Positions 1 through 64,000 of a stretch of DNA of 64,000 nucleotides are shown piece after piece. Location of the stretch: the UHGV virus genome UHGV-1383976. One strand, written 5' to 3'. The DNA comes from a virus. The notes beneath the pieces are model-generated. The model made no database searches, was not told the origin of the DNA, and saw only the letters and a list, made by a program, of their open reading frames with translations. How positions within the stretch are numbered: the stretch's first letter is position 1; every line of letters begins with the position of its first letter. A program made the translations under genes and the position numbers.

Positions 1-338
1 AGCTATTTCATCTCCAATCTTATTTTTCTTTTTTAATTATAACAAAAATTGAGGAAGAAATCAAATTTCTTCCTCTAAATTCATTTTGTCGATTTGTCTT
101 TTATCTCTTGGTGAATGGTCAACGGCTGCACCATAGGCCCCTTTATGTCGATATGATGCGTGACCATTTTTGGCTTTAGTTTTCTTTGATTTTCCTGCTG
201 TTATGTATTTACTTATTTCACCGCTATTGGCAAAATAGCCGTCCTTTACATCGACAGCGCGCCCAGCATGATCAAGATGAGATAACAAATGGCGGCGGCG
301 TTCAATTTTTCTTTTTGCGAGCTTTGCGCATTTCTTCT

Positions 339-755
339 TTAGTTCGACTCATTTCCTATTTCAACTCTCATTAGTTCATTATTCCCAAAAGGAATTCCAC
401 TAAAAGAAATATTTGTTGTCAATCCTTTTTCAAATGTCTCTCTTAGTATTGTCAAATTACCTCGTCCTCCAGTAATATCATTTGTCGAATAAGACTGTTC
501 AATTGTTGTTAATTTTGGTTTTACAAATTGTGTAATATAGCAATTAAAACCTTTATATTTTGTCTTTATCTTTAAATAAAAAGGCTTTTCGTTTTCAAAA
601 TCAATACAGCTCATATCAAAATAAGTAGTTCCGCAATATGGGCATTTATTTAGTTCGGGTTCGATTGGAGCCGCGCAATTAGGACAGTTTATTTTCAAGG
701 CTTTTCTTCCTCCCAATTTGGTGGAACAAAATTTGTTGCAAAATCCCAAACCCAC
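339..755 (-). CDS. zinc-ribbon (CxxC...CxxC) protein, hypothetical
   Basis: ORF with CPNC...CPYC motif; the true start may be internal. Confidence 0.4.
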   Translation of the reverse strand: MGLGFCNKFCSTKLGGRKALKINCPNCAAPIEPELNKCPYCGTTYFDMSCIDFENEKPFYLKIKTKYKGFNCYITQFVKPKLTTIEQSYSTNDITGGRGNLTILRETFEKGLTTNISFSGIPFGNNELMRVEIGNESN

Positions 756-974
756 TTACCACGCCATACAAGAAAAAAGGTAGTGCCGCACGTATTATCA
801 ACATAAGTATCCAAAATGGGTTCAATTTTTTGTGTTTTTATATTCTTTGCTTTGAACATTCATTCCACCACCTTTTATTTTATTATATTATATCAAAATT
901 TCTTTTCAAAATCAAATTTGTAGAGTTTCGGTTATATTAGCCTACTTATATAAGTCAAAGGAGGGATGATATCT

Positions 975-1151
975 ATGGCTGATACCAAAAAAGCCCATGA
1001 ATGCCGTAATAGAATTATGGCATATGTTGCAAATAAACGCATTAATTATCGTGTATTAGAAACTCTGTTGGACAATCTCGAAGCGGCTATTATTACTGAT
1101 AATAAAACCGAAGAAACACCGATTCAACCGGAAGGCCCTTCAGAGGGATAA
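975..1151 (+). CDS. small hypothetical protein
   Basis: RBS aaggaggg upstream; internal ATG at 975 is better spaced than 966; followed by a terminator. Confidence 0.4.
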   Translation: MADTKKAHECRNRIMAYVANKRINYRVLETLLDNLEAAIITDNKTEETPIQPEGPSEG

Positions 1152-1156
1152 ATTAT

Positions 1157-1189
1157 GCGCCAGTCTTTTAATAAGACTGGCGTTTTTTA
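1157..1189. terminator. bidirectional rho-independent terminator
   Basis: hairpin gcgccagtctt/aagactggcgc followed by a T-run; sits between convergent genes. Confidence 0.55.
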
Positions 1190-1483
1190 TTTATCTTCAG
1201 AACTCCATTTGTTAAGAGTTTTTTGATCAACTCGCAAAATGTATAAATCATCATCCTCTCCATTTTTCTGAATGAGAAGTGTATTGATGCCAAATCTATT
1301 TAAATGCGGCATAAACAAATATAGTCCTTCCAAAGTAGTGCCACAGAAGTTCATATTACGCAGATTATGATAAATAAACTGGCGTGTTGTTTCGTTTTCT
1401 CTTTCCCAATCTATTCTTTCTATCATTCCCAACTCCTGAATTTTTGTTCTTGTTCTTTCTTGACGCGACGGCGTTTTACCCAT
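1187..1483 (-). CDS. hypothetical protein
   Basis: ORF only; overlaps the helicase 3' end. Confidence 0.3.
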   Translation of the reverse strand: MGKTPSRQERTRTKIQELGMIERIDWERENETTRQFIYHNLRNMNFCGTTLEGLYLFMPHLNRFGINTLLIQKNGEDDDLYILRVDQKTLNKWSSEDK

Positions 1484-2532
1484 AAAAGAAAGTCCTGAGC
1501 ACGTGTAATAGCAACATAAGCAAGACGTCCTTCTTCGACCATACCAAGCGGCGCTCTGTGAGTATAATAGTTCGGCTCAGGAATTGTTGCGCCTATTACA
1601 ACGACTTTCTTTTGTTGAAGTCCTTTTGAAGAATGTATTGTGAGGACTTTAACGGTATTCTGTTTCATTTTTTCTTGGAGTTGCCCAAGATTTACTTCCT
1701 TTTGCTTGAAAGTATCGCAAAAAATGCCGCGGCTTTCAAGATAAGATTTGACAGTTTCAAGCTGTGCATTAGTGCGAGTCAATACAAACCATTCACCAAA
1801 TTTACCATCTTGAAGTATATAATTTGCAACCGTTTCCAAATTGTAAAGAATTGTAATCTTTTTCCCCATTTCATCTCGCATTAGAGTAGAATTGTCATAA
1901 TAGCCACAATTCATCCGCTCAATAGCCCATTTTCCAAATTCGTGAATAACGCGCGCATTGCGGAAATTTTCAGATAGCTTATAAGTTGCTACTCCATCAG
2001 TTTGGCTCAAATTTACAATAAGGTCAGGATTACTGCCTGCAAATGCATATATCGTTTGCTTCTCGTCCCCTAATATTGTAAATCGTTTTGGATTTACCAT
2101 TTCCAGAATAAATTCAAACTGATGGTTATTACTATCCTGCGCCTCGTCAAGCAGCAAATGATCAACAGGAAAATTACTTACACAGCGCGGGTTTTGTTTT
2201 ACTAAATTGAATAGTTCATCAAAATCCTCACTTTCAATCGTCTCTCTGGTTGCAATTTGTTCAGTATGAAGTAAAAAGTTTGCAAATGAATGAACAGTGC
2301 CGCAAAATCCAATTTGTAAAGGTTCAAGGCGATTTATAATTTCTTGCGCCGCATTATTTGTAAATGTAATAGCCACAATATGTGAGGGCAATGTTCCCTG
2401 AGATACAAGCCACTTTATGCGTTCAATAAGACAAAAAGTCTTTGAAGTACCCGCGCTAGACATTACGACAACCTTGTCTTCTGGTGCGGTTATTATTCTA
2501 CGCTGTTGTTCTGTTATTTTTATTTCATTCAT
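1423..2532 (-). CDS. SF1 UvrD/Rep-like DNA helicase (short form)
   Basis: N-terminal UvrD-like ATP-binding region (AGTSKTF); C-terminal VLTIHSSKGLQ(x)VVVIGA motif. Confidence 0.7.
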   Translation of the reverse strand: MNEIKITEQQRRIITAPEDKVVVMSSAGTSKTFCLIERIKWLVSQGTLPSHIVAITFTNNAAQEIINRLEPLQIGFCGTVHSFANFLLHTEQIATRETIESEDFDELFNLVKQNPRCVSNFPVDHLLLDEAQDSNNHQFEFILEMVNPKRFTILGDEKQTIYAFAGSNPDLIVNLSQTDGVATYKLSENFRNARVIHEFGKWAIERMNCGYYDNSTLMRDEMGKKITILYNLETVANYILQDGKFGEWFVLTRTNAQLETVKSYLESRGIFCDTFKQKEVNLGQLQEKMKQNTVKVLTIHSSKGLQQKKVVVIGATIPEPNYYTHRAPLGMVEEGRLAYVAITRAQDFLLWVKRRRVKKEQEQKFRSWE

Positions 2533-3344
2533 TATCCTACTCTCTCATTCAATCCAAATTTTTTTGTATCATAAAATTCAGTCCAATATTTTTCGCGTTC
2601 AGTTAGCTTATCTTTTGAAACTTTTTCCAGCAATTCAAAAGTAAAGTTTTCAATCCCATCTTCCTCCATTATGGTATGAAGGCGCGAATGACTGATGGTG
2701 CCACAATGATAGGCAGACTTAGCGTGTTGAACCCAACGGTCGCGCACATTTGTGGATTTGCCTATATAAATTTCGCCTGTTTTTTCACGTGTGATTTTAT
2801 AGATGCCACTTGGTTGTTCTCCGTTTAAGACACGGCGTGTCATTTCAAGGACAGGTTTAGCACAATAAGTATCATAAATCATCTTGTCAATATCAATTCG
2901 ACGATTGAGCCGTGGAGCAATTTCTCGCAAAACTTGTATATCACTTAACGCTTCAGGAGACAAATTGATTTTGAAGAAGGTTTGTTCTTCGATTTTCTTT
3001 TTTTCACGACGTATATCTTCATTTAGAACTTCGCGGCGTTCACGCAAAGCGTCAAGAGTCTTTTGGACAATATCACATTGATATTGCGCGTCTTGCGTTT
3101 CTTGACTTATTTGTTCCATTCGAGCGTTATGTTGAAGTTCAACCTCATCAAGCTCTTGTCGATATTTTTCTCTTACTTCTAAGACATTGCGCGCTGCTTC
3201 GTCTATAATTTCTTTTTCTTTTCGTAAAACTAAATTTCTTTTATAATAGTGAATGTATATAAAGTTAACAATTATCAGAGCAGCTATTATGAATATGGCC
3301 ATCACAATTCCTCCTATATTTCTTACTATATATAAGTATAACAT
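2532..3344 (-). CDS. GIY-YIG nuclease fused to N-terminal TM helix and coiled coil
   Basis: C-terminal GIYKIT...EIYIGKS...RW..H...E...N GIY-YIG motif; hydrophobic N-terminus; long charged coiled-coil segment. Confidence 0.65.
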   Translation of the reverse strand: MLYLYIVRNIGGIVMAIFIIAALIIVNFIYIHYYKRNLVLRKEKEIIDEAARNVLEVREKYRQELDEVELQHNARMEQISQETQDAQYQCDIVQKTLDALRERREVLNEDIRREKKKIEEQTFFKINLSPEALSDIQVLREIAPRLNRRIDIDKMIYDTYCAKPVLEMTRRVLNGEQPSGIYKITREKTGEIYIGKSTNVRDRWVQHAKSAYHCGTISHSRLHTIMEEDGIENFTFELLEKVSKDKLTEREKYWTEFYDTKKFGLNERVG

Positions 3345-3350
3345 AAAAAA

Positions 3351-3388
3351 GGCTGGAAGTCAAATTTTTGACTTCCAGCTTATATTTT
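3351..3388. terminator. rho-independent terminator
   Basis: ggctggaagtcaaa/tttgacttccagc hairpin flanked by A/T runs. Confidence 0.55.
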
Positions 3389-3944
3389 ATGGGTTGGGTT
3401 CATCCTCTAATACTTGCCAACACGACATTCGTGTATAATATTTGTCTATATAACTATTACCTTTGAGCTTTTTATAGTCTTTATAAAGAGTATCCAATTG
3501 TTCTTTTACAGACATAGGAAAAATTCTTACATCTCGATAGGCATGATATATATCCATTATATTCGCGCGCAAGATATTCTTTTGGCTAATGGCTAGTAAA
3601 TTTATTTGTTCGCTTTGTCGAGTATTGGTTTCTTCAATTCTATCTAAGCGTTCATCAATCCCGTCAAGCCGAGTATCAATATTACCCAACTGTTTTTGTA
3701 TAGGGGCGAGTTTCTTTTCAATTTCTTTTCCGACTTCTCCTGCTCGTCTCTGTTTTATTTTACTCCAAAGACCTTGAAAGAAGCCAAATTTTTTACAAAT
3801 TTTTTCAAATCCATCGGCGACAAGGTAAATAGCTATAACTACGCCACCGATAAGTTCTGGTGAAAGTTCCATTCGCTCACCTCCTCGTCTTATAGAAGTA
3901 GCAATTAGAGCATTTATTATACAGAATTTTGATGCTCTCTCCAA
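3387..3944 (-). CDS. membrane-anchored coiled-coil protein, hypothetical
   Basis: TM segment then charged helical repeats. Confidence 0.4.
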   Translation of the reverse strand: MERASKFCIINALIATSIRRGGERMELSPELIGGVVIAIYLVADGFEKICKKFGFFQGLWSKIKQRRAGEVGKEIEKKLAPIQKQLGNIDTRLDGIDERLDRIEETNTRQSEQINLLAISQKNILRANIMDIYHAYRDVRIFPMSVKEQLDTLYKDYKKLKGNSYIDKYYTRMSCWQVLEDEPNP

Positions 3945-4324
3945 ACTTCATCATTATGCCAACGAGATTTCGCGCGATATTTATCCTGAAATAGTTCGTG
4001 CGCATTAGTAAGCGAATAAATATCCCAAAATGGGATGATATACAAGGGAATACAATTGGCTAGTGCATAACTGATTTTTCGGCGATCATGCTCTTGTTGT
4101 TTCAGTAAGCCACTACGACCGCCAAAGACTTCATAATAATGTTGTTGACCATTTACTTCGATAAGGCCGTGCGGCGTTGAAAAATCATAACGGAACCGAC
4201 CGCCGCGCAAATCCGTGTAAGATACTTCTTTTTGATAATCAATATGAGATTTTTGAAGTAAATCGCTTATAAAATTTTCATAATGGCTAGCCATTATATT
4301 TCCTCTATTTGACGCCACAAGCAC
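3917..4324 (-). CDS. possible Vsr/DUF559-like (PD-(D/E)XK) nuclease
   Basis: RYDFS...LIEVNGQQH motif, similar to the motif in ORF 14408..14839. Confidence 0.35.
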   Translation of the reverse strand: MLVASNRGNIMASHYENFISDLLQKSHIDYQKEVSYTDLRGGRFRYDFSTPHGLIEVNGQQHYYEVFGGRSGLLKQQEHDRRKISYALANCIPLYIIPFWDIYSLTNAHELFQDKYRAKSRWHNDEVWREHQNSV

Positions 4325-5403
4325 TCAGATTTGTCTTTGTCATCACGGAAGCGCACAAATTTAGGATGTCGCAACATTTTATCATCCGTTAGCTGCATTG
4401 CGCTTACTTCAATAACACGGCCAGCATAAGATTCGGGATGAGACTTTATTTCTTCAGTAAGGCCACTAAGAAAACCAATAGGATGAATCTTATCATTATT
4501 ATACACCGCGATTTCAAGACTGCCGGCCATTCCATAAAAGAATGATTTTGTGACAGGTTCATACTGCGCGCCTTTTGAAAATTCTTTATAAAAATTGCCT
4601 TTCTTGAACTCGTTAGTTTTAGTATCAAGCCAATACTCCCACGTTTCAATCTCTTTGCCAATATAAGTGCGGGTTGGCTTTGTATAGCGTCCAGTAAAGA
4701 AACAATCAATTGTGTCTTCAAGTTCCTTCTTTATTTTGAGGGAAATCTTAGTTGAACGTTTGCCCGGCTGGTAGATACCATTCTCATTTAGAATAACACC
4801 ACCCTCACCGCCAGCCGCAAGAGTGTCAGCTATCATATTCCACAGTTCCTGTCCCCAATAAAACCTTGCGGCAGTTGCATAGAGATAATGATTATCTTTT
4901 ACTATATCATCAATATGCGCTAAATAAGACATACGAACTTTTGCTGGTTGATTCATAAGAGATATGCCATCCCAAGCCAGTATATCAAAAGCATAAAAAT
5001 GAAGCTTATCATTTTTCTGGCGTGCGATTGCCTTGTCGGTAAGAGCGCCCATTACTTTGGTGACTTCGCTAGATCCTTCGTGTGTTGGAAAATAAATTTC
5101 ACCAAGAATACAGGTTCCAATCGGCAAGGCATCAAAAAATGATTGAAGTTGTGGGACGTGGTCGAGTTTATCAGCAAAATCGCCACTTACACCACGAGAG
5201 CGACTAAGTAGCATCATATTGTTATCTTCATCTTTTACAAATTTAGAGAAGTAGCCATCCATCTTACGAGCACCCATCCATTCACCAGAAAAGACGCGCT
5301 TACGTGCCTCTTCTTTTGGATCACCTTTATAGGACTTTGGATGAGCGTAATAACGCATTGGTTCCATCTCTTTGAAATTAAATCCATCTATATAGCCAAG
5401 CAT
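4294..5403 (-). CDS. ATP-dependent DNA/RNA ligase (covalent nucleotidyltransferase superfamily)
   Basis: KMDG (KxDG motif I), EGGVILN (motif IV-like), KISLKIKK (motif V-like). Confidence 0.6.
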   Translation of the reverse strand: MLGYIDGFNFKEMEPMRYYAHPKSYKGDPKEEARKRVFSGEWMGARKMDGYFSKFVKDEDNNMMLLSRSRGVSGDFADKLDHVPQLQSFFDALPIGTCILGEIYFPTHEGSSEVTKVMGALTDKAIARQKNDKLHFYAFDILAWDGISLMNQPAKVRMSYLAHIDDIVKDNHYLYATAARFYWGQELWNMIADTLAAGGEGGVILNENGIYQPGKRSTKISLKIKKELEDTIDCFFTGRYTKPTRTYIGKEIETWEYWLDTKTNEFKKGNFYKEFSKGAQYEPVTKSFFYGMAGSLEIAVYNNDKIHPIGFLSGLTEEIKSHPESYAGRVIEVSAMQLTDDKMLRHPKFVRFRDDKDKSECLWRQIEEI

Positions 5404-5439
5404 TTTGTGGCCTCCTATCTTTTCTTTTTTAGAAACATT

Positions 5440-5560
5440 CTTTTTGTTTATTTTTCTTGAAGTAATTTTTTCTTTTCTTAACTTATAAGTATTACTTATA
5501 AGTAAGACACATACATATCTTACTTATAAGTACAACTTACATTTTATATTATATATTTAT
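5440..5560. repeat. ACTTATAAGT palindromic motif repeats (intergenic)
   Basis: cttataagta repeated 3–4 times; the same motif family recurs at 52.0–52.6 kb. Confidence 0.5.
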
Positions 5561-5573
5561 AATACGCTTTGGC

Positions 5574-6143
5574 TTACGTGTTTACTATACCAGAATTTTG
5601 GAAAGAAGTCAAATTTTTGATAAATCGCTTTGCTTCAACTTCTAAGTCCTCAAAAGTTTGATTGTTGTCTATTATATAGTCATATTCATAGTTAAGGACA
5701 TTTGCATCAGCATGATTTGATGCCTTTGAAGCCTCCGCTGAATCGCGCCGTATAAGTAAGGTCGTACCATTTGTGGCCTTCTTGAGCTTGTCAATTTCGG
5801 CAGGTTCGCGCACATCTACAAAAATAAAACCTTTTCGCGGATCGATTTGATAGGACAGCAATTCATCTTCAAACTCGCGCACGTATTTCATTATATCACG
5901 GAAAGGCGCATTGTTGTATGCACTCATTAGATCTTTTAAGTCTGACAGAAATTTACGATCACGTGGTTCTTTTACACCTTGCCAACCAACTTTCGCGGCA
6001 ACCTCTTTTACCAGATCTACGCTACTACGCGCCCTATAATATGGGCCGAGAATAAAGCTACACATTTGTTCAAACGTAGTTTTGCCACTACTGGGCGCAC
6101 CATTTACTATAACCACATTTACGTGATTTTCAGCTATTTCCAT
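5574..6143 (-). CDS. P-loop kinase (polynucleotide/dNMP kinase-like)
   Basis: Walker A GAPSSGKTT. Confidence 0.5.
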   Translation of the reverse strand: MEIAENHVNVVIVNGAPSSGKTTFEQMCSFILGPYYRARSSVDLVKEVAAKVGWQGVKEPRDRKFLSDLKDLMSAYNNAPFRDIMKYVREFEDELLSYQIDPRKGFIFVDVREPAEIDKLKKATNGTTLLIRRDSAEASKASNHADANVLNYEYDYIIDNNQTFEDLEVEAKRFIKNLTSFQNSGIVNT

Positions 6144-6621
6144 TTACCATTTCTCCTTCAATTTTTTTTCGAGCCTTGACGGCAAGCTTATCAACTCGCT
6201 CATTATAATCTATTCCTATGTGCCCGCGCACTTTTTTCCATTGAATGCGAGCGTTTTCAAAGTAAGGAATAAGTTCTAGCCAAAGGCCCTTATTTGCAAC
6301 AGGCTTTTTTTGTGAGTTCAACCAATTGTATCTCTGCCACGACTTGTACCATTTCTGTTCATAACAATTATGAATGTAGGCGCTGTCAGTAAATATCACA
6401 CATTCATCGAAGCCAGTAAAAGGCGTTTGTTCTGTTAGATATTTCAGCCCTTCAATAATGCCGCGCATCTCCATTTGGTTGTTGGTTGCGCCAACCTCAC
6501 CGCCGCTTTGTTCAGCGATTATTCCTTTGCCTTTCTGAATCAATACAAAGCCCCAACCGCCAATAGCGCCATCCTTGCCATTTTTACTACAAGCGCCATC
6601 AGCCCAAAGCTCATACGTCAT
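6130..6621 (-). CDS. rnhA: ribonuclease HI
   Basis: DGAC...GGWG...TNNQMEM...FTDS.Y...WKKVRGH...NE.VD.LA, which matches the RNase HI catalytic motifs; RBS before MTYELW. Confidence 0.75.
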   Translation of the reverse strand: MTYELWADGACSKNGKDGAIGGWGFVLIQKGKGIIAEQSGGEVGATNNQMEMRGIIEGLKYLTEQTPFTGFDECVIFTDSAYIHNCYEQKWYKSWQRYNWLNSQKKPVANKGLWLELIPYFENARIQWKKVRGHIGIDYNERVDKLAVKARKKIEGEMVNGNS

Positions 6622-7078
6622 AAATCGTTGCCCCTTTCGCAAAATATGTATCATAAATGTCACTAAAAATATTTACATTGCTTACTCGATTAGAGTGAAG
6701 TTCAAAAGCAATTAGATCAAGCGGGTCAATTTTGACATCACCGCGTGGTTTAGCAAATGCACCAGCATAGCGGAAGTAATGGAATGACTTAGGCCCAAAC
6801 TCCTTCCAAACAAATTTGACAAATGCAAACCAATTTTTTGCGGGCAAATAAATTTTGCTATCTTTTGAGAAGATTACAGTTTTAAGCGCAAGGTGTACTA
6901 TAGCTTTGTAATTATTGTCAGCCGTGTCTACATTTACAGTGAACTGTATGTCACCACCCTGTATGTAATGCGAAAAATTTAGATAAGTAATCTGACAAAG
7001 GTAATCATAATAGTTATACTTATCATTTATGTCAGCAAATTCATCAGAGCGATCTTCTCCTGTTTTGAAATCATACAT
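6611..7078 (-). CDS. hypothetical protein
   Basis: ORF; head of the minus-strand operon. Confidence 0.35.
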   Translation of the reverse strand: MYDFKTGEDRSDEFADINDKYNYYDYLCQITYLNFSHYIQGGDIQFTVNVDTADNNYKAIVHLALKTVIFSKDSKIYLPAKNWFAFVKFVWKEFGPKSFHYFRYAGAFAKPRGDVKIDPLDLIAFELHSNRVSNVNIFSDIYDTYFAKGATIYDV

Positions 7079-7228
7079 AATAGAAACCTCCTTTTCCTAT
7101 TTTACTATATATAGTATAGCATAAAACTGCTAAAATTTCAAGTTTCCCCTCTTTTTTGTAAAGTAAGTCTTATAAATTTACTTCTATATGAATAGAGATA
7201 TTCAAATAATTTTGGGAGGTTTGACATA

Positions 7229-7513
7229 ATGGATATGTTAGCTCTTCTGCTTGCCGTTTCTATGATTGAGTGGTATATTATCGACAGAGCCAAGTCCGCA
7301 ATTTGGGACCAGCTTTCTTTTGGTAAATACATCACTATGGCGGTCAGCCTGATTGCGTCCTTCTGCCTTGCCTTTGCTTTCAAGCTTGATGTGCTTGTTG
7401 CTGTTGGCCTTGTTGAGGAAGTTTCCAATGCGGGTATTATCCTGACTGGTTTTGCACTGTCTAGCGGTAGTTCTGCTATCGCTGAGATTGTTGGCGGAAT
7501 TAGCGGTAAGTGA
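7229..7513 (+). CDS. small two-TM membrane protein (holin-like)
   Basis: strong RBS gggagg; two hydrophobic helices in 94 aa; terminator follows. Confidence 0.4.
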   Translation: MDMLALLLAVSMIEWYIIDRAKSAIWDQLSFGKYITMAVSLIASFCLAFAFKLDVLVAVGLVEEVSNAGIILTGFALSSGSSAIAEIVGGISGK

Positions 7514-7523
7514 TATAACAAGT

Positions 7524-7554
7524 GGGAGTAGAATTTTTCTACTCCCAATTTTTT
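7524..7554 (+). terminator. rho-independent terminator
   Basis: gggagtagaa/ttctactccc hairpin followed by a T-run. Confidence 0.6.
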
Positions 7555-7675
7555 CTATCCACACCTTTTATTATAATTATATAAAATATTTTGGGTTACG
7601 CTTTTAGCATAATCCAATTTTTTTATTTTTTCAAGTTTTTGAAATTGCTTATCCATTGGATTTTATGAAAAAAAT

Positions 7676-7704
7676 TTGATTTTTCAAAAAAATGATGATA
7701 TAAT
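7676..7704 (+). promoter_or_regulatory. family-A phage promoter (TTGATT-N17-TATAAT)
   Basis: member of a 15-copy conserved promoter family. Confidence 0.55.
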
Positions 7705-7735
7705 AAATATATAAAATGAGAAAGGAGATATGTCA

Positions 7736-9088
7736 ATGGTCAAAGTAGGATTGCGTTTTCTTGATAAAAATAATGACATTGGTAATAAAACATATTGGTA
7801 TATTGTAAAAGATAAAAAGGTTTGGGCAGACTTAAACAAAGCTGCAATGGTAAGCATTTCGACTCAAAATTCAACAGCATTTAAAATCACAAACGAGACT
7901 GGATATGGATATAGAGATGCTTGGGTTGTTTGGGTTGATATTGATACAGTAAAAGAGGGTGATGATAAAGAACTTGTTGTCATAAGCGAAATTAGAGGAT
8001 ATGATGACACAAGACCCAGAAAGAAGGTTTCTTTTCCTGTTTGGGGGATTTGTGGAATAAATAGGCCTGAGTGTTATGATAGTTATTTTTCCGAGCCTAT
8101 ATCGTATAACTTTGATGCTGGTTTGGATCTCACTGTAAACAATGGCGCATTTTATCTTAATACTTCTGACGGTTATAAGCCGCTCAAGGTTTCGTTTGAT
8201 GGTTCAATGTCTAATATGACGAACACTTGTGAGTCAGAGAATTCTAAACTTCAATCTCTTTTCGGTAGCTCTGAAAATATTACTCATACATTAACTGATA
8301 CTCTCACTACGTCTAATTTTGAAGACTTGAAAAATTTGATTTATGAAAAAAATTCATCTATAATAAATACACAAAATAAAAAGGAGAAAAATGAAATGAA
8401 TATGAAAATTTTTGACACTCAGTTCGGCAAAGTTGATGATGTAGCAATGTCTATCTATGGCGCGACTTTCAAGACCGTAGGTACTGATGGCCTTGCGCGC
8501 TCTATCGCATATGACCCTAATACTCAGGAGTATATCGACGTCCCCAATGAGATGATTATCGCAAAAGGCTCTTATTGTTATGCCATGCCTTGCACTGCCG
8601 ATAATCTTCATATTGGTGAGTATATTCGTCATAATGGAGCATGGGCACGTGTAATTGATGTTGATGATGCTGCGCGACTTGTAATTGAAAAGATATCGAC
8701 TCGTGAGGTAGCGACTATTCTGCCTGTACGTTCTATGTTTGGCTATTCTTTCTATACTAAGCTCATTACTCCATTCCAGAGTGGCTTTACGACTGCTGAT
8801 GCGGCTCATCCTTTTGGCGATATGCTTCCCTTCCTTATGATGGACGATGAAAAGATGGATGATATGCTTCCTCTTATATTGATGATGGGTCAGAACGGTG
8901 CGGCGCAGTTTGATATGTCAAATCCTATGATGCTTATGATGCTTATGAATGAAAAAGATGGCAAGGATTCTGATGTATTCAAAATGATGGCAATGATGTC
9001 TATGTTCAATCAGGCAAAGCCTGTTGTTAAGACCGATGCCCGCCACTGTGAGTGTGATTGTTGCGACACTGAAAGGAAGTCTTACTAA
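7736..9088 (+). CDS. hypothetical protein with Met-rich and Cys-cluster C-terminus
   Basis: ORF; C-terminus MMLMMLMN...MMAMMSMF...CECDCCD. Confidence 0.5.
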   Translation: MVKVGLRFLDKNNDIGNKTYWYIVKDKKVWADLNKAAMVSISTQNSTAFKITNETGYGYRDAWVVWVDIDTVKEGDDKELVVISEIRGYDDTRPRKKVSFPVWGICGINRPECYDSYFSEPISYNFDAGLDLTVNNGAFYLNTSDGYKPLKVSFDGSMSNMTNTCESENSKLQSLFGSSENITHTLTDTLTTSNFEDLKNLIYEKNSSIINTQNKKEKNEMNMKIFDTQFGKVDDVAMSIYGATFKTVGTDGLARSIAYDPNTQEYIDVPNEMIIAKGSYCYAMPCTADNLHIGEYIRHNGAWARVIDVDDAARLVIEKISTREVATILPVRSMFGYSFYTKLITPFQSGFTTADAAHPFGDMLPFLMMDDEKMDDMLPLILMMGQNGAAQFDMSNPMMLMMLMNEKDGKDSDVFKMMAMMSMFNQAKPVVKTDARHCECDCCDTERKSY

Positions 9089-9543
9089 TGGATAGTCGTA
9101 TTCAGTATTCGGTTGATTATGAAAATGGGGTTGTGCTGGCTTGGTTCAACCCCGACGAGATAATGAGCGACCTTATTGAGGAAACTATACATCTTGCTGA
9201 TAAGATGCAGAATTCAACTTTGCGTTGGGGCGTTGTGTTTGAGCAGTTTGAAAAGTTTAGAAAGCAGAATAAGACTGCTCTTGGCAATCTGTGCGGTAAG
9301 GCAAAGTGTAATATGGATGCGGGAGACAAGTTCGACGTTAAGATAGGTGAAGAGCTTGCCAAACGCCGTTTGCTTATAAAGGTAGCAAGCCTTCGCTCTC
9401 GTTGGTTTTGGAAGCTTGAGTTTATGGTGATGGATGATATGTTTCGTTTTATCGATCGGCAGTGTCATCATCAGAAGATCGCTTGTGATTATGATGAAGA
9501 ACTTATAAACTATGCCCCGTTTGGCAGTCAATCTTTACATTGA
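9088..9543 (+). CDS. hypothetical protein
   Basis: ORF start is coupled to the upstream stop. Confidence 0.45.
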   Translation: MDSRIQYSVDYENGVVLAWFNPDEIMSDLIEETIHLADKMQNSTLRWGVVFEQFEKFRKQNKTALGNLCGKAKCNMDAGDKFDVKIGEELAKRRLLIKVASLRSRWFWKLEFMVMDDMFRFIDRQCHHQKIACDYDEELINYAPFGSQSLH

Positions 9544-9552
9544 ATTGAAATT

Positions 9553-10110
9553 TTGAAAGGGGCGAGTGCTACGCGAATTGCAAAGAATTTAGATAACTAT
9601 GACTATACAAATCGGCTCAAAACCCGCAATCTTGATAATACTGATATGCTCGATTTCAACTGCGGTGGAGCCGCGCTAATGACGTTTGACGGATTTGTTC
9701 CTGACCATGAGCGTGATTCATATGAAGAAGGTATAGATGAAGATATCGAGGCCGGACTTGCGTCTTGGGAAATTATTGATAGGCTTCTTTGGCGTGATGT
9801 TGATGAGATGCTTCATCTATTTGCAGGACGTCTTCGATTGGCTGATGCGGGAGAACAACCACGAGAAAATGAACGTCTTATTGCGTATCGGGTAGCACTT
9901 TCTTATGAAAAAGATGGCGATACAGGCGCACCGTTTGATACCGACTTTCATTTCAAATATATGGATAGTGATGGGCAGTGGTATGAGAAAAGAGGGTTTT
10001 TCAATCCTATTGAGAAGTGCGATCTTTCTGCCGATTCAATTTGGGAATGTGGGCCTTTTTGCCCGCCTTATACATCAGATATTGTGTTTATGATGCTTAC
10101 GAAAATTTGA
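9553..10110 (+). CDS. hypothetical protein
   Basis: ORF; TTG start, weak RBS. Confidence 0.35.
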   Translation: MKGASATRIAKNLDNYDYTNRLKTRNLDNTDMLDFNCGGAALMTFDGFVPDHERDSYEEGIDEDIEAGLASWEIIDRLLWRDVDEMLHLFAGRLRLADAGEQPRENERLIAYRVALSYEKDGDTGAPFDTDFHFKYMDSDGQWYEKRGFFNPIEKCDLSADSIWECGPFCPPYTSDIVFMMLTKI

Positions 10111-10135
10111 TTTTCTTTCAGATTTTTTATATAAT
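10107..10135 (+). promoter_or_regulatory. family-A promoter
   Basis: TTGATT-17-TATAATATATATAGAAAG. Confidence 0.6.
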
Positions 10136-10168
10136 ATATATAGAAAGTTGAGAGAGAGGAGCTTGAAA

Positions 10169-10462
10169 ATGGCTAATCGTATAACCCCCGAACAGATAAA
10201 ACAAATCAATTTAGCTTATCTTTCGTGCCACACATATAGTGGTGCGGCAAAAGCAGCGGGTGTTAGCCCGTCAACAGCAAAGAAATATATCGATCCAAAT
10301 TTTCAAGCTCCGGATGCGAATATTGTAGCTAAAGTAGTAGAGCCGCTACCTATGAATACAATCAATCCGTTTGTGTGCGCGAGTGAAATTTTTGAAGCAA
10401 CTCAGTTATCTGACGCAGAAAAATCTGAAATGCCATTGTTTTGGAAGGAGATTTTGATATGA
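10169..10462 (+). CDS. hypothetical protein
   Basis: RBS gagagagga then ATG. Confidence 0.5.
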   Translation: MANRITPEQIKQINLAYLSCHTYSGAAKAAGVSPSTAKKYIDPNFQAPDANIVAKVVEPLPMNTINPFVCASEIFEATQLSDAEKSEMPLFWKEILI

Positions 10463-10740
10463 AAACTTGGTTTATGTATCGAGAGAATCCAGACGGGAAA
10501 TTTACAATAGTTCCTATTTATAAAAACTTTGGTGAAGATTGGAAAATAATGGGATCTTGGGCGGTGCTTCCCGCACGGCTGTTTGGATTGAGTTGGGCCG
10601 ACTATTTACGTTATTGTAGGCAGTGTGGCGCCGATGTGCGAGGTAAGACGCATCAGTATCCCATTATTGCGTGGAATGAAAAGAATAATGAATTTTTAAA
10701 TGAATTGAATAAACGCGCGAATCAGTTAATTAAAATTTGA
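10459..10740 (+). CDS. hypothetical protein
   Basis: RBS ggaaggag then ATG. Confidence 0.5.
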   Translation: MKTWFMYRENPDGKFTIVPIYKNFGEDWKIMGSWAVLPARLFGLSWADYLRYCRQCGADVRGKTHQYPIIAWNEKNNEFLNELNKRANQLIKI

Positions 10741-10765
10741 TTTTTCTAAAAAATTTGTATATAAT
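10737..10765 (+). promoter_or_regulatory. family-A promoter
   Basis: TTGATT-17-TATAAT. Confidence 0.6.
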
Positions 10766-10785
10766 ATATATACAAAATAAGAAAT

Positions 10786-10871
10786 GCGGGTGTGTCGGAA
10801 TGGGTAGACGATATGGACTTAAAATCCATTGGCGGGATGCTGTACGGGTTCGAGTCCCGTCACCCGTACCA
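10786..10871 (+). tRNA. tRNA-Leu(TAA), type II
   Basis: manual fold: anticodon arm atgga-cttaaaa-tccat; T-arm acggg-ttcgagt-cccgt; long variable arm; CCA encoded. Confidence 0.7.
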
Positions 10872-11054
10872 AATGATAATAAGTAGTGCAGTGAATTCTT
10901 CCTAAGCCAATGTGTATGGTAGGCCAATCAAGATAATTAGGGTTAAGTATTCATGGGTCATGCACGGCTCTGCTTATTATCATTACCAACTGTCGTTCTC
11001 AATAGCGACTTAGAAGCAATTCTCAAAAAGTATCAAAAAGAAAGGAGAAAAGGG

Positions 11055-11957
11055 ATGTCATTTTTCGTAAGGACAGCAACTGATCGGTATGGGGATACAA
11101 ATAGTTATCCTCGTTGGGGCAGAATAGTGGGATGCGCTATAGGAGCACTACTTGTTCTGATTATAATTCTCTCTTGTTTCACCAAAGTTCCTACTGGTAA
11201 TACTGGTATCGTCACTACATTTGGTAAGGTTGAGAATTATACGCTGGATTCAGGTTTTCATCTAAAGGCTCCATGGCAGAAGATAGTTAAGATGGATAAT
11301 CGCGTTCAGAAGCAGAGTATTGATTTGATGTGTTTTTCTTCTGATATTCAGGAAGTATCTATGACTTATACAATTAACTTCCAGATTAGTAAGAGTGATG
11401 CAATGACGATTTATTCTACCATCGGAACTCATTATTATGAAACCGTTATTATGCCTTGTATTACTGAGTCAGTTAAGACAGTTTGCGCACGATATACCGC
11501 TGAAGAGTTAGTGGGCATGAGAAGTGAACTTGCTTCAGCAATAGAGGCAGATCTTTCTGAGAAGCTAATTAATTACAACATAGAGCTTGTTTCTACCTCT
11601 GTTGAGAACATGGATTTTACTGATGTCTTTACTGATGCTGTTGAAGCAAAGCAGGTTGCAGCACAGAATAAGCTCACTGCACAGACTCGTGCCGAGCAGG
11701 AAGTTATTGAAGCCGAAGCGGCGGCTAAGGTTCAGGTAATTCAGGCACAGGCTGATGCAGATGCCATGGTTGCTAAGGCCCAAGCCGAGGCAGAAGCAAC
11801 TCGGATTCGTGCAGAAGCTGAAGCAGAAGCCAATGCAAAGGTCGCAGCGTCTCTAACAAATGCACTAATTGATTATACTTATGCGCAGCATTGGGATGGT
11901 AAGTATCCTACCTATTATGGTGGTAACGGTACAACTCCTGTTATCGATCTTAGATAA
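11055..11957 (+). CDS. SPFH/band-7 (prohibitin/HflK-like) membrane protein
   Basis: N-terminal TM, SPFH core, C-terminal Ala/Glu/Gln-rich coiled coil. Confidence 0.7.
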   Translation: MSFFVRTATDRYGDTNSYPRWGRIVGCAIGALLVLIIILSCFTKVPTGNTGIVTTFGKVENYTLDSGFHLKAPWQKIVKMDNRVQKQSIDLMCFSSDIQEVSMTYTINFQISKSDAMTIYSTIGTHYYETVIMPCITESVKTVCARYTAEELVGMRSELASAIEADLSEKLINYNIELVSTSVENMDFTDVFTDAVEAKQVAAQNKLTAQTRAEQEVIEAEAAAKVQVIQAQADADAMVAKAQAEAEATRIRAEAEAEANAKVAASLTNALIDYTYAQHWDGKYPTYYGGNGTTPVIDLR

Positions 11958-11995
11958 ATAAATGAGCTGGCATCTCAATAAACTGCCATTAATAT

Positions 11996-12071
11996 GCCCA
12001 GATAGCTCAGCAGGTAGAGCAGAGGATTGAAGATCCCCGTGTCGCTAGTTCGATTCTGGCTCTGGGCACCA
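11996..12071 (+). tRNA. tRNA-Phe(GAA)
   Basis: manual fold: acceptor gcccaga/tctgggc; anticodon loop ttGAAga; CCA. Confidence 0.65.
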
Positions 12072-12242
12072 TTTGGGATTGTTTACTGTTTCTTGTTCCC
12101 TTAATTGCAAAAGTGCATGAGTAGCAATTAAAAAACATCTAAGCGGCGTGTATCGTTGGTCATTCGAGGGCTATGTCAAGGCTTAAAAGACCACAGTCGA
12201 TTGGGGTTGGTAAACCTCCTGCGGGGAAGCTTCCATTATTAT

Positions 12243-12325
12243 GGGCGAGTGGTGGAACTGGTAGACACAGTAGCCTTAGGAGCTACCACTTCAGTGTAGG
12301 GGTTCGAGTCCCCTCCCGCCCACCA
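12243..12325 (+). tRNA. tRNA-Leu(TAG), type II
   Basis: anticodon arm gtagc-cttagga-gctac; T-arm agggg-ttcgagt-cccct. Confidence 0.65.
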
Positions 12326-12445
12326 TAAGTCTCCAAGAGGATGGATTCCGGCTAAACTACCACCGGCGCACAATGTGTGATATGTGGCTTTGTCATTTGT
12401 GGAGACTATAATAAATAAAAACGAAAGTAAGCCGTTTTGAAATAT

Positions 12446-12530
12446 GGGGGATTGGTGAAATAGGTAGACACGTGGCACTCAAAATGCTATGGCGAGAGCC
12501 GTATCAGTTCAAATCTGATATCCCCTACCA
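12446..12530 (+). tRNA. tRNA-Leu(CAA), type II
   Basis: anticodon arm tggca-ctcaaaa-tgcta; variable hairpin ggcgagagcc; T-arm atcag-ttcaaat-ctgat. Confidence 0.6.
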
Positions 12531-12553
12531 TTTACACAATAAAAGGAGATAAA

Positions 12554-13138
12554 ATGTCAAAGAATTTTTACATTAGTGACACCCATTTTGGACACGCTAA
12601 CATTCTGAGATTTGATAGACGCCCATTCAATTCTGTTGAAGAAATGAACGCCGCGCTCATCAAGAATTGGAATGACGCAGTTGACCCGAATGACAATATT
12701 TACATACTGGGCGATTTTTGCTGGGGCAAGTCTGATGAATGGATTGATATTTTGTCTCAGCTCCAAGGCAACAAATATCTTATTGCAGGCAACCATGACT
12801 TGCGTAATCCTCCTTCTACTGTGCGGCGGTTCTTTCAGGATTGGCGCGACTACAAAGAAATTTCTAACAACGATCGTAAGGTTATAATGTGTCATTATCC
12901 GATTCCATTTTACAAGTCAGATTACAACTCAAACACTTATATGTTATTTGGTCATTTGCATACAACATTTGAGAATGAATATCTGGAAAATTTGCGATAT
13001 CAAATAGAAAATGATCCTTATGAGCGGCCAGCCAAAAATCTTTGTCAGTTTTATAACGTCGGCTGTATGATGCCGTGGATGGACTATACACCGCGCACAT
13101 TGGATGAAATTGTAGATGGATTTGCTAAGTTCCATTGA
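12554..13138 (+). CDS. calcineurin-like metallophosphoesterase
   Basis: DTHFGH, GDF, GNHD motifs. Confidence 0.65.
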   Translation: MSKNFYISDTHFGHANILRFDRRPFNSVEEMNAALIKNWNDAVDPNDNIYILGDFCWGKSDEWIDILSQLQGNKYLIAGNHDLRNPPSTVRRFFQDWRDYKEISNNDRKVIMCHYPIPFYKSDYNSNTYMLFGHLHTTFENEYLENLRYQIENDPYERPAKNLCQFYNVGCMMPWMDYTPRTLDEIVDGFAKFH

Positions 13139-13150
13139 AGGGGAATAGGC

Positions 13151-13702
13151 ATGGCAGTAAATAAAGGATATTTAACAGCAAAAACAGATAAAGAGTCTGA
13201 TGAAGTATATACACCAGCATATGCTGTTCGACCTTTGGTTAAGTATTTGCGATTTTTTGAAAAAATAAAGGGGCATCCAATAAAAATTTGGTGTCCTTTT
13301 GATACGCAAAGCTCGCAATATGTTCAAGTGTTTAGAGAAGCTGGTTTTGAGGTTATTCACTCTCATATTGAGGAAGGGAAAAATTTCTTTTTCTACGAAC
13401 CCGATGAACGGTATGATATTATTATTTCGAATCCACCTTTTTCACAAAAGGACAATGTTTTGAAACGTTTGTTTGAGTTAAACAAGCCATATGCGATGTT
13501 ATTGCCAATTCCAGCCTTGCAAGGGCAAAAGCGTTTCCCTTATATAAAAGATGGACTACAATATCTTGGTTTTGATAAGAGAATTAATTATTATACTAAT
13601 GCAGATTTTTCTCAAGTGCAAAAAGGGGTTTCTTTTGGTTCTTGTTATTTGTGTAAGCAATTTCTTCCAAGAGATTTAATTCTTGAAGAGTTGGAAGCGT
13701 AA
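13151..13702 (+). CDS. phage Dam-like N6-adenine DNA methyltransferase
   Basis: DEVYTP and IIISNPPFSQ motifs. Confidence 0.6.
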   Translation: MAVNKGYLTAKTDKESDEVYTPAYAVRPLVKYLRFFEKIKGHPIKIWCPFDTQSSQYVQVFREAGFEVIHSHIEEGKNFFFYEPDERYDIIISNPPFSQKDNVLKRLFELNKPYAMLLPIPALQGQKRFPYIKDGLQYLGFDKRINYYTNADFSQVQKGVSFGSCYLCKQFLPRDLILEELEA

Positions 13703-13707
13703 AAAAT

Positions 13708-13795
13708 GCGGGATGAACTCAGACGGCTCTGAAACCGGTCTTGAAAACCGTGGGCAGGCAAAACCTGTGGGGATCGACACCTCCGTCCCGCGCCA
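13708..13795 (+). tRNA. tRNA-Ser(TGA)-like, type II
   Basis: acceptor gcgggat/gtcccgc; anticodon cggt-cttgaaa-accg; non-canonical T-arm (tgggg-atcgaca-cctcc). Confidence 0.5.
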
Positions 13796-13799
13796 ATAT

Positions 13800-13885
13800 G
13801 CGGAGTAAATTTAGAAGGTCTAAAGCTCCCCTGCTAAGGGATGCGTGGTGAAAACCATGGGGTTCGCGTCCTCTGCTCCGCGCCA
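13800..13885 (+). tRNA. tRNA-Ser(GCT)-like, type II
   Basis: acceptor gcggagt/gctccgc; anticodon tccc-ctgctaa-ggga; T-loop lacks A58. Confidence 0.45.
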
Positions 13886-13973
13886 GCCCCATCTTCAGTT
13901 CTATAGCTGGTGAAGATGGATAGGCGATGAAGTATAGCAATAATATGGCATGAGAACTATGATAGTGTTTCAT

Positions 13974-14061
13974 GAGAGCGTAACTCAGTCGGTAGAGTTT
14001 TATAGCGTGAAGGGATATGCTATTGAATGCCCTTAGTCGCCAGTTCGAATCTGGCCGCTCT
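13974..14061 (+). ncRNA. tRNA-like element with aberrant anticodon region
   Basis: good acceptor (gagagcg/cgctctc), D-arm (tagagtt), and T-arm (gccag-ttcgaat-ctggc); ~17 extra nt where the anticodon arm should be. Confidence 0.4.
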
Positions 14062-14091
14062 CATTAAAAATATATATGAAGAGGAATAGTT

Positions 14092-14346
14092 ATGGCAATT
14101 AATATCATTAGTAAAGGAATAGATTTAAATAATCCTACCTATGAAACACAGTGTCCTCATTGTAAATGTGTGTTTACCTATCAAGATTCTGATACTACTC
14201 AAAAACCTACTGGTAGATATTATAAAGATTTTGAGGAGTATTTCATTAAGATGGATGATTGCAATAGGAAAGAAATTGCTGTGTATATTGATTGCCCTTG
14301 GTGCCATGAAAGAAACCATGTGAAAGATAAATATGTAAAAATATAA
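14092..14346 (+). CDS. small zinc-finger protein
   Basis: CPHCKC...CPWCHE. Confidence 0.5.
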   Translation: MAINIISKGIDLNNPTYETQCPHCKCVFTYQDSDTTQKPTGRYYKDFEEYFIKMDDCNRKEIAVYIDCPWCHERNHVKDKYVKI

Positions 14347-14385
14347 TAAATGGCTCAGTAGCTCAGAGGCAGAGCGTGCGGCTGT

Positions 14386-14852
14386 TTACTTGACCTTATC
14401 ATTCTTTATGAAAAAGATAATGAATAGTAAGCAAAAAGGAAACATTACAGAACTTGAAACAATGTTAGCATTTCTAAAACTTGGTTATAATGTTTTAACT
14501 CCATATGGAGATTGTGAGAGATATGACTTTGTTGTAGATGTTAATGGAAAATTTATTCGAGTTCAAGCTAAAACATCAAATACTGAAGATGATGGTGCAT
14601 CATTTAAATTTTCTTGTAGAAGTTGCAATAGAAAAGATGGTAAAATTGTGCATCATATATATTTAAGCGAAGAAATTGATTACTTCGTAACTACTTTTAA
14701 TGGAAAATGTTATTTAATTCCAGTTGAAGAGTGCGGAGCTGATAAAAGACTTCGTATTCTTCCAACAAAAAATGGACAGGTAAGAGGTATTACTTGGGCA
14801 AAAGATTATGAATTGGAGGAAGTAGTAAAGAATTGGTAAGCTGATGTGTAAG
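14386..14852 (+). mobile_element. insertion (candidate intron or homing-endonuclease cassette) in the tRNA anticodon loop
   Basis: flanked by a U (5') and a G (3') if the anticodon is GTC; ORF fills almost the entire insert. Confidence 0.45.
14408..14839 (+). CDS. Vsr/DUF559-like PD-(D/E)XK nuclease (putative homing endonuclease)
   Basis: ERYDFVVDVNGKFIRVQAK motif; located inside the tRNA; ATG preceded by an AT-rich leader. Confidence 0.5.
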   Translation: MKKIMNSKQKGNITELETMLAFLKLGYNVLTPYGDCERYDFVVDVNGKFIRVQAKTSNTEDDGASFKFSCRSCNRKDGKIVHHIYLSEEIDYFVTTFNGKCYLIPVEECGADKRLRILPTKNGQVRGITWAKDYELEEVVKNW

Positions 14853-14899
14853 CAACCGCAAGGTCGAGATATCGTAATTCTCCTGAGCCTCCATATTAT

Positions 14900-14975
14900 G
14901 CGCCATTAGCTCAGTTGGTAGAGCATGGCACTTTTAATGCTGGGGTCTGCGGTTCAAGTCCGCAATGGCGCACCA
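14900..14975 (+). tRNA. tRNA-Lys(TTT)
   Basis: acceptor gcgccat/atggcgc; anticodon loop ctTTTaa; T-arm tgcgg-ttcaagt-ccgca; CCA. Confidence 0.7.
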
Positions 14976-14995
14976 TAAATTTTGGAGGAAGTAAA

Positions 14996-15256
14996 ATGAA
15001 GCTGACAGAGAAAGGGACAATTGTATTTGCCGCTGCGTTAGAGCATTGTCCCAATGAACCTTTTACAGCGGCCAGTTTATCAACAAAGTGTGGCCTTCCT
15101 ATTTCTGCAGCTACACTCAATGGTATCACCAATCAGGGACTTATGACTCGACTTGGCGGTTCGCCCGTTAAGTTTGAGTTAGTTTCTAACGCGAAAGACT
15201 TGTATAACAAGGCGCGCGAAGGCAAATCGGCGAATGAAAATTTAAATAAAGCGTAG
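14996..15256 (+). CDS. hypothetical protein
   Basis: RBS ggagg + ATG; ends with TAG, in frame with the downstream Dam-like ORF. Confidence 0.45.
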   Translation: MKLTEKGTIVFAAALEHCPNEPFTAASLSTKCGLPISAATLNGITNQGLMTRLGGSPVKFELVSNAKDLYNKAREGKSANENLNKA

Positions 15257-15322
15257 GTTGCGAAAAATGATGAGTTTTATACTCAATATCAAGACATTGA
15301 AAAAGAGATTCTGCAGTATGAC

Positions 15323-16099
15323 TTGCGTGGTAAAAAGGTTTTATGTAATTGTAATGATGGTTTGACAAGTGAGTTCTTAAATTATTTTGTCAATAATTTT
15401 GATTGTCTTGAACTTGATGAACTTGTTTGTTTGACTTATAATAAAGATGGAAAGGCATATAAGTATACCAAGCGTCCTAAAGTTGACCTTATGGTTGAAC
15501 CACTCATCGGTTCTGGTGCATTTGATTCACAGGAAGGCCGAGATGCTCTTGCCGCTTGTGATATTGTTATAACAAATCCTCCCTTTAGTCAATTTCGAGA
15601 TTTTGTCAATTTGATTTTGTCTTACAAAAAAGATTTTTTGATAATTGGCAGTAAAAATGCTATTACCTACAAAGAATTTTTTCCACTTTTAATGAGTGGT
15701 AAAGTTCATATTGGCAATTTCAATGTTTCTACTTTTAAACAGCCAGATGGTACTGATAAAAAATTTGGTAATATCGGTTGGTTTACGACTCTTTCTGTTG
15801 TAAAAGCGGCACAACCAATTCCTTTAACAGCAACCTATGATCCGCAAAATTATCCTACTTATGATAACTTCCGTGCAATTGAAGTAAGTCGCACAGCTAA
15901 TATTCCTAAGGACTATGATGGCGTAATGGGGGTTCCTATTTCATTTCTGGACAAATTTTGTCCTACTCAATTTAAAATTGTTGGATGGAGTCGTCATAAT
16001 GACGAAGGAATGGATGGCGGATACTGGACGGGTGGTTGTGCTGATGCTACTATAAATGGTAAGCAAGTTTATCGCAGAATTTTGATTCAGAAAATTTGA
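15323..16099 (+). CDS. Dam-like N6-adenine MTase paralog (start uncertain)
   Basis: IVITNPPFSQ motif; the homologous DEFYTQ motif lies upstream (15269–15286) in frame, right after the TAG. Confidence 0.5.
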   Translation: MRGKKVLCNCNDGLTSEFLNYFVNNFDCLELDELVCLTYNKDGKAYKYTKRPKVDLMVEPLIGSGAFDSQEGRDALAACDIVITNPPFSQFRDFVNLILSYKKDFLIIGSKNAITYKEFFPLLMSGKVHIGNFNVSTFKQPDGTDKKFGNIGWFTTLSVVKAAQPIPLTATYDPQNYPTYDNFRAIEVSRTANIPKDYDGVMGVPISFLDKFCPTQFKIVGWSRHNDEGMDGGYWTGGCADATINGKQVYRRILIQKI

Positions 16100-16124
16100 T
16101 TTTTATTAAAATTTTCGATATAAT
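16096..16124 (+). promoter_or_regulatory. family-A promoter
   Basis: TTGATT-17-TATAATATATATAGAAAG. Confidence 0.6.
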
Positions 16125-16339
16125 ATATATAGAAAGTTGAGAGAGAAACTTCCAGAGGTTGCGAATTAGCTATTCAATACAAAATCTCTCAAAATGATAA
16201 GGTTTTCGGTGTTTTACTTATCGGTTTTCTATGCAAAATGGTTCTAACAAGCCAGCGTGCGCGCGAGTAAAAGTTGTTAATAAGCGGTTGGCATACGTGA
16301 TAAGCCGTTGCCCCAGCGAGAAGATTTAATAAATCTTCT

Positions 16340-16699
16340 TTGTTGGTGGTGTTTAATAAAAATGCGTCAGTAGCAACCCAGTGGTATGATTTGATTATAG
16401 AAAAAGATGATAAATTTGAAACAGTACAATGTAAGTGTACTGGTTCTCAGAACAACGTCATTAGTCTAAAGTCTTGTGGCGGTACAAAAGGTGAAGCTTA
16501 TGACAATGTTCTTAATCATTCTGGGCTTGATAAATTATTTTGCGTGGATATAAATGGTAATATGTACGTGATCCCGATGTCAGAGGTTGTGGCATCTGGA
16601 AATACTAAGCAAATTACTTTACGTACTGAACCCACAGCAAATAATCAAGGTTTTCAAACTCATAAATTTCGAGTTCAATTCTCGTTTCAAGCGTCGTAA
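16340..16699 (+). CDS. hypothetical protein
   Basis: ORF with TTG/GTG starts only. Confidence 0.3.
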   Translation: MLVVFNKNASVATQWYDLIIEKDDKFETVQCKCTGSQNNVISLKSCGGTKGEAYDNVLNHSGLDKLFCVDINGNMYVIPMSEVVASGNTKQITLRTEPTANNQGFQTHKFRVQFSFQAS

Positions 16700-16750
16700 A
16701 CCCGTTTCCTTCGAGAGTAACTGGATCGACACCAGTCTGACGCACCATTT

Positions 16751-16824
16751 CGGGAATGTGGTGTAATGGTAGCACACTTGATTTGGGGTCAAGGAGAGTG
16801 GTTCGAATCCAACATTTCCGACCA
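16751..16824 (+). tRNA. tRNA-Pro(TGG)
   Basis: anticodon arm cttga-tttgggg-tcaag; T-loop ttcgaat; CCA. Confidence 0.6.
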
Positions 16825-16828
16825 AGAT

Positions 16829-16915
16829 GCTGAGTTCCCATAGTGGTCGATTGGAGCGGTCTTGTAAGCCGCAGACTTCGTGTCCGCATCAGTTCGAATC
16901 TGATACTCAGCTCCA
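16829..16915 (+). tRNA. tRNA (anticodon TGT, long variable arm; Thr-like/atypical)
   Basis: acceptor gctgagt/actcagc; anticodon gcggt-cttgtaa-gccgc; 15-nt variable arm; T-arm atcag-ttcgaat-ctgat. Confidence 0.5.
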
Positions 16916-16919
16916 CTAT

Positions 16920-16995
16920 AAGGGAGTAGCCCAATAGGTAAGGCAGCAGTCTCCAAAACTGAAGATTAAAGGTTCGAGTCCTTTCTCTCTTGCCA
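16920..16995 (+). tRNA. tRNA-Trp(CCA)
   Basis: anticodon loop ctCCAaa; T-arm aaagg-ttcgagt-ccttt; CCA. Confidence 0.6.
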
Positions 16996-17029
16996 ATAAT
17001 TTCATTTTTCAAATTTCCTTTCTTAAAAT

Positions 17030-17059
17030 TTGACTTTTTCAAAAAATCTTGATATAATA
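17030..17059 (+). promoter_or_regulatory. family-A promoter driving the noncoding region
   Basis: TTGACT-18-TATAAT; downstream transcript is ORF-free. Confidence 0.55.
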
Positions 17060-17079
17060 TATACATAAGATAAAGAAAA

Positions 17080-17805
17080 GAAAAAGTCAAAAGGAGGACA
17101 ATGCTAGTGCCACCTACACGTGGTGTCCTCTGTTTTCGCTAAGAGCGCTGGCATATATCCAATTAAATAATACTAACTCAGTGAAGACGGAATTCGATGT
17201 TCCGGCTGAGAAATTCCAGCTAGCACAGCAGAAACGAAACAAGGATACTTGTGGATACTGGACTGAGAGGCCATCGAGAGATGAGCCGAAGTAGAGCGGT
17301 CGCTCAAGTGGGAAGAAGAGCAGGAATTGTGCTGAGTGAATCGCAAGCAAACGCAGCCGTGGAGTGGCGAGCGCAATAGACAGCTTGGTGAATAGCCAAG
17401 CCGAACCCAAGTTAGGTCTTAGTTGGTGCCTGTGGCAATCCTTGGGAAAACCAATAAGCTCGTTCCGTTGAGACGACAGGGAATGTGAAATCTGTCTTTG
17501 ACACTCTACAGCATCCGAGTAGCGGAACACAACGGGGACTTATAGAAAAGATGGTCAGTAATAATAGAAATTGCTATTTTATCTTTCTGAACATCCCGTG
17601 AAAGGTAGAGGTAATCAACCCTCTGGCGGATTAGGCGACATTAGACACTTGGGCTATCCAAGAGTAACAAGTCAATGTTGTTGCTGGGGTAAGAAGTGTA
17701 TGGGCGACGGCCTGTATGCTCAGACTTATCTCCCGCGTGGCAGAATATGCTTGAAGGTTTATCGAGGTAGGGCGAAGGCCCAGTAATATTTAGTTGGATT
17801 TATAT
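17080..17805 (+). ncRNA. candidate large structured ncRNA (~700 nt, GC-rich, ORF-free)
   Basis: no credible ORF on either strand; GC content clearly above flanks; promoter upstream; tRNAs on both sides. Confidence 0.45.
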
Positions 17806-17806
17806 G

Positions 17807-17878
17807 GCAGGACGAGAAGGTTCTCCATTTGGCCTCATAAGCCAGATTTCGTGGGTTCGATTCCCACTCCTGCATCCA
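17807..17878 (+). tRNA. tRNA-Met(CAT)-like (short D-arm)
   Basis: anticodon ttggc-ctcataa-gccag; T-arm gtggg-ttcgatt-cccac; CCA; 4-nt D-loop. Confidence 0.45.
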
Positions 17879-17881
17879 TAT

Positions 17882-17956
17882 GTCGTATTGGTGTTAGTGG
17901 CAGCACGATAGCCTTCCAAGCTATATGGAGGAGTTCGAGTCTCCTATACGACTCCA
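17882..17956 (+). tRNA. tRNA-Gly(TCC)
   Basis: acceptor gtcgtat/atacgac; anticodon atagc-cttccaa-gctat; CCA. Confidence 0.65.
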
Positions 17957-18102
17957 TTTTAGAAATGTCTTGAACGACAGGAGGTTTTGCTTATGGATAT
18001 AACAAAATCTAATGAGGACTGCGGTCCAACGAACAGGACAAAGAGTTGGGCCTCTCTATAAAAAGGCCCTCGTAAGAAAATTTGGAAAGGAAGTAAAGTA
18101 AA

Positions 18103-18516
18103 ATGAAGTATTATAGTGATGTTCTTCATACGCTGTTTGATACTCAGGATGCGCTTGAGGAAGCCGAAGCGAAGAAAACCGCGGCAGATGCTGAGAAAGT
18201 ACATGCAAAAGAAACGGCTAGAAAACGTAGAGAAGAAGATAAAGAACGTTTCCTTGAGTTGAGAAAGAAGTTCAATAAGATCAGCACTGAGTATGACAAG
18301 ACATCTAAAGAGTATATGGACTATGCTGATAAGATGATGCAGGAGTATTCATTAGATGCTGTGCTGGATTGGCTTTCTGATGCTTTTCTTTATGATTGTG
18401 CCACAGCTAAGACGAAAGCAGATGCATCATCTACCACAACTGCTACCACGAAAACTGCGCGGGAGCCTGAAAACTTGGGAGAAATTCTTGCCCGTATTTT
18501 TGAGGATATGCGCTGA
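18103..18516 (+). CDS. hypothetical charged coiled-coil protein
   Basis: RBS + ATG; ORF. Confidence 0.5.
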   Translation: MKYYSDVLHTLFDTQDALEEAEAKKTAADAEKVHAKETARKRREEDKERFLELRKKFNKISTEYDKTSKEYMDYADKMMQEYSLDAVLDWLSDAFLYDCATAKTKADASSTTTATTKTAREPENLGEILARIFEDMR

Positions 18517-18519
18517 GAA

Positions 18520-19080
18520 TTTTGAATAAATTGGCGCGATTGATTATCAAATCGTCCCACGGAGTTGAAGCTAAAACGTTAGCGGTGAATATGGCCATTC
18601 CCGCAAGCTCGGCGGTTTGTTAGGCAACCGCGCGGATGTAAATTATTGATAGGAAACTTTGGTTTAATTTACTCACTGAAGTTCTCCAAAAGTCGAACTA
18701 GAGCCTAAACTGAGTTCGCAGTGCTGAGGCCGGCATACGCTCGGAGAGGATGCGTTATTGAGCTAATTGGATTAGTGTCAATGTGAGGCAACGGTGGCCA
18801 ACTCTTAGAGAGCCACGCGACAGAGTTATGCTAAAAGGCAATGCCCAGTATCGGTGCCACTAGGGTTGATAGACAAGTAGTAAAAGTCAGGTGAAGACAA
18901 TACCGGCTGACATAATTGGGACGTAGTCATAGGCGTAGGCCGTGCCAAAACTAAAAATCAAAGTGTGCGGCACACGAAACCCAAGTCAGATGCGGGCGAT
19001 TGAAACGGCGCCCTCAACCCATATAAGGTTTTACAAGAGATTTTCCTTGTGTTAGACTAAAAAATCTCTTTTTTGTATAA
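18520..19080 (+). ncRNA. candidate large structured ncRNA (~560 nt, GC-rich, ORF-free)
   Basis: no ORFs; GC-rich; immediately upstream of tRNA-Gln. Confidence 0.4.
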
Positions 19081-19084
19081 ATTT

Positions 19085-19159
19085 AGAGGTATAGTGTAAT
19101 TGGCAACACATCGGCCTTTGACGCCGTATTTATAGGTTCGAGTCCTGTTACCTCTGCCA
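19085..19159 (+). tRNA. tRNA-Gln(TTG)
   Basis: acceptor agaggta/tacctct; anticodon loop ctTTGac; CCA; terminator follows. Confidence 0.6.
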
Positions 19160-19266
19160 ACAGTTCCACATTAGAAAAACCTAATGTGGACTTTTTTATA
19201 TATATCAGCTACAAAAAATCTACTTAGAAATGCGGGCAACCGCAAAACACATCAAAGGAGGAGCCT

Positions 19267-19890
19267 ATGGAAGAATTAGGTCTGTTTTTGGGTTTGGGAG
19301 ATGATGCTAACTATCAGCTTGCTAATCCAAGCCTGTTAGCGTATTACAAAGAACTCAATGAGCGTCGTCTCTGGCTCGATTGCGAGGTAGATGATGAAGC
19401 GATAGGTGATATGTGCCGCCAGATTATTCGCTGGAATAAGGAGGATGACGCAATAGAACCTTCGAAGAGGAAAAAGATTATTATCTATTTTGTCAGCCCC
19501 GGTGGCAGTTTAGACAGCTATCTATGGCTCAAAGACGTAATAAATCTGAGTATTACTCCGATAGTTGGTATTATGATGAGCCGCACAGCTAGCGCGGCTG
19601 CTCTGATATATCTTCATTGCCACGAACGCTATGCTCTTGAGAGTTCAAAAATCTTGTTCCATTATGGTTCGATTTCTCTCGCACAAGACGCCGCAAATGC
19701 GATTGAGGCGGTAAAAAATTATGAGCAGGAAATCAAAAAGTTTGTTGACGTAATTCGTGAGCACTCTGACTTTTCAGATGATTATATTCGTGATAAGTTG
19801 GTCAAGGATTGGGAACTTACGGCTGACGAAGCTCTCGAACATGGCATTGTTCAAAAAATAATAAGCGATATCAGCGAACTCTGGAACTAA
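19267..19890 (+). CDS. ClpP-like (S14/crotonase-fold) serine protease
   Basis: YFVSPGGSLDSY...SRTASAAALIY resembles ClpP INSPGG...AASMGA. Confidence 0.55.
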   Translation: MEELGLFLGLGDDANYQLANPSLLAYYKELNERRLWLDCEVDDEAIGDMCRQIIRWNKEDDAIEPSKRKKIIIYFVSPGGSLDSYLWLKDVINLSITPIVGIMMSRTASAAALIYLHCHERYALESSKILFHYGSISLAQDAANAIEAVKNYEQEIKKFVDVIREHSDFSDDYIRDKLVKDWELTADEALEHGIVQKIISDISELWN

Positions 19891-19901
19891 GGAGGTTTGT
19901 T

Positions 19902-20222
19902 ATGGATAAATATACTGGCTATTATGAGTGGCATCCATCAGAACAAGGACTTGAGGATTTTTATTCTGGCCTTTTTACACCTGCAGGGATGGGCTTGGTT
20001 GAAAACCAGTATTTGATTATCTATGACTCCGAAGATAAGGTTATAGATAAATATTTTTGTAAGAACAATGAATTTGAAAAGGTTCATTATATGGCGCTTC
20101 AAAGCGATTACTGTGGGGTTATCAAACCACGCAATGTATATCAGGAATTGGCTATTCATTCCCTTATGGATAGACGTGTTCCCGTAAAAGTTTTGGGTGG
20201 CGTCTTTGGCTCGGGTAAATAA
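19902..20222 (+). CDS. phoH: PhoH-like ATPase, exon 1 (ends inside the Walker A GGVFGSGK)
   Basis: ORF stops immediately after GSGK; continuation found at 21150. Confidence 0.55.
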   Translation: MDKYTGYYEWHPSEQGLEDFYSGLFTPAGMGLVENQYLIIYDSEDKVIDKYFCKNNEFEKVHYMALQSDYCGVIKPRNVYQELAIHSLMDRRVPVKVLGGVFGSGK

Positions 20223-21149
20223 CTTGCCCCTTCTTAGGGCGACCTAAGAATGAAAATCGCGTGAATTGCTGGAAGCCTAAGCCGCAAGGTATGGTAATCA
20301 GCAGCCAAGCCGTTTTAGCAACGGAAGGTTCAACGACTATCCCGGCAGGGAGTAGGGAGCAATCCCGAAGCGCGCGACAACTTTTGTTTTGTTTTTATTT
20401 TAATAAAGGAGGTGAGGTTATAAATAAGTGGACAGATGAACAAAAAGCAGAAATTATTGATGATTATACCAAAAAAGGTATGACTTTGGCAGAGATTGGA
20501 AAAAAATTTCATTCTAAAGGAGATACAATTAGTAAATATCTAAAGTCTTGGGATATTCCCATCAATCGTAGAAAGAAAAATCGGCTTATGAATGAAAAGT
20601 TTTTTTCTATAATTGACTCAGCTGAAAAGAGTTATTTTCTGGGCTTGTTATTCGCTGATGGTTCAGTTGTTTTAAATAGCGAGCGGGCGCCATATGTTTC
20701 TTTAGAATTAGTAGAAAAGGACAAAGAAATATTAGAAATTTTCCGTTCATTATTAAATTGTCAAAATGACTTATACTACAATAAGCGAGATAATCGGAAG
20801 AATGGAACATATACTTTTGGAGTAAGAAGTCAATTACTAGCTGATGATTTAGCTAAATTTAATATCATTCCAAATAAAACTTATGAAACAACCCAAGTAA
20901 TTTTCCCAGAAAATTTTCTTATTGATTTTCTAAGAGGGTATATTGATGGCGATGGCTCTATTTATCAAAATGTTTATAAGGCCGTTTGGAATGGACAAGA
21001 TGCTAAACGAATTATAAACATTCTCTATTTAAAGAACGATGGCATTGCGCTCTCTCGAAAACGAGAACGAGCTAAGTTAGCTCAACAAAACAAAAGTTGA
21101 TGATATAGTCTAATCCCTTTTTAAAAATATCGGGAAACCGAGGGTATAA
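20223..21149 (+). mobile_element. putative group I intron with LAGLIDADG homing endonuclease
   Basis: interrupts PhoH between Walker A and downstream motifs; ~180-nt structured non-coding 5' part. Confidence 0.55.
20420..21100 (+). CDS. LAGLIDADG homing endonuclease (two motifs) with N-terminal HTH
   Basis: LGLLFADGS and LRGYIDGDGS; no canonical start after RBS aaaggaggtga; frame open from 20261 through intron RNA. Confidence 0.65.
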   Translation: MNKWTDEQKAEIIDDYTKKGMTLAEIGKKFHSKGDTISKYLKSWDIPINRRKKNRLMNEKFFSIIDSAEKSYFLGLLFADGSVVLNSERAPYVSLELVEKDKEILEIFRSLLNCQNDLYYNKRDNRKNGTYTFGVRSQLLADDLAKFNIIPNKTYETTQVIFPENFLIDFLRGYIDGDGSIYQNVYKAVWNGQDAKRIINILYLKNDGIALSRKRERAKLAQQNKS

Positions 21150-21683
21150 ATGAAGGATCTTCTAATGAGCGGGGCTTGTTTTAGCTTTATCGAAAAAGGT
21201 ATTTTTGAAAAACTTGTTTATATACGCCCCAATATCACGCTTGAAGGAGTGCCTGATATTGGCTACCTCAAAGGCGGAATGGACGAAAAGCTTGAATGGA
21301 CTTTAGCTCCATTATGGGATAAGTTCGGTGGCCGCGAAGCTACTCAAAATCTTGTTGCTTCTGGCAAGATTGAGCTTGTAGCCTTACCTTTTATCAAAGG
21401 TCGCAGTTTTGAAAACAGCATTATTTATGTCAGTGAAGGCCAGAACATTACTCGTAAAGTCGCTGGCAATATTATTAGTCGCGCTGGTGAGGGCACTGAA
21501 ATTTGGATAAATGGCGACTATCACAGTCAGACCGATCGCAGAATGTTTGAGGTTGATAATGGTATGCGTGCGATGGAGGAAACCCTGAAAGGCAATGCGC
21601 TCTATGAAACTATTTATCTTCCTATTACAGAGCGTTCTGCTGTAGCTCAACTTGCTGGAATTGTTTGTAACACTGAAAATTGA
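21150..21683 (+). CDS. phoH: PhoH-like ATPase, exon 2
   Basis: IIYVSEGQNIT and IWINGDYHSQTD match PhoH DEAQN / TGDxxQxD motifs. Confidence 0.55.
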   Translation: MKDLLMSGACFSFIEKGIFEKLVYIRPNITLEGVPDIGYLKGGMDEKLEWTLAPLWDKFGGREATQNLVASGKIELVALPFIKGRSFENSIIYVSEGQNITRKVAGNIISRAGEGTEIWINGDYHSQTDRRMFEVDNGMRAMEETLKGNALYETIYLPITERSAVAQLAGIVCNTEN

Positions 21684-21780
21684 GCAACTCTTTTTTAGAA
21701 TGAAGTTTCACTAAATCTACTTACTATTGCCACAGGTCAGTTAGTTCCGTAGTGGCAGCGGCATTGAAAGACTAACTGTT

Positions 21781-21815
21781 TATATATCGTGAGGGGCAAT
21801 CGCCCCTCTTTTTTT
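21781..21815 (+). terminator. rho-independent terminator
   Basis: gaggggcaatcgcccctc followed by a T-run. Confidence 0.6.
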
Positions 21816-21838
21816 ATATCTAAAAGGAGGGCTTGTAG

Positions 21839-23530
21839 ATGGGAACGGTTTATAATGATGTATTACATACTTATTCGCCTTACGGCCCGAATAATTATAT
21901 GCCGCGCACAGGTCGCTACAAATTTAACCAGCGGCACAATTATGAGAACAATATAAAAGCTTTGCGAGAAAAAGAGAATACTTTTTATAGCGCCATACTA
22001 GGGACAACGGTTTCTTCTTTTGGAGAATTTGTGCGGCAAGTCAAAGAAAAACTGTCAAAATTTCAGCAAGATACAAATGCTTTGCGGCAATTAGATAACG
22101 ATAGGCTTACTCAAGCGCTTTACCGTAAATATGGTTTTTCTACAAAAGGGCAATGGGATCAAGACGCTACTTTTTCTCGTCTTGTCGTTAAATTGGACGC
22201 TTCTGTTGCTGAGAACACCTTGAATACTTATATTAAAGAGATAGAAAAAACTGTTATTGCTGAACTCCAAAAGATAGGCCAAGTTGGGAAGGCTGATTTA
22301 AAGCTATCAGTTAGTGGCAATTTGAAGGCTGGCACACTTACTATAGATTTTGGTCTTGACAAGGGCGCAATTGAGAAAAAACTAGACGAAACTGGCTTGC
22401 TAAAAGGTGTTGTCAATGCCGCAATGGGTCGTAAGTTGAAAGTCGAAGCACAAAGTCTTGAATGGTTTAAAAACCAAATTTTGAATGATCCAAATTTGAT
22501 AAGCTTGACAACTAATAAAAAAGAATTTGTTTGGGAAGCTAATTCAAAACTTAGGACAAAAGATAGAGAAGGCAATGCGAATCCTTTTGCGATAAGTAAA
22601 AAAGGCTTAGCAAAAAAGAATATTAGTCAACAGCAACAAATTGAGGAAGAAATCAAATCTTTTATAATGGCTACAATTGGCTATGGTCAGACATCGCAAG
22701 ATTTTCAAAATGTTTTTCAAGAAGCTTGGCGCACACAAATCTCTAGCCGGAAATTAGGTATTGCAGGATATACTTGGAATGGTGCAATAGCTAATATAGT
22801 TGGCGCTTTTGGTGAGTTTCAAACTTATGTTTTATTCCAATACATCTCACATTTGTTTGGGGGAAAAGCGCAAGGTAAAATAGCTGACGCTTTTGCTAGT
22901 GGCGAACAAATGAAAGCCGATATCCAGTTTTTCCAAGGGTTTGGCATCCAAGTAAAAAATTATTCTGGCTATGGTTCTGAACTAAAGGAACTTAAATTTA
23001 ATATTCATCCAAATAAACTTATTCAATATCCGCAAATCAGCGAATGGATTGGTTCAAGTTTTTCAGAATATATTGCAAATTACTACTTCAATAAAGATAT
23101 CAATCGCACGCCATTTGCGAGCATTATTGATGGACTAAAGCGAGCTTTTGCTGAAATAGCTTCAATGGGAACAACAGATGATGTGCCTGACACCGTTTGT
23201 CTTTATAATTTAGGTGGTGGTTATCTAATTCCAGCGTCAGATTTACTTGAGCAAGTTTATTTACGGTCTTATCGCTTAGACGATACTCAAGTTGCGATTA
23301 CATCCGCTTTTGAAGGCTCTACAAATAAAGAGTTTCATAAAAAGAAAAAAGGAAAGGATGGAAAACAACAAGAGCCAACTTTTTTGAAATACTGGGAAAG
23401 AGATGGAGAAAGCTGGAAGCCAAAAGATGAAAACAGAAACCTCTACGCACAAATGCTCAATTCAAAAATTTCAATCCGCGCGGTAGTTCCTTATGAACAA
23501 TTTCTCCGTGAGGGTTATAAATTATGGTGA
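21839..23530 (+). CDS. hypothetical protein (563 aa)
   Basis: RBS aaaggaggg; long ORF. Confidence 0.55.
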   Translation: MGTVYNDVLHTYSPYGPNNYMPRTGRYKFNQRHNYENNIKALREKENTFYSAILGTTVSSFGEFVRQVKEKLSKFQQDTNALRQLDNDRLTQALYRKYGFSTKGQWDQDATFSRLVVKLDASVAENTLNTYIKEIEKTVIAELQKIGQVGKADLKLSVSGNLKAGTLTIDFGLDKGAIEKKLDETGLLKGVVNAAMGRKLKVEAQSLEWFKNQILNDPNLISLTTNKKEFVWEANSKLRTKDREGNANPFAISKKGLAKKNISQQQQIEEEIKSFIMATIGYGQTSQDFQNVFQEAWRTQISSRKLGIAGYTWNGAIANIVGAFGEFQTYVLFQYISHLFGGKAQGKIADAFASGEQMKADIQFFQGFGIQVKNYSGYGSELKELKFNIHPNKLIQYPQISEWIGSSFSEYIANYYFNKDINRTPFASIIDGLKRAFAEIASMGTTDDVPDTVCLYNLGGGYLIPASDLLEQVYLRSYRLDDTQVAITSAFEGSTNKEFHKKKKGKDGKQQEPTFLKYWERDGESWKPKDENRNLYAQMLNSKISIRAVVPYEQFLREGYKLW

Positions 23531-23536
23531 TTCAAA

Positions 23537-23791
23537 ATGCTCTATTTTGCGCAATGCGGCGACCCTATCAATTATGAATCCTTTATTGTCGATGCCGAAA
23601 GTCTTTCGGATGTTGTAGAATGGATAAAGGACTTTTCTTCAATTGATGAGGAGCCGCAAGACGAAGACCAAACATATGCTTCTGCTATATCTGGACATTT
23701 GTGGTATAACATTGAACAGTTTGACTCTCGTAATGAGGAACATTCTGATGTCTTATCACAAATGAATGGAATCCCACTCTGTATAGAGTAA
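23537..23791 (+). CDS. hypothetical acidic protein
   Basis: ORF. Confidence 0.4.
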   Translation: MLYFAQCGDPINYESFIVDAESLSDVVEWIKDFSSIDEEPQDEDQTYASAISGHLWYNIEQFDSRNEEHSDVLSQMNGIPLCIE

Positions 23792-23796
23792 AAACT

Positions 23797-23824
23797 TGAT
23801 TTTCGACGAAATTTTCGTTATAAT
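23797..23824 (+). promoter_or_regulatory. family-A-like promoter
   Basis: TTGATT-16-TATAAT. Confidence 0.45.
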
Positions 23825-23857
23825 AAATTGTAAAAAGTTTTACTGGGAGAGATACAT

Positions 23858-24184
23858 ATGGAAGCTAAAAAAGACATAAACGTTTCAATATCCAAAGAAG
23901 ACTTTATCGGCTTATTGATTTCAGCCGTTGAATATGACGATTGGATAGATATGTTGGATAAAAATGGAATTTCTTTCAACGCTCCTGCGCTCGATGGCGT
24001 AACTCGTAAGATAATAGACTTCTTCGAGAGAGTGCTGGATGACGATGAGGGGGTAATAAAATACTACCTTTGGGGTATTGCTGGTGGGCATTATAAATCT
24101 GAAAAGAGAATGATAACTCGCACAGGCAAACCCATACTTATTGAAAGTGCGGAAGATGTTTGGGACTATCTTACAAATAAATAA
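23858..24184 (+). CDS. hypothetical protein
   Basis: RBS gggagag; terminator follows. Confidence 0.5.
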   Translation: MEAKKDINVSISKEDFIGLLISAVEYDDWIDMLDKNGISFNAPALDGVTRKIIDFFERVLDDDEGVIKYYLWGIAGGHYKSEKRMITRTGKPILIESAEDVWDYLTNK

Positions 24185-24281
24185 GACATTTACAGTCGTG
24201 AGAAATCACGGCCTGTTTTTATTGGACTAAAGAACGGTTTTAGCTACTTTACAGAAGAGAAAATCTGTGAGGTGAGAAACA

Positions 24282-24611
24282 ATGGTTCGTGGTGGCACAC
24301 ACCGTCATAATTTCTATATTCCATTCGACGCGGCGCAAATTGAAAAAGTATTTGTGTCTTATTCTCAGAATGGAGAAGTAGTTTTAGAAAAATCAACAGA
24401 TGATTGCGTATTCAACTCTACCAAAAATTGCCTTCAAGTTGATTTATCTCAAGAGGATACTTTGTCTTTTGCCGCGCCCGGAATTATTACGACACCAGAA
24501 CGGAGCCTCGTGATTATTCAACTCAGAGTCTTATTGGCAAATGGACACAGTTATGTATCCGCACCAATCAAAGAGAGATTGTTTGATGTTCTGAAAGGAG
24601 GACAAATCTAA
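24282..24611 (+). CDS. hypothetical protein
   Basis: RBS gaggtgag. Confidence 0.5.
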   Translation: MVRGGTHRHNFYIPFDAAQIEKVFVSYSQNGEVVLEKSTDDCVFNSTKNCLQVDLSQEDTLSFAAPGIITTPERSLVIIQLRVLLANGHSYVSAPIKERLFDVLKGGQI

Positions 24612-24778
24612 TGCTTAGAACTATTGATGAAATAGAGCACATTAGTGAGGACTATCAAGTCAAGTTCTATGATTATGAGAAGACTTTCTATGGTTCAACC
24701 TCCAATCCTGATGAATCCGATGATAACGTCATTATATATGATGGCGGCGGCGTCTCTGGCTGGACGAAGGAGAAATGA
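24611..24778 (+). CDS. small hypothetical protein
   Basis: short ORF coupled to neighbours. Confidence 0.3.
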   Translation: MLRTIDEIEHISEDYQVKFYDYEKTFYGSTSNPDESDDNVIIYDGGGVSGWTKEK

Positions 24779-25158
24779 TGGCAAGAGTAATAAAAATCAC
24801 ATTTCAACTGCGCCGCGGCCTGCACGATAAATGGATTGAAGAGAATCCAATACTCAGTGAAGGAGAGCCGGCCTTTGAGACAGATACCTTCCGTCTGAAA
24901 ATTGGCGATGGCAAAACCGCGTATCAGGCTTTACCTTATATTGGTGGAGATGGGAGTGAGGATGACGCCCGCGTGGTAAATGCGGATACTCACTATGATT
25001 TTCCATCTATAGGCAAAGCCAATACGATATATAAGGCGGACAAAGAAAGAACTCTCTATCAATGGGACGAAGAAACATTGACTTATGTTTCACTAAATTC
25101 TTTTGAAAATGTAAAAATTATCCACGGAGGGAACGCTGATGGCTACGACTACATTTAA
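24775..25158 (+). CDS. tail-fibre N-terminal-domain protein (HylP-like motif)
   Basis: RRG..W..NPIL.EGEPAFETDT..LKIGDGKT.Y..LPY. Confidence 0.5.
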   Translation: MMARVIKITFQLRRGLHDKWIEENPILSEGEPAFETDTFRLKIGDGKTAYQALPYIGGDGSEDDARVVNADTHYDFPSIGKANTIYKADKERTLYQWDEETLTYVSLNSFENVKIIHGGNADGYDYI

Positions 25159-26392
25159 CACTCGCATAGTCCTGCGCAATGATAGCACAGCAAAATGGCT
25201 TGAGAACAAAGATCAAGTTTTACTCAAGGGCGAACTTGGTGTCGAATTCGAAGCTGATGGCGGTGTCAAGATAAAAATTGGCGACGGTGCAAAAACTTGG
25301 GAACAGCTCGAATATTTTGGTGGGGCAAGCGCCGCGCAAGTATTTCAGGCCGAGTCTGCAAACGCTGCAGGCGACCTTGCTGCTATTACTACCGCAGTAG
25401 GCAGTGCAAAACTTCAATCTGGCGATTTCGCTATTGTGAGCCATGATATTGATGGCACGCATAAATCTTATACAGCCTATGTTTATGATGGTGAAAGCTG
25501 GAAAGCAATGGACGGCAACTATGATGCGTCCAATGTTTATTTCGGCGATAACATTACAATGGCTGGTTCTTACAGCCAAATCGGTAATTTGACCAAAACT
25601 CAAAATGGTACAGCAACTTTTGCTGTCAAAGGTAAGTCTGTTGCTGAAGCTTTTACTCAAATCTTCTCTAAGAGACTTCAGCCCGGTGCTCCTACTCAGC
25701 CGTCTGTTAGCTTGACCTTTAGCCAAGCAAAAGCTTATGAAGTCGGTACTACTGTCACTCCGACTTGGAGCGCGACTTTGAGCACTGGTTCTTATACTTA
25801 CGGCCCTGCTACTGGTATTACTGCTATGGCTTGGGAAATTAGTGATACGGCTGGCAACACCGCTACCACAGCAAGCGGCTCTTTTGATGCTATTACTGTT
25901 GCTGATGGTACCAACTACAAGATAACTGCTAAAGCAACTCATGGAGCCGGCGCGGTTGCAAATGATAACCTTGGTAGCCCGTCTAGTCCAGAAGTCAAAA
26001 TTGCGGCTGGTTCTAAGAGTAAAACTTCTGATGCAATCACTGGCTACCGCAATACTTTCTATGGTACTAAAACTACAAAGGATGCACTTGATAGTGCGGC
26101 GATTCGTAGCTTGTCTAACAAATCCAATACTGCTTGGGCCAATGGCAAGTCTTTTACCGTGCAAATTCCTGTTGGTGCAGTTCGTGTTGTTTTTGCTTAT
26201 CCTGCGACGCTGCGTGATGTCAACTCCGTAAAGGATGTTAACGGTTTGAACGCGGAGATCAAGAGCGCATTTGCTAAATCCACTATTGCTGTTGAAGGTG
26301 CAAATGGTGCAACTGCAATTGACTATAAGGTTTATACGACTGATTTCGCTGAGCCTGTCGCAAAGGCAAACAGCTACACTATCACAATTTGA
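25139..26392 (+). CDS. tail fibre / receptor-binding protein paralog
   Basis: shared N-terminal motif; Thr/Ser-rich beta-rich body. Confidence 0.6.
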   Translation: MATTTFNTRIVLRNDSTAKWLENKDQVLLKGELGVEFEADGGVKIKIGDGAKTWEQLEYFGGASAAQVFQAESANAAGDLAAITTAVGSAKLQSGDFAIVSHDIDGTHKSYTAYVYDGESWKAMDGNYDASNVYFGDNITMAGSYSQIGNLTKTQNGTATFAVKGKSVAEAFTQIFSKRLQPGAPTQPSVSLTFSQAKAYEVGTTVTPTWSATLSTGSYTYGPATGITAMAWEISDTAGNTATTASGSFDAITVADGTNYKITAKATHGAGAVANDNLGSPSSPEVKIAAGSKSKTSDAITGYRNTFYGTKTTKDALDSAAIRSLSNKSNTAWANGKSFTVQIPVGAVRVVFAYPATLRDVNSVKDVNGLNAEIKSAFAKSTIAVEGANGATAIDYKVYTTDFAEPVAKANSYTITI

Positions 26393-26410
26393 TAAAGGAG
26401 GGAAAATATA

Positions 26411-27706
26411 ATGGCACTGACATTTGGTACTCTTGATTTTGCTGTTGCTTTTAGCCGTCAGACGGCATTCCCTCTGGACGCTAAAAGTTATTTTGAAAGT
26501 TTAGAACTTGCTCAAGCAGCCGCGGCAACTGCGCAAGAAGCGGGCAGTTCTGAAACCGTTTATTATTTCGGTCAAACTATCGCTGTTGTTGAGAACAGTG
26601 TTGCGACTCTTTATGTAATACAACCAGACAAAACCTTGAAAGAGGTTGGCGGTAATATTGCCATCAATGAGAATGTATTTGTCAAGAGCGACGACAAGCT
26701 CGATCTCGTTGGTTTTTCGAGTGCTGTCGCTGGCGCACAACTTGTCAAAGGTGCCGATGGTAGACTTAGTTGGGTAAAGCCTGATACTACTACTGTTGAA
26801 GGCCTTTCAACAAGCGTAACGGCCCTTGAACATACTGTCAATGGTTATACTGATGATGGTGGCGTTGTTCACGAGGGGCTTGGCTCTAAGGTTTCTACTT
26901 TGGAAACCAAGGTGGGCAATATCTATACAAAAGCCGAAGTCGATGCAAAAGTTTCCAGCGTTATGCGCTATAAGGGTAGTAAAGACACTTATGCAGAGCT
27001 GCCTTCTGAAGGAAATGAAATCGGCGATGTTTGGAACGTTGTAGGCGCTGATGCTGCAAATGGCGTGCGCGCCGGTGATAATTTTGCTTGGAATGGTACT
27101 GGCTGGGATAATCTTGGTGGCGCGGTTGTTCTTGATGGCTATGCAACCAAAGATGACCTCAATGGGAAAGTTGACAAGGTTGAAGGCTCTCGTTTGATGA
27201 CTTCAGCTGAGGGCGAAAAACTTGCTGGTATAGCGACCGGCGCGGAAGTCAATGTTGTAAAGTCTGTTGATGATGTAGAATTTACACTTGATGAGAACGG
27301 TAAGCTCAACATCAAGGCTCTTGGTCAAGACAAAATAACAGGTCTGGCTGATGCGCTCGCTGGTAAGGTTTCTACCGAAACTGGCAAAGGGTTGTCCTCT
27401 AATGACTATACCGATGCTGAAAAGGAAAAATTAGGGGCAATTGAGGCTGGCTCTCAAGCAAACATCCTTGAGGCTATTTCCATTGGCGGCACTGATGCTC
27501 CGATTAGCGAAAAGAAAGTCGATATTCCTGTTGCTACTGCTGAGAAACTTGGCGTTGTCAAGAGTTCTTCCGCGAAAGACCAAATTGCGGTTGGTGCAGA
27601 CGGCATTATGTCTATCAATACGGTAAGTCTTTCTAAGATAGTTCAAGCAGCTGATGAAACTCTCATCATAAATGGCGGTAATAGTGGCCTTACTATAGGG
27701 GAGTGA
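26411..27706 (+). CDS. tail fibre protein paralog
   Basis: GKGLSSNDYTDAEKEKL repeat motif. Confidence 0.6.
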   Translation: MALTFGTLDFAVAFSRQTAFPLDAKSYFESLELAQAAAATAQEAGSSETVYYFGQTIAVVENSVATLYVIQPDKTLKEVGGNIAINENVFVKSDDKLDLVGFSSAVAGAQLVKGADGRLSWVKPDTTTVEGLSTSVTALEHTVNGYTDDGGVVHEGLGSKVSTLETKVGNIYTKAEVDAKVSSVMRYKGSKDTYAELPSEGNEIGDVWNVVGADAANGVRAGDNFAWNGTGWDNLGGAVVLDGYATKDDLNGKVDKVEGSRLMTSAEGEKLAGIATGAEVNVVKSVDDVEFTLDENGKLNIKALGQDKITGLADALAGKVSTETGKGLSSNDYTDAEKEKLGAIEAGSQANILEAISIGGTDAPISEKKVDIPVATAEKLGVVKSSSAKDQIAVGADGIMSINTVSLSKIVQAADETLIINGGNSGLTIGE

Positions 27707-27711
27707 TATAA

Positions 27712-29187
27712 ATGGCAAACACTACATTCAATACAAGAATACAGAATAAAATAGACACTTTTGCAAATTGGCAAACCAACAACCCTAAGTTGTTGAATGG
27801 CGAAATTGCAATTGTTGTCGTCCCAGCAAAAGCTGGTGCCGTTGCCCAAGAGCCGGCCATTTTGTTCAAGGTTGGCGATGGCGTAAAGTTATTCAAAGAA
27901 TTGGGCTGGGCAAGCGGTATTGCGGCTGATGTTTATGATTGGGCGAAAGCCGCCAGTAAGCCATCCTATAGTGCGGACGAAATTGACGGTTTGGAAGGTT
28001 ATATTGCTGGCCAGATTCAGGACACTGACACTCAATATAAGATTGAGGTTGATGCGGATGATCCTCATAAGTATTACCTATACTCTAAGAGCAAAGGTGG
28101 TGCTTGGGGGACTACTCCTATAAGCACCATTACCATTCCTGCCGATAAGGTTTATACCCTTGTTGAAGGTACGGCTAACGGTACGGTAAAGTTCGATGGA
28201 ACCGATGTAAAAGTTCATGGCCTTGGCTCTGCAGCTTATACTGATTCTACAGCATATGACGCGAAAGGCGCGGCAGATACGGCATTAGAAGCTGCGAAAG
28301 AGTATGCTAATGGCAAAGACGTATCTATTGCTGAAGCTAAAGCGGCTGGTGATAATGCAAAAGCAGCTGTCGATGCTCTGAGCGAAAAAGTTGGTACTGT
28401 TCCTAGTGATAAGACTGTCGTTCAAATGATTGCAGATGCGAAAACTGCTGCAACTTATGATGACACTGCAATCAAAGCATCAATCAAGACAAATACTGAC
28501 GCCATTACTAAGTTAAATGGTGCGGATACTGTTGAAGGTTCTGTTGATAAGAAGATAAAAGATGCAATCAATAAGTTTGCAACTGATGTTAGCGATAATA
28601 GTACAATCGACACATTCAAAGAGCTGATTGATTATGCGGCTAGCCATCAAGGTGAGTATTCTACCCTGTCTGCTGAAGTTCAAAAGAACACGACCGCAAT
28701 AGCAACTTTGAATGGTGATGGCGCGGGTTCTGTCACTAAGGCCATCAGCGATGCAGTTGATGCTGCGAAAACTGAACTGCAGACCAGCATTGGCGGTAAG
28801 GTCGATAAGGAAGAAGGCAAAGGGCTTTCTACTAATGACTATACGACAACTGAGAAGACTAAGCTTTCTAAAATCGCTGAAGGCGCACAAGTCAATGTCA
28901 TTGAAGAAATTCAAGTCAATGGAACAAAAGTCGCTCCTTCTGGTAAGAAAGTCAATATTTCTGTCCCGACTGGCGCGCTGGCAAGTAAGAGTGAAGTGGC
29001 TAAAACGGACTTGGCCGCGGCTCTTAAAACTGAAATTGAAGGGAAGGTCAATTCAGCCGATTGTGGCGATATTATTTCTCATAACGCAAGTGAGTTTGCT
29101 GTCGCTAATCACAATCACAAAATTGAAGACTTAACTCAAACAGATTATATAATTTTTAACTGCGGTTCTTCTTCTACGGTAATATAA
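27712..29187 (+). CDS. tail fibre protein paralog
   Basis: N-terminal motif + GKGLSTNDYTTTEKTKL repeat. Confidence 0.6.
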   Translation: MANTTFNTRIQNKIDTFANWQTNNPKLLNGEIAIVVVPAKAGAVAQEPAILFKVGDGVKLFKELGWASGIAADVYDWAKAASKPSYSADEIDGLEGYIAGQIQDTDTQYKIEVDADDPHKYYLYSKSKGGAWGTTPISTITIPADKVYTLVEGTANGTVKFDGTDVKVHGLGSAAYTDSTAYDAKGAADTALEAAKEYANGKDVSIAEAKAAGDNAKAAVDALSEKVGTVPSDKTVVQMIADAKTAATYDDTAIKASIKTNTDAITKLNGADTVEGSVDKKIKDAINKFATDVSDNSTIDTFKELIDYAASHQGEYSTLSAEVQKNTTAIATLNGDGAGSVTKAISDAVDAAKTELQTSIGGKVDKEEGKGLSTNDYTTTEKTKLSKIAEGAQVNVIEEIQVNGTKVAPSGKKVNISVPTGALASKSEVAKTDLAAALKTEIEGKVNSADCGDIISHNASEFAVANHNHKIEDLTQTDYIIFNCGSSSTVI

Positions 29188-29191
29188 ATCT

Positions 29192-29236
29192 ATGAAAACC
29201 CGCCTCGTTTTTAAAACGAACGGGGCGGGTGTTTCT
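29192..29236 (+). terminator. rho-independent terminator
   Basis: aaaacccgcctcgtt/aacgaacggggcgggtg hairpin. Confidence 0.5.
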
Positions 29237-29254
29237 ATTTTAGGAGGTTTTTCA

Positions 29255-30139
29255 ATGGCTCGTGAATTTCTTTCAAGAATACAAAATAAACGAGACACTA
29301 GTGCAAACTGGACAAAAAATAATCCTGTAATTCTCAATGGCGAAATTATTCTGGTTGATACAGCGGAAGGCGAACTTCGCGCGAAAATTGGTGATGGGAC
29401 TAAAACTTATACACAGTTGCCGTTTTCTGACGAGGCATTGAAAAGCCTCATAAATACGGTAGCGCAAAATGTAGCGGATAATACAACGGCGAGGCATAGT
29501 CATAGTAATAAAGATGTGTTGGATAAAATTACAGGAATTGTTACGAAAGATAATGTTAACAAGCCCGCGCATACTAGTGATCTTGTTGACTATTCAGGGT
29601 TTCAAGCTGGAAGCCAGCAAATTATAAATCAGATTCCTACTAAAACAAGTGATATTACTAATGATAGTGGGTTTACAACTGAAACTTATGTAAACACCAA
29701 AGTAGCTGGTATTGTAAATTCCGCACCTGAAACTCTCGACACTCTAAACGAACTTGCGGAAGCCCTTGGTAATGACCCAAATTTTGCAACTACGATGGCA
29801 ACTGAGCTGGGCAAAAAGGTTAATGCTGAAACAGGCAAGGGCTTATCTACAAATGACCTAACTACGACCCTCAAATCACATTATGATACAGCTTACACGC
29901 ATAGCCAAACCGCGCACGCGCCTTCAAATGCGGAGCGTAACGTAATTGTCGGTATTCAGAAGAATGGAACAGATATTAGTGTAAATGCCTCTACTCGTAA
30001 GGTAAATATCACCGTTCCAACAAAGACATCTGAGCTAACTAATGACAGCAGTTTTATCAAAGGCCCTTTTCTAACAGAGGGTGAGATCGATACGATTTGC
30101 GGAACGGCTGTGGCAAATGCATCTAATTTGACTTACTAA
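29255..30139 (+). CDS. tail fibre protein paralog
   Basis: RBS taggagg; N-terminal motif; GKGLSTNDLT repeat. Confidence 0.6.
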   Translation: MAREFLSRIQNKRDTSANWTKNNPVILNGEIILVDTAEGELRAKIGDGTKTYTQLPFSDEALKSLINTVAQNVADNTTARHSHSNKDVLDKITGIVTKDNVNKPAHTSDLVDYSGFQAGSQQIINQIPTKTSDITNDSGFTTETYVNTKVAGIVNSAPETLDTLNELAEALGNDPNFATTMATELGKKVNAETGKGLSTNDLTTTLKSHYDTAYTHSQTAHAPSNAERNVIVGIQKNGTDISVNASTRKVNITVPTKTSELTNDSSFIKGPFLTEGEIDTICGTAVANASNLTY

Positions 30140-30161
30140 TTGGAGTAAAGGAGGAATATAA

Positions 30162-31025
30162 ATGGCACAAACTGAGAAACCTTTAGGCACGACAGGCGCA
30201 GCACGCCTATGGCATAATTTTATACAAAAATTAAATACTGTAAAAACTGAGCTTCAGGCAGATATTGACAATAAGGTTGATAAAGAAACTGGCAAAGGAT
30301 TGTCTTCTAATGATTATACGTCTGGAGAGAAATCCAAACTTGCTGGTATTGCCGCGAATGCAAACAATTATAGTCTGCCCAAAGCAGGGAGCTCTCTTGG
30401 TGGTGTTCAAAGTGGTGGTGACGTGTCTATTGCAAATGGCTTAATTTCTTATGAGTCTACAATGCCTATAGCAAAAGGCGGTACTGGAGCGACAAACGCT
30501 GCGCAAGCCTGTACGAATTTGGGGGCTTTACCTACGGCTGGTGGTACAATGACTGGCCCACTCAAGTTGACCAAAGATGTTCACTATGGTGCGACTGAAC
30601 CTTCTCATCCAACCACTGGTCAAATGTTCTTGAAAGAAGTCAATGTTGCACAGCTTGTCTATCCGGTTGGTGCGATTTATATGTCAACTGTTGCAACTAA
30701 TCCAAGTACGCTGTTTGGATTCGGCACGTGGGAGCAAATCAAGGACACATTTCTACTTGCGGCTGGTAACACCTATACAGGCGGTTCAACAGGCGGTGAA
30801 GCGGCGGTAACACTAACAACAAAGCAAATACCTTCACACAACCACGCAATCTTTTATCCTAATGCAGGCGCTGGAAATAATTATGCCCCGATTGGATACC
30901 CGAACGTAGGTAGTAAAAGTACCTTTTGGGCAGTCGGTTCCTATACAGGAGATGTTGGCGGTGGAGAAGCCCATAACAATATGCCTCCTTATTTGGCAGT
31001 TTATGTTTGGAAGAGAACGGCATAA
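30162..31025 (+). CDS. tail fibre protein (Phage_fiber_2-like GGTGA..A..NLG repeat)
   Basis: GKGLSSNDYTSGEKSKL + IAKGGTGATNAAQACTNLGAL. Confidence 0.6.
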   Translation: MAQTEKPLGTTGAARLWHNFIQKLNTVKTELQADIDNKVDKETGKGLSSNDYTSGEKSKLAGIAANANNYSLPKAGSSLGGVQSGGDVSIANGLISYESTMPIAKGGTGATNAAQACTNLGALPTAGGTMTGPLKLTKDVHYGATEPSHPTTGQMFLKEVNVAQLVYPVGAIYMSTVATNPSTLFGFGTWEQIKDTFLLAAGNTYTGGSTGGEAAVTLTTKQIPSHNHAIFYPNAGAGNNYAPIGYPNVGSKSTFWAVGSYTGDVGGGEAHNNMPPYLAVYVWKRTA

Positions 31026-31039
31026 GGTAGGTGTTCTAA

Positions 31040-32095
31040 ATGGCACAGATATCTTACCGTGTTGAAAATACGATTTATAGTTGGAGCACAACATCATATC
31101 TAAACTATACAACATCATATAATTCATTAACAAATCAAACTACAGTTACTTTTGAAAGTTGCGATCAGTCCTATTGGGGCACAGCGAACTATGGTACAAG
31201 TGTCACGACAAATATTACAGTCACAGCGGTTGATAATGCTTCTAGTGTGGAGACTTCTTATCTTAAAATTGATGGATATACAAACGGCGGTACGAAACAA
31301 TTTATTGGAACCCCATCTCCTGCTTCTGTCGTGGTGACGCACTCATCAGCAAGTGGTGCGAAACGGGTCAAGATTGATGTTTCTACAGCAATTTTCGTAG
31401 CAATGAGCGGCCGTATCCAGAAAACGGCAAATGGTTCTGGCACAGCAACCGTCACTTCTGGCACTCACTATCCTGAGCGAATTTTATCAATTAGTGCTGA
31501 AAATGCAACTGTAACTTGTCAACGTACAAGTTCGCCTGCCGGCGCAGGAACTGGCATATTAACAAATGGCGCAACGATTTATGACAGCGATGTTTTGAAA
31601 TTTACCTTTACGCCAGCAGCTAATTATACAATTAAGACACACACTGTAAATGGAGCTATATTTACATCTGGCCATTCGCATACTGTTAATGGCAATGTCA
31701 CTGTTGTAGTAGTTGCTGAACCGTCAATTTTTACATTATCTCTCAACCATGATAACGGTGTAAATTTAACGGTCAAACGAAATGGCACAGTCTTAGCAAA
31801 TGGAGCGGTATTGAATAAAGGAGAGGTTTTGACTGTTACTTATAGTTTAAAAGATGGTAACACGACCTCTATTCAAGAAGCGACCTTAAACGGTTCCCCA
31901 ATTTCGTCTGGTGCAACTCATACTGTCAATGGCAGTGTTGTTATTCGAGTTTATTCCCAAATGAAACAAACTCAATGTATGGTTTATCAGGCTGAAGTGT
32001 ATAATGGCTCAAACTGGGCAAATGTGGGTTTAGTTGAATTCTATGACTCGAAGTGGAAATATTATGGATACTTGGGTGCCGGGTCCGGTGTGTGA
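31040..32095 (+). CDS. Thr/Ser-rich adhesin-like tail protein
   Basis: ORF in the tail-fibre module. Confidence 0.45.
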   Translation: MAQISYRVENTIYSWSTTSYLNYTTSYNSLTNQTTVTFESCDQSYWGTANYGTSVTTNITVTAVDNASSVETSYLKIDGYTNGGTKQFIGTPSPASVVVTHSSASGAKRVKIDVSTAIFVAMSGRIQKTANGSGTATVTSGTHYPERILSISAENATVTCQRTSSPAGAGTGILTNGATIYDSDVLKFTFTPAANYTIKTHTVNGAIFTSGHSHTVNGNVTVVVVAEPSIFTLSLNHDNGVNLTVKRNGTVLANGAVLNKGEVLTVTYSLKDGNTTSIQEATLNGSPISSGATHTVNGSVVIRVYSQMKQTQCMVYQAEVYNGSNWANVGLVEFYDSKWKYYGYLGAGSGV

Positions 32096-32142
32096 ATAAA
32101 AATATAAGATAATTGAGATTTTACAAAAGGAGATCAATTCAA

Positions 32143-33138
32143 ATGATAGGCGTAGACCTAAATCAATATCGTAATCTACCTGATTACGCACAACTTAAAA
32201 AGGATGGTTATGAGTTCGCCATTATAAAACTGGCAACTGGTGTAACCTTTACTAACCCGCTTTTTCAAACCCAGTTTAGTGGTTGTAAGTCAGCCGGCCT
32301 AAACATCGGCGTTTATACTCGTGCCGACAAGCAACCTACAAGCGGCGCACAGGAAGCTGCCTATGCACTCAACATACTAGGTAATCGTCATGTAGATTTC
32401 CCCATCTACTATGACGTAGAGGGAGAAACACTAAATCTTTCAAAAGACAAGCTGACTCAGCTGGCTCTTGATTTTGGTAAAGCAATAAAACGCGCAGGAT
32501 ATCGCTGGGGTATTTATACATCCCGCGCACATTTCAAATGCTTTGACCTTGACAGGCTGAAAGAAGCTGGCGCATCTATATGGTGCGCCGCCTATGATAA
32601 TCAAGCTGGTATGGAGTGCGACATTTGGCAAAAGTCAGATAAAGGCTCTATTACAGGATATTCTGGACCAGTTGATGTAGATGTTTTATATAATGAAAGC
32701 ATAATACAGAAGGAGGAAAATAAAATGAGTTTGAATTTGATAAAATGTTTTCAAACACAAGGCGCGTGGTATAATCAAACCACAAATGGAACTCCTGTTG
32801 GGGTATGTTGGCACGATACCGGCGCTGGTAACCCAACATTGAAGCGCTATGTCCAGCCATCTACTAATGACCCCGATTATAATTATTTTATAAACCTTAT
32901 CGGCAAGAACAATAATGGCAATCACTGGAATCGTATGGCCGCAAATCAGGCAGGATTGAACGCTTGGATTGGTCAACTCGCGGATGGCAGTGTTGCTACT
33001 GTTCAGGCTGGCCCTTGGGAAAAGCGTCCTTGGGGTGTTGGCTCTGGCAGATACGGTTCACTTAATGGTGATAAGAATGTGCCTAATGATAAGTTTTGGA
33101 TCCAGTTTGAGATTACATCGTTGCTAGTCTCCGCGTAA
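32143..33138 (+). CDS. endolysin exon 1 (GH25 muramidase + N-terminal half of amidase_2)
   Basis: IGVDLNQY...GYEFAIIKAT (GH25); VCWHDTGAGN...GSLNGD (amidase_2 front half). Confidence 0.65.
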   Translation: MIGVDLNQYRNLPDYAQLKKDGYEFAIIKLATGVTFTNPLFQTQFSGCKSAGLNIGVYTRADKQPTSGAQEAAYALNILGNRHVDFPIYYDVEGETLNLSKDKLTQLALDFGKAIKRAGYRWGIYTSRAHFKCFDLDRLKEAGASIWCAAYDNQAGMECDIWQKSDKGSITGYSGPVDVDVLYNESIIQKEENKMSLNLIKCFQTQGAWYNQTTNGTPVGVCWHDTGAGNPTLKRYVQPSTNDPDYNYFINLIGKNNNGNHWNRMAANQAGLNAWIGQLADGSVATVQAGPWEKRPWGVGSGRYGSLNGDKNVPNDKFWIQFEITSLLVSA

Positions 33139-34182
33139 AGCGATTTGCGTGTAAAAATACATATCGAATTGCTGGAAAACCGTAAAGCTATTCTTGCTAC
33201 AACGTAAGGATGAAACAAGCCTAAGCGTGAAAGCCGCGAAAGCAGAAAGAAAAGAATAGATGGCGTATGGTTAAATCCTAAGCGCTATATAATTGGCAAT
33301 CAGCAGCTAAGCCTTGAATAAAGGAAAGTTCAACGACTAAGTGCCTTGCAAGCGATTGGCAAGGACAGTGGTATGCGGCTCATTGAGCCGAAGATATAGT
33401 CTGTGCTTCGAGAGAAATCCGAAGGAGCGAAAGCTCAGTGCGGGGTAGCGCCCAAAAAGTTTATTTTGAATGGAGAAAGAAATGACTTATAAAGAATTTA
33501 TTGACAATATTTTAGAAGAACGAGGACGTTTTTCGTGTGGAGAGGAATATCACGAGAGGCATCACATTCTTCCTAAGTGCAAAGGCGGCACAGATGATAA
33601 AGAAAATTTGATTGACTTATTTGCTAAAGAGCATTTTATTGCGCATAAATTGTTAGCTGAAGAAAATCCTGAAGATATAAGTTTGGTTAGGGCTTATCAA
33701 TGCATGACAATAGCTAGAAATCCAAAAACTGCACGATATATTGCTTCTTCTGAAGAGTATGAGGAAGCAAGAAAAATGTTTTCAGAAGCTCTCAAAGAAT
33801 TATATAAAGACAAAACAAAGCATCCAAGCTATGGCAAACATATTAGTGAAGAAAGAAAACAACGAATTAGTGAAGCCAATAAAGGAAATAAGTATTGCGT
33901 TGGCCGGAAAGTTTCAGAAGAAACACGCAAGAAAATAAGTGAAGCCAATTCGAACCCTTCCGCCGAAACGCGTGAAAAAATGAGTCAATCTCAAAAGAAG
34001 CTCGCACGGTGGGATGGAGCAAAGAATCCTAAAGCTCGAAAAGTTGTTCGTCTTTCTGATGGGAAAGTTTATGATTGTATTAAATATGCCGCCGAAGAAA
34101 ATAATATTCCTCTCTCCACTTTCAAAAGTAGATTACACAAAGGCAAAGGCGATTTTGTGTATTTCGAAGACTATCAAAATAA
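33139..34182 (+). mobile_element. putative group I intron carrying an HNH endonuclease
   Basis: 330-nt GC-rich ORF-free 5' segment + HNH ORF; splits the amidase_2 domain. Confidence 0.55.
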
Positions 34183-34192
34183 ACAGCACTAA
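33470..34192 (+). CDS. HNH homing endonuclease with NUMOD-like repeats
   Basis: HHILPKCKGGTDDKENL..HF.AH HNH motif; repeated ISEE/EANKG modules. Confidence 0.7.
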   Translation: MEKEMTYKEFIDNILEERGRFSCGEEYHERHHILPKCKGGTDDKENLIDLFAKEHFIAHKLLAEENPEDISLVRAYQCMTIARNPKTARYIASSEEYEEARKMFSEALKELYKDKTKHPSYGKHISEERKQRISEANKGNKYCVGRKVSEETRKKISEANSNPSAETREKMSQSQKKLARWDGAKNPKARKVVRLSDGKVYDCIKYAAEENNIPLSTFKSRLHKGKGDFVYFEDYQNKQH

Positions 34193-35265
34193 ACACAAAC
34201 AGATGTGACGATTACGCACACAACCAACCTTGTCGCAGATCTTATTTTGAACAAGCCTATCAGCAAGCTGTCGAATTTACTGCCTACATTTGCCAACTCT
34301 ATAACATAGACCCGTTTGGCACCGCCAATTACCGTGGCCACGATATTCCGACAATTTGTTGCCACTATGATAGCTATAAGTTTGGTTTTGGTTCCAATCA
34401 CAATGATGTCTATCAATGGTTCAATCGTTTTGGTAAAACTATGGATGATGTCAGACGCGATGTTGGCGCACTAATGGGTAAGGTTGTCGTTCCTGATACT
34501 CCCGACCCTGTCATTCCTTCTCAGCCATCTCGGCCTTCTAACCCTTATCCGACACTTAGGGTTAGCGCACATGGCGTTGCCGTCAAAACTGCGCAACAAC
34601 GTCTTATCGCACACGGTTATGATGTTGGTTCCGCTGGTGCTGATGGCTGGTTTGGTGAAGGTACTCTCAAGGCCGTCAAGAGGTTTCAGTCTGATAAGGG
34701 TCTTACTGTTGATGGCATAATTGGCTCTGCTACTTGGACAGCGCTAAACAAAGAGCCAGAGAAGAAAGAAGAACCAGTGCAGCCTGTGCAACCAAGTGAG
34801 CCAGCTAAGCCTATCCAACCATCCACTAATCGTCCGACAATCGGCGTTGGTGATAGTGGAGCTTACGTAAAAGAAGCCCAAACAATGCTGAAAAAGCTGG
34901 GCTATAACATTGGCTCCTATGGTGCGGATGGTGTGTTCGGCAACTCTACCAAAGGTGCAGTTCTCAATTTCCAAAAGAAGAGCAACCTCGATGCTGATGG
35001 CATTGTTGGCCCGAACACTTGGGCCAAACTCGATAAACAAATTGCCGCGCTATCTGATAATTCGACTAGCTCTAGTGGAGTTCCATTCCTTGTTCGAGTC
35101 AATTCAAATGCCCTTAACATTCGTAAAGGCCCCGGTACTAATTATGCTATTGCTCGTACTATAACCGACCGTGGCACCTACACAATAGTTGAAGTATCTG
35201 GTGATTGGGGCAAACTCAAGAGCGGCGCAGGCTGGATAAATCTGAATTATACTACCAGAGTTTGA
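34183..35265 (+). CDS. endolysin exon 2 (amidase_2 C-terminal half + 2×PG_binding_1 + SH3)
   Basis: frame open from 34183: RGHDIPTICCHYDS (amidase_2 Zn site); two PG-binding repeats; SH3b. Confidence 0.6.
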   Translation, partial: TALNTNRCDDYAHNQPCRRSYFEQAYQQAVEFTAYICQLYNIDPFGTANYRGHDIPTICCHYDSYKFGFGSNHNDVYQWFNRFGKTMDDVRRDVGALMGKVVVPDTPDPVIPSQPSRPSNPYPTLRVSAHGVAVKTAQQRLIAHGYDVGSAGADGWFGEGTLKAVKRFQSDKGLTVDGIIGSATWTALNKEPEKKEEPVQPVQPSEPAKPIQPSTNRPTIGVGDSGAYVKEAQTMLKKLGYNIGSYGADGVFGNSTKGAVLNFQKKSNLDADGIVGPNTWAKLDKQIAALSDNSTSSSGVPFLVRVNSNALNIRKGPGTNYAIARTITDRGTYTIVEVSGDWGKLKSGAGWINLNYTTRV

Positions 35266-35267
35266 TA

Positions 35268-35302
35268 CACGACACTCCTGTTTATCAGGAGTGTCTTTTT
35301 TT
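35268..35302 (+). terminator. rho-independent terminator
   Basis: acacgacactcctg/caggagtgtc followed by a T-run. Confidence 0.6.
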
Positions 35303-35311
35303 GAATGAAAT

Positions 35312-35340
35312 TTGATTTTTTTAAAATAGTATGCTATAAT
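35312..35340 (+). promoter_or_regulatory. family-A promoter
   Basis: TTGATT-17-TATAATATATATAGAAAATG. Confidence 0.6.
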
Positions 35341-35372
35341 ATATATAGAAAATGAGAAAAGGAGCTAATGAA

Positions 35373-35624
35373 ATGACTTCAAAAGAATTGGTAATAAAGG
35401 TGCTTGATAATCATGGCTGTCAGGATGTATATGCTATTGCGCGCGATGCCAAAAGATTATTCAAGGAAGACATAACTCCTTCTTCCGCTGGCGCGGCCCT
35501 CCGTTCGTTGGCAAAAGAAGGTGAGGTTGGCTCCTCACGAGATGGCAATGGCCGCACAATTTATTGGCTGGCCCGCACAAATAAGTACCATTGGGATGGG
35601 TATCTAAAGGGGGAGAATGAGTAA
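35373..35624 (+). CDS. hypothetical (winged-helix-like) protein
   Basis: RBS + ATG. Confidence 0.45.
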   Translation: MTSKELVIKVLDNHGCQDVYAIARDAKRLFKEDITPSSAGAALRSLAKEGEVGSSRDGNGRTIYWLARTNKYHWDGYLKGENE

Positions 35625-35996
35625 GTGAATTACAAGAATCGCGGTTATGATGTTTGGGAAAATGGCAAGATAATTTATAATGATGTTCAGATGGATTTTG
35701 TTGTTAAACTGATGCAGGAAAATGGTGCACCACTGGTAGTAACGCCGCACAGTGAACTGGTTGATCTTGGGACTGGACGATGGCCGCACAACCTATCGAA
35801 TGAAGAGCTGATTCAGGAAAATTCTTCTCTCCTTGATGATCTAATGAAGGCTCAAGACGATCTGGCTGATACTAACGCACAGTTAAGCGAAGCACAGGCC
35901 GCTCTTCATTATATGAGACACCTTTATGAGCAGCTAGAAAGTAAGTATGCGGAAGTCAAGCGTGTATATAAACAAATGGAGGAGGCACTAAAATGA
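35625..35996 (+). CDS. hypothetical protein (GTG start)
   Basis: RBS gggggag. Confidence 0.45.
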   Translation: MNYKNRGYDVWENGKIIYNDVQMDFVVKLMQENGAPLVVTPHSELVDLGTGRWPHNLSNEELIQENSSLLDDLMKAQDDLADTNAQLSEAQAALHYMRHLYEQLESKYAEVKRVYKQMEEALK

Positions 35997-36349
35997 GAAC
36001 GTTGAATCGCAAGAAGGCATTACGAAAAGTAAATAAAGTTGTGCGTGAACTCAATGAAGGAATGAGACGAGATAATCTGTGGCGTGGCCGCTTTTGGATT
36101 AGACAAAAAGAATTTTATGCTAAGCCTTATCCTGATAATTCTGGGCTTCAAGGCGTTGTTGTTCTTGAATTCCACGACCTCAAGACAGGATACGTTAGTG
36201 ATAAGATTTTTGACTTGATAAATTTTGAAGCCCCTTTTACGTGGCATATATGGCGCGATCTCAATACATTTATAACAGAAGAATGTGATGTATGGCGAAA
36301 GGAAGGTCGTGAAGCACTTTACTCTGATACGACTATATATAGAAAGTGA
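35993..36349 (+). CDS. hypothetical protein
   Basis: coupled ORF. Confidence 0.45.
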   Translation: MRTLNRKKALRKVNKVVRELNEGMRRDNLWRGRFWIRQKEFYAKPYPDNSGLQGVVVLEFHDLKTGYVSDKIFDLINFEAPFTWHIWRDLNTFITEECDVWRKEGREALYSDTTIYRK

Positions 36350-36358
36350 GAAGATGAA

Positions 36359-37564
36359 ATGCTTGATGTAAAAATTTTTGCACGTTGTATTGAACAGACC
36401 GCTGAAGAGCAAATATACGATTTAGCCGCCTCGTCGATAGGAGAAAACGCGCACATACGAATAATGCCGGATGCGCACGCTGGTAAGGGATGCGTAATTG
36501 GAACTACTATGTTAGTAAAAGATAAGATTTGCCCTAATATTGTTGGCGTTGACATTGGATGCGGAGTTACTGCTGCAAAAATTAACTGTCCTTTGATCAT
36601 GGATGAGTTAATGTTTTTGCGCGAACGCCTTGTAGATGGCGCAATACCATCAGGAAGCACTATATACAACGAATTTAGAGATTGGGATCCTTTTTTTGAA
36701 CTTGGCGCAACTATCCTTCGTAAGTTGAGATGTAAGGAAATTTACAATAAGTGTGAAATTGATTATTTTGCTAAGTCTATGGGAACACTCGGAGGCGGAA
36801 ATCATTTCATTGAAATAGACGAAGACTCCGATGGCAATCATTGGATTGTTGTACATACTGGCTCGCGCAATTTGGGCCTTCAGGTAGCAAAGTATTATCA
36901 AAACAGAGCAGAAATGCGAATTCTTGAAGAATATACTCACAAGCGTAATGCAGCTATCACTACGCTGAAAGAGGAAGGCCGCCAGCGTGAAATTTCAGAG
37001 GTATTAGCCTCTATCAAAAAAGATGCGCCATCTAAGTTTGATTATTTAGTAGATAATGACTATAATAACTATCTTCGCGATATGGCACTTTGTCAGAAGT
37101 GGGCAAAATATAACCGAGCAAATATTATTTATAACATTGCTGCAATTTTAAATCGCAAAGTTACAATGACAGTTGAGTCAGTTCATAACTATATAGATTT
37201 TTCAACTCAAACACCTATCCTCCGCAAGGGCGCAATTTCGGCTAAGTATGACGAGATTTGTCTTATTCCACTCAATATGCGGGATGGTACGCTACTGTGC
37301 CGTGGAAAAGGTAACTCTGATTGGAACTTATCAGCTCCACATGGAGCCGGACGACTTATGTCTCGCGCTCAGGCAAGAAAAGAATTATCTTTAGACGAGT
37401 TTGAAAAATCAATGGACGGCATTGTGTCAAACGTTTGTGCAGAAACCATTGATGAAGCACCTTTCGCTTACAAGAATTGGGAAGAGATTGAAGAAGCTGT
37501 GCGGCCTACCGTTGAAATTATTGACCACTGGAAGCCAATTTTCAATTTTAAGGCGATGTCTTAA
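36359..37564 (+). CDS. rtcB: RtcB RNA ligase (3'-phosphate/5'-OH)
   Basis: MPDAHAGKG, GVDIGCG, GGGNHF.E, HTGSR.LG, HNY, RKGA, SAPHGAGR motifs. Confidence 0.8.
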   Translation: MLDVKIFARCIEQTAEEQIYDLAASSIGENAHIRIMPDAHAGKGCVIGTTMLVKDKICPNIVGVDIGCGVTAAKINCPLIMDELMFLRERLVDGAIPSGSTIYNEFRDWDPFFELGATILRKLRCKEIYNKCEIDYFAKSMGTLGGGNHFIEIDEDSDGNHWIVVHTGSRNLGLQVAKYYQNRAEMRILEEYTHKRNAAITTLKEEGRQREISEVLASIKKDAPSKFDYLVDNDYNNYLRDMALCQKWAKYNRANIIYNIAAILNRKVTMTVESVHNYIDFSTQTPILRKGAISAKYDEICLIPLNMRDGTLLCRGKGNSDWNLSAPHGAGRLMSRAQARKELSLDEFEKSMDGIVSNVCAETIDEAPFAYKNWEEIEEAVRPTVEIIDHWKPIFNFKAMS

Positions 37565-37569
37565 AAAAT

Positions 37570-37598
37570 TTGATTTTTTATAAAAATTAAGCTATAAT
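37570..37598 (+). promoter_or_regulatory. family-A promoter
   Basis: TTGATT-17-TATAAT. Confidence 0.6.
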
Positions 37599-37629
37599 AT
37601 ATATAGAAAATGAAAGTGAGGGAAAGAAA

Positions 37630-37974
37630 ATGAAAAAAATTCTGATACTTACAGCCGAAGGCGCAACTCAGTATTTTATTCGTCAGAGTGCGACTGTGCG
37701 GCGGTGTGATAAAAGTGAGGTTCTTTCTCTTATGCTCAAGCCGCACTTGTTTAAAGTTGAAAGACGCCGCGTCAATGGAGGAGACTTGTGTGCGAATGTC
37801 TCACGTGATGTAGATAAATCATCTAAAAGACATTTCGATAAGACGTGGTATGCGGCATATGTATTGACTTGTTTCAATTGTTTGTTCCTTGGTTTCAACA
37901 ATTCGCTTCCCGACGAAGATTGTGAGCATTTTGATACGTTATGGGAGTATGCTAAAACAGGTAAAGTGTCATAA
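37630..37974 (+). CDS. hypothetical protein
   Basis: ORF. Confidence 0.45.
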   Translation: MKKILILTAEGATQYFIRQSATVRRCDKSEVLSLMLKPHLFKVERRRVNGGDLCANVSRDVDKSSKRHFDKTWYAAYVLTCFNCLFLGFNNSLPDEDCEHFDTLWEYAKTGKVS

Positions 37975-37988
37975 AGGAGGTATATCTA

Positions 37989-38231
37989 ATGAGTAAAAGT
38001 CCAGCACTTGTGCATCAAATATTACGCGACTGGCGCGAGGAAAGTAAAAGTCCTCCTTTTTCATATAGTTTTAATTGGGCAAAAGGTCAGATCGATATTT
38101 ACACAGCGCGGCCCGGCCTTTTGATTGGCAAGGGTGGTTCATTGGCTGAGAAGTATATTGGAAAAATGAAAGCCGCATACCCTTCTTTTAATATTCGACT
38201 TCATGAACTTGAATTGCATTATGTTAAATAA
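37989..38231 (+). CDS. hypothetical protein
   Basis: RBS aaggagg. Confidence 0.4.
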   Translation: MSKSPALVHQILRDWREESKSPPFSYSFNWAKGQIDIYTARPGLLIGKGGSLAEKYIGKMKAAYPSFNIRLHELELHYVK

Positions 38232-38246
38232 GAAAGGAGTATATCA

Positions 38247-39083
38247 ATGATAAATCCGCAGGAATATGTAAATAAGGCATATCAGCTTGGCGAAAAGGTT
38301 TATGGTAATCGTCTTATATTCGCCGCACATTACGGCTCTTTCAATTATGGCCTTGCCGATGAGGAAAGCGATTGTGATGTCGCTCTTATTGTAATGCCAT
38401 CAATGGAGGAAATTGTAAGGTGTGAAAGCTCCAACACTCCATTGAAGCACGTTCCTGAAGGCGACATTGATGTAATTGATGTTCGCACTTTTGTTAGACG
38501 ATTGGCTAACGCTGAGCTTAATTCTCTTCAGTATCTTTATGCGCCTTATCACAAGTGGAATGAATATTGGAATGATACTTTCGCGTCTCTTCACGGCAAG
38601 TTTCTTTGGGATATTGCTATGATAAATCCGTATGAACTTTTCTATAATATGCGGGGTGTAATAGCCCGCGCAAGTAAGCGAATGGATAATGTTAGTGAGA
38701 AAAATCCCTTTAGTCCATCTTGCTCTAAAGCTATTTATAATGCAATGCGAATGATCGACCTTGCGAACGCATTCGCTGATGATATTGAGGAAAATGGTCT
38801 TGGCACTTATAACGACATCAATATATTTTCTTGGGAGTATGGTGTTCATAGTAGGAAGGACTTGATGGCAATGAAACGCGGTTTATATTCATACACAACC
38901 GCCCGCGATTGTATTGATTCGTGTATGAAAGAAATTGATAAGTTCCATGATATATTTATCAATGAGGACAATGAAACCATAGCTTTGGATAATCGTGCGG
39001 TACAGCGTCTTGAGCGAATGATTGAAGGCGCTCTCATTAAACTTTACTTCAATGAAGCGGCTACACCAAAATTTTGGTCATAA
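38247..39083 (+). CDS. Pol-beta-superfamily nucleotidyltransferase
   Basis: GSFNYGLADEESDCDV (GS...DxD). Confidence 0.6.
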   Translation: MINPQEYVNKAYQLGEKVYGNRLIFAAHYGSFNYGLADEESDCDVALIVMPSMEEIVRCESSNTPLKHVPEGDIDVIDVRTFVRRLANAELNSLQYLYAPYHKWNEYWNDTFASLHGKFLWDIAMINPYELFYNMRGVIARASKRMDNVSEKNPFSPSCSKAIYNAMRMIDLANAFADDIEENGLGTYNDINIFSWEYGVHSRKDLMAMKRGLYSYTTARDCIDSCMKEIDKFHDIFINEDNETIALDNRAVQRLERMIEGALIKLYFNEAATPKFWS

Positions 39084-39087
39084 AAAT

Positions 39088-39116
39088 TTGATTTTTTCTC
39101 GAATTTTCGATATAAT
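39088..39116 (+). promoter_or_regulatory. family-A promoter
   Basis: TTGATT-17-TATAAT. Confidence 0.6.
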
Positions 39117-39143
39117 ATATATAGAAAGTGAGAGAGAAATATG

Positions 39144-39221
39144 GGCCGGATAACTCAGATGGTAGAGAACCAGTGCGGTTAGGCGCTGGAGGAGGCGGTG
39201 GTTCGAATCCACCTCGGCCCA
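39144..39221 (+). tRNA. atypical tRNA-like (7-bp anticodon stem, 6-nt loop GGTTAG)
   Basis: perfect acceptor ggccgga/tcggccc and T-arm ggtgg-ttcgaat-ccacc; non-canonical anticodon arm. Confidence 0.4.
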
Positions 39222-39224
39222 ATT

Positions 39225-40073
39225 AGATATGAAGGCGACATACAGTTATTATAGTCGCCGGACGTACTGCTCCGTCCATTACGAACAGAGCAGCCCCGCA
39301 AAACGAGGGTGAGAGTTGAGTTTGTTGGTTTTACTTGAAACCGCCGTCGGGGTAAGTGGCGTTACATCTTACCAAAAAAATCCGTCTGACTGCAGTAAGG
39401 GCGGTTGGTTTGTAGGTTTGCCAATAGGTATAAGTCTAGATACCAATAAAATACTTACCAAAGAGGAGTAATATGGCTGAAGTCCTCCAGCGTGGTTGAT
39501 ATGTTGAAATGCCTAGGCCACGCACATATGTCAGTTTAGTTTAACGAGGGAAAACAACGCCCGTCAAGGCGTAATTTCGGGTTCGAGTCCCGAAACTGTC
39601 CTTGGTTTGACAGGCCAAGAAATTTGTCAGGTGCGGCCCTTTGTCGCCGGTCGAGACTCCGTCCGGAAATGAGCTACGTCTAAGTAAGAAGCGTGAACTT
39701 AGCGCTGATGTGCGTGATGCATCGGTTGCGTGTCCAAAACACGACAGGTTTGGTTGAGTTTTCTACACAAAATTCAATTGGGTCAGGCCGCCCACAGGAT
39801 GGCCGCGGGTTCCACTCCCCGAACGAAAAACAATCGGGAAATCTCTTGTTTTTCTCAATTTTGTTAGTAGTTAGTCGCATTGATGAAATTGCTTTTTGGA
39901 GTAAAGTTGTGAGTAGCTAAAGAAATGACAATTCTTTTTCTACTCAAAAAGCCAAGTATCCGCCTCTGCTTGGACATCCGCGCGAGGTTGCGTGTTGATG
40001 AAAAGCGTGGAAGGCAGTTATATAATGGGGACTGCCGCATAGTTGGTTTAGGAGAGTTGCCAGCTACGGAAAT
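39225..40073 (+). ncRNA. candidate large structured ncRNA (~850 nt, GC-rich, ORF-free, with tRNA-like modules)
   Basis: no ORFs; embedded T-arm-like cgggttcgagtcccg; same transcription unit as the flanking tRNAs. Confidence 0.45.
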
Positions 40074-40150
40074 GGCGCATTGGACGAACTGGTAGAGTCA
40101 CCACCCTTTCAAGGTGGAACTTAGGGGTTCAAGCCCCCTATGCGTCACCA
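40074..40150 (+). tRNA. tRNA-Glu(TTC)
   Basis: anticodon ccacc-ctttcaa-ggtgg; T-arm agggg-ttcaagc-cccct; CCA. Confidence 0.65.
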
Positions 40151-40176
40151 ATAATTTTCATTTTTATATTCCCTTT

Positions 40177-40210
40177 TCTTAGAGTCCCGCGTAGATTAGC
40201 TACGCGGGAT
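40177..40210 (+). terminator. rho-independent terminator
   Basis: cccgcgtagattagctacgcggg followed by a T-run. Confidence 0.6.
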
Positions 40211-40239
40211 TTGATTTTTTAAGAATTTTTATTATAATA
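40211..40239 (+). promoter_or_regulatory. family-A promoter
   Basis: TTGATT-17-TATAAT. Confidence 0.6.
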
Positions 40240-40272
40240 TATATAGAAAGTGAAAAGAAAGGAATTTTAAAA

Positions 40273-40569
40273 ATGATAAAAGCAATTATTCTTGATGATG
40301 GTTATCATTCCAACGATGTGGTAATAAAGTTTGGGGAAAATTATAAGAGTGTTTCTCTTGTATATTTTTTGAATCTGCTCTGTAAGCGTCATGACTCTGA
40401 TTATGAAGTAAAAACCATTCATTTTGAGGATATTGGGGATGATGCCGTGGCGGAATGGTTTGAAATTCTAAATAATATGAGCTATTGTTCGTCTACTGTT
40501 CAGTCTTGCGAGGAGTTTGAGAAGCTTTGGGAGTCTGACGAGGTTGTAGATGGAATAGATGTGTATTGA
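40273..40569 (+). CDS. hypothetical acidic protein
   Basis: ORF. Confidence 0.45.
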   Translation: MIKAIILDDGYHSNDVVIKFGENYKSVSLVYFLNLLCKRHDSDYEVKTIHFEDIGDDAVAEWFEILNNMSYCSSTVQSCEEFEKLWESDEVVDGIDVY

Positions 40570-40584
40570 GAAAGGAGAACTCCA

Positions 40585-40902
40585 ATGAATCTTTGGGTTG
40601 ATGATATTAGAACTCCGCCCTTTGATAGCTATGTGTGGGCACGTTCTGTAAATGAAGCCATTACCGCTATCAAATCCTATGAGAGAAATTTCACTGGCGG
40701 CGACACTATTTTTATTAGTCTCGATCATGATGCTGGCGATTTTGCGAAAGATGGCGGAGATTATATTCATATTTTAAACTGGCTTGAGCGAGAAAAAATC
40801 GTAGACACTGGATATTTTTTTCATCTTCATACTATGAATCCTGTGGGAAGAGAAAATATGGAGAGAATTATTAGAAAAAATGGATGGAGGTTAGTGAAGT
40901 AA
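40585..40902 (+). CDS. hypothetical protein
   Basis: RBS aaggagaa. Confidence 0.45.
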   Translation: MNLWVDDIRTPPFDSYVWARSVNEAITAIKSYERNFTGGDTIFISLDHDAGDFAKDGGDYIHILNWLEREKIVDTGYFFHLHTMNPVGRENMERIIRKNGWRLVK

Positions 40903-41249
40903 TGGATGCTTTGGAATTTTTTCGTGAGAGAAGACGTATGTGTGTGTCTTTTGGCAACGTTTGCTCTAGTTGTCCTGCTAATGCAGAGGGTTATTGTATA
41001 GCCTTTGATGAGGATGAGGAAGCTGTCCCTATTGTTGAAAAGTGGTCTGCTGAACACCCACGCAAAACAAGACAAAGTGAGTTTTTAAAAATATATCCTC
41101 ACGTTTTGATAAATAAAATTGATGGATTTATAGAAATATGCCCAGCAGATTTGATACCTGATTATAGGGATGATACCGGACATTGCAATAGACGTAATAT
41201 TTATTGTATAGATTGTCGCCGCGAGTTTTGGCTACAGGAGATAGAGTGA
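40884..41249 (+). CDS. Cys-rich hypothetical protein
   Basis: ORF. Confidence 0.4.
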   Translation: MEVSEVMDALEFFRERRRMCVSFGNVCSSCPANAEGYCIAFDEDEEAVPIVEKWSAEHPRKTRQSEFLKIYPHVLINKIDGFIEICPADLIPDYRDDTGHCNRRNIYCIDCRREFWLQEIE

Positions 41250-41250
41250 T

Positions 41251-41775
41251 ATGGAAACAGTAAATTGTCTTCGCTGTGATTTTCGTCATAAGGATAATGG
41301 AAACTGTACTGCTGTCTGGGGATTTTGTACCGCGGTAGCGGCTGCACACTGCCCGATGTTGCGGAAATATTTAGATACGGGATTGACCCCAGAGCAGTGT
41401 GAAAGCGCAAAGGCTATCATTAAATCTGCCTTTAGCGATGATTCATCAAAGGAAGAGCGAATTCGTGAGCTACTAAAGGCCGACAAGGACGGGCGCATAG
41501 AGGTGCTGCCGTGCAAGGATTGGCTCAACATTGTTTTTGGGGATCAAGTTTTGTTTTGGGGAATTGATAAGGACTACATGAAGAACCCAATTCGTGAGAT
41601 TTCCGTATATGGCGCTGAACGCATCGGGTGGTATGACGGCTATGAAACCGTATATTTGAAAGGAACGGACGAAAACGGAGAAGCATGGGAGTTTTATCCA
41701 GAAGACATTGGAAAGACCGTATTCCTGACCTACAAGGACGCGAAGAAAGCATTGGAGGAGATGAAGGATGATTGA
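41251..41775 (+). CDS. hypothetical protein
   Basis: ORF. Confidence 0.45.
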   Translation: METVNCLRCDFRHKDNGNCTAVWGFCTAVAAAHCPMLRKYLDTGLTPEQCESAKAIIKSAFSDDSSKEERIRELLKADKDGRIEVLPCKDWLNIVFGDQVLFWGIDKDYMKNPIREISVYGAERIGWYDGYETVYLKGTDENGEAWEFYPEDIGKTVFLTYKDAKKALEEMKDD

Positions 41776-41959
41776 ATTAATACCTTGCCCGTTCTGCGGC
41801 GGTAAGGCAGAATGGGATAAGGGCAAAGCGCCTCAGTGTTCACAGTGTAAAGCGACAATACCATCTGCTGGGGGTGTATTTCGAAAATATTTTGATAAGA
41901 ATTATAGATACCGCCAATATATGGCTGGGCTTTGGAACAGGAGGGTTGACAATGGCTGA
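41768..41959 (+). CDS. zinc-ribbon protein
   Basis: CPFCGG...CSQCK. Confidence 0.35.
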   Translation: MIELIPCPFCGGKAEWDKGKAPQCSQCKATIPSAGGVFRKYFDKNYRYRQYMAGLWNRRVDNG

Positions 41960-42161
41960 CTATATTGAACGTGAAGTTGTTAAGGGGCTACTCAATATTA
42001 ACTATGGTGGCTATCTTGATGCCGTAGATCGTATCCCTGCTGCAGACGTTGCCCGGTGGTGCATGGGCGGTGGATTACGTGGGAGGCGGCAGGTAACGAC
42101 ATACCTTCGCCACACAGACATGAATGCTCGGTCTGCCACGACGCTGCGCAGGTGCTTATAA
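41952..42161 (+). CDS. hypothetical protein
   Basis: RBS ggaggg; GC-rich. Confidence 0.3.
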   Translation: MADYIEREVVKGLLNINYGGYLDAVDRIPAADVARWCMGGGLRGRRQVTTYLRHTDMNARSATTLRRCL

Positions 42162-42418
42162 ACGGTATTGAACTGCTCTCTGATTACTGCCCTAACTGCG
42201 GTGCGAAGATGGATGGTGACGCGAAATGATATGCCTTATAGTTTTTGCCGCACTTGCTTGTGCAGTAGGGGCGACACCACCAGCAACGGCCGCTGACATG
42301 ATGGCGATAGGCGTGTAGGTGCTGTGCGACATTGAATTGCTCAAGCTGATTTTTGGGAGAAGTTAATGGTGAGAGCCTAGTATGAATTCCCGGACATTAT
42401 GAAAGAAAGGATTAAAAT

Positions 42419-42688
42419 ATGATTATTTGTGCAGCGATTAAAGATACACGAACTGGTGCGATCTTTGGAGGAATTCGTCGTGGCAGCATTTATTCTGCGA
42501 TGCATGATGCAGGCATAATCCCTCCTCATGCAGCCGCAATTGAGGGATTCCTTGATGAGAGGGGAACTTTTTATGATAGATATGAAGCATATATTGTAGC
42601 TATGAATAATGGTCAAATGAGTGCTACGACTCGTCAGCACAAATGTGATAAAGGTGAGAAAGAATTATATTCGGAGGACTTATATTGA
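42419..42688 (+). CDS. hypothetical protein
   Basis: ORF. Confidence 0.4.
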   Translation: MIICAAIKDTRTGAIFGGIRRGSIYSAMHDAGIIPPHAAAIEGFLDERGTFYDRYEAYIVAMNNGQMSATTRQHKCDKGEKELYSEDLY

Positions 42689-42724
42689 TGGCAAGGATAG
42701 ATTTATGGGACTAAAGGGGACAAA

Positions 42725-43030
42725 ATGAGTAAATGTAATTGTTATCACGAAAGATCAGAGCGTAGATATATTTTTAATACTTTTACTGGGATGCCAGAAA
42801 CCTCATATCTTAGCACATATGGAGTCTGCTATGGCACAAAAGAATGTGATGTATGTGGTTGTGAGGGTGATGAAACTAGATGCAGTTTCTATCCCGAAAA
42901 GCGCGAAAAAGCCATTCAAGCCAATATTATGGCTTTTGAGAAACCAGCTTGTATTGACTGCCCATCTAATCCTAAGAATGGTGGAAATGGAATTTGCGCC
43001 TGCATCTTAGGGCAGGATGTAATTTATTGA
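42725..43030 (+). CDS. Cys-rich hypothetical protein
   Basis: ORF. Confidence 0.4.
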   Translation: MSKCNCYHERSERRYIFNTFTGMPETSYLSTYGVCYGTKECDVCGCEGDETRCSFYPEKREKAIQANIMAFEKPACIDCPSNPKNGGNGICACILGQDVIY

Positions 43031-43039
43031 GGTAAGAAT

Positions 43040-43240
43040 ATGAAACAAACAATTGAGTTAAATGCAAAAGATATCGAGCGGCTAATTGCAAAAGAGTTTG
43101 ACGTTAAAGAAGAACAAGTAATTGTCTCGCTCAGCAAAGTATATAGTGGATATGGAATTGGCGAGAATAAGGATTATGAGATCTGTGCTCTGATAAATAT
43201 GGGTGAAAATTATGACAGGAACAATAAATTGTATATATGA
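43040..43240 (+). CDS. hypothetical protein
   Basis: ORF. Confidence 0.35.
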   Translation: MKQTIELNAKDIERLIAKEFDVKEEQVIVSLSKVYSGYGIGENKDYEICALINMGENYDRNNKLYI

Positions 43241-43522
43241 AACCCCATGTGATGGTGTTCAAAGTGGGATAAGAAGTGTGATAAAAAGACGCCAGAGCGG
43301 GGACAAAGAGTTAAGTGCCATCCTATTGATGATGCGTTTACTAATAAAATGTGTCAATCAGAATCCGACCATGAGTGGGAATGTATTGGAATATCTACAA
43401 TAGGGACGGATTATATATGTAGAAAATGTTTTGCTCGAAAAAATGTCCCATATGAATCAATATAAAACTAAGGTTCCACGCATAATAAGTTGAATTTATC
43501 AATTGACTTAGAAGCGTGGAAC

Positions 43523-43551
43523 TTGTTTTTTTATAAAAATTGAGTTATAAT
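43523..43551 (+). promoter_or_regulatory. family-A promoter (TTGTTT -35 variant)
   Basis: preceded by a terminator hairpin; -10 TATAATATATATAGAAAATG. Confidence 0.55.
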
Positions 43552-43583
43552 ATATATAGAAAATGAGAAAAGGAGAATATAAA

Positions 43584-43940
43584 ATGAGAGAAAATTTGGA
43601 ATATATGATAAGTGCAATCAATGCAGCCACGATAAGTGCGGTTGCACATAGGTCCAATGGACTGATAGATAACAATTATGACCGTGCGCAAGAAATTAAG
43701 TTTCATCTTTGGTCTGTATGCGATCGTATAAATAGAGATGAGGGTGAAATAGTAGCTTGGGTTGGATTTGTTCCTGTTTATGAGATAACCTTTTTTTCTA
43801 TGCGGGATAGTTCTTTTGGTAATACATTAATACATAATCGTTCTAAGATTTATCTTGGAGAAGTTCCTCTTATCAGATTTGATAATGACGGTATCGAGAA
43901 ACCGACGACTATTTTTAGATATAAGGGAGAACTTATGTGA
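43584..43940 (+). CDS. hypothetical protein (paralog of 44933..45268)
   Basis: shared AHRSNG...F(F)xM.D.SFGNT...LIR..NDGI motifs. Confidence 0.5.
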   Translation: MRENLEYMISAINAATISAVAHRSNGLIDNNYDRAQEIKFHLWSVCDRINRDEGEIVAWVGFVPVYEITFFSMRDSSFGNTLIHNRSKIYLGEVPLIRFDNDGIEKPTTIFRYKGELM

Positions 43941-43970
43941 ATTTTAAAGCGGAGAATGGAGGAACAATAG

Positions 43971-44495
43971 ATGGCGGCTATAAAATTTGAGATTGATGGA
44001 AAGACTTATGATTTTACTTCGGAGAATTTTTGGGAGAAGTTTGTAATTGATAGCAATGGTAATATTATTCTGAAGCCAAAGGCGGAGATAAGAAATCCTT
44101 TTGAAAGAGTCGGAGAAGATAATAAAAAAGTCTTCTATGCTATGGATTGCTATGGTGGAGTTGCAAAACTTCGAGAGGGTGTTGCATGTATCGCGCCAGC
44201 CCTTTATGAAGTAGCTAATTATTGTACTGATGATAAACTTCTTCGACGGCGCGCTCTCTACGAAAAGCTTGAACGGTGTTTGTGGCGTTTTTCTATGGAG
44301 AATGGTGGAAGCGGAGATTATTATCCTGTTTTGAATAGAGAAACTCGTGAATGGTCTATTACTTATACGGAAATTCAAAGATTTGGGCCTTCTTTTAAGA
44401 CTTATGAGGTTTGTGGGCGTGCAATAGATGAAGTAATAAAACCGACATTAGATGGAATTGCCGAAGAGGAAATCTTTTCTTGGAAAGGGATATAA
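43971..44495 (+). CDS. hypothetical protein
   Basis: ORF. Confidence 0.5.
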   Translation: MAAIKFEIDGKTYDFTSENFWEKFVIDSNGNIILKPKAEIRNPFERVGEDNKKVFYAMDCYGGVAKLREGVACIAPALYEVANYCTDDKLLRRRALYEKLERCLWRFSMENGGSGDYYPVLNRETREWSITYTEIQRFGPSFKTYEVCGRAIDEVIKPTLDGIAEEEIFSWKGI

Positions 44496-44500
44496 TCTAT

Positions 44501-44767
44501 ATGTATCATTGTGAAGTATGTAGACATCATATCAACTTAGATTTAGATGCAGTGCCTACAAGGTGTGTTGACCCTGTAGCAAAATATTGTCAGGGTTGCA
44601 AATATGGCTGGATAAAATATCCAGATTGGGTTGAAACAAGAGAAGATCTCGATGGATGTTATTTCGATTCTAGCTGTATCTATGGGTTAGAAGGCACTCA
44701 GCCTACAGAAGAAGAGCTGGAAGAGTTCTATAGATGGTGGGATGAATGGAATGAGGCACAGCTATGA
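44501..44767 (+). CDS. hypothetical Cys/His-rich protein
   Basis: ORF. Confidence 0.4.
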   Translation: MYHCEVCRHHINLDLDAVPTRCVDPVAKYCQGCKYGWIKYPDWVETREDLDGCYFDSSCIYGLEGTQPTEEELEEFYRWWDEWNEAQL

Positions 44768-44928
44768 AAGTTAGAGAGCTAATTGAAAAATTAGAATCGT
44801 ATGCTAATAAATATGGAGATGATATTCCTGTTCGTACATTTGATTTAAATAGAGATATGTGCGATATAGATGAGGTTGAATTTAATCAGGGTTATGACTT
44901 AGAATATTATATTTATTTAGGAGCTTAA
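44764..44928 (+). CDS. small hypothetical protein
   Basis: coupled ORF. Confidence 0.3.
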   Translation: MKVRELIEKLESYANKYGDDIPVRTFDLNRDMCDIDEVEFNQGYDLEYYIYLGA

Positions 44929-44932
44929 AATT

Positions 44933-45268
44933 ATGAACGAACATTTGGAAAACATTATATATTCAATTAATCACGCAGTGGCTAAAGCGGCGATTCATCG
45001 GTCGAATGGAATATGGGATATAGAAAAAACTTACCATCGTGGGATAGATATCGCATTTGACCTTCGTTCAATATGCGAAATTATCAATAAAGATGTTGGC
45101 GAAGAACTTGTGGGAATAGAGACAACAAAGGTTTATGAGGTAGAATTTTTCGATATGCACGACGATTCTTTCGGTAATACAATTCAAGGCAATAAATCTA
45201 CTATTTGTATTGGAATGCTGCCACTTATTAGATATGAGAATGATGGAATACGTGGCGCGTGGGCATAA
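44933..45268 (+). CDS. hypothetical protein (paralog of 43584..43940)
   Basis: paralogy. Confidence 0.5.
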   Translation: MNEHLENIIYSINHAVAKAAIHRSNGIWDIEKTYHRGIDIAFDLRSICEIINKDVGEELVGIETTKVYEVEFFDMHDDSFGNTIQGNKSTICIGMLPLIRYENDGIRGAWA

Positions 45269-45923
45269 GCACGGGTATAAGTTTGATGACCTTTATAATA
45301 CTGATGAACAGCGTTATTTTTCGAAGCTCCGCAATTTTTTGACAAATTATAATCTCAAAACTGGCACGTATCCAACTGTCATAATTACAGGAGAGTGCGA
45401 TCCATCTCAGAATATGAGATGGGCAACTAAAGTAGCCAATGAGTGTAGTAATTTAGGTTGTAAAGTTGAGTTCCAGACGCACAATCTCTCCCTGAAAGAA
45501 TGCGATATACCGCGCGCGATTGATGTTTTGTCTTACTCCATAACGGATGCCCGTGAATATCTGTCGGCTTGGCGTTATGCAAAGCCCGGCTGGTGTCTCA
45601 ACCGTATGGTAATGATTCTGCGTGATGGCTTTGAATTTTTGAATAAGGATAACTTTTCTCCGATGGGCTTTGACCAGATTACGTTCAAAGCACTGAATTA
45701 CGGTGAGAGCGATGCTATCAATAAGTGGATTGATGAACACACCCCAGCATCTATTGATAATTTTTATGAGATAATGGAAAGCCGCAATGGTTCTACTCTT
45801 TCTGTGCGAGTTGATACTACCTGCCAGAAGGCTGAGGGGCGCTATTATGTCTTCCGTAGCGATGGCTATGTCTATGACAGTTGGGAAGCGACGATTCCTC
45901 TTGCGGATTGTAATATCCATTAA
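45239..45923 (+). CDS. hypothetical protein
   Basis: ORF; start uncertain. Confidence 0.4.
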
Positions 45924-45944
45924 AAGCAATAAGAACATTTAAAT

Positions 45945-45973
45945 TTGAAAATCCTCAAAATTTTTGCTATAAT
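45945..45973 (+). promoter_or_regulatory. family-A-like promoter
   Basis: TTGAAA-17-TATAAT. Confidence 0.5.
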
Positions 45974-46004
45974 TATTATAGAAAATAAGGAAAGGAAATA
46001 TAAA

Positions 46005-46244
46005 ATGGACAAGAATGATTGGATTCGATATCAAAAGGCGCAGCCGCTAAATGGAGAAAGAGTTTGGGTTTTACCTTATAGCCCCTATGTTCCGTGGCCA
46101 TATCTTGATCTGGTAGAGCTGTGTGAATATCAGTGGAACCAGTTGGTATGTGATTTTGAGTGGGTAGTTCTCCGTACTGGAGAGAGGTTGAAAACAAGTG
46201 AAATGGATTATTGGTGCACGGTTAGTGTGCCAGAAAGGTGGTAA
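46005..46244 (+). CDS. hypothetical protein
   Basis: RBS aaggaaagga. Confidence 0.45.
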   Translation: MDKNDWIRYQKAQPLNGERVWVLPYSPYVPWPYLDLVELCEYQWNQLVCDFEWVVLRTGERLKTSEMDYWCTVSVPERW

Positions 46245-46248
46245 AATA

Positions 46249-46497
46249 ATGCTGAGATTCAAGGCAACTTATTGGGATGAATTTATGGGTGAGAGTGGCG
46301 ATGAGCATACTGTCTGGGGCGTTTGCGAGGGGCCGTCTTTCTTTGAAGCAACAAAGCGCATTGAGGACGCGTTTGGCAAGGATCTCCTGAGTGTTGAGGT
46401 TATGGCTGGGGACGATTATGAAGATGAGATTTTTCTGATTGATTCTGACAATGAAGGCTGGCTCAGGGCGGCGCTTTCAAACATCCAAGAGAGATAA
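46249..46497 (+). CDS. hypothetical protein
   Basis: RBS aaaggtgg. Confidence 0.45.
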   Translation: MLRFKATYWDEFMGESGDEHTVWGVCEGPSFFEATKRIEDAFGKDLLSVEVMAGDDYEDEIFLIDSDNEGWLRAALSNIQER

Positions 46498-46537
46498 GTA
46501 AAACGAATACAAAACAAAATTGAAAGGAATTTGTAAG

Positions 46538-46990
46538 ATGAAGAAGATTATATCCACAATTTGTCTAATTCTTTTGTGTGCAGTTATGCTTGCACTGATG
46601 ACTGGTTGCGGTGCGACCGCCGCACAGACTATTGAAACGGAAAGCGCGGCAACGCCCGTTCCTATGACTCCAGAGCCGACGCCTTCTACCACGCTTAAAT
46701 CCATCAATGATCCTATTGCTGGCGATTGGATTATGTATCAGGCTGAGGTAAATGGTGTCGCTGTTGGCCCTGAAATAATTGTTGATTGGGGCTATACTTT
46801 GACAATTGATTCTGATGGTTATGCGGTTCTTATAACAAGTGATGATACCATTTATAGTGTTGCTGAATATACAAAGAGTGATGGCCAGTTTGATTGGTAT
46901 GATATTGGCGCGATGGCTATTATTTATGATACTAAGAATGATGTGCTTGCACTAACTAACTACTCTGATATATTTTATTACGCTAGATAA
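46538..46990 (+). CDS. lipoprotein
   Basis: signal peptide + lipobox LMTGC. Confidence 0.5.
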   Translation: MKKIISTICLILLCAVMLALMTGCGATAAQTIETESAATPVPMTPEPTPSTTLKSINDPIAGDWIMYQAEVNGVAVGPEIIVDWGYTLTIDSDGYAVLITSDDTIYSVAEYTKSDGQFDWYDIGAMAIIYDTKNDVLALTNYSDIFYYAR

Positions 46991-46993
46991 TTT

Positions 46994-47048
46994 CTTCATA
47001 TGGTTCCCGCACAAGTAAGTCTTTTCGTAAGACAGAAAGTGCGGGAAC
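46994..47048 (+). terminator. rho-independent terminator
   Basis: ggttcccgcac...gtgcgggaac followed by a T-run. Confidence 0.6.
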
Positions 47049-47077
47049 TTGTTTTTTTATAAAAATTGAGTTATAAT
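47049..47077 (+). promoter_or_regulatory. family-A promoter (TTGTTT variant)
   Basis: -10 TATAATATATATAGAAAATG. Confidence 0.55.
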
Positions 47078-47106
47078 ATATATAGAAAATGAGGAGGGAA
47101 AATAAA

Positions 47107-47334
47107 ATGAAATATAGAATGACAGTGTATGATAGGGAAGGCAAGTTCTATACATCTACTATCTTGCACCCTAATATTGGAACGCTTGGTCAGTATTATA
47201 CATTTAGAGAGCTGGTTGAGAACGAAACGATACGCACTATTTGCCCTAAGATGATGCGTGTTTTTACACCGATTAGTGATGAGGGATATGATAAGATTGA
47301 AGAATCGTTCGTGCTGATGCCAAAGGAGGATTGA
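47107..47334 (+). CDS. hypothetical protein
   Basis: RBS ggaggg. Confidence 0.45.
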   Translation: MKYRMTVYDREGKFYTSTILHPNIGTLGQYYTFRELVENETIRTICPKMMRVFTPISDEGYDKIEESFVLMPKED

Positions 47335-47335
47335 A

Positions 47336-47575
47336 ATGAAAGAAGGATGGATTTGCCCTAAGTGTGGGCACGTTTGGAGTCCTGATATATGGGGCTGTCA
47401 GGATTGTAATAAGGCGTCTGTTGGGCGGGTAAAAATATCGGCCTCGTGCAAACATCACTTTATATGGGATGGTCCGGATGGCGATGGTTGGACGTGTTCA
47501 ATATGTGGGGCGCATACAACTTATATACCTCTTACTTGTGAAGGGTGGGATGAACTTGAAAGAGAACTCTCCTAA
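47336..47575 (+). CDS. zinc-ribbon protein
   Basis: CPKCGH...CQDCN...CSICG. Confidence 0.45.
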   Translation: MKEGWICPKCGHVWSPDIWGCQDCNKASVGRVKISASCKHHFIWDGPDGDGWTCSICGAHTTYIPLTCEGWDELERELS

Positions 47576-47707
47576 GTCTGAAACAGCAATGCTGCACGAC
47601 CAGTTAGCTCAGTGGTGCGCGCTCCGTAAGAAATGCCAGAAATTCACAAACAAGAAAACTTACACGCGGAAAGAGAAACATCGTAAGCGAATTGAAGATA
47701 GCGAAGC

Positions 47708-47736
47708 TTGAAAAAATAAAAAAATCTTGATATAAT
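47708..47736 (+). promoter_or_regulatory. family-A promoter
   Basis: TTGAAA-17-TATAAT. Confidence 0.55.
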
Positions 47737-47760
47737 ATATATAGAAAGTGAGGGAAGAGA

Positions 47761-48315
47761 ATGAAACATTACAAGATTTACGGCGCGACTTGCTACAGCT
47801 TTGAAGCTCCAGTAGGCAAAGACCAGATTGTCAGAATTGAGTTTATGCCGGAGGAGGACGATACGGAGGACGTTTCGACTTTCTATATTGGACTGCTTGT
47901 TTATGATAAGCGTAAACGTAATCATGCTCTCAATCGCTGGATTGGCCTTGTCAATTTGGATGAGGATGGGTATGTGCGTGGTGATGAGTATCCAATAACT
48001 GGTAAGCATCAGCTTGAAACCTTTGCTATCGCGCGCAAGTTATTTCTTGAAGGGATTGAAGCCGTGCGGAGTGTGTATTGTTCTTCTTCTCTTACCTTTA
48101 TTGTTGAAGCAAGCGAGGAAAAGCGCGCACGAGTATATGATAGATTTTTGAGCCGTTATGGGTGGCGGGCGCATGGCGCCAATGATTACGCCGCTCAGAT
48201 TGGATGTAGTTTGAAATGGAGTAAGTATTATCTCCCCAAAGACTGGGACGAGCTTTTGGAACGTGAAAGCAGTTTTGCTAAAAAGGAGAATGAGTATGTC
48301 GAACTCGAATATTGA
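47761..48315 (+). CDS. hypothetical protein
   Basis: ORF. Confidence 0.5.
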   Translation: MKHYKIYGATCYSFEAPVGKDQIVRIEFMPEEDDTEDVSTFYIGLLVYDKRKRNHALNRWIGLVNLDEDGYVRGDEYPITGKHQLETFAIARKLFLEGIEAVRSVYCSSSLTFIVEASEEKRARVYDRFLSRYGWRAHGANDYAAQIGCSLKWSKYYLPKDWDELLERESSFAKKENEYVELEY

Positions 48316-48462
48316 TTGGTACATTAGTGTTAGTTCGCTCAAGGATGTATTGGATGAACTAGCCATTGATTACGCTATGTATGATGACGCTTTACAGGCA
48401 ATATGCGATCTTTCTGACCGGATAGACGCCATGCTTGAGTGAGATAAGATTGGAGTGGTAAG

Positions 48463-48783
48463 ATGATAAATGAGTCTGAAAGATGTTATACAGCGGCTGA
48501 AGTTGGTAATATGATTTCTACCGTTGAATATCATTATGGTGATGAGTGGGGACCGAATGGAATTACGGCACTGGAGGATATGCTAGGTATTGATCATTTT
48601 GGTGATGAAGTAGCCGAATGGGCACACACTGACCACTTGCCGCAAGGTTATATTAGTATCAGTGAATTGCTCAAAAAGATGATAGAAATTAAACAGCAAG
48701 ATTTGAATGTAAAAAACTTTGTAAAAATATTGACGACTTGGGTTCTAACAAACCAAAATAATACGGTGGTGATAATGAAATGA
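48463..48783 (+). CDS. hypothetical protein
   Basis: ORF. Confidence 0.45.
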   Translation: MINESERCYTAAEVGNMISTVEYHYGDEWGPNGITALEDMLGIDHFGDEVAEWAHTDHLPQGYISISELLKKMIEIKQQDLNVKNFVKILTTWVLTNQNNTVVIMK

Positions 48784-49238
48784 CAAAGGAAGTCCGGGAA
48801 GTCCTCGCGGAAGTCTTCGCAATCGCATCTGCATTATTGCTATTTTCTGCCCTTGCAGCTTGTCTAATACTGACAAGTTGCGGCGGGCAGCCTGAAGAAA
48901 AGAATTGGCTTGTTCAGTCGTGGGCGCAGATTCAGGGCGTTTGGGAAAGTGAATCTTACACTGACCAGAATGGTGAGATACATTCATTGGTTTATAGTGA
49001 AATGCATGAACTAATGATAAGCGGGGATTCAATTGTTTCAACTTATTGTGGCAGCTCAAACACTGGCCGCATTTGGCTATGGGCGATTGACGATGAAACA
49101 TATATTTATCACACGACTATTGGTTTGACGATTGGATTTACGGAAGACACTTTCGGCGCGACGCCTGATGGTAGGAATGTTGTATGGTATTGCCGCGCAA
49201 GTGAGTCAGAAACTGGATTCGAAATGTTTAATAAGTAA
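48780..49238 (+). CDS. lipoprotein
   Basis: signal peptide + LILTSCGG lipobox. Confidence 0.45.
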   Translation: MTKEVREVLAEVFAIASALLLFSALAACLILTSCGGQPEEKNWLVQSWAQIQGVWESESYTDQNGEIHSLVYSEMHELMISGDSIVSTYCGSSNTGRIWLWAIDDETYIYHTTIGLTIGFTEDTFGATPDGRNVVWYCRASESETGFEMFNK

Positions 49239-49279
49239 AGCGGGCCATGAATTCCAAGTAAAAATTATAAGTTGAAAAT

Positions 49280-49309
49280 TTGATTTTTCCTCAAATTTTC
49301 GCTATAATA
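49280..49309 (+). promoter_or_regulatory. family-A promoter
   Basis: TTGATT-18-TATAAT. Confidence 0.55.
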
Positions 49310-49385
49310 TATATGTAAGATAAAGAAAGAAACAAAACAAAATTAAATGGCGCGTGCGGCCATACCGACGAGAAGGAGAAAGAAA

Positions 49386-49760
49386 ATGACTACTAGAGAG
49401 CTTTATGTTGCAGTTATCAATGGTGAGATGAATGACGAGATGGTTGAGAAGGCTACCGCTCTTCTGGCTACTATGGACAAGGCAAAGGAAACCGCGAAGA
49501 ATAAGCCCAGCAAGGCCGCTCTTGCCAATGAGAAGTATCTGACCTATCTCAAGGCAAATGTGCTGACCAATGAGGGCAAGATTGGTTCCGAGCTGGCCGA
49601 TGCGCTTACCGCGGCTTTTGCAGAGGACTTCAGCGAGAAGCCCTGCTCCGCTACTAAGGTTGCGAGCATCCTCAAGGCCAGTGTCGCTGACGGCACTGTC
49701 GTCAAGGAGAAGACCAAGATCGACAAGAGCGAGCGCACCACTTACGCGCTGGCTGAGTAA
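49386..49760 (+). CDS. GC-rich winged-helix-like protein (paralog of 59395..59766)
   Basis: RBS aaggaga; aligns with the second GC-rich gene (TRELY/TAREFY...KDG..V.EK). Confidence 0.5.
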   Translation: MTTRELYVAVINGEMNDEMVEKATALLATMDKAKETAKNKPSKAALANEKYLTYLKANVLTNEGKIGSELADALTAAFAEDFSEKPCSATKVASILKASVADGTVVKEKTKIDKSERTTYALAE

Positions 49761-49802
49761 GACCAGTAGCACCTATAAGTGCAATTGCCTTAGAAAGTAA
49801 AT

Positions 49803-49845
49803 AGAATACGCGCTCTGTCAATTTGACAGGGCGCTTTTCTTATAG
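49803..49845 (+). terminator. rho-independent terminator
   Basis: cgcgctctgtcaa/ttgacagggcgc followed by a T-run. Confidence 0.6.
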
Positions 49846-49970
49846 GGGAAGGCAAGGCCGCACAAACTAGTGGACGCACGTATAGGTTCGAGAGGAGTCG
49901 TCGCTAGGAGCCACGAAAAATTTGAGAAAAACGTATGTGTGAAGAACTATATTCTAGGAGGGATTTTGAA

Positions 49971-50321
49971 ATGAATTTGATTACAATTAGTAAAGCTGGA
50001 GACAATGAAGAACTTTGGACAGATAACTTAGATACATTTGAAATGTTTTATGGATTGCATATTCCAAAAAATACAAATTGGATTGAAGCTGCAAATGAAC
50101 TGACTTATGATGCTTTCAAAGTCTGGATGTATTGCGCGGCTTATCCTTTTGATAAAGAATTGGATGAAGGAATTACAAAATGGTTGTTCAATATGGATAG
50201 AGAAGATTTTTGTGCGGCAATCAATGAGTTATCTTATAAAGGTTATTTGAGAATGGATATTGGTGGTTTTCAATTTAGCCGTGATGGAAGTTGGAAATTT
50301 GCTCAGGATTCTGAACATTGA
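49971..50321 (+). CDS. hypothetical protein
   Basis: RBS taggaggg. Confidence 0.45.
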   Translation: MNLITISKAGDNEELWTDNLDTFEMFYGLHIPKNTNWIEAANELTYDAFKVWMYCAAYPFDKELDEGITKWLFNMDREDFCAAINELSYKGYLRMDIGGFQFSRDGSWKFAQDSEH

Positions 50322-50419
50322 TATTTGTGTTCGGAAATCCGCACATGAAAGAAGGTGAAGCTTAGGGAACGTGTTTGTGCCAAGTGTAAAGTTTATAGTT
50401 TATAGTTTATGAGGTGTCT

Positions 50420-50629
50420 ATGAAAATGGATGATATAAAAGATAAGGTGAGGAGTAAGACTAAGTTATTCAAATGTTATAGTTCAGATTTAGCGGGGTAT
50501 TTATGTCTAAAAGGGTTCAAAATAATATCTACATCACCAAATAAAACAAAACCACAATATAATACTTTTTCTTTTTTTGATACACCTGAACTGCACTCAA
50601 CAATAGATGATTATATGAATAACAGATAA
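50420..50629 (+). CDS. hypothetical protein
   Basis: ORF. Confidence 0.4.
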   Translation: MKMDDIKDKVRSKTKLFKCYSSDLAGYLCLKGFKIISTSPNKTKPQYNTFSFFDTPELHSTIDDYMNNR

Positions 50630-50679
50630 ATGTTTTACTTTGTGCCAAGTACCAAGTACCAAGTGCAGGAGGTTTACCC

Positions 50680-51441
50680 TTGGAATATGATTTTGAAAGC
50701 CGCAAGAAAGATACGGCTATTGTGAATTTGACAGATGCTTTGAATGTAATAGATCTTTATGAGGATGGAGATTTAGAAAAAGCTCTTGAATTAGCTATTG
50801 GTTTATTAGCCCTAGGATTTGGGGCGTCATTTGAAACAGATGACAGAGAAATACAAAGGTTATTACGTAGTCGAGAATATACATCTGCGCGGGATAACCA
50901 AAAATATTTGAATGTAAAGAATACCAACGCCGCGCGTCAAAGAAATAAGCTTCAGGTTGATGAAATTCTTGATATGCTTAGTAATGGTGCGAAGCAATCA
51001 GTTATGGCTGATTCATTAGCTATACCTTTGGCTACTTTGAAGTATCGAATAAGAGTGATAAAGGAAAAATATCCCGAAGAATATAATGAAGCAATAGAAA
51101 AGTGTAAAAAGTATAAAAAGTATAATGAAGTATCAAAAGGTTGGCGGAATGATAAGGTAAATGATAATGATAAGGATAATGATAAGGTAAATGATAAAGA
51201 TAATGAAAAAGAAGAAGTAGTTGATTCTGGTTATTTTATCAATGGCGATGGTTATATAGAAAGTTTAGGTTTTTATCTTGGAGAAAAGTATAATAAACTT
51301 TGGACTGATTCAGAAAAAATTCGTACAGCTTATTTGAAAAGTCATTTTGATTTTACCGATGAGCAAATTGCTGACATAAATGAGATGGTTGAAGAAGAGA
51401 ATGAATATCAACGCAATGGGGCTGTTGATTTAGGATTGTAA
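50680..51441 (+). CDS. HTH-containing putative transcription regulator (TTG start)
   Basis: region resembling sigma region 4 / LuxR HTH (GAKQSVMADSLAIPLATLKYRIRVIK); KDNDKVNDK repeats. Confidence 0.45.
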   Translation: MEYDFESRKKDTAIVNLTDALNVIDLYEDGDLEKALELAIGLLALGFGASFETDDREIQRLLRSREYTSARDNQKYLNVKNTNAARQRNKLQVDEILDMLSNGAKQSVMADSLAIPLATLKYRIRVIKEKYPEEYNEAIEKCKKYKKYNEVSKGWRNDKVNDNDKDNDKVNDKDNEKEEVVDSGYFINGDGYIESLGFYLGEKYNKLWTDSEKIRTAYLKSHFDFTDEQIADINEMVEEENEYQRNGAVDLGL

Positions 51442-53460
51442 AAAAAGTATAAAAAGTATAAAAAAGATAGCTTTGTGATTTTTTAGTTTTTTTATATGCT
51501 TACTCAAAGGTGCGGCCGCTGTGTAAGTTGAATTTTCCAAAAATTTGGAATGGGTATAAGTCTAACTTACCGTGATGACCTTGCGCGATGGCAACGCTGC
51601 ACCTGTAAATAAGGCAATTGTGCAAGTCAAGTCAAATGTCAAGTCGCTTGTTTCATTTGACATTTGACTTGACACATTTGACATTTGACTTGACAGTGTT
51701 GTTTGGTTTTGATATTTACCTTACTTACAATCTTACCTACACGTGTGTCTTCACCAATTTTGGTAGGAACGCCGCCCTGTAAGTAAGGTAGGAATTTTGG
51801 GATGTTAGAATTTTCCAGAAATTCGGTAAGTGCGGCGTGTTAGAAAAATTCTAGAAATTTTGGGACGTTGAAATTTTCCAAAAATTTCACCGTTGATGGA
51901 GTAAGAAAAATTGTGAAAAATTTGTGAATTTTTCAATTGGACGAAATTTTTAGGACTGCGAATTTTAGGAGAGTAAGTAAGTCTCCTACACTTTATATTG
52001 TAAGTAAGGCAGATAAGTTAACTTATAAGTAAAATATATAAGTAAGACTTATAAGTAAGACTTATAAGTTAACTGTGTGTTCTACTTATAAGTTAATTGT
52101 ATGTCCTACTTATAAGTTAACTGACAGCCCAACCTATAAGTTAACCTAGCGACAAACGGACCCAAGTCCGCCTCGCGGGAGGGAGTACAAGCTCCACCTA
52201 TAAGTCAACTGAATTCCAAACCGCGCGCCCTACTTATAAGTTAACGGGAGGGCATTGTGTGCGGGAAAGCAACTGAGCCAGCGTGTGTGTGTTGTTGTAC
52301 TGTAGCTCTCAACTGCGTAGCCAACCTATAAGTTAGCGAACACGTAAGCGAACGCCCACTCCACAACGCTTGGAAACCTAATGGTCGAGGCCTTGTGCGG
52401 GGTATGGGGAGGCGTTTTTATGACAAAAAAGGGATGGTAGTGCAAACTTTTATACAAAATCAAGTTTTTGATTTCACTATCCCAACACAATATCTTGTGG
52501 TCGACGGTTAGACGGTCGAACAGTTAGCTAACCTATAAGTAATACTTATAAGTAGGGCCTACTTAACCTTTTCTCCAATTTTTGGGGAAATTTTTTTATG
52601 TCAAATTTTGGAAACAAAATGGCGCGGCACGATTGGTTCATCAAAAATATTCTTGCCAGAAATTACCCGTAATTCCACAATTCAACTTATTAATAGTCTT
52701 GTTCGCGCACGTGTTGCCAAAACTTTTCTAGAGTCCAATCCTTCTCTCAAAAAATTTTTCGTGGCTCAGAACGAATAAAATCAGTCGTGATGGTGCGGCA
52801 ACGTTCCAGATGGGGCTTACAGGCGCGCCTTGGAAAATTTTACCAGCCGTGGTAAATTTTGGGAAATTTGTAAAATTTTGGGAACAGCTGCTAGACTGGC
52901 CGGTCGCCGCGATTCGTATCTCGCGTCATCTTTGTGCGGCCAACTCAATGGTCAGAAAAGTTGCTTTTTTTTACAATGTAGCGTTTTGTGATTTGTCATA
53001 CAATAAAAACAGAAATCGCGTATGGAAAATTTTGGAAGCACCGCACAATTATTTCCAGCTTTTCGTTTTAGCTGTTGGGTATATGAAAAATTTGGCGGCC
53101 TCGGTTTTAGGCGGTCTGGCTTTTCCAGCTTTCTCCAGCTTCTTCCAAATTTCCAAAATTTTCCAGCTTATGGTTCAGCTTTTCCAGCCGCTACAGCTGC
53201 AGCTTTTTCAGCTTTTTGACGTCGGCCCTTACGTATCGCCACAGGTGCGGCCACACAAGTAGGTATGGCCTCGCCACGGGATTACGCGCGATTGGTAAAT
53301 TCTGTAAGAAATGGTAAAATTTGGAAGCCGTGGTACTTATTGGATGAATTGTCAAATTCTGGACGAATTGTCAAATTCTGGTAAAAGAATTACCAAATTT
53401 TGGTAAAAAGAATTGTCAAATTCTGGTAAAACTTGAAAATAAAAATTTAGACTACGTTAG
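51442..53460. repeat. 2-kb repeat-rich noncoding region (multiple repeat families)
   Basis: large palindrome GTCAAGTCAAATGTCAAGTC...GACTTGACATTTGAC (51628–51700); TTTTCCAAAAATTT family; ~12× (C)CTATAAGTTAAC (51995–52560); TTTTCCAGC tandem (53090–53225); 3× GAATTGTCAAATTCTGG (53320–53425). Confidence 0.7.
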
Positions 53461-53466
53461 TCTAAA
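53446..53466 (-). promoter_or_regulatory. palindrome TTTAGACTAcgTAGTCTAAA (copy 1)
   Basis: 20-copy inverted-repeat family. Confidence 0.6.
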
Positions 53467-53502
53467 ACAAAAAAACAAAAGGAAGATTTTTCAATCTCCC
53501 TT

Positions 53503-53694
53503 TCATTTCTCATATCTTTCATAACCTATAACTTGAATTTCTTCATCTTCACCATTCACGCGTTTTATATAATAAATATTATTTTCATATTTTACAAGCA
53601 TAATTCTTACATAATCAGCATCTTCGGCGCAAGTTGAAAAAAGTCTTTCATCTTTTATAATTTCACCGTATCTAATAATTTCGTGTGAATCCAT
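53503..53694 (-). CDS. small early protein
   Basis: RBS aaaaggaga; own promoter and terminator. Confidence 0.45.
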   Translation of the reverse strand: MDSHEIIRYGEIIKDERLFSTCAEDADYVRIMLVKYENNIYYIKRVNGEDEEIQVIGYERYEK

Positions 53695-53714
53695 TTTTAA
53701 ATTCTCCTTTTCAT

Positions 53715-53781
53715 TTAGTAATTGTATTATACACCAAAATTCTAAAATGTCAAGCATTATTTTAGACTAACATAGTCTAAA
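53715..53781 (-). promoter_or_regulatory. palindrome (53761–53781) + TTGACA-N-TATAAT promoter
   Basis: minus strand: palindrome, ~20 nt, TTGACA, 16–17 nt, TATAAT, RBS, ATG. Confidence 0.6.
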
Positions 53782-53801
53782 AACAAAAAAAGGAAGATTT
53801 T

Positions 53802-54161
53802 TCAATCTTCCTCGCTCTCGTCTTTCTTCTTTGCTTCACGCTCGGCGGCTTTCGCTTCACGGCGTGCCTTATCGCGTGCTATCTTCTTCTCTTTCTCCGC
53901 GGCTTTCGCGGCGGCCTTCTCCGTCTTTTCAGCAAGTTTGAGCGCGTAGCCCTCGCGCCGTGCGTAGCAGTCGTCTCCATCCTCATCCTTCGGAATTTTT
54001 ATGACTACCTGCACACAACCTTCTTCCCCATCATCGGCAACGACAGGGAAACTAAATACACTTGCCCCTTCAAGTCCTACATCTTCGCCCATTTTCTGCG
54101 CATAGCTCATAAAAAATTCTACAAACTTCGCACGAAGAACATTAGCATTTTTAACAGTCAT
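53802..54161 (-). CDS. early protein, family A copy 1 (acidic; KIPKDEDGDDCY)
   Basis: paralog of 55717..56058. Confidence 0.5.
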   Translation of the reverse strand: MTVKNANVLRAKFVEFFMSYAQKMGEDVGLEGASVFSFPVVADDGEEGCVQVVIKIPKDEDGDDCYARREGYALKLAEKTEKAAAKAAEKEKKIARDKARREAKAAEREAKKKDESEED

Positions 54162-54204
54162 TTTCAAATTCTCCTTTTCTTATTTTGTGAGTAAAGTATA
54201 TCAC

Positions 54205-54270
54205 CATTTTCTATAAAAGTCAATAGTTATTTTTTCAATAATGCCGCGCGATTAGACTACCGTAGTCTAA
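54205..54270 (-). promoter_or_regulatory. palindrome (54252–54270) + TTGACT-17-TATACT promoter
   Basis: as above. Confidence 0.6.
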
Positions 54271-54287
54271 CTTTTATAAAGCAGGAA

Positions 54288-54533
54288 TTACTCCTGCTCA
54301 GTCATTTCATCCTCGGCAGTATCTTCTCTCCAATAAGAGCATTCCCCATCGAATTCGGCTTCTTCAAGGATATAAACCAAACCATCTCTTGCTTCTCGAA
54401 AATCCTTTTCCCATTTGCCATCTTCCTGACTGTATGCATACAGATTATCAAGAATCTTTGCGGCGTGCTTCAAGGCTTCTTCTTCTTCCGAACTAAGAAC
54501 ATACTTCTTTGAAATGCAAGTGCGAACTATCAT
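54288..54533 (-). CDS. early protein, family B copy 1
   Basis: paralog of 56190..56420 (LDNLY...G.WE.DF.EA.D). Confidence 0.5.
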   Translation of the reverse strand: MIVRTCISKKYVLSSEEEEALKHAAKILDNLYAYSQEDGKWEKDFREARDGLVYILEEAEFDGECSYWREDTAEDEMTEQE

Positions 54534-54574
54534 TTTTAAAATCTCCTTTTCATAATTTCTGAATAAATTATAAC

Positions 54575-54632
54575 ACAAATTTTTTGAAAAGTCAAGTTTT
54601 ATTTCTTTTGATTTTAGACTAAGTTAGTCTAA
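54575..54632 (-). promoter_or_regulatory. palindrome (54613–54632) + promoter
   Basis: as above. Confidence 0.55.
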
Positions 54633-54674
54633 TTATGGGATTTTGTGAAAAATTTCACAAGTTGAGTCAAAAAA

Positions 54675-54696
54675 GGAAACGTTTTACAACGTTTCC
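54675..54696 (-). terminator. rho-independent terminator
   Basis: ggaaacgtt/aacgtttcc hairpin. Confidence 0.5.
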
Positions 54697-55556
54697 ATTT
54701 TATTCAAGAAGGCTTCAACTGTTCCAAGTTCGCGGAAGGGAAAATATATAATTCCTATTTCATATTTGCCTTTTGTCCGTTTGTGAATTTCCGCGAAAAT
54801 TTTGCTTTCAATTTCTGCGTCAGAAAGTGCGGTATGCTCTTCATCAAAATCAAAATTATTTTCCAAAAAGCGAAAAGATGTTTCTGCACTTGTCTTGAAA
54901 TATTTCCCGCTTGCCGTTATCCAATCATTATTGACACAAGCCTGCTTGTATTCATCATTATTGAGTAAGTGCCGCGCCGACAAGCCCCACAAATCAAACA
55001 AAGGATAGGCAACGCCATGAAAACGGAAAACTTCGCTTTCAAATTCTTTGCGGCTTTCGTATCTTCTGCCATTTGCGATATACTCACAAGTGCGCTCTTG
55101 CAGGGCAAGCCAAGAATGAAACTGCGCGGAATAAAGATTATTTATGTAAAGCTCTGTAAATGGAATTGCTTTCTTGAAGTCAAACATTGAATTATACGCG
55201 CCTACGGCGGAAACTTCGGACAAATCGCGCTCAAGAACTGATACCGCGCGCTTCCAGTCGGTTAGCTCAATTTCGTCGCGCTCCAGCCGTTCAAGATAAA
55301 TCGGGCGTTTGCTTGCATAGTATGCGGTATCAAAAACGGCAGGAACGCTGAAAATCTCACTTATCAGAAAACTGCGGCGGCGATATACATTTCCTTTTGC
55401 GTCAATTATCTGCCATCCTAAATCATAAATAAGCGGCTTCGCAATAGCAACTTTCTGCTTCGCGTCGGCGGGCAGGTCTGCGGCGCATGGTAGTGTAGCA
55501 GTTTCACAGTCAAGAATCATGTAGTATTTGCGGCGGCGGTCGAGTCTCTTTTCCAT
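54684..55556 (-). CDS. DEDDh 3'-5' exonuclease (DnaQ-like)
   Basis: Exo I LDCETATL, Exo II YNSMFDF, Exo III HTALSDAE. Confidence 0.65.
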   Translation of the reverse strand: MEKRLDRRRKYYMILDCETATLPCAADLPADAKQKVAIAKPLIYDLGWQIIDAKGNVYRRRSFLISEIFSVPAVFDTAYYASKRPIYLERLERDEIELTDWKRAVSVLERDLSEVSAVGAYNSMFDFKKAIPFTELYINNLYSAQFHSWLALQERTCEYIANGRRYESRKEFESEVFRFHGVAYPLFDLWGLSARHLLNNDEYKQACVNNDWITASGKYFKTSAETSFRFLENNFDFDEEHTALSDAEIESKIFAEIHKRTKGKYEIGIIYFPFRELGTVEAFLNKMETL

Positions 55557-55599
55557 TTTTTTCAATTCCTTTTCATATGTTGTCAAGGGTTCGTCTTCG

Positions 55600-55693
55600 C
55601 TCCCTTGCAAGTATTATTATAGCACCACCGCGCAAGAAAGTCAATCGTTAGTTTTTTCACAAGCCCCAATTTTTAGACTAACTTAGTCTAAAA
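55600..55693 (-). promoter_or_regulatory. palindrome (55672–55693) + promoter
   Basis: as above. Confidence 0.55.
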
Positions 55694-55716
55694 AATCCAT
55701 AAAAAAGGGAACTTTT

Positions 55717-56058
55717 TCAAGTCCCCTTTTCGGCCTTTTCGGCCTTCTTCGCTTCGCGGCGCGCTTCATCCTTGGCAATTTTCTTCGCCTTTTCGGCGGC
55801 CTTCTCTTTGGCCTTCTGTGCTTTCTTCTCCTGATTCATGGCGTACTCTTTACGGCGGCTGTAGCAGTCGTCTCCATCCTCATCCTTCGGAATTTTTATG
55901 ACTACCTGCACGCTTCCTTCCTCTCCGTCATCAGCGACAACGGGGAAGCTGAAAATATTTGTGGCTTCAAGGCCAACATCTTCACCGCTTTCCTGTGCAT
56001 ACTCCATAAAAAACTTTATAAACTTTGCCCGCATTGCATTAGCATTTTTTACAGTCAT
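55717..56058 (-). CDS. early protein, family A copy 2
   Basis: paralog of 53802..54161. Confidence 0.5.
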   Translation of the reverse strand: MTVKNANAMRAKFIKFFMEYAQESGEDVGLEATNIFSFPVVADDGEEGSVQVVIKIPKDEDGDDCYSRRKEYAMNQEKKAQKAKEKAAEKAKKIAKDEARREAKKAEKAEKGT

Positions 56059-56094
56059 TTTTCAAGTCTCCTTTTCATTTAGTAATTGTATTAT

Positions 56095-56156
56095 ATCAAA
56101 AGCCGCGCTAATTGTCAATAGTTTTTTTCTGTAAATTTAGACTAAGTTAGTCTAAA
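56095..56156 (-). promoter_or_regulatory. palindrome (56136–56156) + TTGACAAT promoter
   Basis: as above. Confidence 0.6.
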
Positions 56157-56166
56157 AAATATAAAA

Positions 56167-56181
56167 GCGGGATTCTCCCGC
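56167..56181 (-). terminator. rho-independent terminator
   Basis: gcggga ttc tcccgc with a T-run on the minus strand. Confidence 0.55.
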
Positions 56182-56189
56182 ACTTAGGG

Positions 56190-56420
56190 CTAGTTAATTG
56201 AAGTATAATTTTCTTCCCAGAAAGTTCCCATATCATTCTGCTTTAACTCGTTTATAAGATAGTGGATACTATCGTTCGCTTCCTGAAAGTCGCCTTCATA
56301 CTCTCCATGTTCTTCACTCTTATTATAAAGATTGTCAAGAAGCTCTGCGGCCTTGTGGAGTGTGTTTATATCTTCATCTGAAAGAAAATAGCGTTTAGTA
56401 GAGTAAGTCTTGATAATCAT
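56190..56420 (-). CDS. early protein, family B copy 2
   Basis: paralog of 54288..54533. Confidence 0.5.
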   Translation of the reverse strand: MIIKTYSTKRYFLSDEDINTLHKAAELLDNLYNKSEEHGEYEGDFQEANDSIHYLINELKQNDMGTFWEENYTSIN

Positions 56421-56459
56421 TTTCAAAATCCTCTTTTCTTATTTTGTAAGTAAAGTATA

Positions 56460-56521
56460 GCACAATTTTTTTAAAAAGTCAAGTTTCTTTTGCTTGTGGA
56501 TTTAGACTAACTTAGTCTAAA
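56460..56521 (-). promoter_or_regulatory. palindrome (56501–56521) + TTGACT-17-TATACT promoter
   Basis: as above. Confidence 0.6.
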
Positions 56522-56548
56522 CGCATATAAAAAGACTGACGTTTTCTG

Positions 56549-56776
56549 TCAGTCAATTTCAAATACTCCGTCAATGGGAATTACTTCATGAAGTTCATTG
56601 AATGTTGTAATATCTCCATCACAAAGGCGAACTGCGTTCCATTCATTATAGTCGCTATCTTCAATAGAACTTATTTTCATATAGATACTATCTATTTCAT
56701 CAGAAAGAGCGAAGCAATCTCCGCGATTAATCATTCTATATTCTACGGACTTATTGAACTTTCTACGAATTTCCAT
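56549..56776 (-). CDS. small early protein
   Basis: RBS aaagggga. Confidence 0.45.
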   Translation of the reverse strand: MEIRRKFNKSVEYRMINRGDCFALSDEIDSIYMKISSIEDSDYNEWNAVRLCDGDITTFNELHEVIPIDGVFEID

Positions 56777-56814
56777 TTTTATTTCCCCTTTCGTTTTGTA
56801 AATATATAATACCA

Positions 56815-56871
56815 TATGCCGCACGATTTGTCAACAAGTAATTCAATCTGTTTTAGACTACAGTAGTCTAA
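56815..56871 (-). promoter_or_regulatory. palindrome (56852–56871) + promoter
   Basis: as above. Confidence 0.55.
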
Positions 56872-56880
56872 CATTAAAAA

Positions 56881-56896
56881 GACGCCTTATGGCGTC
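56881..56896 (-). terminator. terminator hairpin gacgccttatggcgtc
   Basis: GC hairpin flanked by A/T. Confidence 0.5.
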
Positions 56897-57209
56897 ATCG
56901 CATTATTTGTTCAAAAGATTCAGTATGCCCACATTCATTACAAGTGTAATAATATGTTGTACTCATTGCTGACTTTGCCGCGGCTGTAAATTCATAAGTG
57001 CCGCCACATTCACAAATCCCTTCGTTCCATCGTTCTGCTTGTCCCTCGTTTTGATGACAAAGTGCAAGAGAGATTCCAAGAGCAAGCGCAAGAGCAAGAA
57101 TTATACTAAGAATTTTCCCTATAATAGTATTACAATTTAAAACCATAATTGGGGCAATACAAATAAAGAGAAGCCCCCAAAGAATATAAAAGTAGATACT
57201 TTGAAACAT
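56895..57209 (-). CDS. membrane protein with C-terminal zinc ribbon
   Basis: 2 TM + CECGG...CNECGH. Confidence 0.45.
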   Translation of the reverse strand: MFQSIYFYILWGLLFICIAPIMVLNCNTIIGKILSIILALALALGISLALCHQNEGQAERWNEGICECGGTYEFTAAAKSAMSTTYYYTCNECGHTESFEQIMR

Positions 57210-57244
57210 TGAATCAATTCCTTTCTTAATTTTGTAATTGGATT

Positions 57245-57299
57245 ATAACATAAAATTGCGCGCTTGTCAATCCCCCCCTTTAGACTACATTAGTCTAAA
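57245..57299 (-). promoter_or_regulatory. palindrome (57279–57299) + promoter
   Basis: as above. Confidence 0.55.
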
Positions 57300-57316
57300 A
57301 AGAAAAAGAGGAAGTT

Positions 57317-57520
57317 TTATTCTTCCTCGTCAAAAATACATTCAGCAATAATTTGATGGTAATACCTCATTTTGGATTGCCAAGTGAAATATAAATCACT
57401 AATGCGTTGAAGCTCTTTACTATCTTCTTCATCTAAAATATTTTTTCGTGCGCGGTGTAAATCAGCCGAAAGAGAAAGCAAATCATCTGCAATTTTTTCT
57501 ATGCGTTCAGAATATTTCAT
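57317..57520 (-). CDS. small early protein
   Basis: RBS aaaaggaag. Confidence 0.45.
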   Translation of the reverse strand: MKYSERIEKIADDLLSLSADLHRARKNILDEEDSKELQRISDLYFTWQSKMRYYHQIIAECIFDEEE

Positions 57521-57554
57521 TATTTTAATACTTCCTTTTCTTATTGTGCCTAAA

Positions 57555-57610
57555 GTATATCATAAATCAAAAAAAATGTCAAGTCTTATTTTAGACTAAC
57601 TTAGTCTAAA
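57555..57610 (-). promoter_or_regulatory. palindrome (57588–57610) + promoter
   Basis: as above. Confidence 0.55.
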
Positions 57611-57619
57611 ACCCGAAAC

Positions 57620-57641
57620 GGAAAAGTCAATTTGACTTTCC
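57620..57641 (-). terminator. terminator hairpin ggaaaagtcaa/ttgactttcc
   Basis: hairpin + T-run. Confidence 0.5.
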
Positions 57642-58094
57642 CAAAATTTTCAGAATTTCTAACATTTCCTTTTCACTGAATGAATTTTCTCCCCATTCTT
57701 CACGATTGCGCGCTTCATCATCGAAAAGAATTGCATTTTCGTCATAGAATGAACATACAGTTGACTTCGGTGTTCCATAAGGAACAACACAAATTTCATC
57801 AAAGTGAACACTTTTCAAATGGACAGAAAGCCATTTCTTTTTTGCCGTCTCAATTTCTGCAAGGTATGCCGCGCTTGCTGTCTTGCTTCCCCAAGAAACA
57901 ATACAAAGTTTATATCCCATCTTCTTCAATTTGTTCAACTGTCGCGCGAGTATGCGCATATTGCCGAGTGGGTCTGCGTGCAGATAAGGGCCGACTAATT
58001 TCATTTGCAAATTGTCAAGCCAATTAGGGAACGAATAAAAATCAACTATTGTACCATCCATATCGAAATAAAGTGCAGGCTTGCGATTATACAT
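57627..58094 (-). CDS. HAD-family 5'(3')-deoxyribonucleotidase (NT5C / T5 Dmp-like)
   Basis: N-terminal FDMDGTIVDF HAD motif I. Confidence 0.65.
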   Translation of the reverse strand: MYNRKPALYFDMDGTIVDFYSFPNWLDNLQMKLVGPYLHADPLGNMRILARQLNKLKKMGYKLCIVSWGSKTASAAYLAEIETAKKKWLSVHLKSVHFDEICVVPYGTPKSTVCSFYDENAILFDDEARNREEWGENSFSEKEMLEILKILGKSN

Positions 58095-58129
58095 AAAACA
58101 TAATTTCCTTTCTTATTTTGTAAAATAAG

Positions 58130-58195
58130 TATAACATAATTATGCGGTTTTGTCAAGTTGCTTTTGCTTGTGATTTTAGACTATCTTAGTCTAAA
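58130..58195 (-). promoter_or_regulatory. palindrome (58175–58195) + promoter
   Basis: as above. Confidence 0.55.
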
Positions 58196-58211
58196 TTTAT
58201 TCAAAAAAAAT

Positions 58212-58228
58212 GGGCGGATTCCCCGCCC
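58212..58228 (-). terminator. terminator gggcgg attcc ccgccc + T8
   Basis: hairpin + T-run on the minus strand. Confidence 0.6.
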
Positions 58229-58253
58229 GATTTTCATTTTTATTTTTCCTTTC

Positions 58254-58526
58254 TTAAATTTCTACAGAAACTTTTTCATATCCATCGGCGTCGAAATCAT
58301 CCCATGCGACGTCTTCCATTTCTTTCATAAAGTCAGCGCGAACGCCTTTCTTTTCGTCTTCACTCATGTAAAACAAGCAAAGATGAGAATAATTTTCAAA
58401 AAGCCAATCGCTAAAATTATCGTCGCTTACCGTGTTAGGGTAGTATTCATTTTCTATGGTTTCTTGCGCTTGCTTTTCATTGAGAATTATACCTTTCTCC
58501 CAATTCACATAAAGATTAGCTAACAT
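58254..58526 (-). CDS. small acidic early protein
   Basis: RBS + ATG. Confidence 0.45.
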   Translation of the reverse strand: MLANLYVNWEKGIILNEKQAQETIENEYYPNTVSDDNFSDWLFENYSHLCLFYMSEDEKKGVRADFMKEMEDVAWDDFDADGYEKVSVEI

Positions 58527-58564
58527 TTTATCAATTCCTTTCTTGTTTTCTGTGTCTATTATAC

Positions 58565-58623
58565 TATATGATTTTTAGTTTGTCAATAAGTTTTTCTTTC
58601 TGTTTTAGACTAAAGTAGTCTAA
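58565..58623 (-). promoter_or_regulatory. palindrome (58604–58623) + promoter
   Basis: as above. Confidence 0.55.
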
Positions 58624-58683
58624 TTTTATAAAAAATCTAAAAGGCGGGAGTCCGTCCTTTAGTTTTAAGTTTATTAAAATTTC

Positions 58684-58830
58684 TTAAATTCTTTTTAGCA
58701 AATGCCAAGAACCAATACGGAAAACTACGCGATAAATGCGGCGTCCAATGCGAACCCATTCGTTTCTTCGGAATTTATTGTTTAATGCTCCACCGAAATC
58801 CCAACCGCAGTAACCGAAAATTTCATTCAT
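58684..58830 (-). CDS. small basic early protein (48 aa; not in ORF track)
   Basis: hand-translated MNEIFGYCGWDFGG...; own promoter TTGACA-17-TATAAT + RBS aaaggaag. Confidence 0.35.
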   Translation of the reverse strand: MNEIFGYCGWDFGGALNNKFRRNEWVRIGRRIYRVVFRIGSWHLLKRI

Positions 58831-58864
58831 TGCGTTCACTTCCTTTTCTTGATTACATTATATC

Positions 58865-58920
58865 ACATTTTTAGAGAATGTCAATAATTATTTTTTGATA
58901 TATTAGACTAACTTAGTCTA
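58865..58920 (-). promoter_or_regulatory. palindrome (58902–58920) + promoter
   Basis: as above. Confidence 0.55.
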
Positions 58921-58944
58921 AATTTTTAAAAAAGGGAAGATTTT

Positions 58945-59250
58945 TTAATCTCCCCTTTTATCATAACGGAGCACAAGTTCAAAATCATCATAACTGTCTA
59001 TATAGTGTGCAGTTTGTGGTTCAATTCCAAAGTCCTCGCATACATCCACGGCGGGGGTATCTTCAAAATAATAACAGGTGTCGTGGAAGCTGCTAGTTAT
59101 ATCAATAACAGGAAGTTTATTATTCTCGCCAACTTGACTACCAACAATAAGAAATTTCGGCTCACCTGTTTCATTGCTTCCATGAATTGCATAAAGATTT
59201 TTTATTCCAGTCCGTCCATTTATTACTTTATTAACTTCAAATCTAACCAT
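58945..59250 (-). CDS. small early protein
   Basis: RBS aaaaggaga. Confidence 0.45.
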   Translation of the reverse strand: MVRFEVNKVINGRTGIKNLYAIHGSNETGEPKFLIVGSQVGENNKLPVIDITSSFHDTCYYFEDTPAVDVCEDFGIEPQTAHYIDSYDDFELVLRYDKRGD

Positions 59251-59284
59251 TTTCAAATCTCCTTTTCGTTTTGTGAGTATATAA

Positions 59285-59346
59285 TATCATATATTGTATA
59301 GTTTGTCAATAGAATTTTCAGAAATTTTTAGACTAACTTAGTCTAA
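59285..59346 (-). promoter_or_regulatory. palindrome (59327–59346) + promoter
   Basis: as above. Confidence 0.55.
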
Positions 59347-59364
59347 CTTTCCCCCTAAAAAAAG

Positions 59365-59385
59365 AAATGGGATTATCTCCCATTT
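59365..59385 (-). terminator. terminator aaatggga ttatc tcccattt
   Basis: 8-bp stem + T-run. Confidence 0.55.
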
Positions 59386-59394
59386 CTCTTCGGT

Positions 59395-59766
59395 TTACTT
59401 CTCAACGAAATAAACCTTGCGCTTGCCCACCTTCGGGAACTTGCGCTCTTCCACGCTGATAAGGCCGTCCTTCACAAGTCCACGCGCAATCGCGCCCGCC
59501 TTGTTGTGCGTGACTTCAAGAGCTTCGCCGAGTTCGGTTTCCGTCAGACCGTCACAGCCATCAGCCGACAGTGCTTCGATAATGCCCGCGCGGATAGGCG
59601 CGTTCTCAGTTGCGGACTTCTCGGCGGCCTTGCTCTTGCGCGTATCGTTCCGGCGGTCGAGACTTGCGAGAGCTTCCACGCAATATGCGTTCAGCTCGTC
59701 AGTCAGGTCGTACTTCTCCATCATGGTGGTGTAGAATTCGCGTGCAGTCATCTTCTTGTCGTTCAT
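59395..59766 (-). CDS. GC-rich winged-helix-like protein (paralog of 49386..49760)
   Basis: marked GC excess vs neighbours; aligns with 49386 protein. Confidence 0.5.
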   Translation of the reverse strand: MNDKKMTAREFYTTMMEKYDLTDELNAYCVEALASLDRRNDTRKSKAAEKSATENAPIRAGIIEALSADGCDGLTETELGEALEVTHNKAGAIARGLVKDGLISVEERKFPKVGKRKVYFVEK

Positions 59767-59839
59767 GGTATTTCCTTTCTTAATGGCGCTAAGGTCGCCG
59801 CCCTTATTAGTGAGGGACTTTATCTCCCCTTCACGATTA

Positions 59840-59907
59840 TTATTATATCACAATATCGCGGAAAGTCAACAATTATTTTTCTGGGATTTAGACTAACTTA
59901 GTCTAAA
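59840..59907 (-). promoter_or_regulatory. palindrome (59887–59907) + promoter
   Basis: as above. Confidence 0.55.
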
Positions 59908-59922
59908 TTTTATACAAAAAAG

Positions 59923-59938
59923 AGCGGGTTCCCCGCTC
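59923..59938 (-). terminator. terminator gagcggg ttcc ccgctc
   Basis: hairpin + T-run. Confidence 0.55.
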
Positions 59939-60158
59939 ATTCTTCGATTATAAGTTTATGTTTTACTTCGCAACATATTTCATTGTTATCGACAAAAAAC
60001 AGTTCTCCATTGTCAAGATACATAGCATTGCCTTCATCTGTTGTATCAGTTTTTATGAAAAATTCATTAGGATCGATTTTCTTTACAAGAACAGTCCCGC
60101 GCGGAAAGTAGTCAAATGTTTTATTCTTCTTTTCATTGCGCAAATCTTCAATTATCAT
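59937..60158 (-). CDS. small early protein
   Basis: RBS gaaggaga. Confidence 0.45.
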   Translation of the reverse strand: MIIEDLRNEKKNKTFDYFPRGTVLVKKIDPNEFFIKTDTTDEGNAMYLDNGELFFVDNNEICCEVKHKLIIEE

Positions 60159-60199
60159 TTTTTTATTCTCCTTCAAAAATTTATTTATTTTTTACTGTG

Positions 60200-60271
60200 C
60201 TTATATAATATCATATATAATGTAATTTGTCAATAAAATTTTCAGAAATTTTTAGACTAACTTAGTCTAAA
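60200..60271 (-). promoter_or_regulatory. palindrome (60251–60271) + promoter
   Basis: as above. Confidence 0.55.
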
Positions 60272-60297
60272 ATTCCAGAAAAACCAAAAGGTGGAAA

Positions 60298-60687
60298 TTA
60301 CTTTCCACCAATTGGGCACACGGTTAAGCCGTGTTCTTTAAGGTATTGAATTGCTTTTTCTCCGTCATGGTATTCAAGAATTTGTTGAATTGATGGATGT
60401 GCTTCATCATATTCATTAACTACTACAATATCAATTTCGGGATTTTTCTTTTCTGTTGCAATAGGAAGAAGGCTATCATAATAGCCAAAACGTCGAAGAC
60501 CTTTTCTATTAGTTTCTACCGCAACATCGTTTGTCAAACAGTTATGATGTGCCCATTCGAGCAAATCCCAACTACCGTATTTTATAGATTCTTCTGGAAT
60601 TTCATCGGCAAGTTGGAAATTCGTGCGGCGATTGCACAAAATTTCTTTATTGTAAAAGATAGTTATAAACCGGTAGAACGCTTTCAT
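60298..60687 (-). CDS. hypothetical early protein
   Basis: RBS ggaaaggaag; second gene of a two-gene unit. Confidence 0.45.
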   Translation of the reverse strand: MKAFYRFITIFYNKEILCNRRTNFQLADEIPEESIKYGSWDLLEWAHHNCLTNDVAVETNRKGLRRFGYYDSLLPIATEKKNPEIDIVVVNEYDEAHPSIQQILEYHDGEKAIQYLKEHGLTVCPIGGK

Positions 60688-60905
60688 TTCGTTGCTTCCT
60701 TTCCAATGCCAAATATAAGCTTTACAAGCCACAAAACAAGCCACATCAAAAATGCGGTTTTGGCGCTGAAGGCGAACGCGATAACGCCCAGCTTAGTGAG
60801 CGCCCACCACAGCACCCAAATAAGCCCCAAGGTGATACCTGCGCTAATTGCAGACAAAAGCGTAACAATGAGAATTCCAAGAATTACAGCAATCGTTTTA
60901 TTCAT
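60684..60905 (-). CDS. small membrane protein (2–3 TM)
   Basis: hydrophobic; RBS ggaaaggaa. Confidence 0.4.
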   Translation of the reverse strand: MNKTIAVILGILIVTLLSAISAGITLGLIWVLWWALTKLGVIAFAFSAKTAFLMWLVLWLVKLIFGIGKEATK

Positions 60906-60939
60906 TTTATTAATTCCTTTCCGGTTTTGTGAGTCAAGT

Positions 60940-61002
60940 ATAACACATAAATTTTGGTTTGTCAATAGATTTTGGAAGAAAGGTTAGACTAAGGTAGTCT
61001 AA
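60940..61002 (-). promoter_or_regulatory. palindrome (60984–61002) + promoter
   Basis: as above. Confidence 0.55.
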
Positions 61003-61020
61003 ATTTTGAGCGGGAACTTT

Positions 61021-61332
61021 TCAGTTCCCTTTGTTCCAATCTTCAGAAATGCGATCAAAGACTTCTTCAGACGTAAGCCAACCCTCAACAGAATCGCCAT
61101 TGCGAGTCAGGCCCATTATTTCGAGAAGCCCTTCTTCATGCCCATAACTGCCGCTATGGCAAACTGCGTCACAAATCAATTCATCTCCGTGGCCGTAATA
61201 CCGCACAGAGGGCATCCCCCAAATATATTCTATTCGATAGGGAATTTTTGCCTCTTGCAGAAACCACTCAAGCTTGCCCATTTCAATATATTCTATTTCA
61301 ATTCCATACGAGTCCTTCTTTATTAATTCCAT
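61021..61332 (-). CDS. small early protein (Cys/His-rich)
   Basis: RBS aaaaggaga. Confidence 0.45.
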   Translation of the reverse strand: MELIKKDSYGIEIEYIEMGKLEWFLQEAKIPYRIEYIWGMPSVRYYGHGDELICDAVCHSGSYGHEEGLLEIMGLTRNGDSVEGWLTSEEVFDRISEDWNKGN

Positions 61333-61374
61333 TTTTGAAAATCTCCTTTTCTTATTGTATTTATATAATATCAC

Positions 61375-61431
61375 AAAATTTTTCGTAAATCAACCCACAA
61401 AAATTTCCAATTTAGACTAAGATAGTCTAAA
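61375..61431 (-). promoter_or_regulatory. palindrome (61411–61431) + promoter
   Basis: as above. Confidence 0.55.
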
Positions 61432-61460
61432 AACTCTGAAAAAGTTTGAGCTTCATCGGC

Positions 61461-61640
61461 TCAAACAAATTCTGCAAAAGAGCGTTCCACAGCTCCTGCA
61501 TCTTCACGGCAGCACTCAATCCTTATCAGGTTATCGCCTAGGTGCTCTACAAAGCAGGGGATGTTAGCTTCCAGCAGATTCATTGCTCGAATAAATTCGG
61601 GCGCGTTCGCATCTTCAACATAAATTTCCTTTATATACAT
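61461..61640 (-). CDS. small early protein (59 aa; not in ORF track)
   Basis: hand-translated MYIKEIYVEDANAPEF...; RBS agaaaggaa; terminator gtttgagc/gctcaaac. Confidence 0.35.
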   Translation of the reverse strand: MYIKEIYVEDANAPEFIRAMNLLEANIPCFVEHLGDNLIRIECCREDAGAVERSFAEFV

Positions 61641-61679
61641 TTGGTAATCAATTCCTTTCTCTCAATTTCTGTATTCATT

Positions 61680-61744
61680 ATATCACAAATTTTCTATAAT
61701 GTCAAATCCATTTTCTTTCCAATTTAGACTATGATAGTCTAAAA
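61680..61744 (-). promoter_or_regulatory. palindrome (61723–61744) + promoter
   Basis: as above. Confidence 0.55.
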
Positions 61745-61783
61745 CAAAATTTTTGTAAAAAAATGAGCGGGAGTCAATCCCGC

Positions 61784-62065
61784 TCAATTCCAGCCGCGCA
61801 TTTTCCAGCACAGAGCATTGCCCGGCTGCCCGTAGCAGATGTTCGGATGCAGGATAACCTCGCCTTCGAGGATTCCGAGCTTTTCGTAGAATTCCTCAAT
61901 CAGCACATCGGTAGCCTCAATGCGCGCCTGCTCCAGCGTGTCGGCTGATGGAGCTTCCAGCTCTCCCCAGCTAATAAGGATACTATTCACAATCGGCGGC
62001 AGGCGGTGAGCGTTCGCGGCAACGTAGGCGCAGAGTTCGTTGTAGTTTATGGCGGTAGTAGTCAT
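61784..62065 (-). CDS. hypothetical protein (GC-rich)
   Basis: ORF; RBS. Confidence 0.45.
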   Translation of the reverse strand: MTTTAINYNELCAYVAANAHRLPPIVNSILISWGELEAPSADTLEQARIEATDVLIEEFYEKLGILEGEVILHPNICYGQPGNALCWKMRGWN

Positions 62066-62099
62066 TGGAAAATCCCCTTTTCAAGTATGCCTAATTCTA

Positions 62100-62160
62100 C
62101 CACACATTTGCGGAAAGGTCAATGGCAGAAAATTTCCAATTTAGACTATCATAGTCTAAA
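62100..62160 (-). promoter_or_regulatory. palindrome (62140–62160) + promoter (last copy)
   Basis: as above. Confidence 0.55.
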
Positions 62161-62209
62161 TCGCTAGTTTGTGAAATAACTAACGAACTTTTCCAAGAAA
62201 AAGGAACGG

Positions 62210-62542
62210 TCAAATGACCGCTCCGATTTTCCCCATTTTCTGCCATTTTGTAATTGTTTTCCAGTTTTCTGACGCTTGCCGCACAAGCGATAAAGGCGCG
62301 TTTTTGTCGTGCGCGCTGTATATGTCATTGATTTGTTTGACTGTCGCAGGATAGAACGTTATCAAAATACCGCGTTTCCCGCGCACAAACACTATTGCGC
62401 GGTCGGTAATGTCAACAGTTGCGCGGCGTTCGCTGTCATAGAATGATTCATACGTCTGCCCGATACCAAGTTCAGATATGAGAAGCGCGCGGTCGGCACG
62501 CTCTGAACTAACGTGCCGACTTGCGCGCCGTGCTTTATACAT
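62210..62542 (-). CDS. hypothetical protein (GC-rich)
   Basis: ORF; terminator hairpin 62203–62226. Confidence 0.4.
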   Translation of the reverse strand: MYKARRASRHVSSERADRALLISELGIGQTYESFYDSERRATVDITDRAIVFVRGKRGILITFYPATVKQINDIYSAHDKNAPLSLVRQASENWKTITKWQKMGKIGAVI

Positions 62543-62626
62543 TGTGCGTTTGGTCGTAGAGCATACCGCCTATTAAGCCGACAGCTCCAAGGAAGGCAAG
62601 GATAGCGAAACCAAGTGTAAAGTACA

Positions 62627-62902
62627 TCATTCGCCCTCCTTCAGCATTTGGAACTTGTCATACAAGTCCCAGCTTACATACACGACCAGTTCAGGCCAAC
62701 GGGGGCTATCATAGCTCAAGCGGGCGCTCAAGCTTGCGACTGTTGCCGTGTCCAGCTCATCTTCAGACCACCAGCGGCCATATACGCTGTATCCGTCCTG
62801 CCCGTTGTGAGTCGCGTTTTCTAGCCGATAACCAGTCGTTGCTTCATACACGCAGATATGGTTATCCTGCTGGTTCAGGCTTTTTAACTGTCCAAGTGTC
62901 AT
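62627..62902 (-). CDS. hypothetical protein (GC-rich)
   Basis: ORF. Confidence 0.4.
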   Translation of the reverse strand: MTLGQLKSLNQQDNHICVYEATTGYRLENATHNGQDGYSVYGRWWSEDELDTATVASLSARLSYDSPRWPELVVYVSWDLYDKFQMLKEGE

Positions 62903-62960
62903 TTTAATGTTCTCCTTTCTAAAATTGGGCGGCTGATTAGAGCCGCCCTTGTTCTTCTTG

Positions 62961-63662
62961 TCAAACCGTCTCCGGCAAAGTCATTCCGTCAAATTCGCGG
63001 ATATCGTAGACAGCTTCCGGATTGTAAACATAGCCATAGTTTTCAGCGTACCATGCAAGGAACTTGTGCCATCCTTTATTGCTGGTCTGAATGGAGCGTT
63101 CTTCTTTCGGTCTGCCATGCTTGTCGAAGCCCGTCAGCGTTCTAATCTTGCCGAACTTCTCAAGCCCTGCAAGGAAAAACCACACAGGCATGAGAAGCGC
63201 AGGTGTATGAACTTCCGGAGCTATTCCGGTGAGCTTGGACGGCTTGCCCGTCCAATCAAGACGATAAACCACGAAACGCGGCTTCCCGTCATTCTTCTGA
63301 TATTGCAGGCCACGGTAAAGGCTTTCAACACGTCCGCCGCAGGTTTTGCACTCAAGCGGGCAGAAAACCTTCTGTCCGTCAATCATTACCTGCACAGTGT
63401 TATCCACGTAGCCGTCAAGCGCTACATCCATTTTCTGACTGCGTTCGCGCGTCATTTCAAGCTCAAAAGCGCGGCCACGCGCGCCACAGTTCACGCCTTC
63501 AGCAGGCGCAAGCCCTTCCGACTCTTCCCAGCGCTGAAGATAATAGTTAAGGTTCTTCGCGCGTTCAATCTGGTATTTGTTCATATGCAACTTCCTTTCT
63601 AAATTTGTTGTTTGTTCCCGCTCTGCGGCGTCCACTCCGCGCGGGCGATGTTCAATTTTCAA
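62961..63662 (-). CDS. hypothetical protein (GC-rich, 233 aa)
   Basis: ORF; promoter TTGACT-17-TATAAT at ~63700–63740 with half-site TTTAGACT. Confidence 0.45.
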   Translation of the reverse strand: MKIEHRPRGVDAAEREQTTNLERKLHMNKYQIERAKNLNYYLQRWEESEGLAPAEGVNCGARGRAFELEMTRERSQKMDVALDGYVDNTVQVMIDGQKVFCPLECKTCGGRVESLYRGLQYQKNDGKPRFVVYRLDWTGKPSKLTGIAPEVHTPALLMPVWFFLAGLEKFGKIRTLTGFDKHGRPKEERSIQTSNKGWHKFLAWYAENYGYVYNPEAVYDIREFDGMTLPETV

Positions 63663-63934
63663 AGTTCAATCTTTGCTTTGGGGCTTGTCTCTTGCCCCTT
63701 TGCAATTATGATTATAGCACTTTCCGCGCGAAAGTCAAGGATTTTTAGACTGAAAAATCACACAAGAAAACACTTATTTTTCGGCCCGTTTTTGTTCAAA
63801 ATGACGGACAAACTATTACCAAACTTTTACTAGAACTTTCCTAAAATTTACAAATGACAAATTGTGAAATATTTAACAAGCTGGGGCGCCCATATTTTGG
63901 TAAATGGGCTTCCAGTTTCTTCCAGTGGGTCGGG

Positions 63935-64000
63935 GCCTCCAAACAAATTTGCAAAAATTTCAAAATTCAAATTTGCAAAAATTTCAAAATTCAAATTTGC
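63935..64000. repeat. tandem direct repeat CAAATTTGCAAAAATTTCAAAATT (≥2.5 copies, continues past the window end)
   Basis: exact 26-nt period. Confidence 0.6.

Follow-up and report, generated by a model that had tools for sequence, protein, structure and literature searches.

The window analysed here, a 64,000-nucleotide stretch of the viral genome UHGV-1383976, contains a noncoding unit of about 1.1 kb that runs from a promoter to a terminator on the plus strand (39088-40212). The reading we favour, to which we give a probability of roughly 0.55, is that this unit specifies a new large ornate structured RNA of a ~130-kb human-gut phage, with tRNA-like modules acting as punctuation. The RNA consists of two domains, A and B, interleaved with two tRNA-shaped modules, and usually ends in a tRNA-Glu (Table 1); we take it to represent a new family among the large ornate phage RNAs, laid out like GOLLD. 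The window as a whole includes genes typical of phages (baseplate, endolysin), a ROOL RNA and, with tRNA-Glu, 13 canonical tRNAs. No earlier description of the RNA was found in the literature searched, and the candidates in a large survey of structured viral RNAs measure at most 151 nt.

Table 1 Features of the noncoding unit and of the genes around it (window coordinates); the upstream genes, 36359..39083, were also annotated with PHROGs
Feature	Coordinates	Strand	Evidence
RtcB ligase	36359-37564	+	Pfam RtcB 3.4e-58
114-aa ORF	37630-37974	+	
80-aa KH-like ORF	37989-38231	+	Pfam KH_2 0.0025; KH domain of ribosomal protein uS3, E=0.003
RlaP-family nucleotidyltransferase	38247-39083	+	Pfam RlaP 5.9e-6
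Sigma-70-type promoter, TTGATT-17-TATAAT	39088..39116	+	Consensus scan; member of phage promoter family
tRNA-like module 1	39143..39221	+	ARAGORN, Rfam tRNA
Structured domain A, 308 nt, ~11 helices	39222..39529	+	RNAalifold consensus
tRNA-like module 2, 72 nt	39530..39601	+	ARAGORN, Rfam tRNA
Structured domain B, 472 nt, ~19 helices	39602..40073	+	RNAalifold consensus
Canonical tRNA-Glu(UUC), 7-nt anticodon loop, encoded CCA	40074..40150	+	ARAGORN ttc; Rfam 55.2 bits
Intrinsic terminator (13-bp stem, 5-nt loop, T run), closing the unit	40182..40212	+	Terminator scan
98-aa ORF	within 40273..40902	+	
cREC (cyclic-phosphate-processing receiver) domain protein	40585-40902	+	Pfam cREC_REC 8.9e-21

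The family-A promoter of the original prediction was recovered at 39088 and belongs to a family defined by an extended 41-nt motif, which occurs ten times in the window, always on the plus strand, with no copy expected by chance. Perfect copies of this motif stand at 10107, at 16096 (upstream of the tRNA/ROOL cluster) and at 39088. Transcription would start near 39123, and the region is presumably transcribed as a single unit; the 39088 promoter is kept in all relatives, and the terminator is nearly invariant among them. The terminator does end the unit, with its stem beginning at 40182 and not at 40177 as first placed, and tRNA-Glu is indeed the last element before it, joined to domain B with no spacer at all. 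The ~850 nt of GC-rich noncoding RNA that had been proposed needed more revision: there are 852 nt between module 1 and tRNA-Glu, but they are split by module 2 into the two domains, and the sequence is GC-rich only in relative terms (GC 0.43-0.52 inside, against 0.28-0.43 in the flanks).

That the region codes for one or more small proteins is scarcely credible to us. Plus-strand ORFs of 75, 56 and 51 aa are present, together with one AGGAG-ATG context at 39464-39476, but stops or frameshifts interrupt these ORFs, the three longest on that strand, in 8, 9 and 9 of 10 relatives, respectively, and single-base indels are scattered across the alignment. The region is noncoding: its longest ORF is the one of 75 aa, which opens with GTG, and the short ORFs are broken in most relatives.

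Both tRNA-like modules were recognised by ARAGORN as anomalous 'tRNA-???', module 1 (at 39142-39222) with a 4-base 'anticodon', gtta, and module 2 (at 39530-39601) with a 2-base one, tc. An Infernal scan with the Rfam tRNA model (RF00005, threshold 29 bits) accepted both, at 32.5 and 42.9 bits, as well as tRNA-Glu at 55.2 bits (E-values in the 1.5-kb scan of 1.6e-4, 2.2e-7 and 8.8e-11, respectively). The acceptor stem of module 1 begins one position before the predicted start of 39144, at 39143, the element itself being otherwise as described. Its acceptor stem has 7 bp, its D arm contains GG and its T arm is canonical (GGUGG-UUCGAAU-CCACC), but the place of the anticodon arm is taken by a stem of 7 bp (39170-39176 with 39183-39189) that closes the hexaloop GGUUAG (39177-39182). 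Module 2 forms a full cloverleaf with canonical D and T loops and the T arm UCGGG-UUCGAGU-CCCGA, and its arm at the anticodon position is a 5-bp stem with the hexaloop CGUCAA (39562-39567). These stems and loops, read directly from the letters, are those originally noted for the two modules. The discriminator is A in module 1 and C in module 2, and CCA is unencoded in both, compared with an encoded 3' CCA in 13 of the 13 canonical tRNAs of the window, a criterion that holds within this genome and is not universal for tRNAs.

In a canonical tRNA, a 5-bp stem presents a 7-nt loop that contains U33 and a 3-nt anticodon, and this arrangement is present in neither module. What they keep is the acceptor/T-arm helix and the elbow formed by the D loop and T loop, the features by which processing enzymes recognise a tRNA; what they lack is a decoding loop and an encoded CCA. 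Since the decoding anticodon loop and the encoded CCA have been lost, the modules are tRNA-shaped but are not translational adaptors. A tmRNA, which would combine a domain like tRNA-Ala with a tag reading frame, was considered as well and rejected, there being no ARAGORN or Rfam tmRNA call in the window and no G-U at the 3:70 pair of either module.

The relatives reveal how these modules vary. The central arm of module 1 occurs in at least five forms, with the acceptor, D and T arms preserved, and one relative (L016) has a compensatory change from C-G to U-A in the 7-bp stem. In module 2, seven of the 21 cloverleaf pairs are changed on both sides, and these changes are distributed across all four arms, while position 2:71 is unpaired in all eight distinct sequences. 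Its loop reads NRUCAA in 7 of the 10 sequences listed, with RUCAA persisting across different stems; in the three other relatives it reads as a 3-nt loop or as an aberrant 7-nt loop (A33, mismatched stem), and a canonical 7-nt anticodon loop was found in no relative. Comparison of these sequences supports the view that the tRNA-like modules are held as cloverleaves by selection.

Sixteen distinct related contigs of human-gut phages were recovered, and the unit occupies the same location in every one; in all 13 relatives fetched via RlaP it directly follows the RlaP gene. Mean nucleotide identity to the relatives is 89.8% for domain B (85.5-98.7%), the best-conserved part of the unit, 87.6% for domain A and 80.8% for the adjacent RlaP coding sequence, and in one divergent relative (L003) the two domains differ more strongly (89% for B versus 78% for A). 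This relative and another (L012) are missing tRNA-Glu. Six further close relatives came from a metagenome scan. In IMG/VR, scans with exact motifs and with an RlaP alignment led to the same two contigs and otherwise to nothing but a coincidental 17-mer in L009; no real match came from GTDB genomes, and in cultured phages the only DNA match was to tRNA-Glu. RlaP proteins of cultured phages (Bacillus, Listeria and related) are only 24-35% identical, and no distant homologues of the neighbouring 114-aa ORF were found. Two sister clades, reached via RtcB at ~51% identity, were also inspected. Nothing comparable was found in one (L027); the other (L026) contains an array of tRNAs in which a spacer of 465 nt is unassigned, as well as an aberrant tRNA-like element, and this spacer was rejected as a counterpart of domains A and B, having no nhmmer similarity to them, a fold z-score of only -0.28 and an upstream gene other than RlaP. 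The distribution so far is one narrow phage clade.

These comparisons bear directly on the idea of a decaying tRNA array or non-functional spacer, in which the tRNA-like matches would be pseudogenes and the remainder would be drifting. The non-canonical anticodon loops and the missing CCA are what decay might leave behind, and a T-arm-like hairpin in domain B (39806-39821) could be a tRNA relic. However, conservation between the modules equals or exceeds that of the neighbouring genes, 98.9-99.4% of the predicted pairs in domains A and B are kept and show compensatory changes, the double changes in every arm maintain the module 2 cloverleaf, and the unit has a conserved promoter and terminator of its own. 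The graveyard of decayed tRNA genes that the original prediction had named as its refuting case is already contradicted by the comparative data, and we regard it as highly improbable; the claim that the region is not simple intergenic spacer is upheld by the same helices and transcription signals.

The structure of the two domains was assessed from RNAalifold consensus folds. The consensus for domain A has 64 pairs, with 98.9% of cells paired, and that for domain B has 138 pairs, with 99.4% of cells paired. Pairs changed on both sides number 11 in domain A, against 6.5 in shuffled alignments (reached in 1 of 500) and 0-2 in slid controls, and 12 in domain B, against 6.1 in shuffled alignments (0 of 500) and 0-3 in slid controls. 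Together the domains have 202 consensus pairs and 23 two-sided changes, which represent few independent events since the relatives are all close (81-99% identity per domain), and the structure tested was derived from the same alignment that was used for covariation. The minimum-free-energy z-score is -2.35, and many G-U pairs are compatible with the plus strand only. In an all-against-all column scan for long-range helices or pseudoknots between A and B, the well-supported helices were all local.

Which family could such an RNA belong to? Of the structured RNAs of bacteria and phages, GOLLD and ROOL rank with the largest, and GOLLD molecules come together in a homo-oligomeric RNA nanocage. The Rfam scan of the unit returned no family besides tRNA; domain A alone had no Rfam match at E<=10, and domain B alone had only noise matches at that cut-off. 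The GOLLD model (RF02032; 416 positions, covering the 3' domain; gathering score 150 bits) had no match at E<=10 on 38900-40400 or on either domain alone, nor at E<=1 in the divergent relatives L003 and L012, and the ROOL model (RF03087; gathering score 99.1 bits) likewise had no match at E<=10 in 38900-40400 or in either domain alone. Both models performed well on positive controls, GOLLD giving 216.4 bits on mycobacteriophage PegLeg and ROOL giving 271.8 bits within the window itself, at 17153-17800. Consensus motifs of the GOLLD alignment (the UCAAAAG loop, AAAGCAAAAGUCUU, GAGUGGU and others), looked for by reading domain B, are absent from it. On these controlled covariance-model scans, membership of GOLLD or ROOL was rejected.

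The likeness in layout is nonetheless considerable. In GOLLD RNAs a conserved 3' domain is connected to a variable 5' domain by a linker in which tRNAs are sometimes found, and both GOLLD and ROOL lie near phage tRNA islands (PMC12286853). Like GOLLD, the unit is a phage RNA of at least 800 nt (~930 nt with its modules) with many helices, beside or inside tRNAs, here the tRNA-Glu that abuts domain B. Its two domains stand in the order A, module 2, B, so that module 2 falls where the linker able to hold a tRNA would be, and the 3' domain is in both cases the better conserved one, with a size of ~420-470 nt. These parallels would also fit a divergent true GOLLD, with A as its variable 5' domain, module 2 as its linker tRNA and B as its conserved 3' domain. 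We consider this improbable, given the failure of RF02032 to match the region, the separate domains or the divergent relatives while scoring 216 bits on PegLeg, and the absence of the GOLLD motifs. The unit further differs from GOLLD in that its embedded modules are non-decoding mimics and that a second mimic precedes the 5' domain. Of the original suggestion, a large RNA incorporating tRNA-like domains or a GOLLD-like RNA, the layout therefore stands, but membership of GOLLD or ROOL is not supported.

ROOL is likewise a large ornate phage RNA found in a tRNA cluster, and the copy in the window shares two habits with the unit: it is preceded by the same promoter family (the copy at 16096), and it meets the 5' end of a tRNA without a gap (tRNA-Met, at 17800/17801) as domain B does with tRNA-Glu. 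In contrast to the unit, ROOL folds as one intertwined domain (~570-650 nt) and has no tRNA-like modules inside it.

Returning to the reading we favour, in which the modules punctuate a large structured RNA, the tRNA mimics are probably RNase Z/RNase P processing signals or attached appendages. RNase Z cleaves CCA-less precursors endonucleolytically after the discriminator, and for this reason we infer that it would cut after module 1 (39221/39222) and after module 2 (39601/39602). RNase P would in turn cut 5' of module 2 (39529/39530) and 5' of tRNA-Glu (40073/40074), and the two enzymes together would free domains A and B with exact ends. The prerequisites for such processing are present in the modules (intact acceptor/T arm and elbow, no CCA, U at -1), and all three junctions have the U at -1 and the AU-rich leader seen at the real tRNAs of the window. 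Alternatively, module 2 might be retained as a tRNA-like linker, as in some GOLLD RNAs. The two relatives without tRNA-Glu imply that an RNase P cut is not always available to set the 3' end of domain B. Domains A and B would, on this model, be grouped with GOLLD and ROOL as abundant structural RNAs co-expressed with phage tRNAs. Were the modules cleavage signals only, their anticodon arms would be expected to drift neutrally; the compensatory change in the module 1 stem and the RUCAA kept in module 2 across different stems hint at an additional role for these arms.

Comparable arrangements are known outside phages. In MALAT1/mascRNA and in mitochondrial tRNA punctuation, long noncoding transcripts contain an element shaped like a tRNA, and in the MALAT1/mascRNA type, as in the modules, the acceptor/T-arm features used by RNase P and RNase Z are kept and the anticodon arm is non-functional. 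Those systems, however, are eukaryotic or organellar and their cleavage has been demonstrated experimentally, whereas cleavage of the unit is proposed from its features.

In all 13 relatives with upstream genes listed, the 114-aa ORF, the 80-aa ORF and the RlaP gene lie immediately upstream of the RNA, RtcB is missing in four of these 13, and the gene content downstream varies. RlaP extends damaged 3' ends of RNA by 1-2 nucleotides and is required for restoring heavily damaged tRNA (PMC12776372). The neighbourhood may link the RNA to RNA repair, by guilt by association and within one clade. Under one explanation of this kind the tRNA mimics are the functional core, either drawing off, like decoys or sponges, the host's defence nucleases that attack tRNAs, or providing dedicated substrates or guides for RlaP, RtcB or the KH-like protein, with A and B as scaffold. 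The position of the unit between the RlaP and cREC genes and near RtcB would fit, as would the wholesale swapping of the module 1 anticodon arm between flanking arms that are 90-100% identical among relatives, a cassette-like hypervariability typical of conflict interfaces. The loops hold GUU, GUC/AUC or GUG, the anticodons of Asn, Asp and His tRNAs, which colicin-E5-type nucleases target, and a tRNA-Asp-like loop that is one nucleotide short resembles a damaged, religated tRNA of the sort that RlaP helps to restore. Yet the 780 nt of strongly conserved structure in A and B go beyond what a passive scaffold needs, four relatives keep the RNA without RtcB, the GUN motif is not kept in other forms of module 1, and no such decoy was found in the literature searched; we consider this explanation unlikely.

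Phage tRNAs that escape host anticodon nucleases resemble the modules in being tRNA-shaped, with unusual anticodon loops and a tRNA-repair context, but they have 7-nt loops and still decode, whereas the modules lack CCA, and their loops have 6 nt or their arms are non-canonical in other ways. A further parallel is found in the YrlA-type Y RNAs of rsr-yrl-rtcBA operons, noncoding RNAs with a tRNA-mimicking domain beside RtcB repair genes (PMC4201824). They are however ~100-200 nt long and bind Ro60/Rsr, and the RNA described here is about five times larger. None of the 28 ORFs scanned from 27712 to 46990 has a TROVE domain, the mark of a Ro60/Rsr gene, and no Y RNA family was among the Rfam matches of the region (YrlA may be absent from Rfam 15); with no Ro protein nearby, the Y RNA idea was dropped.

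A bolder proposal, which we hold only tentatively and think doubtful, is that the unit represents a third, undescribed class of giant ornate phage RNA, with integral tRNA mimics whose anticodon arms are rapidly exchanged cassettes facing tRNA-targeting defences, and that it works with the KH-like protein, RlaP and RtcB as a counter-defence or tRNA-repair platform. If true, it would provide the first functional handle on RNAs of the GOLLD/ROOL kind, whose function is to our knowledge still unknown after more than 15 years. Under the reading we favour, too, the phage possesses, beside ROOL, another large structured RNA that is unrelated to it but shares its genomic habits (adjacency to tRNAs, promoter family, butt-joining to a tRNA), and that adds non-decoding tRNA mimics at the domain borders and a setting among RNA-repair genes (RtcB, KH-like protein, RlaP, cREC). 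Confirmation would enlarge the class of large ornate RNAs, suggest tRNA-shaped modules as a general design principle, for processing or as cargo, and draw attention to the damage and repair of tRNA as the biological context.

Finally, one candidate contact between a domain and a module was observed. UUGAU in a terminal loop of domain A (39496-39500) could form a kissing pair with GUCAA in the loop of module 2 (39563-39567), resembling a codon-anticodon contact. Complementarity of 5 bp arises by chance in 23-27% of random trials, and for that reason the contact is only a weak lead; the two motifs co-occur in all seven sequences with a UCAA loop and are both missing in all four without it.

The stretch from promoter to terminator (39088-40212, + strand) reads, from its signals and coding content, as a single noncoding unit. 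As the original prediction had it, a promoter at 39088 and a downstream terminator bracket the region; the stem of the terminator lies at 40182-40212. The promoter belongs to a 41-nt motif family that occurs 10 times in the window, always on the + strand, where chance would give none; the perfect copies are those at 10107, 16096 and 39088. The GC content of the unit is 0.43-0.52, compared with 0.28-0.43 in the flanks, and the longest ORF of the region reaches at most 75 aa.

Features of the unit in window coordinates; the threshold of the Rfam tRNA model is 29 bits
Feature	Position	Strand	Basis
Sigma-70-type promoter, TTGATT-17-TATAAT	39088-39116	+	Predicted from sequence scan
Module 1, tRNA-like	39143-39221	+	ARAGORN (39142-39222, anomalous), Rfam tRNA 32.5 bits
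Domain A, 308 nt	39222-39529	+	Between modules 1 and 2
Module 2, tRNA-like	39530-39601	+	ARAGORN (anomalous), Rfam tRNA 42.9 bits
Domain B, 472 nt	39602-40073	+	Between module 2 and tRNA-Glu
tRNA-Glu(UUC), normal	40074-40150	+	ARAGORN, Rfam tRNA 55.2 bits
Intrinsic terminator, strong, 13-bp stem	40182-40212	+	Predicted from sequence scan

The RlaP-like nucleotidyltransferase encoded directly upstream has 24 database relatives (71-92% identity), and in all 13 relatives fetched through it the order is a 114-aa ORF, an 80-aa ORF, RlaP and then a gap of 1.0-1.3 kb free of genes. Scanning metagenome contigs for a motif gave six further loci, one being the already known L006 contig; the source record of one of the six is titled human gut metagenome. 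All 16 distinct contigs have a gap sequence that aligns to the unit of the window. Mean nucleotide identity to the window is 89.8% in domain B and 87.6% in domain A; the RlaP coding sequence averages 80.8%, and the two small upstream ORFs 88.6% and 87.8%. Because this noncoding stretch is no less conserved than the coding sequences beside it, the unit is under selection; in 8-9 of 10 relatives its three longest + strand ORFs are disrupted. Searches of cultured-phage, IMG/VR and GTDB genomes returned no further relatives, nor was a homologous RNA found in the sister clade reached via the RtcB ligase (51% identity). The distribution is so far limited to one clade of phages of roughly 125-133 kb.

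When positions 39143-40150 are compared with contigs L001-L023, identity to the window shifts abruptly at the module borders: in L012, for example, identity is 98.7% in module 1 and 83% in domain A, and in L021 it is 98.7% in domain B and 88% in domain A. The parts of the unit therefore seem, on these alignments, to be exchanged by recombination as cassettes. Neither tRNA-Glu nor RtcB is obligatory, since the former is absent from L003 and L012, and the latter from L003, L012, L013 and L016.

The anticodon arms of the two modules are as originally described: module 1 carries a GGUUAG loop closed by a 7-bp stem, and module 2 a CGUCAA loop closed by a 5-bp stem, together with a textbook T arm. 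Both keep the D loop G18G19 and a UUCGA-type T loop, so an L-shape is expected to form, and, like the real tRNAs of the window, they have an AU-rich leader whose last base is U(-1). All 13 canonical tRNAs in the window encode a CCA end, which both modules lack. Judged by these features, the modules are tRNA-shaped, yet not tRNAs. Among the relatives, two-sided changes in 7 of its 21 pairs, across all four arms, preserve the cloverleaf of module 2, and position 2:71 is unpaired in 8/8 distinct sequences. Of the 10 sequences listed, 7 have the module 2 loop NRUCAA, which sits on three different stems; for three relatives, a 3-nt loop or a 7-nt CAGUGGC loop is a possible reading of the arm, the 7-nt version being non-canonical, with A33 and a stem that is mismatched. 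Module 1 conserves its acceptor, D and T arms, the acceptor with compensatory changes, while the central arm takes at least five unrelated forms (13-20 nt) between flanking arms that are 90-100% identical. In L016, a relative with the same form as the window, a C-G pair of this arm is replaced by U-A, a compensatory change.

The 852-nt stretch folds with a z-score of -2.35 against shuffles. For domain B, RNAalifold on 11 sequences gave 138 pairs in 19 helices (99.4% of cells paired), with 12 pairs changed on both sides compared with 6.1 ± 1.4 in shuffled alignments (0/500) and 0-3 when partners were slid. Domain A gave 64 pairs in 11 helices (98.9% paired), with 11 such pairs compared with 6.5 in shuffles (1/500) and 0-2 when slid. 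Many conserved G-U pairs are compatible with the + strand alone. As the sequences are closely related and the structure tested was derived from the same alignment, the helices are supported, not proven individually. These maintained pairs, together with the conservation, bear out the earlier claim that the region is not a spacer.

No convincing helix linking A and B over long range came out of an all-against-all column scan. The presence of a candidate loop-loop contact, UUGAU (39496-39500) with GUCAA (39563-39567), co-varies among lineages, but statistically it is indistinguishable from chance. Domain A holds two conserved self-complementary segments, ACUGCAGU (39389-39396, invariant) and CCUAGG (39512-39517, in 10/11 relatives; CCUAGA in L010). 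Should the RNA form oligomers as GOLLD or ROOL do, two large structured phage RNAs, these segments are candidate sites of self-kissing. Domain B contains a T-arm-like hairpin CGGG-UUCCACUC-CCCG (39806-39821), in which relatives have A-U in place of C-G, a compensatory change. A GGCC/GGCC stem comes before it, so that this piece resembles a tRNA 3' half; its weak nhmmer alignment to a tRNA of the comparison sequence L027 is not significant (E = 1.6).

The RNA locus, about 1 kb long, is real, conserved and structured, and it matches no described family. In Rfam 15 scans at E<=10, neither the 1.5-kb region nor domain A or B by itself matched any family other than tRNA, and two divergent relatives matched no family beyond tRNA at E<=1. 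The same library recovered ROOL in the window (271.8 bits) and GOLLD in mycobacteriophage PegLeg (216.4 bits). The suggestion of a GOLLD-like RNA thus holds for architecture and fails for membership, which is refuted by the missing model match despite a working control and by the GOLLD consensus motifs visible in the PegLeg alignment, none of which was found in domain B. No tmRNA was called in the window, no Ro/TROVE protein is encoded nearby, and no prior description of the unit was found in the literature searched; a large survey of viral structured RNAs listed candidates of at most 151 nt.

GOLLD is reported to consist of a 5' domain, a linker 'sometimes' holding phage tRNAs and a better conserved 3' domain, adjoining phage tRNAs (PMC12286853). 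The unit likewise has a 5' domain, a tRNA-like linker, a better conserved 3' domain and a phage tRNA nearby, and domain B is butt-joined to tRNA-Glu (40073/40074), as the window's ROOL is to tRNA-Met (17800/17801). On this GOLLD-like layout and ROOL-like joining, we therefore place the RNA in the functional kind of GOLLD and ROOL, as a new family.

In PegLeg (643-1541), two tRNA-Asn genes are followed by the GOLLD 3' domain (1047-1460), 9 nt and tRNA-Gln; the GOLLD linker carries a T-arm-like insert (GGUUCGACUCC), and the 'hypothetical protein' annotated at 885-1028 probably falls within the GOLLD 5' region. The sister-clade contig L026 (RtcB 51% identical) has a tRNA array (11079-12447) with an unassigned 465-nt spacer (11304-11768) that shows no sequence similarity to A or B and a fold z-score of -0.28, then a tRNA-like element with a shortened anticodon arm (11769-11837, Rfam only, 49.8 bits) and tRNA-Glu(UUC). 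Downstream of its RtcB gene lies a skipping-rope RNA (9488-9558, RF02924, 59.2 bits).

The simplest reading of the modules is that they serve as punctuation. The modules keep exactly the features recognised by RNase P and RNase Z, and they are free of CCA, the anti-determinant by which RNase Z is otherwise blocked in Bacillus subtilis tRNA maturation. Cleavage there would set A and B free with precise ends, and tRNA-Glu, which bears CCA, would undergo normal maturation. Three observations argue that they do more than signal cleavage, namely the maintained stem of module 1, the conserved RUCAA loop of module 2 and the way in which the arm of module 1 is swapped like a cassette. The main rival to punctuation is that these mimics may interact with tRNA-damage or tRNA-repair machinery, or with host anticodon nucleases, as the neighbouring genes suggest: RtcB, a KH-like protein (uS3 KH domain match, E = 0.003), RlaP and a cREC domain protein. 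RlaP, which is required if heavily damaged tRNA is to be restored, extends damaged RNA 3' ends by 1-2 nucleotides (PMC12776372); the predicted role of cREC is the processing of cyclic phosphates (PMC7824862).

Elsewhere in the window, the ROOL RNA (17153-17800) sits in a tRNA cluster (Pro, Thr, Trp, ROOL, Met, Gly) preceded by the perfect promoter copy at 16096, promoter and cluster together spanning 16096-17956. The 92-nt 'tRNA-Phe(gaa)' called by ARAGORN at 13973-14064, without encoded CCA or an Rfam tRNA match, may be a spurious call or a further tRNA-like element. An endolysin gene (32113-35265) appears split by a group I intron (Rfam match 33075-33424) carrying an HNH/NUMOD3 homing-endonuclease ORF (33470-34192); in L005 and L006 the endolysin is uninterrupted (668 aa, GH25, amidase and PG-binding domains). 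Another match to a group I intron (66.7 bits) lies at 20207-20482, and the ORF at 29192-30139 weakly matches the N-terminal domain of Mtd, the major tropism determinant, which is the target protein of diversity-generating retroelements.

Follow-up and report, generated by a model that had tools for sequence, protein, structure and literature searches.

The early region of this phage carries a repeated 21-bp palindrome that is linked to promoters and spaced from them in whole turns of the DNA helix. In addition, homology between the window and related phages breaks preferentially at the cassettes that contain the palindrome, which makes these cassettes junctions of gene shuffling as well. On the strength of sequence patterns, we give a probability of roughly 55% to the reading that the palindrome is an operator, bound by a dimeric, sequence-specific protein that would act from one helix face on RNA polymerase.

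Results

The window, that is, the whole 64-kb stretch of DNA that was analyzed, comes from an uncultured gut phage of ~130 kb. A scan for TTTAGACTA-N3-TAGTCTAAA that allowed up to two mismatches returned 20 copies between 53446 and 62160, against a chance expectation of 0.01, and zero further copies in the rest of the window. Copy number and coordinates thus agree with the original prediction, which had described a 20-bp element with a 2-nt center. Because a pattern with a 2-nt center matched nothing and one with a 3-nt center matched all 20, the element is 21 bp long. Features from the motif and promoter scan are listed below; the gap is the distance in nucleotides from palindrome to -35.

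53446..62160, minus: array of early genes; 19 promoter-gene-terminator units delimited by 20 palindromes
62094..62160, minus: cassette 1; palindrome 62140-62160; -35 at 62122, -10 end 62094 (TTGACC-17-TAGAAT); gap 17
61677..61743, minus: cassette 2; palindrome 61723-61743; promoter 61705..61677 (TTGACA-17-TATAAT); gap 17
61365..61431, minus: cassette 3; palindrome 61411-61431; promoter 61393..61365 (TTGATT-17-TATTAT); gap 17
60937..61003, minus: cassette 4; palindrome 60983-61003; promoter 60965..60937; gap 17; two genes downstream
60205..60271, minus: cassette 5; palindrome 60251-60271; promoter 60233..60205; gap 17
59842..59907, minus: cassette 6; palindrome 59887-59907; promoter 59869..59842; gap 17; ahead of winged-helix gene 59395-59766
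59281..59347, minus: cassette 7; palindrome 59327-59347; promoter 59309..59281; gap 17
58857..58922, minus: cassette 8; palindrome 58902-58922; promoter 58884..58857; gap 17
58558..58624, minus: cassette 9; palindrome 58604-58624; promoter 58586..58558; gap 17
58128..58195, minus: cassette 10; palindrome 58175-58195; promoter 58156..58128; gap 18; ahead of HAD-like nucleotidase gene
57554..57610, minus: cassette 11; palindrome 57590-57610; promoter 57582..57554; gap 7
57242..57299, minus: cassette 12; palindrome 57279-57299; promoter 57270..57242; gap 8
56806..56872, minus: cassette 13; palindrome 56852-56872; promoter 56834..56806; gap 17
56454..56521, minus: cassette 14; palindrome 56501-56521; promoter 56482..56454; gap 18
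56090..56156, minus: cassette 15; palindrome 56136-56156; promoter 56118..56090; gap 17; ahead of f2 gene 55717-56058
55616..55692, minus: cassette 16; palindrome 55672-55692; promoter 55644..55616; gap 27; ahead of exonuclease-like gene 54684-55556
54567..54633, minus: cassette 17; palindrome 54613-54633; promoter 54595..54567; gap 17
54195..54271, minus: cassette 18; palindrome 54251-54271; promoter 54223..54195; gap 27; ahead of f2 paralogue 53802-54161
53726..53781, minus: cassette 19; palindrome 53761-53781; promoter 53753..53726; gap 7
53446..53466, no strand: terminal palindrome at the array end, without a convincing promoter
55717..56058, minus: f2 family member, 113 aa; acidic alpha/beta head and K/E/A-rich helical tail
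53802..54161, minus: f2 paralogue, 119 aa
59395..59766, minus: winged-helix protein, 123 aa, MarR-like fold; candidate reader
63711..63752, minus: first early promoter, TTGACT-16-TATAAT, with half-site CAGTCTAAA only; four-gene operon without palindrome

The arms had been described as perfect over 9 bp. An 8-bp core (TTAGACTA/TAGTCTAA) is indeed invariant in 20/20 copies, but the ninth, outermost position deviates in seven, with no compensating change in the opposite arm. Information content is concentrated in the two 8-bp arms, whose cores lie 10 bp apart center to center, and the 3-nt center is unconstrained. Most mismatches are found at arm positions 1, 2, and 8; positions 3 to 7 are near-invariant. 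Because the outer deviations are uncompensated and hybrid sites pair two different arms (5/22 in L114, 11/16 in L117), it is the sequence that is conserved and not base pairing.

A minus-strand sigma70-type promoter follows 19 of the 20 palindromes, the terminal copy at 53446 being the exception to the claim that every copy has one. These promoters match 9 to 12 of 12 hexamer positions, and 17 of the 19 carry an extended -10 TG, giving the near-consensus form TTGACA-17-TGnTATAAT. The proposed uniform gap of ~19 to 22 nt was not recovered. Instead, the gap is 17 to 18 nt in 14 copies, 7 to 8 nt in three (57590, 57279, and 53761), and 27 nt in two (55672 and 54251), so that the single center proposed at -66 gives way to a ladder of positions near -63, -53, and -73 in the usual numbering, as inferred from the predicted promoters.

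The same ladder extends through related metagenomic phages, where 682 unique promoter-linked sites form clusters with mean gaps of 7.8, 17.2, 27.8, 38.5, 48.4, and 59 nt, which corresponds to a slope of 10.3 bp for each step. Of the 682 sites, 647 deviate from the ladder by no more than 1 nt, compared with about 136 expected under uniform spacing. The fixed lengths do not reflect inherited copies, since the gap-17 spacers comprise 76 different sequences with a pairwise identity of 38% (30% expected from composition). Other relatives have strong early promoters without any palindrome, and because these are equal in strength, the palindrome is a modulator and not a part of the core promoter.

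The spacing also bears on the idea that an RNA polymerase encoded by the phage or carried in its virion uses the palindrome as a hairpin promoter, in which case every early gene would have two promoters. N4 early promoters likewise consist of a short stem with a 3-nt loop. Yet a second promoter would not need strict phasing to a consensus host promoter, and a perfect palindrome with an unconstrained center has no direction. The longest open reading frame in the window is at most 563 aa, and none of those scanned matched an RNA polymerase. We regard an N4-like function as extremely improbable.

As originally proposed, the palindrome is not a terminator: distinct GC-rich terminators sit upstream of the palindromes in the window. 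In relatives, a terminator accompanies 318 of 335 copies at distances that vary continuously from 0 to 20 nt, and therefore the placement of the palindrome follows the promoter. The units are not all monocistronic, as unit 60983 contains two genes. The predicted half-site (CAGTCTAAA, 63744-63752) is present and kept in close relatives; only 5 nt separate it from the -35, which puts it out of register, and outside the array half-sites with one mismatch occur no less often than expected by chance. The promoterless copy at 53446 follows the last terminator and is conserved in relatives, so that n units have n + 1 sites.

Homology breakpoints between the window and its relatives cluster at the cassettes, with 69% lying within 60 bp of a palindrome center (random placement, 27%; maximum of 2,000 trials, 51%) and many falling exactly at the palindrome edge. 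It is possible, though unlikely, that the palindrome is primarily a boundary or recombination module and any regulatory effect secondary. The terminator-palindrome-promoter block would then be kept as homology for early-gene exchange within and between coinfecting phages, and motif classes would mark gene-exchange communities. The 20 sites for 19 units, including the promoterless terminal copy, are consistent with this, as are tandem gene duplications within the early array, the homogeneity of copies within a genome as opposed to the different classes between genomes, and the similar behavior of T4-type PeSLs (PMC2839356, PMC4122927). However, recombination requires homology, not a dyad, and a boundary role predicts neither a 10.3-bp ladder over unrelated spacers nor near-invariant positions 3 to 7 around a free center. 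No recombinase was found among the early genes, and to our knowledge, neither serine nor tyrosine recombinases use core sites with this odd 9-3-9 geometry. The original prediction listed a mobile, MITE-like repeat only as a refutation; the junction role is real, but in relatives the link between motif and promoter is never lost, so this refutation does not hold.

Related phages use the same 21-bp format with other arms (TTAGACGT, TTAGATGT, TTAGGTGT, and TGGGACGT), which have changed together across 10 to 30 sites, symmetrically in both arms, with format and phasing retained. The TTAGACTA motif is unchanged across clades whose early proteins are only 30 to 55% identical, and at least six classes occur side by side among the phages of one metagenome. 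Identical motifs in deeply diverged clades, with related phages differing in class, could mean that the reader is a borrowed host transcription factor and that classes follow host taxa. In the related-phage loci compared, no phage protein covaries with motif class and no protein family is specific to the TTAGACTA class. Even so, we consider a host factor very unlikely. Across 185,579 bacterial and archaeal genomes, the exact motif occurred at chance level (six singletons in unrelated phyla compared with about nine expected), along with one phage-like 3-kb contig. A host factor is also at odds with the number of classes in a single metagenome and leaves unexplained the perfect co-occurrence with f2, unless f2 is a cofactor.

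Of the proteins proposed as readers, the winged-helix candidates (59395-59766 and 49347-49760) proved to belong to a multiparalogue family that is independent of palindromes, being present in palindrome-free relatives too, and whose recognition helices differ among phages with identical motifs. By contrast, the f2 family was found in 34/34 palindrome-bearing and 0/11 palindrome-free loci (exonuclease anchored), in at least three independent lineages, and all five loci reached from f2 homologues alone had palindromes, including an unrelated GC palindrome. Its subtypes are common to several motif classes and do not covary with arm sequence; its head is acidic, and no DNA-binding fold was recognizable in it. 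Recognition of shape, as a small DNA cruciform or a read-through RNA hairpin, by a shape-specific protein (perhaps f2) would account for the presence of f2 alongside palindromes whatever their sequence. Arms are perfect in 91% of sites, there is a weak excess of sense-strand G.T over A.C mismatches (32 versus 18), and the symmetric arm differences between classes fit as well. We judge this structural reading quite unlikely.

Discussion

The original prediction proposed that one dimeric protein controls about 20 promoters from upstream. The 10.3-bp ladder, the cores 10 bp apart, the conserved sequence, and the classes with other arms agree with that proposal; the comparison of protein families turned up no reader. 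In the operator model, a dimer would place two reading heads in successive major grooves, on the same helix face as RNA polymerase at the adjacent host-type promoter, which it would contact, most probably at the flexible C-terminal domain of alpha. With the site ahead of 19 of the 20 early promoters, a single protein could control how active the early, host-takeover-like genes are as a group. Coordinate early shutoff seems more likely, with activation a minority alternative, because at near-consensus promoters added stabilizing contacts tend to trap polymerase.

There is precedent for such an arrangement. The p4 dimer of phi29 binds an upstream dyad at A2c/A3 and acts on the alpha subunit of the host polymerase from the same face; by overstabilizing polymerase, it represses A2c, a strong early promoter (Monsalve et al. 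1996, PMC38568, as cited in PMC11806353). With polymerase-stabilizing factors, a stronger promoter means more repression (PMC11806353). Overstabilization at strong early promoters is the role that we propose here by analogy. The p4 system differs in having few sites of another format in a single control region, and no p4 homologue was recognized here.

Other systems share some of these features. The CRP dyad of class I sites is about 21 to 22 bp and is allowed only at positions one helical turn apart, out to about -95. However, class I promoters are weak and activator dependent, whereas those described here are near-consensus with an extended -10, and in the wider family the palindrome sits most often on an additional rung near -53/-54. 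The stoperators of Cluster A mycobacteriophages also comprise tens of copies of one operator, through which a single repressor silences the genome, but they are asymmetric, 13 bp long, and orientation dependent, and they block elongation from inside transcribed regions. In Cluster O mycobacteriophages, a 17-bp invariant inverted repeat (TGTTCGGNNNCCGAACA) with a free 3-nt center is present in more than 30 copies per genome (PMC4351075). Unlike the palindromes of our array, those copies are genome-wide, often near or inside gene starts, and not tied to the 8 to 9 predicted SigA promoters; helical phasing and variant classes are not reported for them (PMC4351075).

The PeSLs of T4-type phages combine a terminator, an AT-rich region, a strong sigma70-type early promoter, and a Shine-Dalgarno sequence before small orphan early genes (PMC2839356, PMC4122927). 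Like our cassettes, they form repeated composite blocks in a plastic region and mark the junctions at which genes are inserted, deleted, or replaced. The stem-loop that PeSLs conserve is the GC-rich terminator itself. Our array instead has variable terminators apart from the conserved element, which is an additional AT-rich 21-bp dyad, invariant in sequence and phased to the -35. The phages described here, whose hosts are probably Firmicutes, are unrelated to T4. As a secondary effect, the conserved cassette may provide shared homology for the swapping of early genes between phages. If our main interpretation is true, a single protein would switch about 20 early genes together.

The palindrome and its promoters

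A pattern scan of the window for TTTAGACTA-N3-TAGTCTAAA, allowing up to two mismatches, returned 20 matches (0.01 expected by chance), which all lie at 53446-62160, with none elsewhere. This confirmed the number and location of copies in the original prediction. However, the 20-bp form with a 2-nt center that had served as its title had no match, and the element is therefore 21 bp long. The 9-bp arms, which had been described as perfect, are intact over their 8-bp cores in 20/20 copies, but their outermost position deviates in seven, without compensation. Information content lies in the two 8-bp arms, with a free 3-nt center and a weaker outer T/A. When all classes of relatives were pooled, the arms were perfect in 91% of 688 promoter-linked sites, and mismatches were concentrated at positions 1, 2, and 8. 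The two conserved cores have their centers 10 bp apart, a spacing classically associated with a dimer that reads two successive major grooves. The early-array features used below are as follows.

Features of the early array
53446-62160: 20 palindromes, with early promoters on the minus strand
53802-54161 and 55717-56058: window members of f2, a small-protein family
54684-55556: exonuclease, the anchor gene for fetching relatives
59395-59766: winged-helix protein

Read on the minus strand, 19/20 palindromes lead into a TTGACA-16/17-TATAAT-type promoter, as identified by promoter scoring and by an independent promoter scan. These promoters have 9-12 of 12 hexamer matches and AT-rich spacers, with an extended -10 TG in 17 of the 19; downstream of each is an AAAGGAG-type ribosome site and then a small ORF. 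A promoter had been claimed after every palindrome, which holds for all copies except the one at 53446, which has none that is convincing and closes the array. The array thus consists of 19 units bounded by 20 sites. Apart from a nucleotidase and the exonuclease, Pfam and PHROG searches assigned none of the early proteins.

Several known elements can be set against the palindrome. Its stem has only 2 G-C pairs among 9, it is AT-rich with no T-run after it, and it is followed by a spacer and a promoter; a terminator scan passed 1/20 copies, and only with the flanks included. GC-rich hairpin terminators with T-runs instead sit 5' of the palindromes, and a separate, nonconserved hairpin of this kind lies 0-20 nt upstream in 318/335 copies across relatives. 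These observations uphold the earlier statement that the palindrome is not an intrinsic terminator. Integron attC sites are imperfect 57-141-bp palindromes with extrahelical bases, and recombinase core sites place their arms on either side of a crossover spacer of 2 bp or 6-8 bp; the perfect 9-3-9 dyad of 21 bp matches neither format, and the early genes scanned included no integrase or recombinase. N4-type hairpin promoters are directional, conserved hairpins used by a giant virion RNA polymerase, but the dyad described here is symmetric with a free center, and no ORF in the window exceeds 563 aa. The dre site of Streptococcus pneumoniae NagR, a literature match to both half-site strings, is a different motif. 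An Rfam search with the palindrome gave no family match and a single sub-threshold hit.

Hybrid sites with two different arms make up 5/22 copies in one related locus (L114) and 11/16 in another (L117). Moreover, arm deviations in promoter-linked sites across classes are mostly uncompensated, and the mismatches in these sites have a weak sense-strand wobble bias (32 vs 18). Together, these patterns lead us to favor recognition of the palindrome by sequence over recognition by base pairing.

Two observations concern individual early genes. Long leaders, at 59800-59840, 55585-55615, and 63670-63705, precede the early genes that are richer in GC and better conserved (winged helix, exonuclease, and first operon); each leader begins with a stable stem-loop directly after the predicted start site, and these stem-loops may be 5' mRNA-stabilizing hairpins. 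In addition, the 207-aa product of the first gene of the palindrome-free operon (62961-63584) contains a D...ECK motif suggestive, by eye, of a PD-(D/E)xK nuclease, and had no Pfam or PHROG match.

Helical phasing of the sites

The palindrome had been placed at a uniform distance of about 19-22 nt from the -35 box. The gap to the -35 in the window is instead 17-18 nt (n = 14), 7-8 nt (n = 3), or 27 nt (n = 2). Motif scans provided a larger sample, consisting of three IMG/VR contigs and about 45 multicopy metagenomic loci from gut and rumen, including contigs of ~132 kb. A strong promoter was present at 300/335 unique copies of the window's motif in this sample, with gaps of 7 (n = 86), 8 (28), 17 (121), 18 (34), 27-29 (13), and 48-49 nt (9), and almost nothing between these clusters. 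Across 682 sites from all variant classes, the cluster means were 7.8, 17.2, 27.8, 38.5, 48.4, and 59, and the slope was 10.3 bp for each step. Of these sites, 647 fell within ±1 nt of the ladder, compared to about 136 expected under uniform spacing.

The phasing does not reflect common ancestry of whole cassettes (i.e., a palindrome with its promoter), since the 76 distinct gap-17 spacers have a pairwise identity of 38% versus the 30% expected from composition. Furthermore, the distance from the upstream terminator to the palindrome is continuous over 0-20 nt, whereas the distance to the promoter follows a fixed ladder; the palindrome is therefore placed relative to the promoter and on one face of the helix. 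In conventional numbering, the predicted promoters would put the palindrome centers near -53/-54, -63, -74, -84, and -95. As a cis-element, the palindrome is robustly documented.

Relatives with and without the palindrome

Using the conserved early exonuclease, we fetched 44 viral loci at 47-95% identity. They include groups with a common 21-bp format in which both arms differ from group to group.

Palindrome classes
21-bp class, TTAGACTA: window's clade
21-bp class, TTAGACGT: exonuclease-anchored relatives
21-bp class, TTAGATGT: exonuclease-anchored relatives
21-bp class, TTAGGTGT: exonuclease-anchored relatives
21-bp class, TGGGACGT: exonuclease-anchored relatives
Additional group, TAATACGTT-N-AACGTATTA: exonuclease-anchored relatives

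Phasing was identical in 5/5 of the 21-bp classes, and the commonest gap outside the window's clade was 8. The motif TTAGACTA is retained unchanged even where the early proteins of a clade share only 30-55% identity with those of the window, and variants at inner positions are mixed within some genomes. Nine relatives are palindrome-free, with equally strong early promoters and A-rich upstream regions; the number rises to eleven with L089 and L090, which are counted here because their GGAACAA palindrome is not promoter-linked. The equal strength of these promoters argues that the palindrome is an accessory layer on promoters predicted to work without it.

A different repeated upstream element, roughly TTTGTGCAAnnTGACGAA, occurs in palindrome-free loci L088, L091-L095, L097, and L089 (e.g., L091:8034 and L092:8435), before a subset of promoters having TAGACA or TTGACT -35 boxes. 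Among cultured phages, the nearest by protein are ~140-kb Enterococcus phages, with an exonuclease identity of 28%. Megablast of the early array against deposited phages gave no match, and f2 had no protein match in cultured phages.

Cassettes as points of gene exchange

When the window was compared to its 80-95% identical relatives, 69% of homology breakpoints fell within 60 bp of a palindrome center, versus 27% under random placement (maximum of 51% in 2000 trials), and many were exactly at the palindrome edge. A tandem two-gene duplication also flanks the exonuclease (56190-56420 and 55717-56058 versus 54288-54533 and 53802-54161), each copy with its own palindrome-promoter cassette. On this comparative evidence, the role of the cassettes as boundaries is real. 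Yet such a role does not explain the phasing, and we therefore treat it as a consequence rather than as the primary function.

Candidate readers of the palindrome

HTH/winged-helix proteins, including those at 59395-59766 and 49386..49760, had been named as candidate binders. The 123-aa product of 59395-59766 has a predicted fold with a long helix and a winged helix (mean pLDDT, 87.7) that best matches MarR-family repressors, and its homologues at 43-98% identity do not vary in the wing or at the start of the putative recognition helix (THNKAG). In deeper clades with an identical DNA motif, however, the helix reads SPNKAG, TPAQVT, or DSTSKA, and helix types are common to different motif classes. 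The family, with its long N-terminal helix and wHTH, has two to five paralogues per genome (including 49347-49760) in every related phage (L081-L124), and it is found in every palindrome-free relative. The variable helix, multiple paralogues, and presence without palindromes mean that the winged helix is not backed as a universal reader. Separately, the C-terminal part of the 253-aa product of 50680-51441 contains an HTH similar by eye to sigma region 4 or to a LuxR-type HTH, and the corresponding region in related locus L003 reads MTQAEIGEALGISRQTVNSRI; a sigma-like or late regulator of the phage is a possible role for this protein.

An exact-motif scan of 185,579 prokaryotic genomes recovered chance-level singletons and one phage-like fragment, and thus gave no sign of a host regulon. 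A search among the proteins of the loci found no family specific to the TTAGACTA class.

An unbiased presence/absence screen returned one family with a perfect profile, the 113/119-aa paralogues of f2. This family is present in 31/31 loci with a 21-bp palindrome and in three TAATACGTT loci, and in 0/11 palindrome-free loci. The lineages lacking both palindrome and f2 have at least three origins on the exonuclease tree, and because the f2 gene adjoins the anchor gene, its absence is not a coverage artifact. Five loci were reached only via distant f2 homologues, and 5/5 carry promoter-upstream palindromes: three (L127, L131, and L132) have the known format and phasing, and two (L125 and L128) have an unrelated GC palindrome, GCGCCCGGGCGC. 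The latter is 12-14 bp long (e.g., L125 positions 7114 and 8110) and lies directly after hairpins without T-runs; GTTCAYA direct repeats separate it from the early promoters about 27 nt downstream. A profile scan for f2 loci, which keyed on the low-complexity tail, returned three loci only.

The f2 protein consists of an acidic alpha-beta-beta-beta head and a K/E/A-rich 45-residue helix. It had no relative in Pfam or PDB sequence searches, and its subtypes are common to different motif classes. The alpha-beta-beta-beta-alpha order had raised the suspicion of a dsRBD-like shape reader, for which fold searches gave no support and no significant match. The acidic head, the lack of Pfam, PDB, or fold matches, and the class-crossing subtypes make f2 unlike a sequence reader. 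We consider it unlikely that the palindromes and f2 are a new regulatory pair, in which f2 would read the shape of the dyad or adapt RNA polymerase at every early promoter, while rapidly diversifying arms would sort co-infecting gut phages into mutually incompatible "early-gene exchange groups." Possible readers are a phage protein whose gene lies beyond the fetched loci, f2 in the role of shape reader or adaptor, and a host factor.

Proposed shut-off or activation of the early genes

Placement on one face at whole turns is the rule for class I activators and for p4 of phage phi29. We propose that a protein bound to the palindrome would contact, on one face of the DNA, a part of RNA polymerase that is flexibly tethered, and for such a contact the permitted positions are expected to form a ladder reaching to about -95. 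A class I activator position, which the original prediction gave as an option beside that of an upstream repressor, is consistent with this ladder, as CRP-like sites are also held to one face at integral turns upstream. However, CRP-like promoters are intrinsically weak and activator-dependent, while those of the window are near-consensus with an extended -10, and those of palindrome-free relatives are equally strong. According to references cited in PMC11806353, p4 represses the strong A2c promoter via the polymerase alpha subunit, and repression by polymerase-stabilizing factors is greater on stronger promoters (PMC11806353). Given near-consensus promoters, this precedent leads us to prefer coordinate shut-off of the early genes over their activation, at odds of roughly 60:40.

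Other features of the window

Beyond the early array, the window encodes an RtcB RNA ligase (36359-37564; Pfam E = 3e-58), which possibly repairs cleaved tRNAs, along with an ATP-dependent ligase, a UvrD-type helicase, and an SPFH protein. Apart from the early promoters, strong sigma70-type promoters occur in the window only at 17030, 45945, and 47708 (plus strand). Most plus-strand genes are without a recognizable host-type promoter, and this implies that middle and late genes use another class of promoter. The region at 52000-53440, where the convergent plus-strand block gives way to the early array, is about 1.4 kb of noncoding, repeat-packed DNA that looks like an origin or packaging region.

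Repeats flanking the early array
52047-52337: iterons ACTTATAAGTTAA, 24-bp spacing
53346-53431: GAATTGTCAAATTCTGG-type repeats
63944-63991: 24-bp tandem repeat CAAATTTGCAAAAATTTCAAAATT, upstream edge of the early array

In related locus L007, genes beyond the CAAATTTGCAAAAATTTCAAAATT repeat run divergently.

Known systems and significance

The cassettes resemble the PeSL elements of T4-type phages in their strong sigma70-like early promoter, AT-rich upstream region, SD, and start codon, and as gene-exchange points in a hyperplastic region. In PeSLs, the conserved stem-loop is the GC-rich terminator itself, and the cassettes shuffle genes (PMC2839356, PMC4122927), whereas the conserved dyad of the window is AT-rich and its terminator is separate and nonconserved. 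The mechanism proposed here is that of phi29 p4, whose sites are few. The 7-3-7 repeat of Cluster O mycobacteriophages is alike in format, and its reader is also not known, but it is not promoter-linked (PMC4351075). No operator that is at once phased, regulon-wide, and diversifying was described in the literature searched.

The natural spacings of 7, 17, 27, 38, and 48 nt at otherwise equivalent promoters are a built-in experiment on how distance relates to activation or polymerase trapping, and five or more arm variants would, when the reader is identified, provide synthetic biology with ready orthogonal operator/regulator pairs. If the pairing with f2 were true, one element would be both a genome-wide switch and a barcode for modular recombination. 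More generally, our findings extend the PeSL idea, that is, regulatory cassettes as gene-shuffling units, beyond T4-like phages and add a sequence-specific layer. Were one dimer to control some 20-30 consensus promoters from helically phased upstream sites, this would be a very clean natural face-of-the-helix regulon, and one found in a group of ~130-kb gut and rumen phages that is abundant and uncultured.

Follow-up and report, generated by a model that had tools for sequence, protein, structure and literature searches.

The window, a 64-kb stretch of DNA (64,000 nucleotides) from an uncultured human-gut phage, contains a gene-free span of 2,061 bp at positions 51442-53502, as delimited by the ORF lists. 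The sequence-only reading had described this locus as cis-acting noncoding DNA with a high density of iterons and palindromes. That description was upheld, and the five repeat families it had named were recovered at, or within a few bases of, the positions it gave them. As functions it had offered, with no preference among them, a replication origin, a pac/cos site, an injection-stop signal, or a partition site; indirect support was obtained for two of the four, the origin and the injection-stop signal. At least six repeat families were found in all, and these were almost restricted to 51442-53502. The features of the locus are as follows.

51442-53502, no strand: whole gene-free region; the last + strand gene stops at 51441 and the last early - strand gene stops at 53503
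51626-51694, no strand: compound palindrome of GTCAAGTCAAATGTCAA, one forward and two reversed copies; several TTGACA hexamers, no -10 partner
51713-51795, no strand: long-range inverted repeat TACCTTACTTACA / TGTAAGTAAGGTA, enclosing a conserved interior of ~50 nt with the palindrome ACCAATTTTGGT
51786-51975, + strand: about three tandem units of 62-63 bp, each with AATTTTGGGA and TTTTCCARAAATT (YCCARAAWTT family)
51906-51935: invariant block AAAAATTGTGAAAAATTTGTGAATTTTTCA, inside the 62-63-bp tandem units
52010-52145, + strand: main iteron array, seven sites with the core A(C/T)TTATAAGT; start-to-start distances of 26, 13, 24, 24, and 24 bp
52146-52340, + strand: GC-rich (~50%) segment with three more iterons in the same orientation (52196, 52232, and 52324); spacers variable, with indels
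52340-52419, + strand: conserved GC-rich block ending in GGCGTTTTT; terminator-like on the + strand
52528-52553, no strand: two adjacent iterons, ACCTATAAGTAATACTTATAAGT; flanks resemble the main array in the opposite orientation
52570-52597, + strand: small hairpin, CTCCAA/TTGGGG, followed by seven T; terminator-like and kept in relatives
52675-52781, no strand: two adjoining conserved blocks; no significant fold
52946-53051, no strand: most conserved block, with 102 of 106 columns invariant in three sequences
53050-53217, + strand: pyrimidine-rich run of ~7-8 (T)TTCCAGCTT / CAGCTTTT units; the other strand is GGA-rich
53293-53431, - strand: TGGTAAAATTTGGAAG units and then four CCAGAATTTGACAATTC units; a TTGACA hexamer in each, no usable -10
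53447-53465, no strand: 20th and last early-unit palindrome, TTAGACTA-N3-TAGTCTAA, at the right edge of the region
53470-53511, - strand: intrinsic terminator of the last early gene (53503-53757)

Coding capacity and genomic setting

Several results indicated that the region does not encode protein. In the near-identical ENA contig k119_164321, the gene caller placed no genes in the equivalent 2.06 kb, and no conserved ORF was found in 51442-53502 under any genetic code. Alternative codes were tried because one distant relative recodes TAG; recoding of TAG, TGA, or TAA opened no long or conserved frame in the region. A 150-aa ORF called at 52810-53262, which had been suspected to be a repeat artefact, was rejected as a gene, since it was broken by frameshifts and by two to seven in-frame stops in five of five relatives. 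A decayed pseudogene was also considered and discarded: tblastx comparisons with distant relatives and with the rest of the window returned no matches. Searches of the deposited-phage nucleotide collection, in distant and near modes, gave no match to the sequence.

The region is the point at which at least 19 early transcription units converge with a block of genes on the opposite strand. These early units, whose array covers ~53.5-63 kb, have consensus sigma-70-type promoters directed toward the region, and their palindrome occurs in 20 exact copies in the window (0.39 expected). Early-array products include a HAD-type phosphatase labelled 5'-3' deoxyribonucleotidase and a nuclease-like protein that is called an "exodeoxyribonuclease" in the annotation of Enterococcus phage H1. 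A flanking 253-aa protein is variable and is missing from one close relative. Cumulative GC skew reaches its maximum, not its minimum, in the region. The genome has the look of a virulent phage: its host-takeover array is large, and neither an integrase nor a repressor was seen. The host is, by inference, a Gram-positive gut bacterium.

Conservation and the repeat families

The region was kept in five close relatives from human-gut metagenomes, and its architecture was kept across the wider family; it is therefore neither absent nor unconserved in relatives, the outcome that the sequence-only reading had named as contrary to its proposal. Conservation among relatives starts at ~51520 and continues rightwards. 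Mean identity over the region (80-81%) equaled the neutral identity at 4-fold sites of the flanking genes (75-81%), yet invariant blocks of 40-106 nt occur within it. Invariant blocks against a neutral-level mean indicate discrete constrained elements, and the order of the elements was better preserved than some of the flanking genes. In more distant family members, lineage-specific short repeats were clustered at the same place, as is expected if the sites coevolve with a specific binding protein. When the region was compared with 45 related loci by nhmmer, matches were obtained in the two closest relatives only, which limited the power of covariation analysis to six genomes. Two invariant blocks used as exact patterns against IMG/VR retrieved the same two relatives and no others, and one metagenome scan added four. 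The relatives' assemblies were collapsed and circularly permuted.

The compound palindrome was confirmed, with GTCAAGTCAAATGTCAA copies at 51626-51642 (forward) and at 51657-51673 and 51678-51694 (reversed), all arms being 100% complementary. This unit was absent from the rest of the window; in relatives, the outer copies were kept and the middle copy was replaced in two (L089 and L046). The TTTTCCA(A/G)AAATT and AATTTTGGGA units, also reported earlier, proved to be a single motif in opposite orientations (YCCARAAWTT / AAWTTYTGGR). Eleven of its 14 window copies were located in the region (5.3 per kb, versus 0.05 per kb elsewhere), where the sites are distributed across the entire 2 kb. The TTTTCCAGC / CAGCTT units at 53050-53217 are real, but they had been described as tandem and are instead interspersed every 10-30 nt. 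Within them, 53135-53189 was invariant in three sequences, and equivalent AAGCTGGAA repeats were present in four distant relatives (L066, L068, L078, and L079). The units at 53293-53431 differed in copy number between relatives; here the three predicted copies of GAATTGTCAAATTCTGG were found at 53346, 53365, and 53410, with one variant at 53387.

Outside the repeats, strict conservation was concentrated in a few blocks. Residues 52378-52419 were invariant in all relatives possessing the GC-rich block, and TTTTTCGTGGCTCAGAA(C/T)GAATAAA, within 52675-52781, was invariant even in the most divergent relative. A 75-nt core of the most conserved block (52950-53025) was invariant in six sequences. 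The same block contains a conserved TGGTCA-17 nt-TACAAT (52949-52977) and a second TACAAT, which may represent a weak promoter or overlapping binding sites. The repeats did not form a CRISPR-like array, being 10-17 nt long (at least 24 nt is required) with irregular spacers of 3-200 nt, and helically phased A-tract curvature in the region was not above the genome background.

A reading in which the product is one or more noncoding RNAs (primer, sponge, or regulatory) and the repeats are RNA motifs is very improbable. The promoter-like sequence at 52949-52977 and the conserved terminator-like ends at 52419 and 52597 would suit such a transcript, as would the strand asymmetry of 53050-53217 (pyrimidine-rich on one strand, GGA-rich on the other) and the large ROOL RNA in the same genome. 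However, Rfam gave no matches in the region at gathering or permissive thresholds (E up to 5), and RNAalifold sliding windows on both strands of six genomes revealed no covariation. The conserved blocks and the GC-rich core folded no better than shuffles, with single-sequence z values near or above zero: no significant fold and no covariation were found at 52340-52419, no fold beyond shuffles was found at 52146-52340, and 52946-53051 was less stable than shuffles on either strand (z +1.0 and +2.2). The exception was 51713-51795 (65 of 73 columns invariant in three sequences), the only block more stable than shuffles; it was so on both strands (z -2.4 and -2.8), as a DNA palindrome predicts. 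Compensatory pairs hinted at by three sequences were not upheld. The occurrence of palindromic sites in both orientations points to recognition of double-stranded DNA.

The region is noncoding and without RNA structure, and its repeats are real, region specific, and under purifying selection. The best reading is that of a DNA-level control region for nucleoprotein assembly, neither gene nor structured RNA, to which proteins would bind.

One form of such control is a transcription boundary or regulator-binding zone, in which phage regulators bound to the arrays would turn off or keep apart the two converging transcription programs. The sites would serve as roadblocks, as a repressor sink, or as weak regulated promoters, and replication and DNA entry would not be directly involved. 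The converging units meet exactly at the region, whose right side comprises the early terminator, a palindrome of the early type, and TTGACA repeats in degenerate form. Consistent with this role are the terminator-like + strand elements (52391-52419 and 52570-52597), the promoter-like TGGTCA-17 nt-TACAAT, and the operator-like position of an iteron trio at the ligase gene (see below). Cultured relatives encode their own sigma factor, suggesting that temporal transcription control is elaborate in the family. Nevertheless, we consider a pure transcription boundary unlikely. Neither termination nor insulation needs anything like 13 operators plus five further site families spread over 2 kb, and a 0.6-kb convergent spacer suffices in cultured relatives. 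The motifs are also missing upstream of other window genes, indicating that their binders are not general transcription factors.

The iteron array and a candidate replication origin

The iteron is a dyad-symmetric site, ACYTATAAGT, often extended to ...TTAAC; the site spans ~16 bp (xxAC-YTATAAGT-TAAC), and 11-13 copies are present in the region. With at most one mismatch, ACTTATAAGT occurred 11 times in the region and three times at 5481-5531, out of 19 occurrences in the window (3.0 expected), and the strict form CYTATAAGT gave 26 strand-matches in the window (1.2 expected). The earlier count of ~12 direct copies of a 12-mer thus stood for the core and failed for the longer unit, as the full TATAAGTTA(A/G)C tail was found on only six copies. 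Across six genomes, 72% of the columns in iteron cores were invariant, versus 44% in spacers (Fisher p=6e-6). The number of iterons was held at 10-12 among relatives, while one 13-bp unit was gained or lost in the main array; a steady site number with a variable unit matches typical iteron-array evolution. The two iterons at 52528-52553 pair as an inverted repeat with 52047-52085 and were invariant in six sequences. By lineage, the iteron types were ACTTATAAGT-TAAC, -ATAC, GCTTGTAAA, GTTATATAA, and AAAATAGTT. Inspection by hand rejected the iteron as a sigma-70-type promoter, the TTAACT-TATAAG spacing being wrong on both strands.

The only repeats common to the region and the rest of the window were the early palindromes and an iteron trio at 5.5 kb.

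4294-5403, - strand: ATP-dependent DNA ligase gene
5481-5531, no strand: second small iteron cluster, three copies of ACTTATAAGT, in the AT-rich spacer just upstream of the ligase gene

This trio, which occurs once only in 64 kb outside the region, lies in a very AT-rich spacer within a replication module (dNMP kinase, RNase H, ligase, and UvrD-type helicase), with an AT-rich promoter-like stretch on one side and the ribosome-binding site on the other. It was conserved in three close relatives; the ligase locus is common only to close relatives.

On the basis of these sites, an origin of the iteron type or a locus controlling replication is the likeliest function of the region, a reading that we advance tentatively, and 52010-52555 looks like the origin-like core. 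Lambda-type origins consist of a few dyad-symmetric iterons ~24 bp apart adjoining an AT-rich stretch, and RK2-type oriV combines iterons with AT-rich and GC-rich segments. The geometry of the array appears to fit an origin: several direct copies stand in a regular register (24, 24, and 24 bp, plus 13 and 26 bp), and their cores are under selection. The left half of the main array is AT-rich (26% GC over 51900-52099), although comparable AT-rich spacers are common in the genome and no 13-mer-type element was identified there, and it adjoins a segment of 50% GC (52100-52400).

A working model of the origin can be proposed from this arrangement. A phage-encoded dimeric DNA-binding protein would coat the array and build a higher-order complex, which would open the adjacent AT-rich DNA or otherwise license replication. 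By also binding the three identical sites before the ligase gene, this protein would couple expression of the replication module to occupancy of the origin. The AAWTTYTGGR sites, CAGCTT units, TTGACA-bearing units, and compound palindrome would play an auxiliary part, binding other proteins of the phage or the host, and these repeat families may include a weak conserved promoter at 52949-52977. The entire region would shield the origin against transcription converging on it from both sides. We infer, from how the sites are arranged, that proteins bind here, that the locus functions as an origin, and that it is linked to the ligase gene.

Comparison with known iteron origins and control loci (lambda ori, plasmid and P1 oriR/incA, and P4 ori/crr) showed both likenesses and differences. 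Those loci likewise have tandem 16-19-bp dyad sites at a spacing of ~2 turns beside an AT-rich neighbor, a second and smaller cluster of the same site near replication genes, and sites that are lineage specific. In contrast, the region is four to ten times longer, carries at least five extra repeat families, and sits at a transcriptional convergence, with no initiator gene containing or adjoining the array. No initiator, Rep, DnaA-like, or other recognizable DNA-binding gene was found next to the region or among the 73 window proteins. DnaA boxes, for which the sequence-only reading had suggested a search, were not enriched: TTWTNCACA matched once in the region and six times in the window (8.8 expected). 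Phage and plasmid origins are usually 0.2-0.5 kb long with one to three repeat families, compared to 2 kb and six or more here. Convergence and the GC-skew maximum are on the terminus-like side, although the skew in this genome just tracks the direction of the genes. A better origin candidate may lie in the half of the genome outside the 64-kb window.

An array of 10-13 short sites with a second small promoter cluster also resembles the parC, tubC, and omega-heptad centromeres. By this analogy, the region would be the centromere-like site at which a plasmid-like carrier state is partitioned, and an adaptor of the ParR, TubR, or omega type would bind the array. The window proteins included no ParA, ParM, TubZ, or ParB-type partition gene, and together with the virulent appearance of the genome this makes a centromere highly improbable.

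Comparison with T5 and with related phages

Among cultured relatives in the same phage family, a likeness was found in Enterococcus phage H1 (OP534061), which has repeat-rich noncoding islands at ~90.5-91.6, 99.7-100.6, and 102.7-103.3 kb. These islands share the neighborhood of the region (an early small-gene array ending in a nuclease-like gene) and contain several families of short palindromes and direct repeats, e.g., AAATAACACYTGTTATTT, TGTGAAATATTTCACA, and AAATTTTCTGAAAAT-type sites. They differ in being shorter, split over three places, and without sequence similarity to the window; they are likewise without annotated function.

Outside the family, one of the closest parallels was the T5 injection-stop locus (iss), or untranslated repeat region 3 (AY587007, 9194-10856). 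This is 1.66 kb of untranslated DNA that follows + strand pre-early genes ending in terminators and precedes a gene on the opposite strand; it contains 9 copies of a 15-bp direct repeat, 4 copies of a repeat of ~25-31 bp, inverted repeats, and about eight palindromes. In T5 as here, a gene-free 1.7-2 kb with many direct-repeat families, inverted repeats, and palindromes separates the early or pre-early array from an oppositely oriented gene, and the early segment encodes a HAD-type nucleotidase-like enzyme. These parallels raise the main alternative to the origin, possible though doubtful, in which the region bounds an early segment that, as in T5, is transferred first or is terminally repeated. 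Its repeats and palindromes would then be cis-acting and would mark the point, on the inner side of the host-takeover genes, at which DNA entry pauses or a long terminal repeat ends.

The region is placed like the T5 locus: it lies at the far end of the early genes, where these converge with the block that follows. The HAD-type deoxyribonucleotidase and nuclease-like protein of the early array echo T5 dmp and A1, and the order of elements outlasts some flanking genes, as reported for T5 relatives. Both phages are large and tRNA-rich, and the wider family here is siphovirus-like (PMC10607447). Several observations weigh against a T5-like boundary. The region has no sequence similarity to any deposited phage, T5 included, and no protein homology to T5 Dmp or A1 was found beyond a DxDGT phosphatase motif. 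The paired DnaA boxes (TTWTNCACA) of the T5 region are absent here, and the ~130-bp inverted-repeat partner a few kilobases away (T5 IRC-spacer-IRD) was not found within the window. Sequence turnover within the family is much faster than in T5, the host is Gram-positive by inference, and a T5-like model leaves the iteron trio near the ligase gene unaccounted for. To our knowledge, two-step injection is confined to T5-like phages of Gram-negative hosts.

A more specific version of the T5 analogy is unlikely but can be stated. Throughout a family of large siphoviruses of gut Firmicutes, related to phAss-1 and the Enterococcus phages EF1, H1, and VRE9, the fast-evolving, lineage-specific repeat block at the end of the host-takeover array would be a T5-style DNA-entry checkpoint or long-terminal-repeat boundary that arose independently and uses binders other than DnaA, from phage or host, possibly CodY-like nutrient sensors.

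Cis-acting sites such as origins and DNA-entry checkpoints are essentially unmapped in large uncultured human-gut phages. The region is the most prominent noncoding feature of this phage family, and cultured Enterococcus relatives exist in which predictions can be tested. A true origin would open the way to replication studies and to origin-based interference, the blocking of phage growth by cloned origins, while a true T5-like checkpoint would mean that two-step DNA delivery is not peculiar to one genus of Gram-negative phages. Either way, lineage-specific sites predict a coevolving DNA-binding protein that should be findable by comparative genomics.

The ends of related contigs bear on another reading, in which the locus would be a genome terminus or a site recognized for packaging, whether pac, cos, or a concatemer junction that includes terminal repeats. 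Of the 28 related contigs exceeding 80 kb, nine terminate in the 7 kb downstream of the nuclease-like gene, mostly inside the noncoding region (~1-2 expected at random), and T7 has arrays of short repeats beside its terminal repeats. However, the contig ends that were inspected fall in tandem repeats or low-complexity AT-rich DNA, which by themselves break short-read assemblies, and the region is mid-contig in the closest relatives and in the ENA contig. No terminase gene was found among the 73 window proteins. The distant relative phAss-1, opened according to PhageTerm, was cut ~8 kb from the nuclease-like gene, on its other side, although this opening is too distant and too ambiguous to transfer. 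A terminus is thus quite improbable at this locus; the tandem repeats explain the frequent assembly breaks here in these phages. A 98-nt overlap between L034 and the end of L064 was dismissed as an assembly-graph artefact, as the left flank was unrelated.

A further comparison was made with the CodY box, the site of a host global regulator. The 15-bp consensus AATTTTCWGAAAATT had five matches in the region, each with 2-3 mismatches, and 26 in the window (11.7 expected). The best matches (1 mismatch) were located at two early promoters, and the central CCA/CCG consistently deviates from CWG. Candidate CodY-type sites have the form TTTTCCRAAAATT.

Repeat content and conservation of the gene-free region

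The window derives from a large uncultured phage, and none of the 50,697 deposited phages gave a nucleotide match to it. A near-identical contig was found in ENA (ERZ27261302 k119_164321, 129,281 bp), on which the gene caller placed no gene in the equivalent 2,061 bp. The 290-aa nuclease-like early protein led to only five named relatives, Enterococcus phages EF1, EF5, H1, and VRE9 (28% identity) and phAss-1 (26%), a group of large siphovirus-like gut phages (PMC10607447). Gene orientation in the window is − up to ~7.1 kb, then + as far as 51441, and returns to − at 53503; the region (51442-53502) therefore lies at a convergence of transcription units.

All of the repeat families that the sequence-only reading had described in the region were found, some in modified form. 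The compound palindrome consists of the 17-nt unit GTCAAGTCAAATGTCAA, once forward and twice reversed (51626-51694). TTTTCCARAAATT and AATTTTGGGA represent a single motif read in opposite directions, with 11 of its 14 window copies inside the region. The claimed ~12 direct copies correspond to 11 occurrences of the ACTTATAAGT core at ≤1 mismatch (3 expected in the whole window), but only six carry the full TTA(A/G)C tail. CAGCTT/TTTTCCAGC units are present at 53050-53217, interspersed rather than strictly tandem, and GAATTGTCAAATTCTGG occurs three times, as described, plus one variant. Three families extend that list:

51713-51795, long inverted repeat on TGTAAGTAAGG
51786-51975, about three tandem 63-bp units
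53447-53465, right-edge palindrome TTAGACTA-N3-TAGTCTAA

Pattern scans and one metagenome scan yielded five distinct close relatives of the region (IMG/VR 3300045988_159271 and 3300045988_158127, human-gut contig ORTG01000372, OIZL01001615, and OQVT01012613). Comparison with relatives had been proposed as a check, and the region was present in all five and alignable end to end. Its mean identity was 80 to 81%, compared with 75 to 81% at 4-fold-degenerate sites of the flanking genes; thus, most of the region drifts at the neutral rate. The iteron cores and the following blocks were invariant:

52946-53051, 102 of 106 columns in three sequences; a 75-nt core does not vary among the six genomes
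53135-53189, 55 of 55 columns
52378-52419, 42 of 42 columns
52675-52781, 51906-51935, and 51984-52010, further invariant blocks

The sequence-only reading had dismissed a 150-aa ORF as an artefact, and this was borne out: frameshifts and two to seven stops interrupt it in five of five relatives. Recoding any single stop codon gave no conserved frame in the region, and tblastx revealed no decayed coding homology. The region had no Rfam match at E values up to 5, its conserved blocks and GC-rich core folded no better than dinucleotide shuffles (the sole exception, palindromic segment 51713-51795, scored on both strands), and RNAalifold across six genomes gave no covariation support. Because of these results, and because the repeat sites are found in either orientation, many of them with dyad symmetry, we conclude that the functional units, as read from sequence, would be double-stranded DNA sites for proteins. 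A noncoding RNA is very unlikely. The region may give rise to a short unstructured transcript; it has a conserved promoter-like TGGTCA-17 nt-TACAAT (52949-52977) and terminator-like ends (52419 and 52597).

Among 44 more distant family members, recovered via the nuclease-like protein, none had nucleotide homology to the region. These loci carry a large gene-free stretch in the equivalent position, with lineage-specific short repeats (e.g., ACTTATAAGTATAC, GCTTGTAAA, GTTATATAA, AAAATAGTT, and AAGCTGGAA), and in a composite of two of them (L064 and L034) the order of element types is as in the window. Cultured Enterococcus phage H1 has islands similar in style but shorter. The region is real, beyond chance, and is a conserved, family-wide, cis-acting feature at the DNA level.

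The equivalent region in relatives tolerates insertions and rearrangements. Locus L043 has an insertion (12650-13240) with a small gene that looks ribbon-helix-helix-like by eye from its translation and a disrupted ORF that we read as a candidate GIY-YIG-type homing endonuclease; L064 has an inverted early-gene paralogue (13963-14330), and the left junction of L090 (1-42) is unrelated. In the distant relative phAss-1 (OQ749652), a 1.4-kb gene-free gap (11137-12514) lies ~2 kb beyond the nuclease-like gene. It includes a GC-rich segment as well as eight A-tracts that are phased at 10 to 11 bp upstream of a consensus promoter.

Iterons and a possible replication origin

The iteron (core ACYTATAAGT) is an imperfect 16- to 18-bp palindrome centered on TTAT-ATAA (xxAC-YTATAAGT-TAAC), the perfect form of which would be GTTAACTTATAAGTTAAC. 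Iterons of the region are arranged as follows:

52010-52145, seven iterons in AT-rich DNA, start-to-start spacings of 26, 13, 24, 24, and 24 bp
within the 50%-GC segment, three further iterons in the orientation of the array, with variable spacers
52528-52553, two iterons with flanks that read like the array above in inverted orientation

Within 52016-52345, 72% of iteron-core columns were invariant versus 44% of spacer columns (p = 6e-6). All six genomes have 10 to 12 sites, and one 13-bp unit has been gained or lost. The only other iteron cluster in the 64 kb is a trio of perfect ACTTATAAGT palindromes (5481-5531), which three close relatives retain. It occupies a very AT-rich spacer upstream of the ATP-dependent DNA ligase gene, with a dNMP-kinase-like gene on the other side.

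Lambda-type and plasmid origins serve as analogues for the iteron array. On the basis of this analogy, the array geometry, the selection pattern, and the link to a replication module, an iteron-type replication origin or replication-control locus is the best-supported specific reading of the region, although we hold it tentatively, at less than even probability. A phage protein, acting as a dimer, would cover the array, build a higher-order complex on it, and open adjacent AT-rich DNA. The trio at the ligase gene, via the iteron-binding protein, would couple replication-gene expression to origin occupancy, and the remaining repeat families would be auxiliary sites. Several observations count against an origin. 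No initiator gene was found near the region, and DnaA boxes, a suggested check, were not enriched in it. To our knowledge, its size (2 kb) and at least six repeat families exceed anything in known origins. The region also sits where transcription units converge and where cumulative GC skew peaks, although GC skew in the window tracks gene orientation.

A transcription boundary or regulator sink at this convergence is improbable. Similarity to the CodY box (low-GC Gram-positive bacteria) was noted for the TTTTCCRAAAATT units, with five matches in the region (2 to 3 mismatches) and 26 in the window versus 11.7 expected; the best are at two early promoters, and relatives have similar sites. The motif center deviates consistently from the CodY consensus, so the CodY link is a speculative lead. 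A partition site, also suggested earlier, is extremely unlikely.

Early array, T5 comparison, and contig ends

To the right of the region, the − strand carries an array of early units, at least 19 in number and near-identical. A unit comprises a hairpin terminator, the 19-bp palindrome TTAGACTA-N3-TAGTCTAA, a consensus promoter (TTGACA-17 nt-TATAAT), and a small gene with a strong ribosome-binding site; the palindrome lies between terminator and promoter. Exact palindrome copies number 20 (0.39 expected) and span 53447-62159; the twentieth (53447-53465) forms the edge of the noncoding region and is followed by four CCAGAATTTGACAATTC units on the − strand that keep the −35 hexamer without a −10. 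In relatives, this slot is filled by other palindromes (TGGGACGT-N-ACGTCCCA, TTAGATGTA, and others). The palindrome probably serves to shut off early genes, as an operator or a processing site. Left of the region, a 253-aa protein is variable and is absent from one close relative. Two members of the early array are relevant here:

54684-55556, − strand, 290-aa nuclease-like protein, annotated "exodeoxyribonuclease" in Enterococcus phage H1
57627-58094, − strand, HAD-type phosphatase, PHROG label 5'-3' deoxyribonucleotidase

In T5, terminators close the + strand pre-early genes, and 1.66 kb without genes separates these from the next gene, which has the opposite orientation; this stretch holds nine copies of a 15-bp direct repeat, along with further direct and inverted repeats and some eight palindromes (Davison, bioRxiv 10.1101/866236). 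This untranslated stretch of repeats, at the inner end of the first-step-transfer DNA, is the closest architectural match in the literature. The window resembles T5 in layout around the region and in having a nucleotidase-like enzyme in the early array, and its phosphatase and nuclease-like protein recall the T5 pre-early dmp and A1 pairing; neither showed homology to dmp or A1 beyond a DxDGT motif. Membership of the region in the class of the T5 injection stop signal (iss) is not supported, since all tested defining features except position fail: no homology to T5 was found, paired DnaA boxes are absent from the region, and a distant inverted-repeat partner was not found within the window. 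The region may still work like iss, though with low probability.

Of 28 related contigs of >80 kb, nine have an end ≤7 kb downstream of the nuclease-like gene, in most cases within the noncoding stretch, far more often than expected by chance. The ends examined fall in repeats that are tandem or of low complexity, and such repeats break short-read assemblies. The ENA contig and the complete-length contigs of the closest relatives, which are permuted differently, cross the region without a break. For the phage family, the region is an assembly break-point; a physical terminus is not shown by contig ends. Related metagenomic contigs ending inside the equivalent region, often in tandem repeats, were L044, L048, L049, L051, L056, L061, L064, L069 (22-nt units), L075, L077, and L079 to L082 (AT-rich units in L080 to L082).

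Other genes of the window

The window has 15 tRNA genes, one ROOL RNA, and two group I introns and encodes an RtcB ligase, an ATP-dependent DNA ligase, RNase H, a UvrD-type helicase, and tail fiber genes. The ROOL RNA is full length (17153-17800; 272 bits, E = 4e-61) and lies inside the tRNA gene cluster. One intron appears to split a PhoH-like gene and the other an endolysin, with the GH25 domain upstream and peptidoglycan-binding and SH3 domains downstream:

19902-21683, group I intron with a LAGLIDADG homing-endonuclease ORF (20261-21100)
32113-35265, group I intron with a NUMOD3 homing-endonuclease ORF (33470-34192)

ARAGORN reported two tRNA-like genes (39142-39222 and 39530-39601) whose anticodon loops are abnormal (four bases, "gtta", in one and two bases, "tc", in the other); their Rfam tRNA scores are weak, and they may be pseudo-tRNAs or unusual decoders. 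Two of 73 window ORFs scanned matched the EcoRI-type adenine methyltransferase family (best E = 2e-70) and may be one split gene; GAATTC was not enriched in the noncoding region. The divergent junction at 7080-7230 is the minimum of cumulative GC skew. A + strand holin-like gene with an apparent start at 7231 conflicts with a mechanical − strand ORF (7138-7548), and the spacer at 7080-7230 contains an iteron-like GTAAGTCTTATAAATTTAC.
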